Assembly (NCBI GenBank): GCA_043228905.1
Contig: JBHGNT010000008.1
Location: forward strand, 13,392,001-13,456,000
DNA length: 64,000 nucleotides
Origin: Azolla caroliniana
Lineage: Eukaryota; Plantae; Polypodiophyta
Reading direction: 5' to 3'
In this document: one piece after another, positions 1 through 64,000 of the stretch
Position numbering within the stretch: the first letter of the stretch is position 1
Layout: every line of letters begins with the position of its first letter
Translations under genes and position numbers: made by a program
The notes under the pieces: generated by a model
The model's input: only the letters and a program-made list of their open reading frames with translations
The model's database searches: none
Told to the model about the DNA's origin: nothing

Positions 1-1457
1 TGGTATCTTCTTTGGATGTGCTTGGTCCTTGAGTGGTAGGCAACATTCTTCGCAAGGTGGATGGCACTTTGATTGTCGCAGTAGAGTCAAAATTCCTCTT
101 GCTGAATTCCCAACTCTCCAATGAACTCCTTCATCCATATAACTTCCTTACCGACTTCTGCTGCAACCGTATACTCGGTTTCTGTGGTCGACAACGCCAC
201 GGGCTTTTGCAACCTCGACTGCCACGAGACAACTCCCCTTGCATAAGTCATTACATATCCGGATGTGGATTAGCTGGTATCTACATCAGCCGACATGTCT
301 GAATTTGTATAACCTTCCAATGTGGGGTTACTTGAGCTGAATCAAAGACACATGCTCGAGATGCCTCTCAGGTACCGAAGTATCCATTTGACTATTGTCC
401 AATGTTCCTTGCTAGGGTTGCTCATGAATCGGCTGACGACTCCAACTGCGTATCCAATGTCCGGCCTAGTACATACCATTGCATACATTAGGCTTTCGAC
501 TACTGAGGCATAGGGAACCTTCATCATCTTAGCTTTCTCCGCTTTCATCTTCAGACATTGGTTTTTGCTCAACATGCAGTTTGTCGGCAATGTCGAACCA
601 ACTGGTTTCGGGTCTTGCATGTTGAATCTATGGAGCACCTTTGTCACATATTTCTCCTGTGACAACCATAATAGCTTCTTGTCCGACAATTAGCATGTCG
701 TCAACATACAACAGGAGGATAAGAAAGTCTCCTCCATCATACTTCTTAACAAAGACACAATGGTCAACTTGTGTCTTGTTGAAACCATGATCCATCATGA
801 AGGATTCGAATTGTTGATACCATTGCCAAGGTGTCTACTTCAGCCCATACAAGCTCGTCCTCAATCGGCATACCAGGTTCTCTTTACCTTTCTCCACGAA
901 TCCTTCCGACTGCCACATGTAGATCTCCTCTTCAAGATCACCATGTAAAAACGTAGTCTTGACATCCAATTATCTGATTTCAAGATCCATGTTGGCCACT
1001 ATGCTCAACACCATTCGGATGGATGCCATCTTTACAACTGGGCAAAACTTTTGTCGAAATCTACACCCTTTTTCTGCTGAAAGCCTTTCATGATGATTTG
1101 CGCTTTGTATCTAGGTGTATTCCCGCCATCTCCCAGTTTCAATTCGGAGTGCCCGCTTTCCTTTCGGCAACTTGGTCAATTCGTATGTGTGGTTCTCATG
1201 CAAGGAATCCATCTCCTCTTGCATGACACTTAACCAGCTTTAGTTGTGGGTATTGCACTTAGCTTACTTGAAGCTTTTCGATTCCCCCTCATTGGTTAGC
1301 AATACACGTTCTTCAAATTCTAGAAATCTACGGGGGGCCCTCAGGGGCCCCTCCTATCTCTTTGGGGATATCTTCGGCCTCCATTCGTCATAGTGGGTTC
1401 TTCTTCGTCTTCTTCGGCCGAGTCAGATTTGGCTCTTTGTTTAGCCGGTTCCTCTTG
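1..1457 (-). mobile_element. Ty1/copia element A, 3' part (decayed RT/RNase H with internal deletions)
   Basis: ORF 342..689 (YASVVESLMYAMVCTRPDIGYAVGVVSRFMSNP) is copia RT. The element continues at 28205 after the insertion of element C. Confidence 0.9.
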
Positions 1458-2353
1458 TGTTCAATGCGGGTCTCTAATGAACGTATTCACATTGTCTCCT
1501 TTTGTACCCACTAGGTTTAGGGTATTTATGTAAATAGTGAGAGTGGTAGTTGCCCTAAGTAAGTCAGTATATAAACTGACTTTGTAACCTAGTTTGGTGG
1601 TTGATTGATTCTGTCTCTAATTGCCATCAATCTACATTGCTTGCATCCACATATGATCCTCACATGAGGAGAGTGTTGAGATTGTTCCGTACCTAGACGG
1701 TTGCGTTCCCAACATCTTGATAGGAATTGACCAGCCACAACCAGTTGCACATTCGTATTAGGGTGTAGAAACCAAATACTAGTACACAGATAGAAAAACG
1801 CGAAGACACAGAGACACCAATATTTCACGTGGAAAACCCGAAATGGGAAAAACCACAAGGGTTTACAAACCCTGAGAAAACAGATCACTATGGTAGAGAG
1901 GAAGTACAGTACGGAACTCAGAGGGAACGACCTCAAGTTCTCGTTGTGACAAACGGCTATAGAGTTACACTCTCACTCTCTCACTCACGGTTACAGAGGC
2001 AACTACCTCGTTCTAACTTTACAATAATTGATCTACAACATAAAGTTTTCCCTAGTTGCTTATAAACAAAAACAACTTTATGGATATTTACAAGTATAGT
2101 CCCCAAGAGACATTTTAGACTATTTACAATTATAGTCTTCCGAAATGATTTCAGTTTTCGATTTCGGTTTCGGCCTCGGCCAAGTTACTCACCAACTTGG
2201 TTCTTCTCTTCCCATCCGGTGGGACTTGTATCCCAACAAACTCCCCCTTCACTCCGACATGGGGTACTTCACCAAACTGACCCTCTATCGGCACGTGTTT
2301 AGCTTTTCAGCTAACAACACCTTCGCCATCATATTGATCCATTTTCGGTTGTG

Positions 2354-2377
2354 GGGTGGAAGCACGCTACGGTGTAC
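2354..2377 (+). repeat. Left TIR of the Sola2-like element
   Basis: gggtggaagcacgctacggtgtac; inverted match to 18676-18699. Confidence 0.92.
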
Positions 2378-2899
2378 AAGAAAAGTACTGTTTTTGGTCA
2401 CAAAAATTGACAGTACTTTTGATATTGTTAGTACTGAATAATTCAAAAAAAAAAAAATCGATTTTGGAGAGTGGGGTGACTGTAGTACAAGTGTCATTTA
2501 CTACAAGGAGTGGGGGGAACACGTGAGGAGATGTTCTTTCCATTTTGGGGGCTATTTTCCCCTCACGTCGATTTTGGCGCTTCCCCTCACGTCGTTTTTG
2601 GCGGTTCCCTTCATACTCCTCTTCCTCTATCCCTTTGAACTCTTCATCTCAGACATCCATGTCACGTTTCTGCTTTTCCTCCAATCTAAGAGTTTTGTTA
2701 GGGTTTAGGGAGAAAATCTCAGACATCCATGTTAGGTTGGAGCTTTTGAGTTAAGGATTTCTGGTTTTTTTAGGGTTTAGGTTGAGGAACAGACACTGTT
2801 CTCAAGCCTCTTATAACAGCCAATAGTGACTTCTTCGACACCGACTTTCTTACTTCCTACGATTATAATTTATGTCGTGGTGATTTGGGGCTTTTTCCA

Positions 2900-3372
2900 T
2901 CGAGGCGAGGGTCCTTCCACCGAATCCAGGCGGCATATGACAAAGATTCAAGGCGCCCTCCACCATTGGAGGTTCCTTCCACTAAATCAAGGCGGCATAT
3001 CACAAAGATTCAAGGCGCCCTCCACCATTGGAGGTTCTTTCTAACAAATTGAAGCGGCATATTACACAGAATCAATGCTCCCGCCACCATTGGAGGTTCC
3101 TTGCATCCAATTTTTTATTTTCAGGACTAAAATTTTTCATTTCTTCATTTTTCATTACTAAATTTTTAGATTTTACAATTGTCAAATTTGTACGTCGTGC
3201 TTCCACCATTGGAGGTTCCTTCTAGCAAATCGAGGCAACATATCACACTGATCAACGCTCCCGCCACCATTGGAGGTTCCTTCCATCCATTTTTTTATTT
3301 TCAGGACTAAAATTTTTCATTTCTTCATTTTTCAGTACTAAATTTTTAGATTTTACAATTGTCATATTTGAT
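2900..3372. repeat. Subterminal direct repeats upstream of the transposase
   Basis: ccaccattggaggttc occurs about 5 times, and a block of roughly 140 bp is duplicated at about 180-bp spacing. Confidence 0.8.
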
Positions 3373-3518
3373 CCGTAATTCTAATGTTCGAAACAAATTA
3401 TTTCTCACTTTGCAGGCCACATTTTAAAACATTTGAATGTGTTTTCTTAGTGTAGTTTATATAACATTAACTACTCTCGCCGGACACTTAATTTTTTTGG
3501 GATAAATCTAGTGACCAA

Positions 3519-6500
3519 ATGGGGGTCCCCAACGAGAGTGAGTTGTCAAGTAACTCATGTATATCTGAAAGGACCAAGAGACGGGTGGTTCTTCACATAG
3601 TCCGTTATTTTGTAGAAATAACGAAGAGATTTAGTGAAGAGGATCGTAGGGATATTATATGTAGAGTGTTACACCATCAACGTTTGAATGAAGACATGGA
3701 GAGAATAAAATTTAGGGACCAATGTGTTTCAGAAGAGATTGTAGAGTCTATGAAGTCATCCCTAGACTTAGTGAAAGGTGTAGAGAGCATAGACAAACTT
3801 GTTGCAAAGAGGGCAACCCTACACATGGTTTTGAATGGTGCGAGAGAAAAAAAAATATAGTGATACTAAAGCTACCTTAGCCTTGGGTATTCAAAGAAGG
3901 AACTTGAGGAAACATCGCCGAAATATACACTCAAGCCAATTCAAGTGGCTGGGGTTGGGACGTAGATGACGATGAGATGCCTTATCTCAAGAGATTATTG
4001 AGAAAGTGGATTCATTTTGGGCCAAAAATATGCGTGTCTCACCAAATAAGAAGGACGTGTGTAGACAACGAATAAGTCAGGGTAAGTACCAGATTCACCC
4101 TAGACACTTCTTGGAGATGACAGAGGTATTCCATTTTTTTATATCAATTCACATTCCATAAATTTGTGTTTTGACCAAGTGTATATTAATGTTTGCTATA
4201 TATATTGGTTGATGTAGGCTGAATTGTACATGAACTTTAAAGACCAACATCCAAGCTTGACTGTTGGATTCCGCAAGTTCCAAGGTTTGAAACCATTTTA
4301 TGTTAGAAAATTAAATGAGAGGAATACATGTTGTTGTGTGTACCACGTAAAGATGAACATGTTAAGGCTAGGAGTGAATGCAATGCGTACTGATTCTAAG
4401 GGTATACACGGGGAATTATGTGTCTACACTTGTGAGGTTTGTAAACCAAATGGGGAGGATAATAGGTGTAATGCACGAAACACGACTTATGCACCCGTTT
4501 CTGAGCTATGGAGGTCTTGTGTTTGTGAAGAAGAACCATCATGTGAGTGGCATCGTCATACATGTCTATTAAGAACATGTAAGGTTTGTCCGCTACCATT
4601 ATTTTGTAGGCAGAGCTTGATTTGGGAAACAATCATATCATGAAATGGAAATATTTAGAGTATGTGACTGAAAATATTGGCAAGGGACTTGTAACTAAGC
4701 ATATCAAGGAAGTATATAAGGAGACATGTGCTGCTGCCCTTGTCTTAGAATTTAAGAAACAACTTGGGGAGTTCATTCCACATAACTTCCGGAGTTATTG
4801 GCAAAATTCACAGTTCAAGGAATGTATTAATAACTTACCAATGGGTGTCATTGTATCCGTTATTGACTTTGCAGAAAACTATACATTTAAAGTTCAAAAT
4901 GAGGTTCAATCAATGCATTGGTACAATGATCAATGTACAATACTTGTACATATTTGCTATTGGAGGCAAGACAGTGAGTTACATAAGAAATCAATATTTT
5001 ACATTTCAGATGATAAAAAGCATGATAGACTATTTGTTCAACATTGTTTTAAGCTTCACCATGCAGATTTATTGTCTCTAGGGTTAACCTTTAACCGTCA
5101 TTGGGTTTGGTCTGATGGTGCTGCCTCGCAGTTTAAGGCGGCACGATCGTTCTACTTTATCGCCAGGTAATTTTTAATCCATATGTTTAGTACTTATCAT
5201 GCAATGTGTAAGGAAGTGATTCTTGTGTTAGTGCATGCATACTAATTATGTTTGTAACTATTCACACACAGTACTATTGACATGGATGCATACTAATTAT
5301 GTTTGTAACTATTCAAACACAACACTATTCACATGGATGCATGCATACAAATTTTGTTTGTAACTAAGTTAACTGTTCTTGATTGATCAAATAGTACTAT
5401 CCTGTCATGTGAATATGTGTTTATTATCTTTTAATCCATGTGAAGTGTTCTCCATAGACAAAGTGTACTATGTTGTGTGTTGTATCTTTACTAAATTAGT
5501 ATTTACTGAAGAATGTAAAGTACTCGTACTGTACTCTATAGTATTGTCCGTCCTTAAGAGAATTGTACTAATTATCTTTAATCCATGTGAAGTGTTCTCC
5601 ATAGACACATTGTACTATGTTGTGTGTTGTATCTGTACTAAATCAGTATTTACAAAAGGATGTAAAGTACTCGTCTTGTACTCATAGTATTGTCTGTCCT
5701 TAAGAGAATTGTACTAATTATCTTTTAATCCATGTAAAGTGTTCTCCATAGACACATTGTACTATGTTGTGTGTTGTATCTGTACTATGTTGTGTTTACA
5801 GAAGGATGTAAAGTACTCGTCTTGTACTCATAGTATTGTCCATCCTTAAGAGAATTGTACTAATTATCTTTTAATCCATGTGAAGTGTTCTCCATAGACA
5901 CATCGTACTATGTTGTATGTTGTATTTGTACTAAATCAGTATTTACTGAAGGATGTAAAGTACTCGTCTTGTACTCATAGTATTGTCCGTCCTTAAGAGA
6001 ATTGTACTAATCATCTTTTAATCCATGTGAAGTGTTCTCCATAGACACATTGTACTATGTTGTGTGTTGTATCTGTATTAAATCAGTATTTACTCAACTT
6101 GTACTCATAGTATTGATCGTCCTTAAGAGAATTGTACTAATTATCTTTTAATCCATGTTGAGGGTTTTCCATGGACACTGTATTGTACTATGTGTTGTAT
6201 TTGTACTAAAGAAGTAATTATCGAAGGATGTAAAGTACATGTCTTTTACTCATAGTACTGTCCTAGATTGAAGAGTTTGTACTAATTATCTATTAATCAA
6301 TGTTGAGTGTTCTCCATGAACACACTGTATTGTACTTGGTGTTGTATCTATACTAAATCAGTAATTATCAGAAGATGTAAAGTACATGTCTTGTACTCAT
6401 AGTGCTGTCTTATATTGAAGAGTTCGTACTACTTATCTATTAATCCATGCTGAGTGTTCTCCATGAACACACTGTATTGTACTATGTGTTGTATCTATAC

Positions 6501-7847
6501 TAAATCAGTGTTTATTGGGGGATGTAAAGTACATGTGTTGTAGTACTAATTATCTTCTAAGGAGGGTTGTGTTCTCTGTGGACACATTGTAATGTATTGT
6601 GTATTGTATCTATACTAAATCAGTATTAATGAATGTAAAGTACTCGTCGTCAGCAACATAGTACTATCTGATATTGAAGAGTTTGTACTATTTATCTGTT
6701 AATTCATGTAGAGTGTTTTCCATGAATTCATTGTACTATGCTTTGTGCTGTATCCATACTAAATTAGTATTAATGGATGCCAAGTTCACATGGTTGACAA
6801 CATAGTACTATTTATCTTTTAATAAGTGTAGAGTGTTCCCAATGGATACGTTGTGCTATGCTTTATTTTGTATTTGTACTAAATCAGTATTAATGGATGT
6901 GTAGTACTCTCGATTGACAACATAGTACTAATTTTGTTGGAAACCTGAGATACAAAAGCAGGTATTTCTCCTTATTCAACATTCGTATGCAATGGAACTA
7001 CTTCGGGTTTGGACATGGAAAAGGAGAGCATGATGGCGCGTGGGCTTTGATCAAACATGCCCTTACAAGTGAGCAGTTGGATAATAATGGTGCCAAGTTA
7101 CAAAATGCACATGATGTTGTGTAGTGGCTAACATGGAAGATGTCAAATGATGGTAAGAACAGATTGTTTGTTCAAGTTCGCGCTAATGAGGTTGATAGAA
7201 CTAAATCATATGGTTGTAAAACTGTGAAAGGCACACGCAACACCCATTGTGTATTAGGGTTTAGCCGCAAGGACACAACACAATTGTTACTCCATACTTT
7301 ATCATGCTTTTGTTCCATGTGTATAGATGAAGCTTGGGATAAATGCATCAACCTATCAATCGTCGAGGCTTGGAAGCTGCAGAAGCTTGAGCCTGAATGA
7401 CAAGATGATATTGAAGAGGATGCGCATTCAAACGATATTGTATACTACAACCAACATCAAGACTTGGCAGTTTTATTGGAAGTTGGAGATCATTTTGCAG
7501 TGCTCAAATCTCCTCAGAATGAAGATTTAGAAGACTACTACATTGTGGTGTGCAAGCAAGGCAAGACATTATTGAAAGAAGTGGTGAGGGATGGCTGGGG
7601 CAACAATTTCAACCTTGGTGAGTTTGTCGTGTATGGAAACTATTATGCAAAGTTGCCGCAGTGCAAGAACACATATGCATTACTAAAAGAAGCACCGATC
7701 GCAATAATCTATGCTGATGCCATTCTTGCGATCAAATTCAATATGACTCAAGCAAAGCACAAGGTTAAGGGATACAACACTGTCTACAAGGTCCCCCAAG
7801 AGGTTCATGAGCACATATTAGGGGAGGTCTCTCTATTTAATGCTTGA
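3519..7847 (+). pseudogene. Sola2-type DDD transposase, 3 exons (3519-4125, 4218-5166, 6962-7847), disabled by frameshifts and stops
   Basis: GT-AG introns 4126-4217 and 5167-6961 join in frame (...FYFIAR|YFSLFNIRMQWNYFGFGHGKGEHDG...). Catalytic D residues lie in IDFAEN, WSDGA and HDG. Cys-rich region RNTCCCVYH...CEVC...CVC. Premature stops at about 7122 and 7398. Confidence 0.85.
5420..6930. repeat. About 147-bp tandem repeat (about 10 copies, degenerating rightward) inside transposase intron 2
   Basis: The anchor atccatg recurs at 5434, 5581, 5728, 5874, 6021, 6151 and beyond. Confidence 0.92.
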
Positions 7848-9031
7848 AAGTCACCCTATCAATACATTGTACCAGAAAACTGAAAAACACCCACTTCTAG
7901 TTCACTATTTGATGTATTGATATATTAATTTTGATGATTGACAAATGAATCGATATAATTCCTCTTTCTTCTATTATGTATTACGAATCGATATATTTGA
8001 TGTATTGAGACTATTTATTGAGCTTGTATTGTAAGTGTTTATGGTAATTATAGAGTTGCTTGTTTCCATGGTTTAAGGTGTGAAGTCTTCAATACTTCTG
8101 TATTGTTAGTGTTTATGGTAATTATAGAGTTGCTTGTTTCTATGGTTTAAGGTGTGAAGTCTTGAATACTTAGTAGGCTAAATATGGCCCAAACTTATTC
8201 AACTATCAAGTCTCTATTGTGTGCACTCAAGCCATTATTCAACTCTAACCATGTGCACTCAAGGAGACCATACTTCGCAAGTATCAATATACATATTAGT
8301 ACTAACGCAAGTATCAATATACATATTAGTTTAGTACTAATGTCAATTGCAAGTATGTCAATTGCAAGTATTAAGTAATACATAGCATTCTCCCAATGTC
8401 AATTGCAAGTATTAAGTAATACATTGTAGTCTCCCAAAGTATCTCAGTTAGACGGATACATACATCTGATGTAAAGTTCGGTTGCATGACAGTATATACC
8501 AGTCTTCTAAATCTTCATCTGGTATAACGAACTGTATATAACATCTCAGTTAACAATATAGAATTTTATTTGTAATCAACACAATCATGGCTGCATGGGA
8601 GTGTACTTGGGAGTGTGATAAATTTGTACCTTCCTCACCAAAGATCATTTCAGAATTAGCAATATAGAAATTCAGATTACACTACAAGAGTTAACAATAG
8701 AATAAATTTTCATTCTCTACAATTGGCAATATAGAATTTCACACTGGTATAACTACTAGATTTTGGTATACCAAATAGTTCAATTTCAGACATCACTAAC
8801 AGTTCAGCTAAAGTTCAAGTACAATCGAAAGACAATCGAAAGACAATCGAAAGACACTAGTATAACTATTTCAGATAAATGAGACAGTATTTTGGTATAC
8901 CAAATAGTTCAATTTCTCACATCACTAATAGTTCAGCTAAAGTTCAAGTACAATCGAAAGACAATCAGGCACTAGAGGGCAATTTGGCTGATCTTGTAAT
9001 GCGCTTGTTGTTGGTGCCAGTTTTTTTCTGA

Positions 9032-12000
9032 TTATACATTCTTCTTTATCTTAAAGCCTTTAGGTATCAGCTGACTAAGTGGCACTTCATCATCAGAGGC
9101 ATCAGAGACAAGCGTGGATGCACGGGCACCTTGTACTAGTGGCAAGCTTGAGAGACCAACTGTGTTTTCTGCAACTGCAATGCTTGTACACACATCCACA
9201 AAGGTGCTGTCGATAGAAAAATTATCACTCATCTCCTAAATGTGGGTTGTTTTAGTACTCATGTTGTTGATAGTATGCTCAGTCTCAGTACAATTAGGCT
9301 CCTGTATGTGGGCTACAACAATACTCCTAGCGAACTCTTGGCTGGTCATAGTCACCTCATTCTTAAGACCATTGTGCTCTCCTTCTTGGTTCAACTCCTC
9401 TTGTACGGTGGCTATCACCTCATTCTTAAGAGAACCGTGTTCCCCTTCTTCGGTGGTCTTTATTGCCTGGTCCTCATGGGTGATGCTAGTAGGCTCCCCT
9501 TCATTAGTAACGATGTTCTTTCCACAATCCTCATGGGATTCTTTAGACATTACTAGCACATTCTCAGTACAATCAGGCTCCTCTTCAGTACTAGCAATGT
9601 TCTTTCCACAATCCTCATGGGATTCTTTAGACACTACAGATACATTCTCAGTACAATCAGTCTTCTCTTCAGTACTTGCCATATTCTTTCCACACTCCTC
9701 ATGGGCTTCTTTAGACAAATTATTGTTTGTACATGCTAGCTGCTCTTCAAATATGAATGCTTCGTTTTTCTCACAGTCCTCATGTGTGGAAGATGTGCTT
9801 CCAGAGTCTGCCTCCGTGAAAAGGTTAATCCCAAAATCTGACTTTGCACTTGTGCTCCATATAGTTCTCGATTCATTTGATTGCAATTGGGAATCAGACT
9901 GCTCTTGTAAACCTAAATAATGGGATTCCAAAGAATATTAGTATCAACTCACATACTCAAAAGTTTGCAAACATACCAACAACAATGAACGTAGGGTTAA
10001 GAGCCACTTTTTTACCTATTGTTACATCGTCATACTGTACAGCCGTAGATACCCCATTGCAAGTGGTAGGCTCGGTCATCTTCTCCACAACATCTAAGTG
10101 CTCAACAGGGTTGTTATGATCTATAAAATGCACCAAAAGCAACACTATCATAGGGTTGTTATGATCTAAATCATTGTTTTCAAAAACCGGCTTTTGACGT
10201 GTACCTGGGAGTGTGATAAATTCGTCTTCACGATTAGGTTTTGGACTCGTATCTCCCTCACCAAAGATCATTTCGTCATCAGCTAGTAACACAAGTACAT
10301 GGTATTAGACAATGCATTAAGTTGACAACTCTCCGGATAGGTGAGAACATATATGACTCACCATTGCATTCAACTTTGCCTTTCTTGCCCTTTCCATACA
10401 ACATTCTTGCAACATTCCTCTTCTTAGTTGGCTCTATTTCTAAAGAAATTAGGCATTCAACACTTTCTCAAATGAGAATTAAGATATGTTGGCAAAATTT
10501 GTGTTACCTGAATTGTTTTGATGTTGATTGGAGCTTGGGGAATTTGTTTGTAGAAGCATATGTTCCTCTGCTCCAATGGCCCTTCTCATACCTTCATCTT
10601 CATCATAAAACTCATAGGTTATTGGTAATGATGCTCCCTGAACCTTGGAATATTCAGCAAATACCGAGGGTTTAGGCATAGGGGCTGGTTGTTCCATTAC
10701 CTTCCCTGGTGTGGAGTTGCTTGACACTACAACATTCATTGCAAGAAACCAAAAAACCTTCAAGATTAGTACCGTGATATAAAATATACAATGTAGGTCA
10801 CAAGAGCTGCATTACTAATTCATTAAGCTACACCTAGTTCCCAATTTACACAAGTAGTACTAATCATGAACAATGTACTACTCACTTAGTTCCCAATTTA
10901 CACAAGTAGTACTAATCATGAACAATGTACCACTCACATAGTTGCCAAATTACACAAATAGTACTAATCATGAACAATGTACTAATCCTGAACAATATAC
11001 TATTCACTTAGTTCCTAAATTACTGAACTAGTACTAATAAGGAACAGAAGTAGTACTAATAATGAACAATGTATTGCTCACTTAGTTCCCAATTTACACA
11101 AGTAGTACTAATCATGCACAATGCACTACTCACTTAGTTCCCAAATTACACAAGGAGTACTAATCCTGAACAATGTACTACTCACTTAGTTCCCAAATTA
11201 CAAAACTAGTACTAATCATGAGCAATGTACTACTCACTTAGTTCCCAATTTACAAAACTAGTACTAATCATGAGCAATGTACTACTCACTTAGTTCCCAA
11301 TTTACAAAACTAGTACTAATCATGAACAATGTACTACTCGCTAAGTACTAATTGTCAACAATGTACAAGTATAGTGTGTACTAACACTAGTATTAGGCAC
11401 GTTGTAATATAGATTGGACTAACATCTAATCCAACAAATGTAGATTGGATTTTAGTACTAACGTGGTATTTTGCACACAAGTAATACTAAACGTGATATG
11501 TGTTCTACACACTAATTGCATAACTTGTACTAATTACACCAACAATATTAATCTTGAATAGTATTAGTACTAAACGTGATATGTGTTTGACACACCTCAT
11601 TTCCAAATTACACAAACTGTACTAATATTCAACAATTTACTATACACCTTGTTCCCAAATTACATAACTAGTACTAATTCCCAAGTTACACAAACAATAC
11701 TAACAGTCAATAGTGTACTACAAGTATAGTGTCTACTAAACTAGTACTAGGCAAGTTGCAATATAGATTGGACGATGCTGTACCTGGCTCCCTTTTAGTA
11801 CTAATTTTGGAAAATATCCCTTCAACTACACATACCAATTATATATTAAGAGTACTGCCAATACTAACCCACATAATTAGGGTTCCACATATTAGTTGTT
11901 AGAGATACACTAATACTAATCCATTACTCTCCTAAATTTGAAGTATGAATTGTGGCGTACACTAGTTCTAATCCAAATGTAAATTGACATCATATAATAC

Positions 12001-13360
12001 AAACAATAGAATAGTAGAGCCACATACCGTACGGGTGTACTTTTAAACCCCAAGCATAGTACCACTCAGCTGCAATTGTAGTTTTACAGTCCATACATGT
12101 ATTCTCTTTCTCAAAATGATACTTAGCACATAACACATGATATGTGTGCAAACACGGTGTAATCACAACATCCATAGCCTCCAGCTTGAATCTGAGGCCA
12201 CAAAATATACACTTGGCAGATTGCAAACACAAGTTATAATATATTAGCTAATATGATATTTATACCACAGAAGTAGAAATAAATAACTTTTAAAGCCAAT
12301 ACCGTGATATAGCTATACTAGTAATGGTACTTTCCATACCACTTGGGTGCTCAATTACAAATAGACACAAAGTTTCAAAACCTTTTTGTTTTAAATCTTG
12401 CATCAAGCACGCAAGGTTCTCGGAATGCAACTTTAAAGCTGACAACTTATTATCTATTTCGGAATGTGCATTCCAGCAAGTATCAAGGTCTCTCATATGT
12501 GAACCTAATTGAGTGCCCATATTGTTTAGCTCTTTCTTCAACTCCTCTTTCAACACCTCACTTTCTGAATTTTGGATTGTCAATGCAATCCATTCATATG
12601 TAGTCTTTAATGAAGAGAATTTCTTTTCTGCTTGTATCTCAGCTGATTTAACTGCTTCCAAATCAACAAGTAGTTCTTGTATTCTTGAGCTCATAGATGC
12701 TATGCAATTGGCCATCATCTGTTCATTCTTTTCAGTCATTGTGAACCGTACCTTTGCAGATTGAACTTGGTGGACATGTGTTGTAGCCGGAATATCCACA
12801 TGAGAGGTTCCTGATGACTTCAAGCTAGTGTTGGTATTGGAGAACCCTTTATAATGTTATGACTGGTGCCGATTAAAATCTTCCCAATCTACGTCGATGC
12901 CACCCTGGACTTCACATGCAAATGCACGTGCAAAAACAGTACCCACCTCATTGTTACAGATTTGATTTGTATCATAAACATGTTCATATCTCGTATTCAA
13001 TAAGTTCACATATTCCCTCTTCAATCCACTTATGTGGAATCCTCGCCTTGTATCGGGATGTGCTGACCCCCAGGTTTTTATCAACCACTCTCTTAGCTCA
13101 GGATAAACTTCAGGTCGTGCTCGAAGGAAATAACTCAATCCGAGAGGTGTGTCTCGAATGAGGGAGTGGTACATCTTCTTTCTCTGTGTTGATGAATTCA
13201 TCACCCTTTCTCTTGTGGGTGTCTTCTTGCTTTCTTTGAGAGGTGTCCTTTTTCCTTCCTTCAATGGTGTCTTCACTTTCTCTTTCATCAATGTCTTCTT
13301 TATGGGTGTCCTTCTCGTCATTGTCCTAGTCATCACTATTCTTGTTGAATGAATATGCAT
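9032..13360 (-). pseudogene. Multi-exon accessory gene: basic N-terminus, coiled coil, RING-H2 finger, acidic repeat tail
   Basis: Exons at about 13360-12303, about 12248-12028, 10726-10508, 10439-10362, 10282-9977 and 9912-9032. The last five join in frame through four phase-1 GT-AG introns; the first junction is not resolved. RING-H2 C-x2-C-x15-C-x-H-x2-H-x2-C-x10-C-x2-C at about 12086-12211. In-frame stops at 12857 and 9236. A possible upstream exon lies at about 13822-13897. Confidence 0.8.
10830..11800. repeat. 52-bp tandem repeat (degenerating) inside the large intron of the RING gene
   Basis: Unit tagtactaatcatgaacaatgtactactcacttagttcccaatttacacaag, with anchors at 11207, 11259 and 11311. 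Confidence 0.9.
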
Positions 13361-14249
13361 GTACTAGAATAAAAATCATCAAATTACCATCAACACATAG
13401 CAAATCATCACATTGCATGTACAAGCCATGTCAAACAGACAAAAACCCTAAATAGTCGGAAGAAAACTCATCTATGTCTAACACATACAAATTAAAAACA
13501 GACAAACAGCAAACAACAAACACAGAGAAAACGAAAACATACCAACAAAACGAAAACATAGCAACTCAGCATAGCCAACTCCATCTAAGTTGCATGTACA
13601 AACCATGTCAAACACGCAACCACCCTAAACAGTCAGAAGAAAATTCATCCATGTCAAACACATACAAATTAAAAACAGAGATACAGGAAACACAGAGAAA
13701 ATGAAAACATACTAGTTGGGCATGCAACTCATAGACTATGAATAATCAAAACCGAAAAATGCCCATACACATACAAATTAAAAACAGACAGATAGGAAAC
13801 AAAGAGAAAATGATAACATACCAGTTGGAGGCAGATGGAGCCAAGGTCGAAGGTAGAGGTACCACACCTTCAGAGCACACCAAGACGTCAAAATCACCTA
13901 TATGCAAGAGGTTGTTGACGAGGCTGTTGCAGAGGAGACAAACGAGCATTAACAGAGGAGACAAACGAGCATACACAAGGAAAGAAAATCAACAACAAGA
14001 ACATCAATCCGGGGAAACAGAAATCTCTGCATATACAGAGACAGAGATTGAACCTGGCACAGAGGGGAACACAACAACAACTACGCGGGGAAACAGAGAA
14101 TCAAAGGTGGAGTGAGAGAGAGAAACAAAAAGAAAGAAAGAAACAGAGATTCAAAGGTGGAGTGAGAGAGAGAAAGAGAGAGATAGGTAATAGATATGTG
14201 TCGTCTTTCTAACTTTCTGCCTCTATCTATGTGACAACTTCGAGACAAA

Positions 14250-14280
<31 letters not shown>

Positions 14281-14448
14281 AAGAAAGAAAGATATATTAA
14301 CGTCTTCTAAGGCCAAATTTGGCCCATGAGACAAATAGGTTACAACAAAAGATGAGTGTTTATCCAATCATCAAAACTAAAAATAAAAGAAAATAGCTTA
14401 AGCTAAGAAAGTTCTAGTAGTGTACAAAACTTTGCACCAAGCCTAATC

Positions 14449-17400
14449 TCATTTCCACCCAAGTCTCTCAAAAAGAAGTGGGAGGTCAAAAGTTTTTGGT
14501 GTGGGTGTGACCCATGGTCCCGATGCATAGAGTGCCCTAGCCATGGCTTCTAGGCGGTGTAGTTCACGTTCCCTTATTTTCTTTATTGCTTCTACATCTC
14601 GTCGAGTTGCTTTGAAACCCGGCATCCGAGGGCGTTTGGTTCTTCTTTGATTTTCTGCTTCATCAAGGAGAAGTCCGAGTGGTACAGGTGTGTCGACATT
14701 CATTGTCTCCCCCTGTTCCTGAAAAACTTCATTTGTTATATGTTGGTAAACATTAGCAACATTATTATCAACGTTTTGTAATTTGTTCTCTCTGTGGTGT
14801 TTCAATTCTAAGATGTATCTACCTAATTTCTTTATATCTAGTGTATCTAATAGTTTAGGGAGGGTGGGAGAGGAACCAAGTATGTCTTGGTATTTTGCCC
14901 TTATCTCGGCATAGGTGGGGCATTTGCATGTAAAATGGTACTCATCCTCTATCTCTATGTGGCATAACCTACATATCCTTTCCTCCCTAGGGACTCCATT
15001 AGTACGTCCATTCTCAATCTCAAGTTGGTGAGATGATATTCTAAGTTGACCAATGGCAACCCTTAGTGCATGTGGTAAGAATACATCTAGATATTTTGGG
15101 CGCGTGATAAAACCTAACTCAGAGAAGTGCATAAAGTGTTCTTTATAGTACGACATTTTAGATGGGAGTGGCTCTAGTGGGGTGATCCATTTATACCGGG
15201 TATAAATTTGCCATATTTCTTGGCGTATTACTTTATTACGGTCCTCATGAGAGAGTAAAGTGTTATCATTCGTGTGGTCGTACTTAAGGGGGGGGAGGTT
15301 AGTAATGTCTAGACCGTTGGCAAGAAGCCAACTCACCATCATGCCATACCATGAGCTAGTATAGCCGGACTCATACAATGCTCGAGAAGCCTTAAAGGCT
15401 TGGTGGGATATTCTATCAAGTGGTTGGTTATGTATCCTGTGTATAAAGACTACCAGTTGAAAAAGTGCTTCTACTAACATAGGGGGTAGAGTGAACTCAG
15501 CCCTAATAATGTCATGTGGGACCGACGATTTGCTTCGGAGTTGGCGTGATAACATCATCACCAATGGTCTCTCTAATTGCGTCCACATGAAAGATGGTAG
15601 TCCTGGGGCCCAAACCGCTGATGCATACATGAGAGAGGGAGTCACTAATGAGTCAAAGAGCCACCCTTTAGTTCGTGGCTCTTGGAAGTATGCTTGGTGG
15701 CATTGTCTCTCGAGGAGTGAGAGGGATGCATGTCCTCTTGTAAGTCTATCCTTCGCTGCTTGTGTCATCGAAAATTTACCTGAGCGGGCACTGAAAGTGA
15801 CTCCGAGATAGACATATGATCCAACCACCTCAACTGGGCTATGGGAGATAGTTAGGTGACACTTAGCCCTAACTTGGGCCGACGTGTGGAAGATAAGGAC
15901 TTTAGTTTTCCCTAGATTCACTACCAATCCTCGTTGTGTGCAAAAGTCATCTAAGGCATTAAGGTGCCTTTGTAGGTCGTGTTCGGATTCAGAGAGCAAA
16001 ACTATGTCATCTGCATAGAGCAAGATACGCACCTGCGTATCTCCAAGGACTACTCCATTGCCTCCCTTACGAGCAATAAAATCTGTGATCTCATCAATGT
16101 AGATCCCAAAAAGAGTCGGAGATAAGGGGCAACCTTGTTTTACACCAATAGTGCTAGTGAAACTATCGGATATGCCGCCTGGGCATCGAACACACCCAGA
16201 CACTTGTTCATATAGTGCGTAGATGGCCCAAACCATGTCATCTGGTATCCTCAAGCTCTTAAGCCTATCAAACAACCGCTCTCTAGGGACCGTGTCAAAG
16301 GCTTTGCGGAAGTCCACAAAACAACAATATAGTTTCTTCTTGCGAGCCTTAGTCTGGTCAATTAAGCATCTAAGTGTGAAGATATGGTCAATAGTGGAGA
16401 AGGCTCGTCTAAAGCCGGCCTGTTCAGGTGCACGAAGATTTAAGGTCTCCATATACTCGCTAAGCTCTGCCTCCATTACTGCACCATATAATTTAGCAAG
16501 GGTATGACCTATCATAATGGTCCTATAAGTATTTGGGTCCATGGGGTCCCCCCCCTTATGTATGGGGGCCACTGTGTTCATGGTCCATTGTGATGGAAAA
16601 CCCTCTGCAAGGGCACGATTGAAGATTAGAGTTAGTAAGGGAGCTAGGCACTCTCTCGCGTATATGATGTGTTCTGCTCGCAACCCTGTGTGGTCCATGG
16701 ACTTCCTATGTTGTAATTTCTTTATGACCTTCGTGACCCTAGAGGTTGTGAAGAGTGTCCCCACAGTAGGTCGGGGTGTGGAAGGCATTGGAATGGGTGG
16801 TTGGTTTGGGATGTGGTAAAGTCTCTCTGTATAAGTGTGCCAAGTTTCGGGATCTTCGATGGGTGTTTGTGGTCTTGGTTCCCGTAATCTCTTCCATGCA
16901 GTGGCACAATCGTTACTCATGAGCATGTGGTAGAGTTCCCAATATTGGGATGCCTCCCATGCTCGTCTCTTACGACGTGTCATCTTGCGCATTTCTTTAC
17001 GAGCTTGTACTGAGGTAATACTACCACTGAGTTGCGATATTGTAAGTTGTCGATGTAAGCACCTACAATCCTCATCATACCATCTATTTTGTGGCATAGA
17101 TCCTACTTTACCTTGATTGGAGTGTTTCGTGTATGGGAAGCTGCTAACCGCTGCAGAATGAAGGATGTGTGTGAGTTTCGTATTAAGGCTCTCTAAAGGT
17201 AGGGAGGGATCAAGGGAGGAGAGATGGGCTTGAACATGTCGAGCATATATGTCAGAGAGCTCATGTGTGAAATGTATTGTGATGTCATGGCGTGGTTGAC
17301 TAGAGTTGGTGACGTTAGAGATATCGCATTTTATCTCGAAGTATAAGAAACTATGGTCCGCGCCAATAGGACATGGGGTCACTCGGAAGGAGTTAATCAT

Positions 17401-18192
17401 GTGGGTGGCTTCAGGGCGTCCTATTAGATAATCGACTGTGCTTTCCCCTCCTCCATGTGGGAAACATGTGAGCTCTTCCGAACCTGGCCACTTGGCTAAA
17501 CCATTATATATGACCATCTGGTGCCGACTACCGAGTTCGAGCAAATGATGGCCAAAGCTCGTGGCGTCTGCACCTTGATCCTTTGATTTACGTGTGGTGT
17601 CTATGTCTGAAGGATCGACATTTACCATTTCTAGGTTTCTATTCATTTGAAATATTGTGCATTGTCGGGATTGGGTTCTCGCATTAAAGTCTCCTACAAG
17701 GAATACTTCGCCTTGGGAAGAATATCGGATTATGTCATCCGATAGAGGTTCATATGGGGAAGGCCCATGTGGCACTCCGTCATCAACTGATCTCGCCTCG
17801 CCAGCCAGATTATAACGAGAGCCTTTTGGGGGGAAGTAACAAATGGCGAAAATTACTGCCTTGTCCTTGCTTGTGGAGACTTTCACCCACATAAAACGAG
17901 CTTCTGGGTCAGTGCTCAGTATTTCTATCCTATTATGTAGCTCCCTCCGAAACAATATTGCGACACCTCCAGATCCCCTGGTAGTGCATCGACGTGAGGT
18001 TTGTCTAAAAGCCGACTCCCAACGAAATCCTTCGACTCGTGGGAGTCCCCTATTTGGGCTTTGGTGTGTTTCTACTAGGCAAACTATATCTGATTCCTTT
18101 AATATCCCCTCTAGGCGGCCGGGGTGTGTCCAGAGTGCGCCGTTACAATTCCATAAGGTCATCCTAAGTGTGTTTTCTGTCACATGGGCCAC
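14449..18192 (-). CDS. LINE ORF2: AP endonuclease, reverse transcriptase and C-terminal zinc finger (1247 aa, intact)
   Basis: APE motifs WNCNG, ETH, GDFNART, VDY, DH. RT motifs DFRKAFD, GVKQGCPLSP, YADD. C-terminal LRISSHQLEIENGR...CRLC..EDEYHFTCKC. Confidence 0.95.
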   Translation of the reverse strand: MAHVTENTLRMTLWNCNGALWTHPGRLEGILKESDIVCLVETHQSPNRGLPRVEGFRWESAFRQTSRRCTTRGSGGVAILFRRELHNRIEILSTDPEARFMWVKVSTSKDKAVIFAICYFPPKGSRYNLAGEARSVDDGVPHGPSPYEPLSDDIIRYSSQGEVFLVGDFNARTQSRQCTIFQMNRNLEMVNVDPSDIDTTRKSKDQGADATSFGHHLLELGSRHQMVIYNGLAKWPGSEELTCFPHGGGESTVDYLIGRPEATHMINSFRVTPCPIGADHSFLYFEIKCDISNVTNSSQPRHDITIHFTHELSDIYARHVQAHLSSLDPSLPLESLNTKLTHILHSAAVSSFPYTKHSNQGKVGSMPQNRWYDEDCRCLHRQLTISQLSGSITSVQARKEMRKMTRRKRRAWEASQYWELYHMLMSNDCATAWKRLREPRPQTPIEDPETWHTYTERLYHIPNQPPIPMPSTPRPTVGTLFTTSRVTKVIKKLQHRKSMDHTGLRAEHIIYARECLAPLLTLIFNRALAEGFPSQWTMNTVAPIHKGGDPMDPNTYRTIMIGHTLAKLYGAVMEAELSEYMETLNLRAPEQAGFRRAFSTIDHIFTLRCLIDQTKARKKKLYCCFVDFRKAFDTVPRERLFDRLKSLRIPDDMVWAIYALYEQVSGCVRCPGGISDSFTSTIGVKQGCPLSPTLFGIYIDEITDFIARKGGNGVVLGDTQVRILLYADDIVLLSESEHDLQRHLNALDDFCTQRGLVVNLGKTKVLIFHTSAQVRAKCHLTISHSPVEVVGSYVYLGVTFSARSGKFSMTQAAKDRLTRGHASLSLLERQCHQAYFQEPRTKGWLFDSLVTPSLMYASAVWAPGLPSFMWTQLERPLVMMLSRQLRSKSSVPHDIIRAEFTLPPMLVEALFQLVVFIHRIHNQPLDRISHQAFKASRALYESGYTSSWYGMMVSWLLANGLDITNLPPLKYDHTNDNTLLSHEDRNKVIRQEIWQIYTRYKWITPLEPLPSKMSYYKEHFMHFSELGFITRPKYLDVFLPHALRVAIGQLRISSHQLEIENGRTNGVPREERICRLCHIEIEDEYHFTCKCPTYAEIRAKYQDILGSSPTLPKLLDTLDIKKLGRYILELKHHRENKLQNVDNNVANVYQHITNEVFQEQGETMNVDTPVPLGLLLDEAENQRRTKRPRMPGFKATRRDVEAIKKIRERELHRLEAMARALYASGPWVTPTPKTFDLPLLFERLGWK

Positions 18193-18198
18193 ACGCCG

Positions 18199-18411
18199 TC
18201 AATTAGTAGTGCGATCATTTATGATCACTCGCCCATCTCGATAAAAGGCGCGATGCCCGTCTTTGCGAGCTTGCATAACCTTTGGCATACAACTCTTGCG
18301 ATGCTCAATTTGCATCTTGGTGAGGTCTTCATCGAGATAGATAGGGTCCCCACCCAATCCTCGAAGAATTGGTCTCTTCTTAAAGAAAGTGATTCTAGAG
18401 TCTAAGTCTTT
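18199..18411 (-). pseudogene. LINE ORF1 C-terminal remnant
   Basis: PIYLDEDLTKMQIEHRK...AFYRDGRVIIN resembles LINE ORF1 C-termini; it is in the same frame as ORF2. Confidence 0.7.
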
Positions 18412-18675
18412 AAAGAGAGAGAGAGGGAGAGAGAAAGAGAGACTGACCAACTATCACATTCCAAACCTTCTCCAGGTGTGCTTTCGTACAACTCTACCTA
18501 GGAGAATGAAGTTACAATTAATGTATTAAATACGGCCTTGGGACATTTCGAGTGTGACGTAATGAATTTGTTATTTGAAATTGAACACCATTCAATAGAT
18601 GATAATTGTTTTATTTTCAATTTTTAATGTTTATTTTCTTCCTCGATTTAGTACTAAATTTTTGGCCAAAAGTTG

Positions 18676-18699
18676 GTACACCGTAGCATGCTTCGACCC
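18676..18699 (-). repeat. Right TIR of the Sola2-like element
   Basis: gtacaccgtagcatgcttcgaccc, followed by TSD tgtg. Confidence 0.92.
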
Positions 18700-21600
18700 T
18701 GTGTGAATCTTCACTAGAGCAAACTCCTTTTCTTCTAGTTTCTCTCGGGGCCAATGATATCTTCTCTAGATGTGTTTGAACCTAGAGTGGTAGGCAGAAT
18801 TTTTTGCAAGGTGGATGACACTCTGGTTATCGCAATGGAGTTGGAATTCCTCCTACTGAATTCCCAGCTCACCGAAAAATTCCTTCATCCATATGATTTC
18901 CTTTCCGGCTTCGAGTGTGGCCATATATTCAGCTTCCGTGGGCAATAGTGCCACGACCTTTTGCAACCTTGACTGCATTGAAACAACTCCCCTTGCATAA
19001 GTCATTACATACTTGAACGTGGATCAGCTAGTATCCACATCAGTCAACATGTCCGAGTCAGTATAACCTTTCAGTGTGGGGTTACCTGAACCGAAACGAA
19101 GACACACGTACGAGGTGCCTTTTAGGTATTGAACTATCCAGTTCAGGCCATCCCAATGCTCTCTTCCGGGGTTGCTCATATATCGGTTAACCACGCCGAC
19201 TGTGTATCCTATGTCCGGCTTGGTCCATACCATTACATACATCAGGCTTCCAACCGTTGAGGCATAAGGGACTTTTGACATCTTGGCTTTCTCGATTTTC
19301 GATTTCGGACATTGTTCTTTGCTTAGCTTGCAGTTCATTGGCAATGTCGAGTCGACTGGTTTCGCGCTTTCCATGCCGAATCTTTGGAACACCTCTGTCA
19401 CGTATTTTTTCTTGTGACAGCCACAACAATTTCTTTGTTCGATCCCGAACAATGTGCATCCCCATGATTTGCTTTGCTGGACTCATATCCTTCATTGAGA
19501 ACGATCTTGTCAAGGCTTTCTTCACCAGTCGGATCTTCGTATGGTTCCGTCCGACAATCAGCATGTTGTCAATGTACAATTGGAGGATGAGGAAATCTCC
19601 TCGATCGAATTTCTTCACAAATATGCAGTGATTGGGCTACGTTTAGTGGTACCCGTTGTCGATCATGAAGGATTCGAATTTTCGGTACCATTACCGAGGA
19701 GCTTGCTTCAATCCGTACAAGCTCTTCCTCAATCGACACACCAGATTTTCTTTACCTTTTTCCACAAATCCTTTCAGCTAGTGCATATATATCTCTTCTT
19801 CCAAATCTCCATGGAGGATGGCAGTCTTGACGTCCAGTTGTTCGACTTCGAGATTGATGTTGTCCGCGATGCTCAGCACAGTTTAGATTGATGTCATCTT
19901 TATGACTGGGGCAAATATTTCGCCGAAATCAACACCCTTCTTCTGTAGAAAGCCTTTCACGACGATTTGTGTTTTGTACGTGGGTGGATTCCCGCCATCT
20001 CCTGGTTTTAACTTGTATACGCATTTATTCCGAAGTGCCTTCTTTCCTCTCGGCAGTTCCGTCAGTTCATATGTGTGGTTCTCATGCAAGGAATCCATGT
20101 CCTCTTGCATGGCACTCAACCACTTTCGGTTGTGGGTATCTTCCTTAGCTTCTTCAAAGCTTTCCGGCTCCCCCTCATCGGTTAGCAGTACACACTCTTC
20201 ATCTGGAAATCTTCGGGGGGCCCTCCTTTCTCTTAGGGGGTATCTTCGGCCTCCATTCGGCACTGTCGGTTCTTCTTCGACTTCTTCGGCCGATTCAAAT
20301 TCAGTTCCTTGTTCAGCCGTTTCCCCTCGTTCTTCAGTCAGTTTTCGATTTTGCCGAGTATTAACTCGGTCGACTGGCTCAGATTTGATTTCAATCGAAT
20401 CGGCTTCTACTCGATTCAGCCGAGCATCCACGCGATTCGATTCGGTAGTTGGAGACATATTCTCAATCTCCCAGTCGACTATTGTCTTTTCCTCCATGAA
20501 GACAATGTCGCGGCTCCTAATCACTTTCTTCTCGGCTAAGTCCCATAGCCGATAGCCAAATTAATCATTGCCATTGCCAAAAAATATGCATGGCCGAGAT
20601 TTCGGGTCCAACTTCCCCCCCTTTGCTCCTTTGCCACATGCACATAAGCAAGACAGGCGAACACCCTCAAATGTCGGTACGATACGTCTTTGCCACTCCA
20701 CAACGTTTGTGGAATATCATTGTCCACGGGTACTGAGGGTGATCGGTTTTATCACGTACGCTACCGTCATCAACGCCTCAGTCTAGAACATCTTCGGTAA
20801 CTTAGCATGTGCAAACATACATTAGACCCTTTCCATTACGATCCGGTTCATTCTCTCGGCCAACCCATTAAGCACTGGTGTCTTCGACATGGTATACTTG
20901 AGCCGAATTCCTTGATTTCGGCAGTATTCCTCAAACGGTCCACCAAACTCTCTGCCATTGTCCGCTAGGACTGCCTTTAGTTTTCGTCCGGTTTCTCTCT
21001 CGGCCCTCGCTTGGAACTCTTTGGAGATGGATAACACTTGATCCTTCGTCTTTTGCATGGAAACTTCTGGCTATAGTCATCAATGAAGGTCACGAAATAC
21101 TGTGAACCACCATGTCACTTCATGTCCACATAGCATACATCCGTATGCACGAGTTCCAACGGCATTTTCTTCCTCATTGGGAGCCTTGTTCGGAAGGATG
21201 TTTGATTCTGTTTACTAGCCAAGTAGACAATGCACTTCTAAAGTTGCACCTTCTACACCTCCGGAATGAGGTTGTCCTCGGCAAGCTTTCGCATCCCCTT
21301 TTAGCTCATATGGCACAACCTCCTGTGCCACAGTTCACCGACCGTGTCAGCTGCCACGTTTGCTTCCCCTTAGCATATTCGAGCATTCATTATGTACAGT
21401 GTGTTGGTTTTCCGGGCTTGAGCCACCAGCAAACTTCCCTTGCAGAACATCATGACACCGTTCTGGATGCTACCCGTGTAGCCTTCATCATCTAACCGAC
21501 TAGCTGATATTAGGTTCAATCGAACATCCGAAATGTGTCGTACATCTCTCAACACGAGTCTGAACCCGATTGAGGTTTCCAAACACACATCACCAATGAT

Positions 21601-24600
21601 GATGATTCGGCATGCTCCTTCATTTCCGATCTTCACAGATCTTAGATCTCCGGCTTTGAAGGATGAGAAGCACTTTCGGTCAGGGGTTAGGTGAAATGAG
21701 GCACTCGAATCGACCACCCATGTCGATTATTCGCCTGCGAGATTCCCTTCGTTTTGCTCACTAACGAGCAACAACTCCTCACTCGCGGGGATTGTTGAGG
21801 TGTTCTTCCTGTCTAGGATTTTGTTCGGCTCTACACCATCAGCTCCGCCTTTCTCCTTTCGAAAGTGTCGGCAGTTTTTCTGGAAGTGCCCCGACTTCCC
21901 ACCATAGAACCACGTGGGCCTCCCCTTCGACTTCGACTTGGTCCCCAAATTATCTCGATTCTAGGGACTTCGATTTCGGCCGCTTCCCGGAATCGTGTCA
22001 CCTTCTGTGACTGAGGCCTTCTGGTTGGTATTAGACTCATGGTCCTTCTGGCAAGCTTCTTCATTCAGCAAGCTCGACTTCACCTTCTCTAGGGATAGAA
22101 GCTTCCCTTTCGGCCTGGCGTTGCCCAATGTGACAACAAGTGTCTCCTAGCTGTCCGGAAGGGATCTCAACCACAGTAATGCTAATACCTCGTCGGCTAG
22201 AGGTACCTCTAGAGAGGTAGTTTGGTTCATTAATCCTTGGAAGGCATTGATGTGCTCCGCCAAACTAGAGCCTCCCGATTTTTCAAAATACCGAGACTTG
22301 GTTCACGACGTTCTTGTTTTCGAACATGATGCCGATATTCTTCCATAGGACGTCTGCTTCTGTTTCTTTGCCGAAGTTGTTGTATAGAATCATGTATATA
22401 AAACACCTTATATATGTGGTCGCCTTTAGATGCAACACTTCCCAAGTCGCTGCATTGATCTTGCCTGGTCTTTTATCTCCAAACTACACCGACAACCAGA
22501 GGTCTTTGCACACGAGCATGTCTCTCATCTTCGACTTCCACATTGAGTAATTGGAGCTGGTTAGCTTAAACATGCCGCCGAACAAGTCTTCCATCGCTTT
22601 GATACCACTTTAACAGGAATTGACCAGCCACAACCAGTTGCACGTTCGTATTCGGATGTAGAAACCAAATGCTAGTACACATACAGAAAAACGTGAAGAC
22701 ACAGAGACACGGATATTTCACGTGGAAAACCCAAAATGGGAGAAACCATGGGGGGTTCACAAACCTCGAGAAAAAAAATCACTATGGTAGAGGGGAAGTA
22801 CAATACGAAACGTGGAGGTAATGACCTCGAGTTCTCCTTCGTTTGACAGACGACTACAGAGTTACACTTTCACTCTCTCACTCTCTCACTCACGATTACA
22901 GAGACAACTACCTTGTTCTAAATTTACAATAATTGATGTACAACATAAAGTTTGCCTTAGTTACTTATAAACAAAAGCAACTTTCTGGCTATATACAAGT
23001 ATAGCCCCCAAGAGGCATTTTAAACTATTTACAATTATAGTCTTCCGAAACGATTTCGGTTGTCGATTTCGGATTGGATTTGGATTTGGATTTTGATTTT
23101 GATTTTGATTTCAGCTTCGATTTTAGTTTCCCAACACATCTAGTATTAGAGCTTGATGTTCTCGATTTTGCTGCCGTCGTCCACTTTGTCTCCATCAACA
23201 ACTCTTCTTCTGTACACCGTGAAGATCTTGGGTGACAACTCTCTACAAGACCGTTTTTCGTAAAGAGAAACACCGACAAAATTTGGACTCCACTATTCTA
23301 AATCACCATTCAAGTGAGCCAATCGGTTGCACTTCACTCCTATGATTGTAGGCGCTTGGAGTGAGATTTCGCTTCACAAGATCTACCTTACCCGTACTAC
23401 ATTGGATTAGACAACAATCGAGTAGGTCACCTAACGCTAGTCACTCGCTTGTCGTAATCACTCGTAGTTGTCTGGGCTCTAGGAACAACCCTCTTTCGTG
23501 CTTCATCCGGCTAGACAATACTCAGAAAGATTAGCTGAATTTGTTCTTCTCATTGTCGTAGTCACCTAAAGCAGGATCGGTCTGGATAATCGACACATAC
23601 TCGGTGTTGGGAAATCTCGAAAATCTATTCGAAATCGAATCGAAATACTCGGGTCCAACTCTACTCGGCTAGTCAGCCGTAGTCACTTTGGATCGAGCCT
23701 CCCGAATTTCGAATCAGATTCGGCTTGTCCTCAAAATTGACTAGAATGAATTCGGGTGAGCCACTCTACTGCACCCAACCACTGTTCGTAGCCAACCCCG
23801 AACAAAGCCTCCCAAATTCGACATAGATGGCATCAAGATTTGGCTCGTTAGAGATGAATCTATGGAAGTTTGACGGATCGAACTTCAACTTCTGGAAGGA
23901 ACAGATGCAAGACAATCTAATAGTCAAGGGCCAAATCGACCCCATTGAAAACGAAAATGCTCCAGAAGGATACAAGCCGCTTGAATGGGAGAAGCTCGAC
24001 AAAATTGTTCGAACCACTATTCAGATGCACCTATCAGAAACTGTGTACTTTATGGTGCAATCGTGTTTGACTGCCTTCCAACTATGGAAGACACTTTTGG
24101 ACACTTACGAAGAAAAGGTAGCCGCTACGAAGATATATTTGATATGATGCCTTTATAACCTTCTGATGAAATAATTTGATTCGGTCTAGGCACGCCTCAA
24201 CGAGTACGAAAGTATGAGCTCCCAAATTTCTGCTTAGGGGACGACTATCAAGGATGAACTAAGAGTAATGTTGCTTATGAGTAGCCTGCCCCCTTCGTGG
24301 GAAAACTTTCGTCACAACCGTGTGCAACACATCGACTATGACCGTTAAAAACTCCTCAGTCATGGGCACAATTCTAACTGAAGCAGCTCGGAGGAAATCA
24401 TATGCAAATGATTCGGCCAATAACGCGTATGTAGTACAAGGTTCGACCGACCGATCGAACAATCGAGGAAGAGGTTCTGTGACCGGCATGAGGAGGTCAA
24501 TTACGTCGGCTCTGCGGCCGAAATACTGTTGAGCGAGCCGAAAATACTATCCATTGAGAACCAAGTTGAATGAAAATTCTGCTTACGACAGAGGAATTGA

Positions 24601-27600
24601 GCATATGACTCTTGGATTCGGGTGCATCCTTTCATGTGACCCCTCATCGATCCCAATTTTGGCAATACTCGGCCTGACATTCCGACTCAGTCAGAGTTGG
24701 AAATTCGCTGCACTGTGCGATTATCGGAATCGACACAGTAGAGCTCGACCTTCCGGGTGCCTCTACATTGGTACTACACAATGTCCGGCACATACCTGAA
24801 CTCTCAAGACCTTTCATCTTAGTCGGTCAATTGGACGAACACGGCATCCGTGCCAACTTCTCATTAGGAGGGTGGACACTTCATAGGGGAAACCTCCTAC
24901 TTGCTCGAGGACTAAAAGTACACTCATTGTACCCGTTATATGTCACACTCAGAGAGGGTGACTTATTCTTGGTTGACATTCTCGTGTCATCACTTTGGCA
25001 TGGACAACTCGGACACCTCTGCAAGGCCGGCATCATGCATTTGTCTAGAGCCGGATACATCCCTAAACTCTCCTTCTCTGGTCATCAGTTTTGTGAGCAT
25101 TCCTAGTATGACAAACAGATAGCCGCATCACATCCGGTATCAACACCGAGAGAATAGAGTCCCCTCGATTTGGTCCACTTGAACGTCTATGGCCCCATGC
25201 CACATCAGTCTCTCGGGGGTGCCTTGTATTTCGTTAGCTTATTGAAGACTCGACTTAGAAGGTGTGGGCATACCTAATTAAAACTAAAGATCGAGTGTTC
25301 TCAATTTTTTCCGATTGGCTCGCTATGGCCGAAAATCAATCTGGCCGAAAACTGAAATGCTTTCGCACCGATAATGGAGGAGAGTTCAAATCTGAAGAAT
25401 TCATTAGATTCTGCCGACAACGCATTGTACGATGTGAATATAGAGAACCCCACAGTTTGGAGCAGAATGGAATTGCCGAGCGGATGAATCAAACAATTCA
25501 AGAAGGGATAGTTTTCATGCTCCAACAGCCCGGACTATCGGATGGCTTCTACGCATAGGCACTACTTATGGTAGTACACATAATCAATATGTCTCCTAGT
25601 AGGCCTCTAAGACTTTGGATACCTCAGGAACTATGGAACGACAGCAAGCCGAATTTCGACAAGCTGAGGATTTTTGGATGCGAGGCATATGCCCTCACAC
25701 CGAAAGATGATTGCCGAAAACTTACACCAAGGTCCAGGAAATGTATTTTCCTCGGTTACGGACCAGATGGTGAAATTGGCTACTGACTCTGGAACCTTGA
25801 GCACAGACAGATCATCCAAAGTTCGGACGTAGTATTCAATGCGTTAGCCATGTATCAATCAGCCGAAAAGCCGATCGACGTTCGAAGGGTAATTTTTTCG
25901 GATGTGTCAACCCTTCACGAAGGCCCAACATAGAACACAAGATCGACTTCACGGGTAGCCGACACCTCTAGTACCGACTCGACAGAATCTGATTCGACAC
26001 AACCGAATGTTTCGGTTTCTGACCGTCCGACTTCGACATCCGATCCGACTAGTCCAGTCATAGCTTGAAGATCCGAGAGACTGTCGCAACCCCTAGAGAG
26101 ATACTCTCATGGAATCTTCTTTACGGAAGCCGGAGAACTGATGTCATACAAAGAGGCATCGACATCTTCCGATTCAGCCACTTGGCATCTGGCAATGGAG
26201 TCCGAGATGAATTCCATTTGATCAAACCAAACTTGAGACTTGCTCGAACTACTAAAAAATTGATGTGCTCTTCCGTGCAAATGGGTCAATAGAATTAAAG
26301 AGATGTTTGATTTGGCAACCCCAAAATTCAAGGCTAGATTAGTTTTGAAAGGGTTTCGACAGGAATATGGCATCGATTTCGACAAATTTTTTTCACCAGT
26401 GCTGAAAATGAGAACCCTCTGCTTTATGCTCGACGTCGTGGCAGCCGAGAATTTGGAGCTGATTCAGCTAGATTTCAAAACGGCATTCCTCCATGGTGAT
26501 CTAGAGGAGGAAATTTATATGGAGTAGCCGAAAGGCTTCATTGAACCCGACCAAGAACACCTAGTCTACTGATTGAGGAGGAGTCTTTACGGCTTGAAAC
26601 AGGGACTACGATAGTGGTATAAGAAGTTCGATGACGTCATTTAGTCGGTTGGCTTCTCAAAGAGTGATGAGGACCACTGTCTCTTCACAAAAACAACTCG
26701 AGATGGGTCACCCATCTTCCTCATCATCTACGTGGACGACATGCTTGCCGAACTCGTTCGACAACTGCGGTTGAAGTTTGCCATGAAGGACCTCGGTCTG
26801 GCAAGACACATTCTTGGCATGAAGATTAGTGGGAATCGAAATCGAAAACAATTGTTTTTGTCCCAATCCGACTATATTACCCATGTCCTCGAACGCTTCA
26901 ACATGCAATCGGCTAAATTAGCTTCGACCCCACTCCCCATTAGCCGTTGAGACAACCTGACATCCGGTTTGGAAGGGGACATTATGAAGTCGGTACCGTA
27001 TGCACCGACACTCGGCTCCTTGATGTAGGCGATGGTCGTGACACGGCTTGACATTGCTCACGCCATAGGAGTCGTCAGCAGATTCATGCACAACCCTGGC
27101 TAATCGCACTGGAACACATTAAAGCATGCGTTCAGATATCTGGTGGGCACAAAAGACCTTGGCATTGTATTCGGCCCAACTAACACCTCACATGTAGTAT
27201 GCTATACCGACTCAGACTTTGCTAGCTATGTGGACATTCGAAAATCGACAACTGGTTACTGCTTTTAAATTCGGCAATGGAGCAATCTCATGGAAATCGA
27301 AACTTCAGGAGTGCACTGCCACATCAACGACCGATGCCGAATACGTAGCTATGTCTGATGTGGCGAAAGAGGCCTTATGGCACGGTCGGTTGGCTTGCAC
27401 GTTTCGACATGTCGAACTTGACTCGGTTCCAGTTGTCTACAGTGACAATCAGGGTGTTGTCGCTTTGTCCAAAAATCCGGTTCATCACAATGCCTCGAAG
27501 CACATCGATGTTCGATATCACTTTGTTCGGAACTGCATAATTTTAGGGAAAATCGGCCTCGGGAAGATATCTACAACCGATAATGTTATAGATGGGATGA

Positions 27601-28204
27601 CCAAGTGTCTTTTGGCGGATCAATTCTGATCCCTTTGGCAGCAGATGGGCATAACGAAGAATCAGCCCGATCAAGTCGAACACTTAGGATGTTTTCGAAC
27701 AATTGACTTTGACAGTTCGAAGTTCGGTTTTAGCTTCCCTAAGCTCGGCCAGTTCAGCCTTTAGTGTTTCGAAGTTCACCGACTCGAACGAAATTTTAAA
27801 CCCTAAACCCTAAACTTTGAATCAATCTGTATTGTACATTTATTTTGATTTATAGAATTTCGATGTGTACGCCCATTACGGGGGAGTGTTGAATGCGGGT
27901 CTCTAATGAACATATTCACATTGTCTCCTTTTGAACACACTAGGTTTAGGCTATTTATGTAAATAGTGAGAAGGGCAGTTTCCCTAAGTCAGTCAGTATA
28001 TAAAGTGACTTTGTAACCTACTTTGGTGGTTGGTTGAAATATAGCTTATCTTGTGCCAACATCTCTCTCTTGCGTTCTTGTTTTGTTCTTGCTGATTGAT
28101 TCTGTCTCTAGTTGCCATCAATCTACATTGCTTGCATCCACTTATGATCCTCACATGAGGAGAGTGTTGAGATTGTTCCGCAACTAGACGGCCCGTTCCC
28201 AACA

Positions 28205-29275
28205 CCTTGTTCCTCAGTCGGCCCTTGATTTTGCCTATTATCTACGCGGCCTTTTGGCTCAAATTCGACTTCTATTCGATTCGGTCGAGCATCGACTCAG
28301 CTCAAATCGGTGGTTAGAGGCCTATTCTCCATCTCACAATCTCCAATCATCTTTTCTTCAATGAAGAGGTTATGTCGGCTCCTAATCACCTTCTTGTCAA
28401 TTAGGTCGCATAGCCGATACTCGAATTCATCTTTGCAGTAGCCGAGAAATAGACATGGTCGGCTCTTAGGATCAAGTTTTCCCCTCTAGTCCTTAGCAAT
28501 ATACACATAGGCCAGGCAACCAAACACCCTTAGATGCCAATATGACACCTCTTTGCCGAAGCACACTCTTTGTGGTATATCACCTTCCAAGGGTACCAAG
28601 GGAGGCCTGTTTATCACATAAACGGCTGTCAATAGTGCCTCGACCTAGTATATTTTTGGCAATTTCGTGTGTGCCAACATACATCAAACTCTCTCCATGA
28701 TAGTTCGGTTCAATCGCTTGGCCATTCCATTTAGCTCTAGCATCTTCGACGCTATGTACTCTAGTCAAATACCTTGAGATCGGCAGTATACCTCGAATTC
28801 CCCTTGGTATTCTCCGCCATTGTCTATTCAGACCGCTTTTAGCTTTCGGCCAGTTTCTCTCTCGGCTCTCACTTGGAACTCCTTGAAGACACTCAGTACT
28901 TGATCCTTCCTCTTTAGCATGTAAGCCCACAACTTATGACTGTGATCATCTATGAAGGTTACAAAGTATTGTGCACCAACATGTGACTTTGCATCTACAT
29001 AACATACATATGTGTGTACGAGTTCCAAAATGCAGCTTCCGTCCGAATTGGGGGCCTCGGTTGGAACGCGGCTTTGTTCTATTTGTTGGCCAGGAAATCA
29101 ACATATTGATCCAAATGCACTTTCTTCACCTCCGGCAAGAGTTCTTTTTCGGCCAACATTTGGATTCCCTTCTGGCTCATGTGGCATAGTCTCTTGTCCC
29201 ACAACTCACCCGTTGTGTCGACTGCCACGTTCACTTTGTTTCAACATAATTGAGCATGCATCAAATACAATGTTC
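28205..29275 (-). mobile_element. Ty1/copia element A, integrase part, 5'-truncated
   Basis: ORF 28828..29028 (YFVTFIDDHSHKLWAY) is integrase. It joins 1457 across the TSD tcttg/ccttg and ends abruptly against element D. Confidence 0.85.
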
Positions 29276-32200
29276 GGACCGGAAAGGCTCAGATCGGAAG
29301 GGAACGTCGGCAATCGCGACAAGTGAAGAAGAATTGTTGCTCATCACCAAGGAGAATGAGTTAAACCTTGTCGGAGAGGAGAATGGGTTGTCAATTCGGG
29401 AGCATCCTTCCACTTGACACCGGACCGGAGATGCTTCTCATCCTACACCACTGGAGATCACGGTTCTGTCTGGAAGGGCAATGAATGGACCTGCTGAATC
29501 ATTGGCATAAGAGATGTGTTGTTGACGACATCAACTGGATGCAAGTAGCTGCTAAAAGATGTTCGACACGTTCCGGAGGTTTGGTTGAACTTGATATCAG
29601 CCGGAATGGAGTCATGAAGTTCAACAAGGGAAGCCTAATTGTGATATGCCGGGAAGTAGTGAACATAGCATCTGACAATGTCGATGAGTTGTGACACAAG
29701 AGACTATGTCATATGAGCCAGGATGAGAAGTATTTGCGAAGATAACCTCATTCCGGAGGTGAAAGACGTGCATCTTGAGAAGTGCACCGATTTCTTGGCC
29801 GGCAAGAAAAACCGAACCTCGTTCCGGTCAAGACCACCAATGAGACGGAATGCACCACTGGAGCTGGTGCATATCGATGTCTGAAAAGTGGACATGAAGT
29901 CACATGCTGGATCGTTGTACTTCGTGATGTTCATAGACCACCACAGTCGGAAGCTGTAGATCTCACCAATGAAGACGAAGTATTAGGTGTTGTCCGGCTT
30001 CCAAGAGGTCCACGTGAGAGTGGAAAGGGAGACCGGCTAGAAGCTAAAGGAGGTTCGAGTAGATAACATAGGCGAATACCGGGGGCAGTTCGAGGAGTAT
30101 TGCCAGTCGAAGGGAATCCGGCTCGAATTCACGGTGCCGAAGACGCTAGAATTGAACGGCCTCGTTGAACGGATGACCCGGACTATAATGGAGAGAGTCC
30201 AAATCATGCTAGCACATGCAAAGTTACCCAAGAAGTTTTGAGTTGAGGTGTTGATGATTGCGACGTATGTGATTAACAGATCACCCTTGGCACCCTTGGA
30301 AGGAGACACACCACAGAGAGTATGGACTAGTAAAGACATGTCTTAGCGGCATCTGAAGGTGTTTGGGTGTCTCGCATATGTACAAGTCACAAAGGACAAG
30401 AGAGCAAAGTTGGACCCGAAGTCCTGGCCGTGCATATTCTGTGGATACGGCGATGATGAGTTTGGTTACCGAGTGTGGGATATGGTCGACAAGAAGGTGT
30501 TCCGGAGTCGGGACATAGTCTTCATGGAAGACAAGACCATTGCTGACTGGGAGTCGGAGAAGAAGATGATGAACTCCGGATCAACCAACGAAGGACACAA
30601 GGACTTACTCGGTTGAAAACCGAAAGTTAGCCGGCAACCGGATGACACTCGATGAACCGACCAAATTCGGACAAGAAACCGAACCGACCAAAGATGATGA
30701 AGAAGAAGACACCGAAATTGGACAAGATCCCAAATCGGATAAGGATGAGGAACAGACGGAGGAACCGGTTGCCGAAAACCAAGGTCGGAGATATCCTCAC
30801 AGAGAGAGAAGGTGCCCCCGGAGATTCCAGATGCAGAACATATGCTGTTGACCGATGAGAGGGAGCCAGAAAGCTTCGAGTAAGCAAGGAAAGACACCCA
30901 CAGCCGCAAGTGGTTAAGTGCCATGTAGGACGAGATGGATTCCTTGCATGAGAACCACACATACGAACTAACGGAGTTGCCAAAAGGAAAGAGGGCACTT
31001 CGGAACAAGTGGGTATACAAGCTGAAACCAGGAGATGCCAGAAATCCATGAAGGTACAAAGCTTGGATCGTGGTGAAGGGGTTCCTGCAGAGGAAAGGAG
31101 TGGATTTCGACGAGATCTTTGCCCTGGTAGTCAAGATGACCTCCATCCGGACAGTGCTGAACACAGCGGCAAGTATGAACCTTAAGGTCGAGCGGCTGGA
31201 CGTCAAAATGACATTCCTTCATGGGGACCTCGAGCAAGAGATCTACATGCAGCAACCAAAGGGATTTGTGAAGAAAGGGAAGGAGCACCTGGTATGCCGG
31301 CTGAAGAAGACCCTACACGGACTGAAGAAAACACCCCGATAATGGTACGGGAAGTTCGAGTCCTTCATGACAGAACAAGGGTACCTCAAAACGCAAGCTG
31401 ACCACTGCATGTTCATGAAGAAATTTGACAGAGGCGACTTCTTGGTACTCCTATTATATGTGGATGACATGTTGATCCATGGACGAAACCGTATCAAGAT
31501 CCAAATGCTGAAGAAGGCCTTGAACTAGACCATCTCAATGAAAGTTTTGGGTCCGGCAAGACAGATACTTGGGATGCACATCATCCGGGATCGGTCGAAG
31601 AAGCTGTTGTGGTTGTCATAGGAGAAATACGTGACAAATGTGCTTCAATGGTTGAACATGTCGGAGGCGAAACCGGCTGGATCGATACTACCGGAAAATT
31701 GCAAGTTGTCCGAAAAGCAGAGTTCGAAGACAAAGGCAGAGAAGTTGGTCTTCATCTGGATATGTCATGACTTATGTAGGAGGAGTAGTATCGTGACAGT
31801 CAAGGCTGAAGAAGTCCCTTTCACTGTCGACAACGGAAGCGGAGTACATGGTAGCTGTGGAAGCCGGCAAGGAAGTAATCTAGATGAAGGACTTTATTGG
31901 AGAGCTAGGGATTCGGAAGAAGGAATTCCTGATCTACTGCGACAATCAAAGTGCTATCCACCTTGCGAAGAATGTGGCCTACAATTGCCGAACCAAGCAC
32001 ATCCAGAGAAGATATCATTGGCTTCTGGAGAAGGTAGAAGATCAAGACTTCGTGCTGACGAAGATCCACACGAAGAAGAACGAATCGGATATGCTGACCA
32101 AGGTGCTATAAATCGACAAGTTGGACGTGTGCCGAAGAAGAATTGGACTAACAAGAAATCCCATGCTGGAGTGAAGGGGGAGTTTGTTTGGAATTCGGTC

Positions 32201-32717
32201 CCTTCGGATAAGAATCGGAGGAGCCAGATCGGACGAGTCAGATGAAGGAACCGGATCCAGAAGGATTTCCGGATGAGACCCGGAAACCGGATCGAGTGAA
32301 TCCGGATGGATCCGGTGCAAACTCGATCCAAGGATATATGTGTAAATATGTTTCACGGTGAGCCTATTCAGGCTATATTTGTAAATAGCCCAAAATTCAG
32401 ATAAGTATAAATATGACTTAGGGCAATCACTTTATTGTTAGTAGTTGTTGTATCATCGTTGTACACTGAACGTGAGAAATAGAGAGAGTGTGAGATACAG
32501 AATTAGTTTATGTTTTAACCACCAGTTGGTGAAGACATAGAGGTCGAGGTCGTTGCCTCTATCTGAGTCTCCTGTTGGAGGTCCTTCCTCATATAGTGAT
32601 AGTTGGAGCTTGTGGGCTCCTGTGTTTTTTTCCCTGTTAGGTTTTTTCATGTAAACATCTTGTGTCGTCTCTTCGGTGTAAGTGTACGAACCTCCACTTC
32701 TATTTTTGGTTCTTTCA
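29276..32717 (+). mobile_element. Ty1/copia element D, 5'-truncated and decayed, with 3' LTR at about 32185-32717
   Basis: PR/INT/RT/RH fragments (30359..30616, 31070..31342, 31884..32111). PPT gaagggggagtt directly before TGTTTGG. The LTR right end is inferred from similarity to the B LTR. Confidence 0.85.
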
Positions 32718-35649
32718 TAAAGAGTTTTGAGTCTCGGTTGTGGTCGAGCGCTATTCCTCATAGATGTGTAGGAGAACGATGTGAAGATTCTGCAGAAAGA
32801 GAGCTCAAGAAAAGGGCAATCAAGAGCAAGAACCCTTTTTGGAAGTGAAGATGGAGATCTCATGCGGTGTTGTCCGGACTACCCAAGGAGTCGACCACAC
32901 TCTTATGTTTACCCGTAACAGGTTTATTTGTTCTGTGGTTTTTTTGAGTTTCTTCTTGTTATTCATTTCACATGTTAGGGTGAATATTGTAACCAAGGTT
33001 GTAGCCTTGAAATATGTGTGTATGCCTCTAAAGTGTTAGCTCTAGAGGCTGTCAACACCTCGTATACTCAGAAAATAGTGAATCTGTTTCAAAACCTAAG
33101 GTTCCCGTGGTTTTTCCCATTTTTGGGTTTTCCACGTTAAATCTCGGTGTACTCTCATTTTTTTCTTGTGGTTTCATCTATTTGGAATTTGGTGTTGGTA
33201 GTGCAAATAATCCCGATTCAGATCCATATTCCCATTAAGTGGTATCAGAGGTGAGGTTCATACCCTCCACAAAGATTTACTATATGGATGAATCATTAGG
33301 CGGGATGATTAAGTTGACCGGACCCAACTACTCCATTTGGAAATCCAAAATGAGAGACATGTTGGTGTATAAGGACATGTGGTTGCCCGCACGACATGGT
33401 GCAAGCAAACCTGAGAACATAGATGCATCACCTTCGGAAGCAATGCATCTAAAAACAACATCATACATAGGTTGTTTTATAGACATGAGTCTATATAACA
33501 ATTTCGATGATCAAACCAAAGCACACGAATTATGGGGGAAAATCGAAACCATGTTTTAGACCAAAAAGACCTTAAATAGAGTGTCTATGTTTAGGAAACT
33601 TGCAAGACTTAGATACTGTGAATGTTAATGTGCAGAAGCGTCAGACAGGACCGGCTCAGCCGGATAGCAACAGAAAATGAGATGAAGGTTTAATGGAAAA
33701 TCTTAAAACATAGAGGAGACAGAGAGAGCAGAACATAAAACTATATTAAAAAATTAACTCTAAAAACTCTGTACATACAATGTGCTAAACAACATTATTT
33801 ATACAAGTCCATAAAGGATTGACAGGTACTTCAATGCTCACGCGTGCGATTGACACTAACTACGAGACAACGATTACCTAGTAGTTTAGGCTACAACTAG
33901 GCTTCCAGTTCCCGCTCGAATCTGGCTCTCTGATCCGGCCGGTTGTTTCCAAATACCATTTGGATACCATCCGGATACCGATCCGGTTCATCCTTCCGGA
34001 TGCCGATCCGGCTCAGGCTTATTCAACTGATCCGGATCCGGTTGAGCTTCCTCGCTCAACACTCCCCCTCAAGCTCAACTTGAGATCGAATCGTGGTGTT
34101 GGTGTCCGTGGCAGCCGGTTCTTCTACCCGGCTCCTTTTGGCGTTGCTTCCCCTCACTCGCGTTCCGCGTTCAGTCCGGTCTTGTTTGCCATGACCCTTC
34201 TGGTTCTGCGCGCCTCGACCTCCTTGGTCGTCTTGTCTGCTCAACATGCCTATTTCAGCTCCCTCGCTGATGTGACTCCGACGCTTGTCGACCTGTCAGT
34301 TCCTTCATGTTGGCATCGACTTCCGGTGTGTCCATGTCCACTTGGCCTTTAGTTGATCCAACTTCTCCGAATCATGAACTGAATCAGGTTCCTTCGATTT
34401 GTTCCAGCTCTTGTCTGAGTCGGTGTTCTCCAACTTGTCTTCCGGTTTCAAGCCCTTCACCACATTGGACCACATTCGGGTCTTGGCCGTTTTCTTCCAG
34501 TCGGCTTTGTCCTTCTTGACTCTGTCGCCGCTACCGCTTGTTCCGACCTTTTCGGATGTGCCGACTCCTTCGGTCAGCTCGGCTTCCTTTTTCCTCTTGT
34601 CTCCCCCTTTGTTGGTTCTTTCTTCCTATCCGACTCCTTGTCCGGTGCCATCCATTCCCTTTCTTTTTCTCCCCCTCAAGTGCGGCACATCCAGATGTTG
34701 AACACTAAGCATTTCGGTGAAGTGCTGCAACTTGTTTGATCCAAGAGGTTTGGTGAAGATATCGGCAATCTGTCGATCTGTCTAAACATACCAAAGTTCC
34801 ACTTCACCGCTCAAAACTCGCTCATGCACAAAGTGATAGTGAACTTCGATGTGCTTCGTCCGAGCACGGAACACGGGGTTCTTGGCGAGTTCAATGCTGC
34901 TCATGTTGTTACAATAGAGCGGGTTCGGAAACTGCAACAGTCACCGAAGCCAGATTGGTTCACATGTGGCACTGGTAGCGCCCCAGTATTCAGCCTTAGT
35001 GCTCAACAGAGCCACTGTTGGCTGCTTTTTGCTCCTCCATGCAACAGCCACGCTACCCAAAGAAAACATGTAACCGTAGGTGGATTGACGATCCGATGCA
35101 TCACCAACCCAGTTGGCATCGGTATATCCGACTAGCTTCCCAGCTATACCGTGTCGGTATAACAATCCTTAATCCTTCGTGCCGCTAACATACTGTCAGG
35201 AATAGTACTAAAGCAGAGATGGAATTAGTACTAAGAAGAGCAGTACTATTAGTACTAAGAGGACGGGACTGCGTAAGATTCCCGAGAGAGGAAGTGAGAA
35301 GAGGAGAGAGAGAGATAGCGAGGATGAGAGAGAGAGAAAGATGATGACAACAACTAATATATTATGTGAAATGATAAGTACAAAGCGGCTGAGAGGCTTA
35401 AGACTGGCGTTGAACCAATTTGGTTCAACATAATGCTTAGTGCCTTCTTTTATAGTGTTGTCAGGAGTAATCCTAAAACTTCTAGAATGTTCCAGAGAAA
35501 TCTGGAATATACATTACTTTCTTATAATAAAACATAAATGAAAATAAAATCCTATGAATTACAATAGATGGTGTGATGGTTAAGAGCTCAACCCATATAC
35601 CATAAGGTCATGGGTTCCAGTCTTGCCATATCATGACACTATCTCCCCC

Positions 35650-38600
35650 TTAAAGATGACGAGTGGAACGAGTCGGCGCTGATTGCGGACCGGGTTTGTC
35701 CGGATACTTTTGGATGAAATCAGCAAGAAGATCCTGTGCATTGGCAACATGCTCGACGGGTTCCCAAGTACGTTCGCTCGGACTATAACCGAGCCAATCG
35801 ACCAAGTAATAAAGTTTGTTGCGAACAAGTTTGGAATCGAGGATGGCAACAACTTCATACTCAGGGCCGACGTCCAACTCTAGCGGGGGCGGCGGTGGTG
35901 TCACAAGATCAGGAATGGTGTTTGCTTTATAAGGTTCAAGAAGGGAACAATGGAAAACCGGATGTATCTGAAGCTGCGGAGGGAGATCAAGGTGGAATGT
36001 GACATCATTAATCTTACCCGTAATATGGAAGGGACCGAGTCGTCAATAATCCAACTTGTCGCACGGTCGAGTAGTCTTGATGTGACGACGTAAGAGCCAT
36101 ACTCGATCTCCGATGGCAAAAGAGGAGGGAATCCGATGACGATCTGCATAAGTCTTCTGTGTGTGTTGAGCATGACGAAGGTGAGTAGAGAGATCCATCT
36201 GGATCTTGCGTAGCCTCTCCAAATGATCCTCGGCATGAGGGTTGGTAGGTAGCTCCGGGGTGTCGATCACCGACCAGCGAGGATGGAAACCGGTATAAGC
36301 GAAAAATGGGGAGACCCGAGTCAAGGAGTGAATAACATTATTATACGCAAACTCCGCAAAGTGGAGAATCTCGGCCCAATCGTCCTGTTGATAACTCAAG
36401 AAACACTGGAGATATTGCTCCAGTGTTTGGTTTGTTCGTTCCGCCTGCCCGGTCTGAGGATGGTAACCGGAGGAGAGGTTGCAGGAGACCTTGAGTATCT
36501 TGAAGAGATGTTGCCAAAAATTGGAGACAAATTGCGGTCCTCGGTCACTGATGATACTGTCTGGGAGGCCATGATGCCGAAATACCTCACGCATAACAAG
36601 GGAGGCAGTTTCCTCACTAGTAATGGCTTTAGTACACGGCACAAAATGTGCCATCTTCGTATATCGATCGACAACGGTTAGTATAGCATCAAACCCCTTC
36701 GAGACCGGCAGATCTGTGATAAAATCAAGACAAATAGACTGCCACGGCTTACTTGGAATCGGTAAGGGTTCCAACAAGCCATATGGATGGTGTCGTGGCA
36801 TCTTTGCTCGGCAACAAGCATCACAGGTCCGAACGTAGTCGTCGACAAAATGGCGCATGTGGGGCCACCAAAAAGATCGTTACACTAGCTCCAACGTCTT
36901 AGTACTACCGAAATGTCCCGCCGTATGGGTGTCGTGACAATGCTGGACGATTTGAAGGCGACAGGAGCAATCGGGGACATATACGCGCTTTTTAAAGAAT
37001 AACAAACCATCATGATATTAGAATTGTCGGTAGTCAATACCTGGTTGTTGAGACTGAGAACAGGATGCCCGAGAAGTATCAATGTATGCCAGGATGTCTT
37101 GAGCAAAACTATCCGTCTTCAAGGTTGCACGTATGTCATCGGTAATCTGTGAATCCATCGGGGTGTGAAAAATCCGCATCGTGTGCAATCGTGTTGGTCC
37201 CAAGATTACTTGCTTTTGATTATCAAATGTTGCATCACTAGAACGAGGTGCAAGATATGAACGCCGTGATAGTGCATCTGCTTTTCCTTGCTGCTTCCCC
37301 GGTCGATATGTGATTTTGAAGTTGAAACGCGTGAGGAATTGTGCCCACCGAGCTTGCCGTTGATTTAGTACGCGAACGTTCTGAAAATAAGCAAGATTTT
37401 TATGATCGCTAAAGACAATGACCTGATGTCGAGAGCCCTCTAAGAAATGCTGCCATTGCACAAATGAATCCACGATGGCTAATAACTCCTTGTCATGTAT
37501 TTCGTAGTTGATTTCTGCGACATCAAATTTGCTCGAATGGAAAGCCATCAGATGCAACTCTTCTTTATCTCCTTGTTGAGAAAGGATGCTACCGAGGGCG
37601 AAATCTGATGCGTCGGCCTCCATGATGAATGGTTTGCTTGTATCCACATGAGCTAGAATCGGTGCCATAAAGCCATATCTGCTTCGATGGACCACAGAAA
37701 TGCTTGGCCCTTCTTCGTAAGTTGTGTGAGAGGTAAAATAATCTTCGAGTAATTCTGTATAAACTTACGGTAGAAGTTAGCAAAACCTAGAAAACATTGT
37801 ACATCTCGTACCGACCATGGAATTTGCCACTCTAGTACAGTTTGGATTTTAGCTGGATCCATGACGATGCCCTTTGAGGAGATGACGTAGCCTAGAAATT
37901 CCACTTGCTTGCAGTCAAAGCTACATTTTTCTAGCTTGGCATAAAGACCATTCTCGCGGAGTCGCTTTAGTACTAATAGTACATGAGAATCATGCTCTTC
38001 CTGGGTCTTCGAATAAATCAATAGATCATCCGGATAGATGATCAAACAGATATCCAAGAGGTCTCTGAATATATCATTTGCCATGTGTTGGAAGACTGCG
38101 GGTGCATTGGTTAGGCTGAGCGGCATAACAGTATACTCCAAATGCCCATACCGCGTGCGAAAGGCGGTCTTCCATTCATCTCCCGGTCGGATCCACACGA
38201 GGTTATACACTCCTCGTAGGTCGATTTTAGTAAAAAACTTGGCACCATTAACTCCCTTTAAAAGGCTTGATATAAGAGGAAGTGTTACCTATTCCAGATG
38301 GTGACCTTATTCAATCCGCGGTAATCAACGACGAGACGAAGTGAGCAATCTTTCTTCTTGACAAAGAAGATGGGTGCACCGGCCGGAGATTTCGAATGAC
38401 GGATGAACCCGCTTGCCAAGTTCTCCTCTATGTAGGCTCGAAGGACTTCTAACTCGGTGGGTGACAAATTGTAAATTAGTCCCCATGGTGGCTCGGTTCC
38501 TAGTTGTAAATCGATAGGACAGTCATAGGGGCGGTGATGAGGAAGGGTACCGGCTTTTACCTTGTCAAATACATCGGCATAAGGATGATATTTTGCTGGA

Positions 38601-39188
38601 AGTTGTACTGAGGAGTCCTTCTTAATAGTGCTTGAAGGATGTACTGATATTGCAAATAGGAACCTCCTTGTGTGCTTCTTCGCGTAATTGATGGAGTGAA
38701 ATGGTCGAAACTCGGTGAGTAGATTCTTGGGGTGGTCGATATCAGACTTCTCTTGTTCTCCAATCTATGGCTGGATTATGTAATTCAAACCAAGGTAATC
38801 CTAGGACAATGGGATGCTCTGGACTACTAATTATATTAAATGATATTACACACACAAAACTACCTAGGACAACTTGAATGGGTTCTGATTCTTCTACAAT
38901 ATTCCCGGAAGCAATGGGACGACCATCAATGACCACTACAGATGCGGGACAAGGAAGTTTCCTTAGGGATATCTGAGAAGCTTGGGCAAAATTTCGATCC
39001 ATCAAACAGGAATTAGCTCCGGAATCTAAGAGTGCTAGGACGGGTACTGGGGGAGTACTTTTAGTACTAACAATGACTTGGGCTAGGAACACATTGCTAA
39101 CTTGCTTGGAAGGAATGGAACCACTAATGGGCTGTACAGATCTAGGGTTGTTGTCCAACCAAACGGCTCCTATTTTGGATGGACTCAA
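35650..39188 (-). pseudogene. pol: Pol of chromovirus H (PR, RT, RH, INT, chromodomain), frameshifted
   Basis: LLDSGA, WKTAFRT...YPDD, ADASD, DFITDLP...SDRG, YEVVAILDS...YLVDWLGY...TWEP. Confidence 0.9.
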
Positions 39189-39197
39189 TCGTTTAAC
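39153..39197 (-). promoter_or_regulatory. Predicted -1 ribosomal frameshift signal at the gag-pol junction of H
   Basis: G TTA AAC heptamer, 6-nt spacer, then an 11-bp stem with one mismatch (GTCCATCCAAA/TTTGGTTGGAC). The -1 frame is the protease ORF. Confidence 0.72.
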
Positions 39198-40147
39198 TCT
39201 TCATCTAATTGACTAAGGATTTCAAATTTGTTTGAGATACTTGGGCTATTAGTACTATGAATACTATCTGACACTCTATTAGTACATTTAATACTATCAG
39301 ACACTCCGAAGGGAAGAATTGACTCGGGTTTAGTACAGGCGACGATTTGATTTACTTGCCTTCTTGGCCTATGGGGACAATTGATGGCGATATGCCCTGG
39401 TCCACCGCAATAAAGACATAATCGATTGGCACGTCGTCGTTGCTTTTCTTCTTCCGATAACGGGCCGCGTCGACGCATGGTGTCGATCTCCATCGGTGTC
39501 GGAATATTGGCTTGAGGTACATCGCGTGCAAATGGTTTAGCCGTGACTGAGGCGTATGTGGATTCCGGCCGAGAGCGTGGTATTTGTAACTGACGTTCCG
39601 AACGCCGTTTGAAAAGGCGGTTGTCGCATCGGACCGCTTGACTGATTGCCTCCGTAAGAGACTTTGGTTCTTCGGGGAAGGTTAAAAGCAAATCTTTGAC
39701 ATCATTGCGCAAGCCGTAGCGAAACTGCTCCATGAGGGCCTGATCATCCCAGGGGATATCTGAGGCGAGTAGACGGAAATCCGCCGCGTAGGCAGAGGCT
39801 GGACGATCGCCTTGACGCAATCTTCGGATCTTGTTGATCGCCGTCCTGATACTATCGGTATCTCCAAAGCAGGCTTTAAACTCACCAATAAAATCTTCAA
39901 AGTTATTAAGCAAGGGCGATTTTTTTTCTAGAAGCGGAGCGAACAATGCCAAGGCTGAGCCGCTAAGTAACGTGCCTATTAGGCCGACTCGAGATGCATC
40001 AGTGGGATATCGGGAAGGATGCATCTGGATGACTAAGCGTACTTGATTAAGGAATCCCCGGAATTGCGATCGTGTTCCATCAAATTTCACAGGAAGTCCA
40101 ATCTTGGGCTCTTTATGAAATCCTTGGGGACTTGATCCTTGTTGCAA
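39185..40147 (-). CDS. gag: Gag of chromovirus H with CCHC zinc knuckle
   Basis: PVKFDGTRSQFRGFL, LRQGDRPASAY, PTPMEID, CLYCGGPGHIAINC. Confidence 0.9.
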   Translation of the reverse strand: MQQGSSPQGFHKEPKIGLPVKFDGTRSQFRGFLNQVRLVIQMHPSRYPTDASRVGLIGTLLSGSALALFAPLLEKKSPLLNNFEDFIGEFKACFGDTDSIRTAINKIRRLRQGDRPASAYAADFRLLASDIPWDDQALMEQFRYGLRNDVKDLLLTFPEEPKSLTEAISQAVRCDNRLFKRRSERQLQIPRSRPESTYASVTAKPFARDVPQANIPTPMEIDTMRRRGPLSEEEKQRRRANRLCLYCGGPGHIAINCPHRPRRQVNQIVACTKPESILPFGVSDSIKCTNRVSDSIHSTNSPSISNKFEILSQLDEELND

Positions 40148-40397
40148 TGCTGCTTCGAGTTGTTGTACTCGTAATGCTTACTCCCCATGTTGTTGTTGCG
40201 TTTGTTGTTTTTCGAGAGCGATTTGTTGCAGATCCCCTATCAACCGTTGATTTTCTTGTTCCAGGGCAACAAACTTTTCTTTTAGGCACTGTAACTCAGA
40301 GAAAACGGATTGATATTCTTGGGCACTAACAGTAGCCATAGTATAGGGAAAAGGGTAGGAAGAGGAGGGAGAACGACAAGTAGGCTGGTGGAAAGAA

Positions 40398-40409
40398 AAA
40401 TTGGTTCAA
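40398..40409 (-). promoter_or_regulatory. Self-priming PBS (Tf1 type) of H
   Basis: TTGAACCAATTT is complementary to AAATTGGTTCAA (40628-40639), which lies about 33 nt downstream of TATAAAAG in the LTR. Confidence 0.8.
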
Positions 40410-40780
40410 ACTGTCAGGAATAGTACTAAAGCAGAGATGGAATTAGTACTAAGAAGAGCAGTACTATTAGTACTAAGAGGACGGGACTGCGTAAGATTCC
40501 CGAGAGAGGAAGTGAGAAGAGGAGAGAGAGAGATAGTGAGGATGAGAGAGAGAGAAAGATGATGACAGCAGCTAATATATTATGTGAAATGATAAGTACA
40601 AAGCGGCTGAGAGGCTTAAGACTGGCGTTGAACCAATTTGGTTCAACATAATGCTTAGTGCCTTCTTTTATAGTGTTGTCAGGAGTAATCCTAAAACTTC
40701 TAGAATGTTCCAGAGAAATCTGGAATATACATTACTTTCTTATAATAAAACATAAATGAAAATAAAATCTTATGAATTAC

Positions 40781-40851
40781 AATAGATGGTGTGATGGTTA
40801 AGAGCTCGACCCATATACCATAAGGTCATGGGTTTCAGTCTTGCCATATCA
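40781..40851 (+). ncRNA. Degenerate tRNA-like segment at the U3 tip of the H LTR (second copy 35563-35633)
   Basis: GGTGTGATGGTTAAG (A-box-like), CCCATA, and AGGTCATGGGTT(C/T)CAGTC (variable loop and B-box-like) occur at tRNA spacing, but the stems are poor. Confidence 0.4.
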
Positions 40852-41622
40852 TGACACATACTGGAGTATCCGGTGTGCGCACTGAAGGTGCTCCATGGTT
40901 GGCTTCTACATGAACTGGATGATCACTCCGACCGGGTACCTGAAGTCTGGTCGAGTGATTGTCAAGTATATCAGGCTTCTGATGATTTGTCGGAACCATT
41001 TCTCATCACAGGCCGGTCCGGAGTTGGGACAGAACTTCTGGTTCCTGTCTAGGGGTGTGGAGACAGGTCGGTATTCCGTCATACCGAACTTGTACAACAT
41101 ATTTAACACATAGTGTCATTGTGAGAGCAATATGCCATCGGGGGTTCGGATCACCTCGATCCCAAGAAAATAATGAAGGTTCCCCAGGTCCTTCATTTCA
41201 AATGCGTCCGACAGCTGGGACTTTACTCGACCGATTTCATTGAGTCCGGGTCCGGTGATGACCAAATCATCAACATAAAGTACGATGCAAACCGGACCGT
41301 CCGGACCTTGCCAGATGAACAATGACGAGTCAGATTTAGAGGTCACAAACCCCATCTTACACAACCGGTGCGTGATCTTCACATTCCAAGCTCGGGGGGC
41401 TTGTTTCAGACCGTAAAACGACTTCTTGAGCAGGCACACCGCCAACCAAAACCGGACCGGCGATGGAGCCAGTGATCTGGCGGCAATCGGCAAAGCAACG
41501 GTGGCACACCGGTGTAACCGACATCCGGCGGCCACTAGCGAACCGGGCGGAAACCGGCATCCAGCGAATCGGCGTACGACGACTAGATAAATAAATATAT
41601 AAATATATATACATATACAAGG

Positions 41623-41695
41623 AGGGCAAGTAAGGATTCGAACCTTGCACCTCCAAGTTAAGAGTCAATTGGCTTACCACTAAGCAAGGATATTT
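41623..41695 (-). ncRNA. Same tRNA-derived cassette in the 5' LTR of I
   Basis: Near-identical copy of 51478-51550. Confidence 0.7.
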
Positions 41696-42032
41696 AGTTG
41701 AAATTATATTTCTATCATCATACTTTTACATGTAAATTCTTATGCATGAGAGCTAAAATGAGTGACATGGTTATAATGCACCACATGTAAATTTACGAGC
41801 GCCAAATGGCAAACATGCATCATATGCCTGGGGGCATCTATAAAAGGATGGATGAAAATGTATTATGGATCCATATAGGAACTAAGAAATTAATGAGAAG
41901 AAAATTCATTGATGATATATCTTGTTTCTTAAATCAAGAGTTAAAATCTTAATCTCAATATCTCTCTCTTGGCCATATCAATCTTTCTCAATCTAAGTCA
42001 AGCGTTTAATCTTAATCTCTCTCTCTCTCTCA

Positions 42033-43668
42033 ATCTATCCTAAATACTTTCTCACTAAGCTTGGTGTGAACTTTGATCATTTCGGTCCAGAACCCCGGCG
42101 GTTCCGCCTCGCGATCTGCGCATAGTGACAGAACTTCACGACATAATGAAGTGGTGAACCCGACGTGAAAGAGGCGGCAGGAAGGATCAAATCGAGGATC
42201 AACCAATACTTGGAAATGGCATCCTCAAGCAACCAAGCGGGAGAGCTCGAAAGGGTGATGCTAATCATTGAACAAATGATGAGATCTCGAGACGACGATG
42301 CCAGCGTGGACAAGGCCGTCGACCGTTATTGCAAAGTTTCGCGCGTGCGTGTAGAAGGGCGGGACCACGGGGGTCTCAGACGACGGAAGAAGGGAAGCCG
42401 AGAAGATGATTTCGGACGCGTTCCGGAAGCAACCGAACTTTGATCTATCCTAAATACTTTCTCGCTAAGCTTGGTGCGAACTTTGATCATTTCGGTCCAG
42501 AACCTTGGCGGTTCCGCCTCGCGATCCGCACGTAGTGACAGAACTTCACGACATAATTAAGTGGTGAACCCGACGTGAAAGAGGCGGCAGGAAGGATCAA
42601 ATCGAGGATCAACCAATACTTGGAAATGGCATCCTCAAGCAACCAAGCGGGAGAGCTCGAAAGGGTGATGCTAATCATCGAACAAATGACGAGATATCGA
42701 GACGACGATGCCAGCGTGGACAAGGCCGTCGACCGTTATTGCAAAGTTTCGCGCGTGCGTGTAGAAGGGCGGGACCACGGGGGTCTCAGACGACGGAAGA
42801 AGGGAAGCCGAGAAGATGATTTCGGACGCGTTCCGGAAGCAACCGAACTTTGATCTATCCTAAATACTTTCTTGCTAAGCTTGGTGCGAACTTTGATCAT
42901 TTCGGTCCAGAACCCCGGCAATTCCGCCTCGCGATCCGCGCGTAGTGACAGAACTTCACGACATAATTAAGTGGTGAACCCGACGTGAAAGAGGCGGCAA
43001 GAAGGATCAAATCGAGGATCAACCAATACTTGGAAATGGCATCCTCAAGCAACCAAGCGGGAGAGCTCGAAAGGGTGATGCTAATCATCGAACAAATGAC
43101 GAGATCTCGAGACGACGATGCCAGCGTGGACAAGGCCGTCGACCGTTATTGCAAAGTTTCGTGCGTGCGTGTAGAAGGGCGGGACCACGGGGGTCTCAGA
43201 CGACGGAAGAAGGGAAGCCGAGAAGATGATTTCGGACGCGTTCCGGAAGCAACCGAACTTTGATCTATCCTAAATACTTTCTCGCTAAGCTTGGTGCGAA
43301 CTTTGATCATTTCGGTCCAGAACCCCGGCGATTCCGCCTCGCGATCCGCGCGTAGTGACAGAACTTCACGACATAATTAAGTGGTGAACCCAACGTGAAA
43401 GAGGCGGCAAGAAGGATCAAATCGAGGATCAACCAATACTTGGAAATGGCATCCTCAAGCAACCAAGCGGGAGAGCTCGAAAGGGTGATGCTAATCATCG
43501 AACAAATGATGAGATCTCGAGACAACGATGCCAGCGTGGACGAGGCCGTCGATCGTTATTGCAAAGTTTCGCGCGTGCGTGTAGAAGGGCGGGACCACGG
43601 GGGTCTCAGACGATGGAAGAAGGGAAGCCGAGAAGATGATTTCAGACGCGTTCCGGAAGCAACCGAAC
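42033..43668 (+). repeat. 4 x 410-bp tandem array of the I LTR end, PBS, gag start and J LTR tip
   Basis: Units start at 42033, 42443, 42853 and 43263 and are nearly identical. Confidence 0.95.
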
Positions 43669-46600
43669 GGGAGAGAGAAAGAGAGAGAGAGCGCGCTTGA
43701 CACCGACTCACACCCACACACACACACACACACCACGCCGACCCAACTCACGCCCTTATGTACATAAACGGGGGTAAGAGAACACCAAAACACCCATACA
43801 AACACCGGTGCGCAGAACCCTCCATGCATATATTACAAGACTAAGATACTGGTATCGAGCCCGACCTAAGTAACTCAGGTTACAACAGTCGTCTACTACC
43901 AAGCCGCTGGTCGGGGGGGGGAGCTCTCGCGCTTGTCGTGCCGAGCGGGGTCTTGCACAGAGAACGACCGGAAAACAAGAACACGAGATGCCAAGGTTCG
44001 ATACTCAGAATAACGAAGAGGAAGAAGCAAAGAAAAGAAACGAAACCGTAAACAAGGGGAAAGAAAGAGGAAGAGAGAACGTTTCTTCCTCTAACGGTAT
44101 ATCCTACGAATACAAAAATGGGCAACCCCTTCACAAAAGGCGCTCCCTTCCTTTTATAGAACAAGGAGGGAGATGCGTTACAATGTGGGACAAATCCCGA
44201 CTTACATGGGATTCTCTGTCCCGACTTGACTACCCTTCGGCGCCATAAAGGCGCCCTCGTTATTCACACTAAATGTACAAGGGTGAGCGCACATGCTGCA
44301 CCCCGCCAATGTAGCCAATATTTCCCGGTTTCGGCCTCTGGCCGAAATTCTTCACGACATCCGCCCCCACCAAACCGCACGTCCACCGGTACTTGCCAAA
44401 TCCGGTGAAGGGTGAGAGATTTCGGCCGGTGAGAAACCGATCAACCGTAATCTGCATTCCGGCTCGCTGCCGGTTTGAATCGTCGGCCTCGGTTCTTCCT
44501 TCGCGCTTACCTCCCCGTAGGCTCGTTCGACCCGTCGGTGGGTCTTTCGCCGCGATCTCCTTAGTACGTGTACTTCTGCTGGCCCTTGTTCGGCACTATG
44601 CATGCCCCGCTCTCCGCCGTATGCCCGATGTCCTCCGCTTGAGGAACGCCTATAGTGGCCCGCGTGGCCTCCGTCGACCATTCGTGTTATCCTGATTGCC
44701 GTCCCATATTGTTTCGCATTGCCTTCGTCCTCTCGCCGCCACCTTCCCTCTCCATGGTCTTACGTCACCACGTCGGCTCAAACCGTCATGGTCTCCGGAA
44801 CGGTGTGGAGGATCCTTCTCTGGCCTTCTACGCGCTACCTCCGATCCGCGCAACCTATCTTCGCGCTCGCCTTCCCGCTCCGGCACCTCCATGTGCCGCA
44901 TACCCTCGTCCGTTGTTTGGCACTGCCTGTGCCGCACTCCGGTTCATTGCACGCCTTGTCGGCCCCTTTCCCGGCCAGATCGTGCATCGCCGCTCATCCG
45001 CATATCGGTTTCCTCCACATCCGAGGAACACCCCGTAGTAGCCCGCTTGACCCTTCCCGTTTTGCGCTGCTGCAACAGGTCCTGAGTCTTCCAATCGCCG
45101 TCGCCCCCTCGCCCCCACCAGCTTTTCATCCCGGGTTTGCCGTGTCAGTCTTGGCCAAGATCTACGAAGCGAGTGTGGAGGATCCTCCTCCGGACTCCCT
45201 CGTCATCCCCTGACTCCGACCTTGTGCAGTCCACTATGCACTCGTCACCTTGTTCCCGACACCTCCCTTGTGCCGTCTTCCGCTTCCTTTGTTCGGCACC
45301 GCCCGTGCCGAACACCGTCCCATTGTCACACTTCGATCCGGCCCGCGATGGGCACTTGCGAGACTCTTGTTCCTCTCTAGGTGTGCCTTTCCGGCCCGAC
45401 ACACCTCCCTGTGTTTGCCCCTACCGGCTCCTTACGAAACCGTAACTGACCAGTAACGGTTTCGCACTCCATCCGCCCCCGTCTTACCGACTCCCGATCC
45501 GCTATCTCGTGTCGCCGGGTCCCGTTCCCTACCGCCACCGTCCTTCTCCCTAGGTCTCACGCCGACTCCCATTAGCCGGCTACCGGAGTCTCCGGATCGG
45601 TGTCAGAGTCCCATAGGACCGACTCCGTTTCTTTGCTTACCAAAATTCGGGTGTCTTCTGTCAGAGTCCTTCGCGACTCTCCTCGTGTCTTCCGCGTGGC
45701 CGGGTCCCGCCTTCATGTTGCCGGGTCCCGTTTCTCGTTGCCACCAACCTTCTCTCTCGGTCTCATGTTGCCATGTTGGCCGAACTGCCGGAGTCTCTAG
45801 TTCAGTGTGGGGATCCCGTAGGACCGGACTTCCTTATGCCCACTAACCTTGCCGGAAGATTTGAGATGGTCCGTAGCCGCCTTGTCGGCCTCATACCTCC
45901 TTGCCGTTTGTCGCTTCCTGTCGTCCGATAACGTTCACCTGCCACCACCGTCCTTTCCTATAGGACCCACGCCAGCACTCGGGCCGACAGCCGGATCGGT
46001 GTGAGGATCTTCGCAAACCGCCCGTCCGCAGTTCTTTGCCTTCGTCCCCTCGCCGCCACCGATCATCACTCTAGGCCGACCGCCGGCTCTCAGGCCGATC
46101 GCCGGAGTCTCTAGAACCAGTGTGAAGGATCCTCCTCGGGCTCGTCGTATCTCTGACCCTTATCCTGGGTCTTTCTTCTTTCACAAGCCGAGAGGGTGGC
46201 TCGCTCCACACCCTCTCTCGTGGTACTGACGTACCGTGTTCCCGGCCTCTTCGTAGGCCTCCTCTTCCTCCCTCCCGGAATGGTTATCCGGAAGTCTGCT
46301 CCACCTGGTTCTCGTTCGTCATTCTCTGGATTGCCGGGTCCCGTTCTTCTGTCGCCACCGATCTCTCCTATAGGACTCACGCCAGCACTCGGGCCGACAG
46401 CCGTTTCGGTGTGAGGATCTCCGTAGGACCGGTCTTCGTTCTCGTCTTTATCCTTTGTACTTCTCCCGAACTCGTCGTTGCTCTCTTCTCGCGTACCGGC
46501 CTCCATCTCCCATCTCTCCAGGTCTCACGCCAGCGCTCGTTGCCGACTGCTTGAGTCTCCGGATAAGACGTGGTGTTTCCGTCCCATAATGATTTGCGGA

Positions 46601-48867
46601 CGCTCGTTCGGGGTACCACTCCCCAAGCACGTTCGGTGAGAAGCATCTGGACTTCGATCGATCAAGTGCCGCCTGCACTTGATTCTCCAATGTCCGGAGT
46701 TTCGGGCAACGGTGTCCGAAACTTGCCGGTCTCTCTCTGCAACCTCGATCGCTAGCTTCCCGATCTGCGGCCTTCGCCTCGCCGGCTTGTGTCCTAATGT
46801 AAAAGAGGGCGATTTGTTTCGCACCCTTTTCCGCGCCGGCACTATTGTACCGAACCGAGCCCTACCGATCAGGCTTTATAACCCGTCCCTGGTCTTTCGC
46901 ACCTTGGGCCAGTTTCAGTCGAGTCATCCACATCCGGATTACACTCCATTCGAATCGGAATGCCGATCTTTCCATGCCGCCTACGTCCTTGGCCTCCTCT
47001 CAGGCCGTTTCCCATCCCTCTTCGCTGGCATCGTGCCAGGACTCCTCGTCGGCGCCTTCCTTCTCTCCGGTCTCATGTCGGCACATGAGCTCGACCACCG
47101 GAGTCTCGGAATCCGCGTGGAGAGCTCTTCTCCGCTCTTGACCTTGTCCTCGGTCGGCAATTCTCCGCAAGTCAAGAGGGTGTTCTGTTCCACACCCTCT
47201 CCTGTGGTACCGTCGTACCAGTCTTCCGCCATTACGTGAGGCAAGTCCGTCTCCTCGGTCTCGGCTTGCGGCCTCAATCTTTCCTCTTCCTCGAGCATCG
47301 CCTCGAGAGCTGCGTATGCCTCCACAATCCTGGCCCCAACGCTAACCCTTGCTACCTCTCTTTGCCGTTCGGCCTCTTCCCGCTGTGATGGCACGCCGTC
47401 GCGCGTCTTCCTCTTAGCCTTCTCAGCTCGCTCGTCATCTAGACGTTGGCACCCCCTTCAGACCTTCGACCAGTCCTCGGTGAGGCCATTCACTCCGTCC
47501 TCATCTTCGAGCTCAATCCCGATGGCCTCCCGTTCCGCTCGGTCGATCGACTTAACGAACAACAGGACTTCTTCCGCCCCCACCAAACCTTGTTCCTGCT
47601 CCAGGAGCCGAGCAAGCCGCCGCTCGTACTCTCGGAACACCTTCATTGCGCCTCAGTGGGTCTTCGACGATGATATCCATTGGTCGAAGTCATGCCTTCC
47701 CTGGTCTTCTGGCCACCCTCCGTATTCCTTCAGGAGCGCCTCTTCGAAGGCCTGCCACGAACTATGAGCCTCACGGAGCTCCTTTACTTCCGCATGCATC
47801 CGGACAGCTACGACCCGACAGAAGAACTTCTGCCTCAACGCCTCGTCTACGCCACGCACTTCCATTTCTGTGTTGTAGGCTTCCAAGTAGAATGGGACCT
47901 TGTCCCCGTTTAAACGGCCAACTATTTCGACCACTCGCTCAATCGCTTGCTGCGCTGCTTCTTGCCTCATCACCACTCGTGCAGACTCCAACACCACATC
48001 GGCCACCATCTCCGCGAGGTCATCATCGTCCGACTCCATGCTCCCTTGCTGCCCTTCACGCCAGGTTCACCAAAGATGTCGCGAAGTTTCGCGCGTGCAT
48101 GTAGAAGGGCGGGACCACGGGGGTCTCGGACAAGGGAAGAAGGGAAGCCGAGAAGACGATTCCGGACGCGTTCTGGAAGCAACCGAATGGGAGAGAGAAA
48201 GAGAGAGAGTGCGCGCTTGACACCGACTCACACCCGCACACACACACATACCACGCCGACCCAACTCACGCCCTTATGTATAGAAACGGAGGTAAGAGAA
48301 CACCAAACACCGGTGCGCAGAACCCTCCATGCATATATTACAAGACTAAGATACAATACTGGTATCGAGCCCGACCTAAGTAGCTCAGGTTACAACAGTC
48401 GTCTACTACCAAGCCGCCGGTCTGGGGGGAGCTCTCGGGCTTGTCGTGCCGAGCGGGGTCTTGCATAGAGAACGGCCGGAAAATAGGAACACGAGATGCC
48501 AAGGCTCGATACTCAGAATAACGAAGAGGAAGAAGTAGAGAAAAGAAACGAAACTGTAAACAAGGGGAACGAAAGAGGAAGAGAGAACGTTTCTTCCTCT
48601 AATGGTATACTCTACAAATGCAAAAATGGGCAACCCCTTCACAAGAGGCGCTCCCTTCCTTTTATAGAACAAGGAGGGAGATGTGTTACAATGTGGGACA
48701 AATCCCGACTTACATGGGATTCTCTGTCCCGACTTGATGACTCTTTGGCGCCATAAAGGCGCCCTCGTTATTCACACTAAATGTACAAGGGTGAGCGCAC
48801 ATGCTGCACCCCGCCGATGTAGCCAATATTTCCCGGTTTCCGCCTCTGGCCGAAATTCTTCACGACA
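43557..48867 (-). mobile_element. Non-autonomous gag-only LTR element J (tRNA-Trp PBS), inserted in the gag of I
   Basis: LTRs 48077-48867 and 43557-44359. 4-bp TSD ccgt; removing J restores AVDR|VVELEGQFDG. PBS 48055-48072. PPT 44360-44371. gag-like ORFs 47458-48039. No pol motifs. Confidence 0.88.
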
Positions 48868-48871
48868 CCGT

Positions 48872-50374
48872 GTCGTAGAGCTAGAGGGTCAATTTGATGG
48901 AAGGAACGTTACGAAGTTCCTTGACACATATAGAAGGGAGATGAATCAGAGGGACATGTTCGAAGCACGTCAAATCACAAGCTTCAAGAGAGTTGTCGCC
49001 AACAACATCCAAAGACGCGTCATCGAGCTTCAAGAAGGTAAGACAACATGGTCCGAGTTCGAGAAAACAATACTAGCGGAGTTCGCGACTAAAGACTCAA
49101 CGAGGATGACTCGACATGCCCTGATGAAGTGGATAGAGAAGAAAATTAAGAAGATGAGCACCTCGAGGGTGTATGACGAATTCGACCATATGTTTGGCCG
49201 TCTCCCCAACACGGATCAAGTGCTACTTGAAGAGGAAAACACTTTATACTTCTTAAAAGCTATGTAGATGAAGGATAGAAGAGAGTTGGGGACTCTCCTC
49301 GAAGATGATACCCAAAAGAACATGCTTGTGGCGGACTGGGTTGCGGTGAAGCAAGCATGCAACAAGATCGATAGACGTCGTCGATGGCTTGATGGTATTG
49401 ACTTGGTAAGGCCGATCATAGAGAAAGAAAAACCATCCAAAGAAGTAGAGACGCCTAAACAACGCATGCAACATGAAAAGAAGATTGATGATGAGTCGAG
49501 GACAATGACGACCATTTCAAAGGAGGACAAATGTTTCAGAACATGCGTCGTGTTCGAAAGAAAGAATGATGAAGGAGCAAGCCTATTCGAAGCTTGCATT
49601 AAAGGAGATAAAGAGTGCGAGATCGACATGATAGAGGATCTAGCCACTAAAATCGAGGAGGTGGCTATGAGCAAGACAACAAGAGTCGACAATGACCATG
49701 GCGAGATTTTCTCCGCAGCTGTACTAGAGACTTGGGCAGTTACGTCCGCTAACCAACGTGAGACGCAAGAGATGAGAGGTGGCAGCGAAGAACCAGAGGT
49801 CACAGCTAAAGAGAGAAGGATAAACGAAGCTTGTTCGATCAATAGAGTCAATGAGTGCGAGGCCCATGAGATTGAAGAGATAGCCACGAAAAACGACATC
49901 GAGTCGGAGAGGGCTATGAACGAGTCAATGGCGATTGGTCCTGTTGAGACTTTCCCACTACTATCTCCAGAGACTTCGGCAGTTGCGATCGAAAGGAAAC
50001 GTGAGACCGAAGAGACGGAAGATGGAGGAGAGACAACAAAGGTCAAAGCCGATGTATATGATGAAGAGATAGCCGAGAAGGAGGCTATGGACAAAACGAC
50101 AAAGGAAGGTAATACTAAGGAATCCGGCCCACTAATTCTAGACACTTCGGCGGTTGTGTCCGAGAACCAACGTGAGACCGGAGAGACAGATGGTGGCAAA
50201 AAGGAAGAGAAGGACAAAGATAGTACAGACAATGACAACGGACAAATTTCCTCCACACTCTTTCCAGAGACTTGGGCAATTGCGTTCGAGAATCGATGTA
50301 AGAGACGGGAGGTGATGGCGAAGAACCGAAGGCCGAAACTAATAGATGCGGTAAAAGACGGAAGCTGGCGGTGA
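48872..50374 (+). pseudogene. gag: Gag capsid-like domain plus long E/K-rich repetitive tail of element I
   Basis: FDGRNVTKFLDTY...WSEFEKTILAEF. One in-frame TAG at 49265. Repeated ET(W/S)AV motifs. Confidence 0.75.
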
Positions 50375-51477
50375 GGAAGCAAAGGTCAATGCTGATTCGC
50401 GCAACGACGACAAGGAAGCAAAGATCAATGCTGATTTAAGAAACATTAAGATGGAAATGGCTAAGTGCGGCACGTAAAAGGCAAACGACGGAAATGTATG
50501 GGTCCCTCCACACTCTTTCCGGATACTTCAGCATTAACCGATGTAAGATCCAAGAGAAGGATAGTGACGAGGAAGAAGTAAGGGTTAAAGCTGATGCATG
50601 CAACGAAGAATTTCTGCAAAATATGGCAAGGGATGGCGATGGCCAAGCGAGCCATGAGGATTTGATGGATGTGATCAAAACATCTATCAAAGACACTTGT
50701 GAATGAGTCCAAGTGCCTTGAGCAGGGAGATGATCGAGACAAAGGCGGAACATTTATGAGACTTAAATGATTATCCTCAGGAAGGGAGCACTCAGGAAGG
50801 GAGCAAGGGGTCATGACAACAAGTCATGGTAAAGCAAAGAAAAGACTAATGATATGGTGGATTGGCTGGCAACCATGATTCAAGTGCAAAGGAAAGGACA
50901 TGCTCGACGTGGAGGAGTCATGCTGATCACCATTGCCGAAATGTCACTTTCTCTCTTCTTGGCACGTACTGGAGGACGTGTGGTTTGGTGGGGGTGGATG
51001 TCGTGAAGATTTTCGGCAATGGTGTGAAATTCATATAAAACGTACAAAATTGAGTATGAATCACATAAAACCATAATAGTGAAGATAACTTTTAAATAAG
51101 TTTAATATCTAAGTACAAAATGATGGAGGTCTTCAAGAGCTTTCGAATGCACTTTATTACACGAGAAACGGACAACTAGATGTCAAGATATGAGAGTATA
51201 AACTTTGTGAAAGGAAAAGAGAAAATTGTGAGATATCCTACATCGGCACGAAAAATACGGCTCTCATCATATATAAGCTACTCGTAAAGGTTTTGGCCAA
51301 CCAAAACCGGACCGGCGATGGAGCCAGTGATCTAGCGGCAATCGGCAAAGCGACGGTGGCACACCGGTGTAACCGACATCCGGCGGCCACCAGCGAACCG
51401 GGCGGAAACCGGCATCCAGCGAACCGGCATACGACGACTAGATTAATAAATATATAAATATATATACATATACAAGG

Positions 51478-51550
51478 AGGGCAAGTAAGGATTCGAACCT
51501 TGCACCTCCAAGTTAAGAGTCAATTGGCTTACCACTAAGCCAAGATATTT
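51478..51550 (-). ncRNA. tRNA-Lys(CTT)-derived pseudo-tRNA or SINE-head cassette in the 3' LTR of I
   Basis: A box TGGCTTAGTGG, perfect D-stem GCTT/AAGC, loop CTCTTAA, T-arm AAGG-TTCGAAT-CCTT (B box). No acceptor stem. Confidence 0.72.
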
Positions 51551-54500
51551 AGTTGAAATTATATTTCTATCATCATACTTTTACATGTAAATTCTTATGC
51601 ATGAGAGCTAAAATGAGTAACATGGTTATCATGCACCACATGTAAATATACGAGCACCAAATGGCAAACATGCATCATATGCATGGGGGCATCTATAAAA
51701 GGATGGATGAAAATGTATTATGGATCCATGTAGGAACTAAGAATTAATGAGAAGAAAATTCATTGATGATATATCTTGCTTCTTAAATCAAGAGTTAAAA
51801 TCTTAATCTCAATATCTCTCTCTTGGCCATATCAATCTTTATCAATCTAAGTCAAGCATTTAATCTTAATCTCTTTCTCTCTCTCAATCTATCCTAAATA
51901 CTTTCTCGCTAAGGTTGGTGTGAACTTTGATCCTTCTGGTCCAAAACCCCGGCGGTTCCGCCTCGCGATCCACGCCTAGTGATGGATCTTCACGACAACG
52001 TAATGATGCGCCATGTACTCATTATACCCGTACCACGTAACAGGGTTCTTCAAGCGGGAAGACCGGCATAACTTGGTATTACCCGGTTGAGGGCCCTTCT
52101 TGGCTAGGTCGGACTTCGTTCCCGAAGATCCACCTTCATCCTTTCTGGAGTAGGATTCGCTCCGATCCGACTCAACGTTGCCAGTTTCGTATTCCGGCAT
52201 CTTCTTCTTCCCCTTCTCTTTGCACGCGAACCATCTCCTCGGTTCCTTGCGTGGGTAGAGCACATCAGAGTCTCCACTACTCGACGGTTCCTCATCTGAC
52301 TAGTCATCCTGACTCAACCGCTCATTCGGTCCACTTAGTCGGAATGAGATCAGACTCTCTTCTAGAGTGTCGAAGTATTCATGTTCTACCTGGACCTCTT
52401 CGGGCTCACTAGCCTCATTGTTCAGAATCAGGTCTTCGTCGGGAGTTGGAGTCGGTAAGGAGTACCATGATGCCATCTTATCAAACTCGACATCTCGACT
52501 TACTCGGACCTGTTATAGCACTTATACCCCTTTTGCTCATGCGAGTAACCGACTAGAATGCACTTTTCCGACTTCGGATCCAACTTCCTCTGCTTCTCAT
52601 CCGGTACATGCACCTATGTTGTGCTACCGAATATCCGAAGGTGTCTCAAATTCGGCTTTCGCCCAAAATACAACTCATGTGCTGACACCTTGTCATCGAT
52701 CCGATTTTGGATGTAGATGGCCGTCCGGACCGCCTCGGCCCAATAGAAATGGGGCATGCTCTTCTCCTCCAGCATTGCCCTTGCCGCGTCGACATCGACC
52801 GGTTCTTCCTTTCAGCCGCACCGTTTTGCTTCGGTGTGTACCTGCAGCTGAATTCTCTCTTAATTCCATTCTACTACAGATAAATGTTGAATTGGCTGGA
52901 AAAGTATTCTTTCCCGCCATCTAACCGCAGGCACTTGATCTTCCTCTCTGTTTCCCGTTCAACCAAGCTTTGAAGGTTCCAGTAACACTCGAAGACTTTG
53001 CTCTTCCTCTCGATGAGGTACATCCACATGTGCCGGTTGTAATCATCGATGAAGGAGACGAAATACCGACTGTGCCAATCCCCATACATCCGAATGGATT
53101 AAATCAAGCTTGTTATGGGTCCAGTTTCAATCAGTGGGGAATGGAAGCCGGTGTTGCTTCCCAAGTTGGCAGGCTTCACAAATTTCGCCCTTCTGGCCGC
53201 TAAATTTCGGCAAACTGAAAACGACTTGTTTCGATTGCAGGTCTTGAAGCCTCCGATAATTGACGTGGTCGATCCGCTTGTGCCACAGATTGATGTCCGA
53301 TTCGACCTTTTGCCCTTTTGCAAACATAGCAGTGCCGACATCATTAGTGTTGAGGATGAACATCCTCCCTTCCGTACACCCTTACGTGGTTTTCTTCGAC
53401 CATCAACATAGATTGCAAGTCCAAGAAGGACGGTGGTTTCTCCTGGGTGTAGATCGGTATCCGGATTGGCCCGTACCTTTGCGCTAGACCACCAACGCAG
53501 ATTTGTACCATCTCGTCTTCGTCCACCGTCACGTTGATGGACCCGAGTGGGTTGCAAATCTCCTTTATCTTGGTGGTGTAGTCTGTAACTGACATGTCTC
53601 TTTGTCAGATGTTGTTCAGCTCTTGCCAGAGTTGCAGCTTACGAGCTATGGTACTTGCGGCGAAAATCTTCCATAGATTTTCTCAGGCCTCGTTCGGCGT
53701 CTTTGCATCCTTGATGTAGCTGAGCATTTGATCATGCACACTGGACGAGAGACAGTACAGTACCCGACTCGCTCCTTGCTTCCATACCGGGAAGTCTTTG
53801 TGTGACGGCTCTCGTGCTACTTCATTTGTTCCTTCCATGAAGCTCCAATATCCATGCCCCAGCAGGTACTGGTGCATTTTATATGACTAGGACGCATAGT
53901 TGCTCCGGTCGAGCTTCTCTGTTGGAATTGAACTCGCCATTCCTCTGTCCATATCTTCTCTCTATTTGTTGTTAATGGGTTCTAGGGTTCATCTACGGAA
54001 GCAAATGTCGGTTGTAGAGGTTCTCAACCCTCGGGCTCTGATACCATGTGAATGTTAATGTGCAGAAACGTCAGATAGAACCGGCTCAGCCAGATAGCAA
54101 CAGAAAACTAAATGAAGGTTTAATGGAAAAGCTTAAAACACATAGGAGATAGAGAGAGTAGAACATAAAACTATATTAAAAAATTAACTCTAAAAACTCT
54201 GTACATACAACGTGCTAAACAACACTATTTATACAAGTCCATAAAGGACTGACAGAAGTATTGACAGGTACTTCAATGCTCACACGTGCGACTGACACTA
54301 ACTACGAGACAATGATTACCTAGTAGTCCAGGCTACTATTAGGCTTCAGGTTCCCGCTCGAATCCGGCTCTCTAATCCGACTCCCCGATCCAGCCGGTTG
54401 TTTCCAAATACCATCCAAATACCGATCTGGCTCATCCCTCTAGATGCCAATCCGGCTGAGGCTTATTCAGCCGATCCGGATCCGATTGAGCTTGCTTGCT

Positions 54501-56208
54501 CAACAGATACCAAGATGGCTCTAGTATGGCAAAGCATCTAAACACATTTCAAGGACTTATAAGTCAAACAATCACTCTAGATATACCTCTAGCAAATAAG
54601 GTGTTGGCTTTGTTATTGTTAGGGGCTCTCCCAGATAGTTGGGAAACCCTTGTTATGACGTTTGGGACTGTAAAACAACAAAAGGAGCTAACATTGGGCA
54701 TGCTTAAGCCGAGTCTTCTGCATGAAGAAGCACGATGAAAGGAGCATGAGTCCAACTTTCACCAAAAACCCTTAGTCATAGAAAACAAATCCTTTAGAGG
54801 ATGAATCCATGCTTGGGGTCCACAAAATCACAGAAATAATTCCAAGGGGAGGTCTAAATCTAGAAGTAGAAAAGACTTCAAGAAAGATTTTTCATGTCGT
54901 TATTGTGGTGGTCTAAATCATTATGAGAGAGACTATTGGAAGAAAAAGAAAGGAATCACCAACAATAAGAGCAGTGACCCCACTACATCCACTTGTGATA
55001 GTGACATTGTCATTGCCTATGATGATGCGTGTGTTATCTTAGCATGCCAACAAACTTATTGGATTATTGACTCGGGAGCCTCGTATCACATTACTCCATA
55101 TAGGGAGGTGTTCACATCATATGCCGGTGGTGACTTTGGCAAAGTTAAAATGGCTAACCACGACATAACAGAGGTTTTTGGCAGAGGAAATGTAATTCTA
55201 ACCACAGACATGAGTTGCAAACTAGTATTAAACAATGTTAGGCATGTACCAAACATTCGGCTAAATATTATTTCGGCCGGTAAACTTGATGATGAGGGTT
55301 ACAAAAATTCCTTGAAGGAAAATGGAAGCTCATCAAAGGCTCGCTAGTATTATCAAGATGCCTAAAACAGAATTCCCTCTATGTAATGCATGCTATGATG
55401 TCCGGTGGAGAGGTGAATGTAGCCGATAAGGAAGTCCCTATTGAATTGTGGCATAGGAGACTTGGGCACATGAGTCAAAAAGGACTCGAGGTGCTTGGCC
55501 AACAGATAACATAGAGTCGATTTTCAGCATTTGTCCCCAAAAAGAAAATCTCAGCCACTAGAATTGGTGCACATTGACTTGTGCTATATGAAAGATAAGA
55601 CTCTAGGGAGGGCATTGTACTTTGTCACATTTATTGATGACTTCTCAAGGAAATTATGGTGTTTTGCATTGAGGACTAAAGATCAAGTCTATGAGATCTT
55701 TAAAAACTTCCATGTAAGTGTGGAAAGGGAAACTGGGAGAAAACTTAAATGCATCCGTGCGGATAACGGGGTGAGTACCAAGGAGAATTTGAACAATATT
55801 GTCGTGAGCATGGGATTAGGCTTGAGAGGAGTGTTCCCAAAACACCTCAGCACAATGGCGTGGCTGAGAGGATGAACAGGACAATTTGTGAGCGGGTAAG
55901 ATGCATGCTATCCCACTCAAAATTGCCAAAATCTTTTTGGGGTGAAGCAATGAGGACTGTCGTTGACCTCGTAAATCTGTCCCCATTAGTCCCTTTGGAT
56001 GGTGATGTACCTGAGAGGGTGTGGATAGCTAAGGAGGTGTCATACAAACACTTAAGAGTGTTTGGTTGCAAGGCTTATGTCCACATCCAAAAGATGAAAG
56101 ATCCAAGCTTGATGAAAAATGCAAGCCATGCATATTTTTAGGATATGGCCATGAGGAATTCAGCTCTAGACTTTATGACCCAATGGCGAAGAAGGTCATT
56201 AGAAGTAG

Positions 56209-59200
56209 TGTGAAAGATTGCTTGCGGAAGCGTTAGAAAGAACAATACACAAAGAGAGAGAGAGAGAGAGAGAGAGCAAAACACACTATTTTTCAAGATT
56301 ATATGAATACTCTATGCTCTATATTTAGAACGCGCTCATCAGCGCTATTTATACAAGTCCACACGGGTCTGTTAGAAGTACGGTGTACTTCAATGCTCAC
56401 ACGAGTGTCTGACACTAACTACGAGACTATAACTGCCTAGTAGTCTAACCTATACTAGGTTTCCGGTTATGGATTGGATCCGGCATATCGGCTCCTCTTG
56501 CTTACCGGTCCTTACTGCTTACCGGCTCGGTTGCTCACCGGCATACCAATTCCTCTCGCTTACCGGCTCAGGCTTATTCAGCCGATCTGGCTCCGGTTGA
56601 GCTTGCCGCTCAACACTCCCCCTCAAGCTCAACCTGAGGTAGGGTCGTAGTGTCAACCTCTCTGGCAGCCGGTTCTTCCAACCGACTTCTCCTGGCATTG
56701 CTTCACCTTGCTCGCGCTCCTTGTCCGATTCGGTTCCGTTTGCCGCGACCCCTTTGGTTCTGTGCGCCTCGACCTTCGGCATGTCTGCTCAATAGGCCCA
56801 TCTTAGCTCATTCGCTGCTATGACTCTGGCGCTTGCCGATCCGTCGGTTCCACCACGATGGCATCGACTTCCGTTGCGTCTGTGTCTCCTTGGCGTTTCG
56901 TTGATCCAACTCATCCGGATCTGTCTGTTGATCCGAATCGGTTGTCTCCGACTCGTTCCAGCTCTTGTCTGAATCGGTATCCTCCGATTCGATTTTCGGC
57001 TTCAGGCCTCTCACCACATCGGACCACGTTCGGGTCTTGGCCTTCTCCGTGCTTCCCTTGGCTTCTTCAACCGGTTCACCGACTTGTTCGGATGTGCCGA
57101 CTTCCTTCGTCGACTTGGCTTCATTTTTCTTCTTGTCTCCACCTCTACCGGGGCTTCTCTTACCTACGGGTTCAACAATTTTGCCTTTGCCCGTTTCGGT
57201 GGTGTCTTTGCCCTTGCGTCTCCCCCTCAAGTGCGGCACGTCGAAATGCTGAACACCAAGCATTTCGGTAAAGTGCTGCAACTTGTCCGACCCGAGCGGC
57301 TTGGTGAAGATGTCGGCAACTTGTCGATCCGTGTGAACATACCATAGTTCAACTTCACCGCTCAGGACCCGCTCATGCACGAAGTGATAATGCACTTCTA
57401 TGTGCTTTGTGCGAGCATGGAACACAGGGTTCTTGGCCAGCTGCATGTTGCTGAGGTTATCGCAGTAGATCAGGATTGGGGTTGGTACCTCGATCCGCAG
57501 GTCTTGCAGTAGTCGCCGAAGCCAAATGGCTTCGCAGGTGGCAACGGTCGCGCCCCAGTATTTAGCCTCAGTGCTGGATAGAGCCACTGTTGGTGGCTTT
57601 TTGCTGCTCCACGCAACAGCCGCGCTCCCAAGAGAAAACATAAAGCCGGAAGTTGCGCGACGATCCGTTGCATCGCGAGCCCAATCGGCATCCGTGTAGC
57701 GGACAAGCTCTTTGGTTATACCTTGCCGGTATAAGAGCCCTCGGTCCTTAGTGCCGCTTACATACCTCAGTATTCGTTGCGCGCACTGAAGGTGCTCCAC
57801 GGTCGGCTTCTGCATGAATTGGCTTACCTCTCCGACCGGATAGCTAATGTCAAGTCGGGTGATGGTCAAGTAGATCAAGCTTCCGACTATTTGTCGGAAC
57901 CGTTTCTCATCGCAGGTTGGTCCGGAGTTGGGGCGGATCTTCTGATTCCGGTCTAGGGGTGTGGAGACAGGTTTGCATTCCGTCATGCCGAACTTGTACA
58001 ACATATTCAACACATAATGGCATTGAGAAAGCAATATGCCATCGGGGGTGCAGATCACCTTGATCCCCAAAAAATAATAAAGGTCCCCCAAGTCCTTCAT
58101 ATCGAATGCGTTTGACAACTGGGACTTGACGTGGTTGATTTCCGGAAGACTTGGGCCGGTGATGACTAAATCATCAACATAGAGTAAGATACATACCGGA
58201 CCGTTTGAGCCTTGACAGATGAACAGGGAAGAGTCCGACTTAGAGGCAACAAACCCCATCTTTCGAAACCGGTGCGTGATCTTAGCAATCCAAGCATGGG
58301 GGGCTTACTTCAAGCCGTACAAGGACTTCCTCAGCCGGCATACCGCCGACTTGTTCATCTCTGACTGAAATCCGGGGGGCTGAGTCATAAAGACTTCTTC
58401 TTCAAGATCTCCTTGAAGGAAGGCATTCTTCAGATCCATCTGATGAAGATGCCACCCCCTTGCCGCAGCAACTGCCAGTACCACACGAACCGTCGTCATC
58501 TTCGCTACAGGAGCGAAGGTCTCGTCGTAGTCGATTCCGTGGGTCTACGCATATCCCTGCGCCACTAACCGGGCCTTCGTACCGGTTAACTGTACCGTCG
58601 GCATTGTACTTTACCTTGTACACCCACTTGCATCCGATCGGTTTACTGTGACCGGGAGGGTCAACCAGGTCCCAAGTTCCGTTCGCATCCGTGCCCGCAT
58701 TTCATCCTCCATAGCGGCATGCCAATTTGCGTCCTTTGCCGCTTCTGCGTAGCTCTCCGGCTCACGCACTTCCGCCACCTTGGTCATGTACGCATAATGA
58801 TGCGCCATGTACTCGTTATACCCATACCGTTTAACGGGATCCTTTTGGCGGGTGGACCGGCGTAACTCAACGTTACCCGGTATGAGGCCCTTCTTGGCCG
58901 GTTCAGTCTTCGTTCCCAAAGATCTGCCTATGTCCTTGCCGAAGTCAGATACGCACCGATCCGACTCATCATTGCCGGTCTCGAATTCCGGCATCTTTTG
59001 CTTCCCTTTCTCTTTGCGTGTGAACCGTCTCCTCGGTTCCTTGCGCGGGGAGAGCACGACAGAGTCTCCATTACTCGCCGTCTCATCATCCGACTAGTTG
59101 GACTGATCCAGTCTCTCATTCGGTCCGCTTAACCGAAATGATTCCGGACTCTCATCTTGAGTCCCGGCTTCATCTTTCGCTACCTGGGCCGGTTCGGGCT

Positions 59201-61634
59201 CACTAGCCCCATCCTCCGACATTGGGTCGGGATCGGAAGTCGAAGTCGGTAAGGAATACCACGATGCCGATTCATCAAACTCGACATCTTGGTTGACTCG
59301 GACCTGCTTCGTCTGGGGGTTATAACACTTATACCCCTTTTGCTCTTGAGCATAGCCGACTAGGATGCATTTTTCCGATTTTGCATCCAGCTTCCTCCAC
59401 TTCTCATCCTGCACATGTACATAGGCTATGCTGCCGAATATCCGGAGGTGTCTCAAATTCGGCTTGTGCCTGAAATACAGTTGGTGAGCTGACACCTTGT
59501 CCCCGATCCGGTTCTGGATGTAAACGACCGTTTGGACCGCCTCCGTCTAGTAGAACTTGGGCATGCTCTTTTCCTCCAGCATTGCCCTAGCCGCGTCAAT
59601 CAGCGACCGATTCTTCCTTTCGGCCACACCGTTCTGTTGCGGTGTGTATCTGCAGCTGAATTCTCGCCGAATTCCTTTTTGTTGCAGATAGCTGTTGAAT
59701 TGGCCAGAAAAAGTACTCTTTTCCGCCTTCCGACCGTAGGCATTTGATCTTCCTCTCCGATTCCCGTTCCACCATCTTCTGGAGGCTCCAGAAACACTCG
59801 AAGACTTCACTCTTCTGGAGGATCCACATATGCCGCGTGTAGTCGTCGATGAAGGAGACGAAATATCGATTCCCGCCAATGCTAACATTTTGTGTTGGTC
59901 CCCACACATCCGAATGGATAAGATCGAGCTTGTTACGGCTTCGATTTCTTTCGATGGGGAATGGAAGCCAGTGTTGCTTCCCGAGATGGCAGGCTTCACA
60001 AATCTGGGCTCTCCGGCCGCTAAACTTCGGCAAACCGAAAACAACTTGTTTCGTTTGGAGGTCTTGAAGCCTCCGGTAGTTGACGTGGCCGATCCGTTTG
60101 TGCCACAGGTCGATATCTGACTCGACCTTTTGTCCTTTGGCGAACAGTGCGGTGCCGACATCATTGGTGTTGAGGATAAACATCCTCCCATCTCTGCGCC
60201 CTTGCGCAATAACTTCGCCTTCATCCTCAATGAAGCACCCGAGGTGCGTAAACCGCACCTGCATCCCCTGGTCGACGATCTGTCCGACCGACACCAGGTT
60301 CTTCGTGATCGTCGGAACATGTAATACATTCATCAGCTTCCCCCTCTGTCCGACGTGGCTCAAAGGGACTTCTCTGACATGCACGATCGGGTGGGGAATG
60401 TCATCTTCGGTTTCGACAACTCCCAGTTGATCCGGCTTCTCCAAAAAGGAGAACCACTCACCGTGACTCGTCATGTGGTTCGATGCGCCGGAGTCAACGT
60501 ACCACACTTCCTTCGATTTGGAAATGGTCTTCTTCATTGAGTTTGCCTTGTGCTTCATCACCAAGACTGGCCCCTTACCGTTCTTGGATCCTCCCGATCC
60601 GTATGCATAGTGTGAGCTTTGTCGGCCTTCCTTACCGGTCTTGCCGAATCCGGATTTGTCCGAATCGGCACGCTTTCTCCAACACTCACTTTCCCTGTGG
60701 CCCTTTTTGCCACAGTACCAGCATTCCATAGCGGGTTTGTCTTGCCGGCCTCCGATACCACCTTGACTCCCCCTACTTGTGGAAGTCTCGGAACTGCTGT
60801 CGGCACGCTCACTGTGCCTTCGTTCCTATTCTTGCCGGCCGCCTCCATTGCGTGCCGGCCTGCCTCATCCACCATGCCCACGGGACCGATCCGCTCCTGT
60901 GGCGTGGTTCTCCTCTACATGGAGCATCGACTGTAAGTCGAAAAATGAGGGCGTATTCTCCCTTGCACAAACCGCAGTCCGAAAAGCTCCGAACTTGGAT
61001 GCCAGGCCTCCAAGACAGACCTGCACCATCTCGTCTTCCTCTACGGTCACGTTAATAGAGGCAAGCGAGTAATAGATCCCTTTGATCCGGTCTGTGTAAT
61101 CTGCCACCGACATGTTCTTCTGTCGAACATTGCTCAACTCCTGTCTGAGTTGCAGCTTCCGGGCAGTGGTGCTTGCGGCGAAGACCTTTTTCAAGTTTCC
61201 CCAAGCATCCTTTGGTGTCTTGGCGTCACGGATATGGCTGAGCAGCTGGTCACCGACACTGGACACGAAGCAGTACATCACCCTGCTTGCCGCCTGTTCC
61301 CACACTGGGAAGTCCTTGTGTGTCGTCTCCGGTGCTAAGTCGTTCACTCCGTCGATATAACTCCAATAGCCATGCCCAAGCAGGTACTGGTGCATCTTGT
61401 ATGACCAAGATGCGTAGTTGGTTCTGTCGAGCTTCTCCACCGAGAGCGACGTAGCCATCCCTCTGTCCATTTCTCCTTTTGTGTCTGTTTTCCGATCTGT
61501 TAGGGTTTCCTTCACAAGCGTAGATGTCTACAGCAGAGGTTCTCAACCCACGCGCTCTGATACCATGTGAAAGATTGCTTGCGGAAGCGTTAGAAAGAAA
61601 AATACACAGAGAGAGAGAGAGAGAGAGAGTACGC

Positions 61635-61670
<36 letters not shown>

Positions 61671-62008
61671 AAAACACACTATTTTTCAAGATTATATGAA
61701 TACTCTATGCTCTATATTTACAACGCGCTCATCAACGCTATTTATACAAGTCCACACGGGACTGTTAGAAGTACGGTGTACTTCAATGCTCACACGAGCG
61801 TCTGACACTAACTACGAGACTATAACTGCCTAGTAGTCTAACCTATACTAGGCTTCCAGTTACGGATTGGATCCGGCATATCGGCTCTTCTTGCTTACCA
61901 GTCCTTACTGCTTACCGGCTCGGTTGCTCACCGGCATACCGATTCCTCTCGCTTACCGGCTCAAGCTTATTCAGCTGATCCGGCTCCGGTTGAGCTTGCC
62001 GCTCAACA
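56209..62008 (-). mobile_element. Ty1/copia element G, full length and relatively young, related to F
   Basis: LTRs 61566-62008 and 56209-56615. TSD agtag (56204-56208/62009-62013). Met PBS adjacent to 61566. gag, CCHC, PR (YVDSGAS), INT, RT (YVDD) and RH are present with a few frameshifts. Confidence 0.95.
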
Positions 62009-64000
62009 AGTAGGGATGTGGTATTCCTTGAGGATCAAACCGCAAGATCCGGAGCCGAAGGAGATGCCAAAGATTACCTCTGATCCTACGGTCACCAACA
62101 ATCCAACTCCTGCCTAGGACATACAAGGTCAAGGGGGAGACGTAGAGGGCTATCAGGATACAGTTGATGATGCAGTTGATGATGCAGTTGATGATGATCT
62201 TGATGAGGATAATGAACAAGATCATCAGACCCTAGGGGACCAAACTGATGATGTTTTAGCAGCTCCATCGGAACTGGAAAGGGTGAGAAGGTCTATAAGA
62301 CAAAGATGACCTTCAACCAGATACAATCCACATGAGTATGTATTGCTTACACATGGAGCAAAGCCACAGAGCTTTCGGAAAGCTATGGCACATGACCATG
62401 AGGAAAAATCGCTTGAGGCCATGAATGATGAGATGGGGTCTTTGCAAGACAATCATAGCTATGATCTTGTAAAGTTGTCTAAGGGAAAGAGAGCGCTCTA
62501 AAATAAATGGGTTTTCAGGCTCAAAGCCGAGGAACATTGCCCAGAACCAAGATACAAGGCAAGATTGGTTGTGAAGGGGTTCAACCAGAAAAAGGGTGTT
62601 GGTTTCGAGGATATCTTCTCACCAGTAGTAAAGATGTCCTCCTCGGGATTGCAGCCAGTCTCAATCTAGAAATCGAACAACTCAATGTAAAAACTACCTT
62701 CCTTCACGGTGTCGTACCTTTCGGCGCCGAATCGGGCTAAAACAAGCTCCCAGGCTCTGGTATAGAAAGTTTCACTTCTGCATACTAAGCCATGGGTATA
62801 ACATGACAAACACAGATCACTATGTGTTTTTTAAGAAGTTCTAAGAACATGACTTTGTTATTCTACTTCTATATGTAGATGATATGTTGATTGTTGGTCG
62901 AGACACAAACACGATTGAAAAGTGGAAAAGAGAGTTGAATCAATCTTTTGCTATGAAAGACTTGGGGCCAGCCAAGCAAATCCTTGGGATGAAGATAACC
63001 AGGGATAGAGTGAGCAAAAGGTTGTGGCTATCTCAAGAACAATATATTGAGAAAGTTCTTGAGAGATTTAACATGGCCAAGTGTAAGACGGTTAACACTC
63101 CACTCGCAGGCCACTTTAAACTCAGTTCAGCTCAATACCCCACAAATGAGGAAGAGCAAGAGAGAATGAAACAAATACCATATGCATTTGTAGTCTGCAG
63201 TTTAATGTATGCTATGGTATGCACGAGGTCGGACATCACTCATGCAGTCAGTGTAGTGAGCCGTTTTCTCTCGAACCCTGGCAAAGATCATTGGGAAGCG
63301 GTTAAATGGATTCTGAGATATTTGAGAGGTACCATAAGAGTTTGTCTAAAATTTGATGAAAACCAAACTATATTAGATGGGTATAGAAATGCAGATATAG
63401 CTAGTAATATGGACACCAGAAAATCTACATCAGGGTACCTAATGATCTTTGGAGGGGGAGTGGTCTCTTGGAAGTTGAGACTGCCAAAATGTGTGCCAAC
63501 ACTGTCCACAATGGAGGCTGAATATATTGCTGCCACAAAAGCTAGTAAGAAATTGCTATGGCTAAAGAAATTCCTACAAGAGTTGGGGCTGACTCAAGAA
63601 AGATACATTCTGTATTGTGACAGCCAAAGTGTTATACATTTAAACAAGAATTCTTCCTTCGATTTTATGTCAAAACACATAGATGTTAGATACCATTGGA
63701 TTAGAGATGTGCTTGAAGAAAAGCAGATGCACATTGAAAAGATTCACACAAATGATAATGGCTCCAACATGATGAAAAAATGTTTGTCAAGGGAGAAGCT
63801 TGAAGTTTGCAAACAAAAGGCAAACCTAGTTGCCCCCCCCACTTGAGATGGAGGGGGAGAATTGTTGGGTCTACCCACTCAAGTGGAGCCCACGACATGG
63901 AGTCGGCTGACAGCCGACTGTTGACTTAGTGCTGAAGCAACTCAACCTCGGCTAAAAAGTAAAATCATTATAATTATTTTTAACTATATATATATATATA

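Follow-up and report, generated by a model that had tools for sequence, protein, structure and literature searches.

Introduction

To our knowledge, plant transposon proteins with a proven, sequence-specific action against silencing come mainly from the VANDAL Mutators of dicots. In these elements an accessory gene lies next to the transposase, and its product, a VANC protein with a coiled coil and a repeat-rich variable region, binds short motifs that are densely multiplied in intronic tandem repeats; the repeats undergo turnover, the motif varies by subgroup and that of VANC21 is YAGTATTAY (PMC5735166). Assembly into coiled-coil pentamers is predicted both for the VANC proteins and for proteins with an Athila domain (PMC13547354).

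The Sola superfamily of transposons, defined by a 4-bp target-site duplication (TSD; PMC10741241), has been listed in fern genomes (PMC6890710) and also in moss. Published Sola2 elements, such as DFa-2 and PPa-1, combine the 4-bp TSD with short terminal inverted repeats (TIRs) and an ordered series of DDD transposase motifs, and passengers such as Fanzor1 occur in them (PMC3627910). The large element Sola1-1_Ec32 of Ectocarpus bears a second, oppositely oriented gene, which encodes a ParB-methyltransferase proposed to modify the element's own DNA (PMC12477816). The premise of the initial annotation of the present locus, namely that Sola elements consist of a transposase only, is contradicted by these published passengers. 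The literature that we searched contained no description of the accessory gene, the arrays or the two-gene layout reported here. The present analysis adds a lead to the fold of the accessory protein, the clade-specific flanks of the array motif, the sharing of this motif with a Gypsy element and a rival reading of the motif through host SPL factors.

A decayed Sola2-type element

The window, i.e. the whole 64-kb stretch of fern DNA that was analysed, is a nest of plant retrotransposons. The interval 2354-18699 is almost certainly a decayed copy of a high-copy fern family of cut-and-paste transposons of the Sola2 type, whose autonomous members carry the transposase and a long-kept accessory gene in convergent orientation, with dense GTAC-core motifs in the introns (Table 1). 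The two TIRs agree at 22 of 24 bases, both starting with GGG and finishing with GTAC, and TGTG stands on either side. The insertion point is certain because the flanks carry on one and the same Copia RNase H reading frame across the element. The GGG termini and 4-bp TSD of the initial annotation are hence borne out, as is its remark that the motifs discussed below adjoin both TIRs. The same TIR is present in L001, L007 and L008, of which L001 is 95% identical to the window copy and inserted at another site. About 4.1 kb of the interval belongs to a younger nested LINE, so that the element proper measures ~12.2 kb; the sister copy L003 spans the region from TIR to second gene without this LINE. 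The copy is dead: it has frameshifts, stops, a lost splice acceptor and the inserted LINE.

The transposase is, as had been proposed, a spliced DDD enzyme: its three exons are joined by GT-AG introns and hold all three aspartate motifs, interrupted in the window copy by two frameshifts and two stops. The frames of L001 are open over the portion covered. Sola2 DNA transposons, described by Bao et al. in 2009, are reported to have termini that begin 5'-GRG. The ends of the present element read GGG, and PPa elements classed as Sola2 have other starts (PMC3627910). Features of the superfamily are seen in the 4-bp TSD (TGTG here, GCAT/ACAT in L008), the DDD transposase and the 24-bp TIRs. No Pfam family matched the transposase, which is usual for Sola enzymes (PMC5751038). 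The ordered motifs NxT-CxxC-H, DFxEN, SDG-xx-FK and HGK-xx-D can also be read in the published Sola2 elements DFa-2 and PPa-1 (PMC3627910), in a comparison made by eye and unscored, and the affiliation proposed at the outset is to that extent left standing. Our tree of the transposases, built from homologues without names and rooted at the midpoint, is descriptive only. The present elements differ from the published Sola2 in their TSDs (TGTG and GCAT, not AWWT), in their motif-rich introns and in their passenger, a convergent gene for an N-domain, a coiled coil, a RING-H2 domain and a pseudo-phosphatase that is retained across clades.

Table 1. Coordinates in the window of the features of the Sola2-type element and of the LINE nested in it
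Feature	Position	Strand	Remarks
Left TSD, TGTG	2350..2353	.	Inside Copia RNase H frame
Left TIR, 24 bp	2354..2377	+	Starts GGG, terminates GTAC; AGTACT follows at 2384, 2412 and 2430
Repeats of 62/180 bp upstream of transposase	2907..3370	.	Variable from copy to copy; not GTAC-rich
Transposase exon 1	3519..4125	+	Frameshift in A-run near 3850-3857; corresponding frame open in L001
Transposase exon 2	4218..5166	+	Cys-rich region; first D in DFAEN, second D in SDG; frame shifted near 4606
Transposase intron 2	5167..6961	+	Contains 147-bp array, five GTAC per unit; motif-rich intron at same site in L006 and L008
Array 1, period 147	5423..6930		
Transposase exon 3	6962..7847	+	Third D (HGKGEHD), C-terminal domain; interrupted by stops near 7122 and 7398
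Accessory gene exon 7	8972..9912	-	Acidic tail with coding repeats of 84 bp; window copy has stops at 9238 and 9034
Accessory gene exons 3-6	10016..10726	-	10726-10508, 10439-10362, 10282-10205, 10120-10016; all phase 1, GT-AG
Accessory gene intron 2	10727..12027	-	Contains 52-bp array; 14 TAGTACTA
Array 2, period 52	10831..11346		
Accessory gene exon 2	12028..12212	-	RING-H2, eight ligands; acceptor mutated in window copy
Accessory gene exon 1	12303..13360	-	Encodes basic leader, ~110-aa conserved N-domain and coiled coil; interrupted by stop at 12859
Nested LINE	14293..18413	-	Within GA microsatellite; outside the family; endonuclease-RT frame of 1247 aa open at 18192-14449
Right TIR	18676..18699	-	AGTACT at 18650 just inward
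Right TSD, TGTG	18700..18703	.	

The accessory gene and its domains

The second gene, which like the transposase was searched exon by exon, lies on the minus strand, convergent to the transposase, in seven exons of consistent phase with five phase-1 introns bounded by GT-AG. Downstream of the RING the encoded protein is acidic and repetitive. The RING itself is a complete C3H2C3 domain, with a match to PF13639 (E 1.1e-5, 26 bits) that falls slightly below the cut-off; the window copy and L006 have all eight ligands, and L004 has D in place of the first H. The convergent gene with a coiled coil, a RING-H2 domain and an acidic tail described in the initial annotation can therefore be kept, with its seven exons in phase. 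Its description as properly spliced is true of the gene family and not of the window copy, in which the acceptor of the RING exon reads AA (AG in the sister L011) and the frame is broken by three stops, that at 9034 at a position where other copies differ. No RNA support for the element was found: none of the runs that contained it is recorded as RNA, and the contigs of one presumed RNA run were without splice joints. The entries P0104-P0106, considered as spliced transcripts, were set aside as gene models of a genome assembly without expression evidence.

Most fern relatives of the accessory protein carry an added NIF/FCP1-like phosphatase domain, which matches PF03031 (E 3.4e-14) and is absent from the window copy. 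The catalytic DxDxT motif of the FCP1/SCP (NIF) phosphatases is missing from this domain, with LYVNG (L006) or DFNEV (L004) at the corresponding place, in keeping with a pseudo-phosphatase.

Retention of the two-gene layout

The convergent two-gene layout is repeated at six other loci or locus groups from three clades (L004, L006, L008, L009, L010 and L013-L016), whose transposases are 30-78% identical and which include Adiantum assemblies, the nearest named species being Adiantum nelumboides and A. capillus-veneris. L008 is a complete element of 9,977 bp with the same TIR, its own GCAT/ACAT duplication and both genes, and the exons read of L009 contain no stop. The RING gene accordingly accompanies the transposase both in sister copies and in distant ones. 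Beside the more distant transposases of L005 and of L012 from Klebsormidium no such accessory gene was found within the DNA examined around each, nor were TIRs found for L005, L006 and L010 within the flanks examined. In three DNA runs, 1,100-2,000 variant contigs cover all bins of the stretch that starts at the transposase end and takes in the second gene, which shows that the family is present in high copy number in its two-gene form.

Comparison of subfamilies gave dN/dS values of 0.16-0.48 (N-domain), 0.24-0.59 (coiled coil), 0.25-0.52 (RING) and 0.30-0.38 (phosphatase-like part), as against 0.10-0.24 (transposase); several distant pairs are saturated, and between close dead copies the ratio nears 1. 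On the ratios between subfamilies (0.16-0.59 for the accessory gene), which answer the selection check proposed in the initial annotation, the accessory gene is under purifying selection. A one-off capture of a host gene is excluded by the repetition of the layout at other loci together with this selection.

A fold lead for the N-domain

Residues W, VY, N, E and F are invariant in the N-domain. Its clades were joined by a profile search after pairwise BLAST did not link them. Searches of Pfam, of PDB sequences and of PDB structures yielded no match, and in Pfam and PDB there was likewise nothing resembling DUF1985 or PMD. Among structural models, the N-domain (pLDDT 82) has as its top Atlas match a cluster with PF20167 Transposase_32 (TM 0.55/0.50, 103 aligned), followed by a row at 0.42/0.18; this is a single moderate match of model against model, and PF20167 is found on only 12% of the cluster. 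Transposase_32 is related to Athila ORF1, and the Athila-type accessory ORFs that contain it resemble the present protein in having a helical domain, the one that the N-domain model matches best in structure, ahead of a coiled coil (PMC11728184). They differ in being genes of LTR retrotransposons, whereas the N-domain is without a Pfam sequence match and its likeness to them is a moderate one between models. The Myb/SANT-like rows at 0.81-0.85, which alone came out of the Atlas feature searches, lie within chance and were set aside.

Motif arrays and their possible readers

The two arrays share no similarity with each other by blastn and are both rich in the same words. GTACTA/TAGTAC occurs 35 times in the transposase intron and 40 times in the RING intron, against 3.4 and 3.9 expected; AGTACT occurs 14 times in the 147-bp array and 17 times in the 52-bp array, against 1.6 and 1.7. 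The amplified word is often in the palindromic form TAGTACTA. Neither in the exons nor in the LINE is GTACTA/TAGTAC above chance. The earlier claim of motifs shared by arrays of unrelated period thus stands for GTACTA/TAGTAC and AGTACT, and is to be scaled down for AGTATT, which is only modestly enriched. The VANC21 motif YAGTATTAY, with 0 and 1 occurrences, is not enriched, and was rejected as the motif of this element.

The arrays are unalignable with the corresponding introns in L006 and L008, yet these introns are likewise rich in GTACTA/TAGTAC, an enrichment in other copies that the initial annotation had anticipated; hence the array sequence has turned over while the motif stayed. Among the tandem units the GTAC columns are about half as variable as the others (p 0.04 and 0.07, the units not being independent). 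In a second clade, with the other type of N-domain, the arrays are in different introns and have the flanks AGGTAC, AGTACC and AAGTAC in place of the GTACTA of the window clade. Such clade-specific flanks are what co-evolution of a protein and its target predicts, but they amount to a single contrast. A third clade (L013) has the accessory gene and no GTAC arrays. It is very improbable that the arrays merely reflect neutral satellite turnover and that the second gene is an unlinked passenger: tandem amplification can multiply any word, and motif conservation within the arrays is borderline at the p values given above, but one and the same core has been reached by unrelated arrays, in two introns as well as in several subfamilies, and the accessory gene is under purifying selection.

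In CACTA elements, subterminal repeats are bound by the transposase. The GTAC motif might similarly be the binding site of the element's own transposase, repeated at the ends and inside for the assembly of the transpososome or for auto-regulation, as could be suggested by the GTAC at the end of both TIRs, the AGTACT within 30-80 bp of each end and the motif flanks, which track the transposase clades too. We consider this improbable, given that the dense arrays lie 3-8 kb from the ends, that a single AGTACT is found near the right end and that both the accessory gene and the following observation would be left unexplained. An unrelated Gypsy element at 35196-40860 contains 10 TAGTACTA in 5.7 kb, against 0 in 34 kb of other DNA, with an excess of GTACTA in its LTR and its coding region.

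AGTACT and GTAC are also sites of bacterial N4-cytosine methylases. The palindromes could then be targets of an amino-DNA methyltransferase that related Sola-like elements supply in trans and that marks self, an idea that would account for the sharing of the motif with the Gypsy element and for which the Sola1 element with a ParB-methyltransferase gene offers a published precedent (PMC12477816). It is quite improbable, as the element carries no methyltransferase and the motifs of the second clade are non-palindromic beyond GTAC.

A GTAC core is common to the binding sites of all SPL factors; the preferred forms are GTACTA/GC and A/TGTACT/A for SPL7 and GTACTAC/GTAGTAC for wheat SPLs (PMC9516184, PMC11429892). 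Hence the arrays may be docking sites for host SPL/SBP factors, which would activate the element when copper is short or at a certain life stage. The accessory protein would then have another job, for instance to control by ubiquitination how much transposase, or how much of a host protein, is present. The array motif equals the host SPL sites: WGTACW reaches 21-24 per kb in the arrays, against ~1 per kb elsewhere, and the intron with the 52-bp array has 11 GTACTRC. The constancy of the GTAC core across clades with varying flanks, the enrichment of the Gypsy element, which is without the accessory gene, in TAGTACTA and the retention of the gene without arrays in the L013 clade also agree with this reading. 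Nevertheless, GTACG, which most SPLs of Arabidopsis prefer, is scarce, the arrays are intronic and kilobases away from either promoter, and the GTAC sites of L009 are without A/T flanks on both sides (1.1 WGTACW per kb); site preferences of fern SPLs were not found in the literature searched. On balance, host SPL control is possible but on the unlikely side.

A putative self-maintenance system

The architecture resembles that of VANDAL in the accessory gene next to the transposase, in the short motif multiplied in intronic tandem repeats with turnover, in the variation of the motif by subgroup and in a protein with a coiled coil and a repeat-rich variable region. It differs in superfamily, with a Sola-type core and a 4-bp TSD rather than a Mutator transposase with a long TSD; in the motif, which has a GTAC core, is often palindromic, is not YAGTATTAY and is common to an unrelated Gypsy element; in the added RING and phosphatase-like domains; and in that anti-silencing is here putative. 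The resemblance across unrelated superfamilies put forward in the initial annotation is real, and the N-domain fold match and the clade-specific flanks lend it further support. The element is probably a member of Sola2 that is built like VANDAL and stands outside the VANDAL/VANC system. From Sola1-1_Ec32, likewise a large Sola element whose second gene runs opposite to the first, it differs by the absence of the ParB-methyltransferase domain.

We tentatively favour the view that the accessory protein is a self-maintenance (anti-silencing) factor. The N-domain, with a predicted helical fold as in other plant transposon accessory proteins, would bind the motif arrays, and the coiled coil would form a multimer, restricting binding to dense arrays. 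There the RING-H2 domain might ubiquitinate a host silencing factor or a histone, with the pseudo-phosphatase as an optional binding module. As an outcome, members of the family would remain transcribable, and the Gypsy element may be a free rider on the system. The want of enrichment of the VANC21 motif, the sharing of the GTAC motif with Gypsy, its equality to SPL/SBP sites, its lack in one gene-bearing clade and the negative search for RNA support count against a private anti-silencing code. It is rather doubtful that non-seed plants have in Sola2 an old and independent sequence-specific anti-silencing system, in which a multimeric Transposase_32/VANC-like DNA-binding domain joined to a ubiquitin ligase co-evolves with intronic arrays, and which works well enough for an unrelated Gypsy element to have copied the motif and to profit from it.

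Implications

With its open frames, the natural copy L009 makes both the self-protection and the SPL readings testable. If SPL factors read the arrays, two unrelated classes of transposons would be a case of convergence on a single switch, developmental or copper-dependent. If instead the self-maintenance reading is true, a gene for a DNA-binding protein and ligase with its own arrays in a fern Sola2 would represent a second origin of anti-silencing and a potential new targeted epigenome tool, and would help to account for the persistence of transposons in the huge genomes of ferns.

Accessory gene and repeats across the clades

Both in the window and in L008, the complete relative with both genes, coding tandem repeats make up the accessory protein's acidic tail, and these are not alike across subfamilies. 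In this the tail resembles the repeat-rich variable regions of the VANC anti-silencing proteins. In L013, of the third clade, GTAC arrays are absent alongside the gene encoding the N-domain, coiled coil and RING-like domain; a weak PDZ-like piece was also seen in L013. Directly upstream of the Sola2 transposase, all four third-clade contigs have CACTA genes (Transposase_21, DUF4218, DUF4216). A RING gene was not found in L012 from Klebsormidium, and the accessory gene was not detected in L005; short repeats and an intronic hairpin, respectively, were observed at these loci.

Other elements in the window

The motif TAGTACTA/GTACTA is also abundant in a Gypsy element unrelated to the Sola2 element: it occurs in the coding region and both LTRs, with TAGTACTA counted 10 times, compared with its absence from 34 kb of other DNA. 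Between the right TIR and the accessory gene, a GA microsatellite holds an inserted LINE, with a short ORF upstream of its main frame. A further LTR-type element contains tandem units.

Positions of the features
Feature	Sequence	Position	Details
Gypsy LTR element	window	35196-40860	complete-looking
LINE	window	14293-18413	minus strand; open 1247-aa endonuclease-RT frame
Tandem units in LTR-type element	window	42033-43668	4 units, 410 bp each, 97% alike
Acidic-tail repeats	window	9491-9717	84 bp
Acidic-tail repeats	L008	12465-12854	87 bp
Third-clade regions	L013	604-3416, 8079-12306	
PDZ-like piece	L013	8079-8300	
Second-clade copy	L009	394-9215	
Repeats downstream of transposase	L012	10411-12385	short repeats, CTTAAT/ATTAAG-rich; also a near-palindromic repeat, 17-29 bp
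Hairpin, transposase intron	L005	8613-8987	179 bp, 92% complementary

A natural second-clade copy

Two introns of L009 are enriched in distinct words: AGGTAC/TACCTA in one, whereas the other has AGGTGG/CACCTA. The transposase and accessory exons read in this natural copy have open frames, and it is a candidate source of material for experiments.
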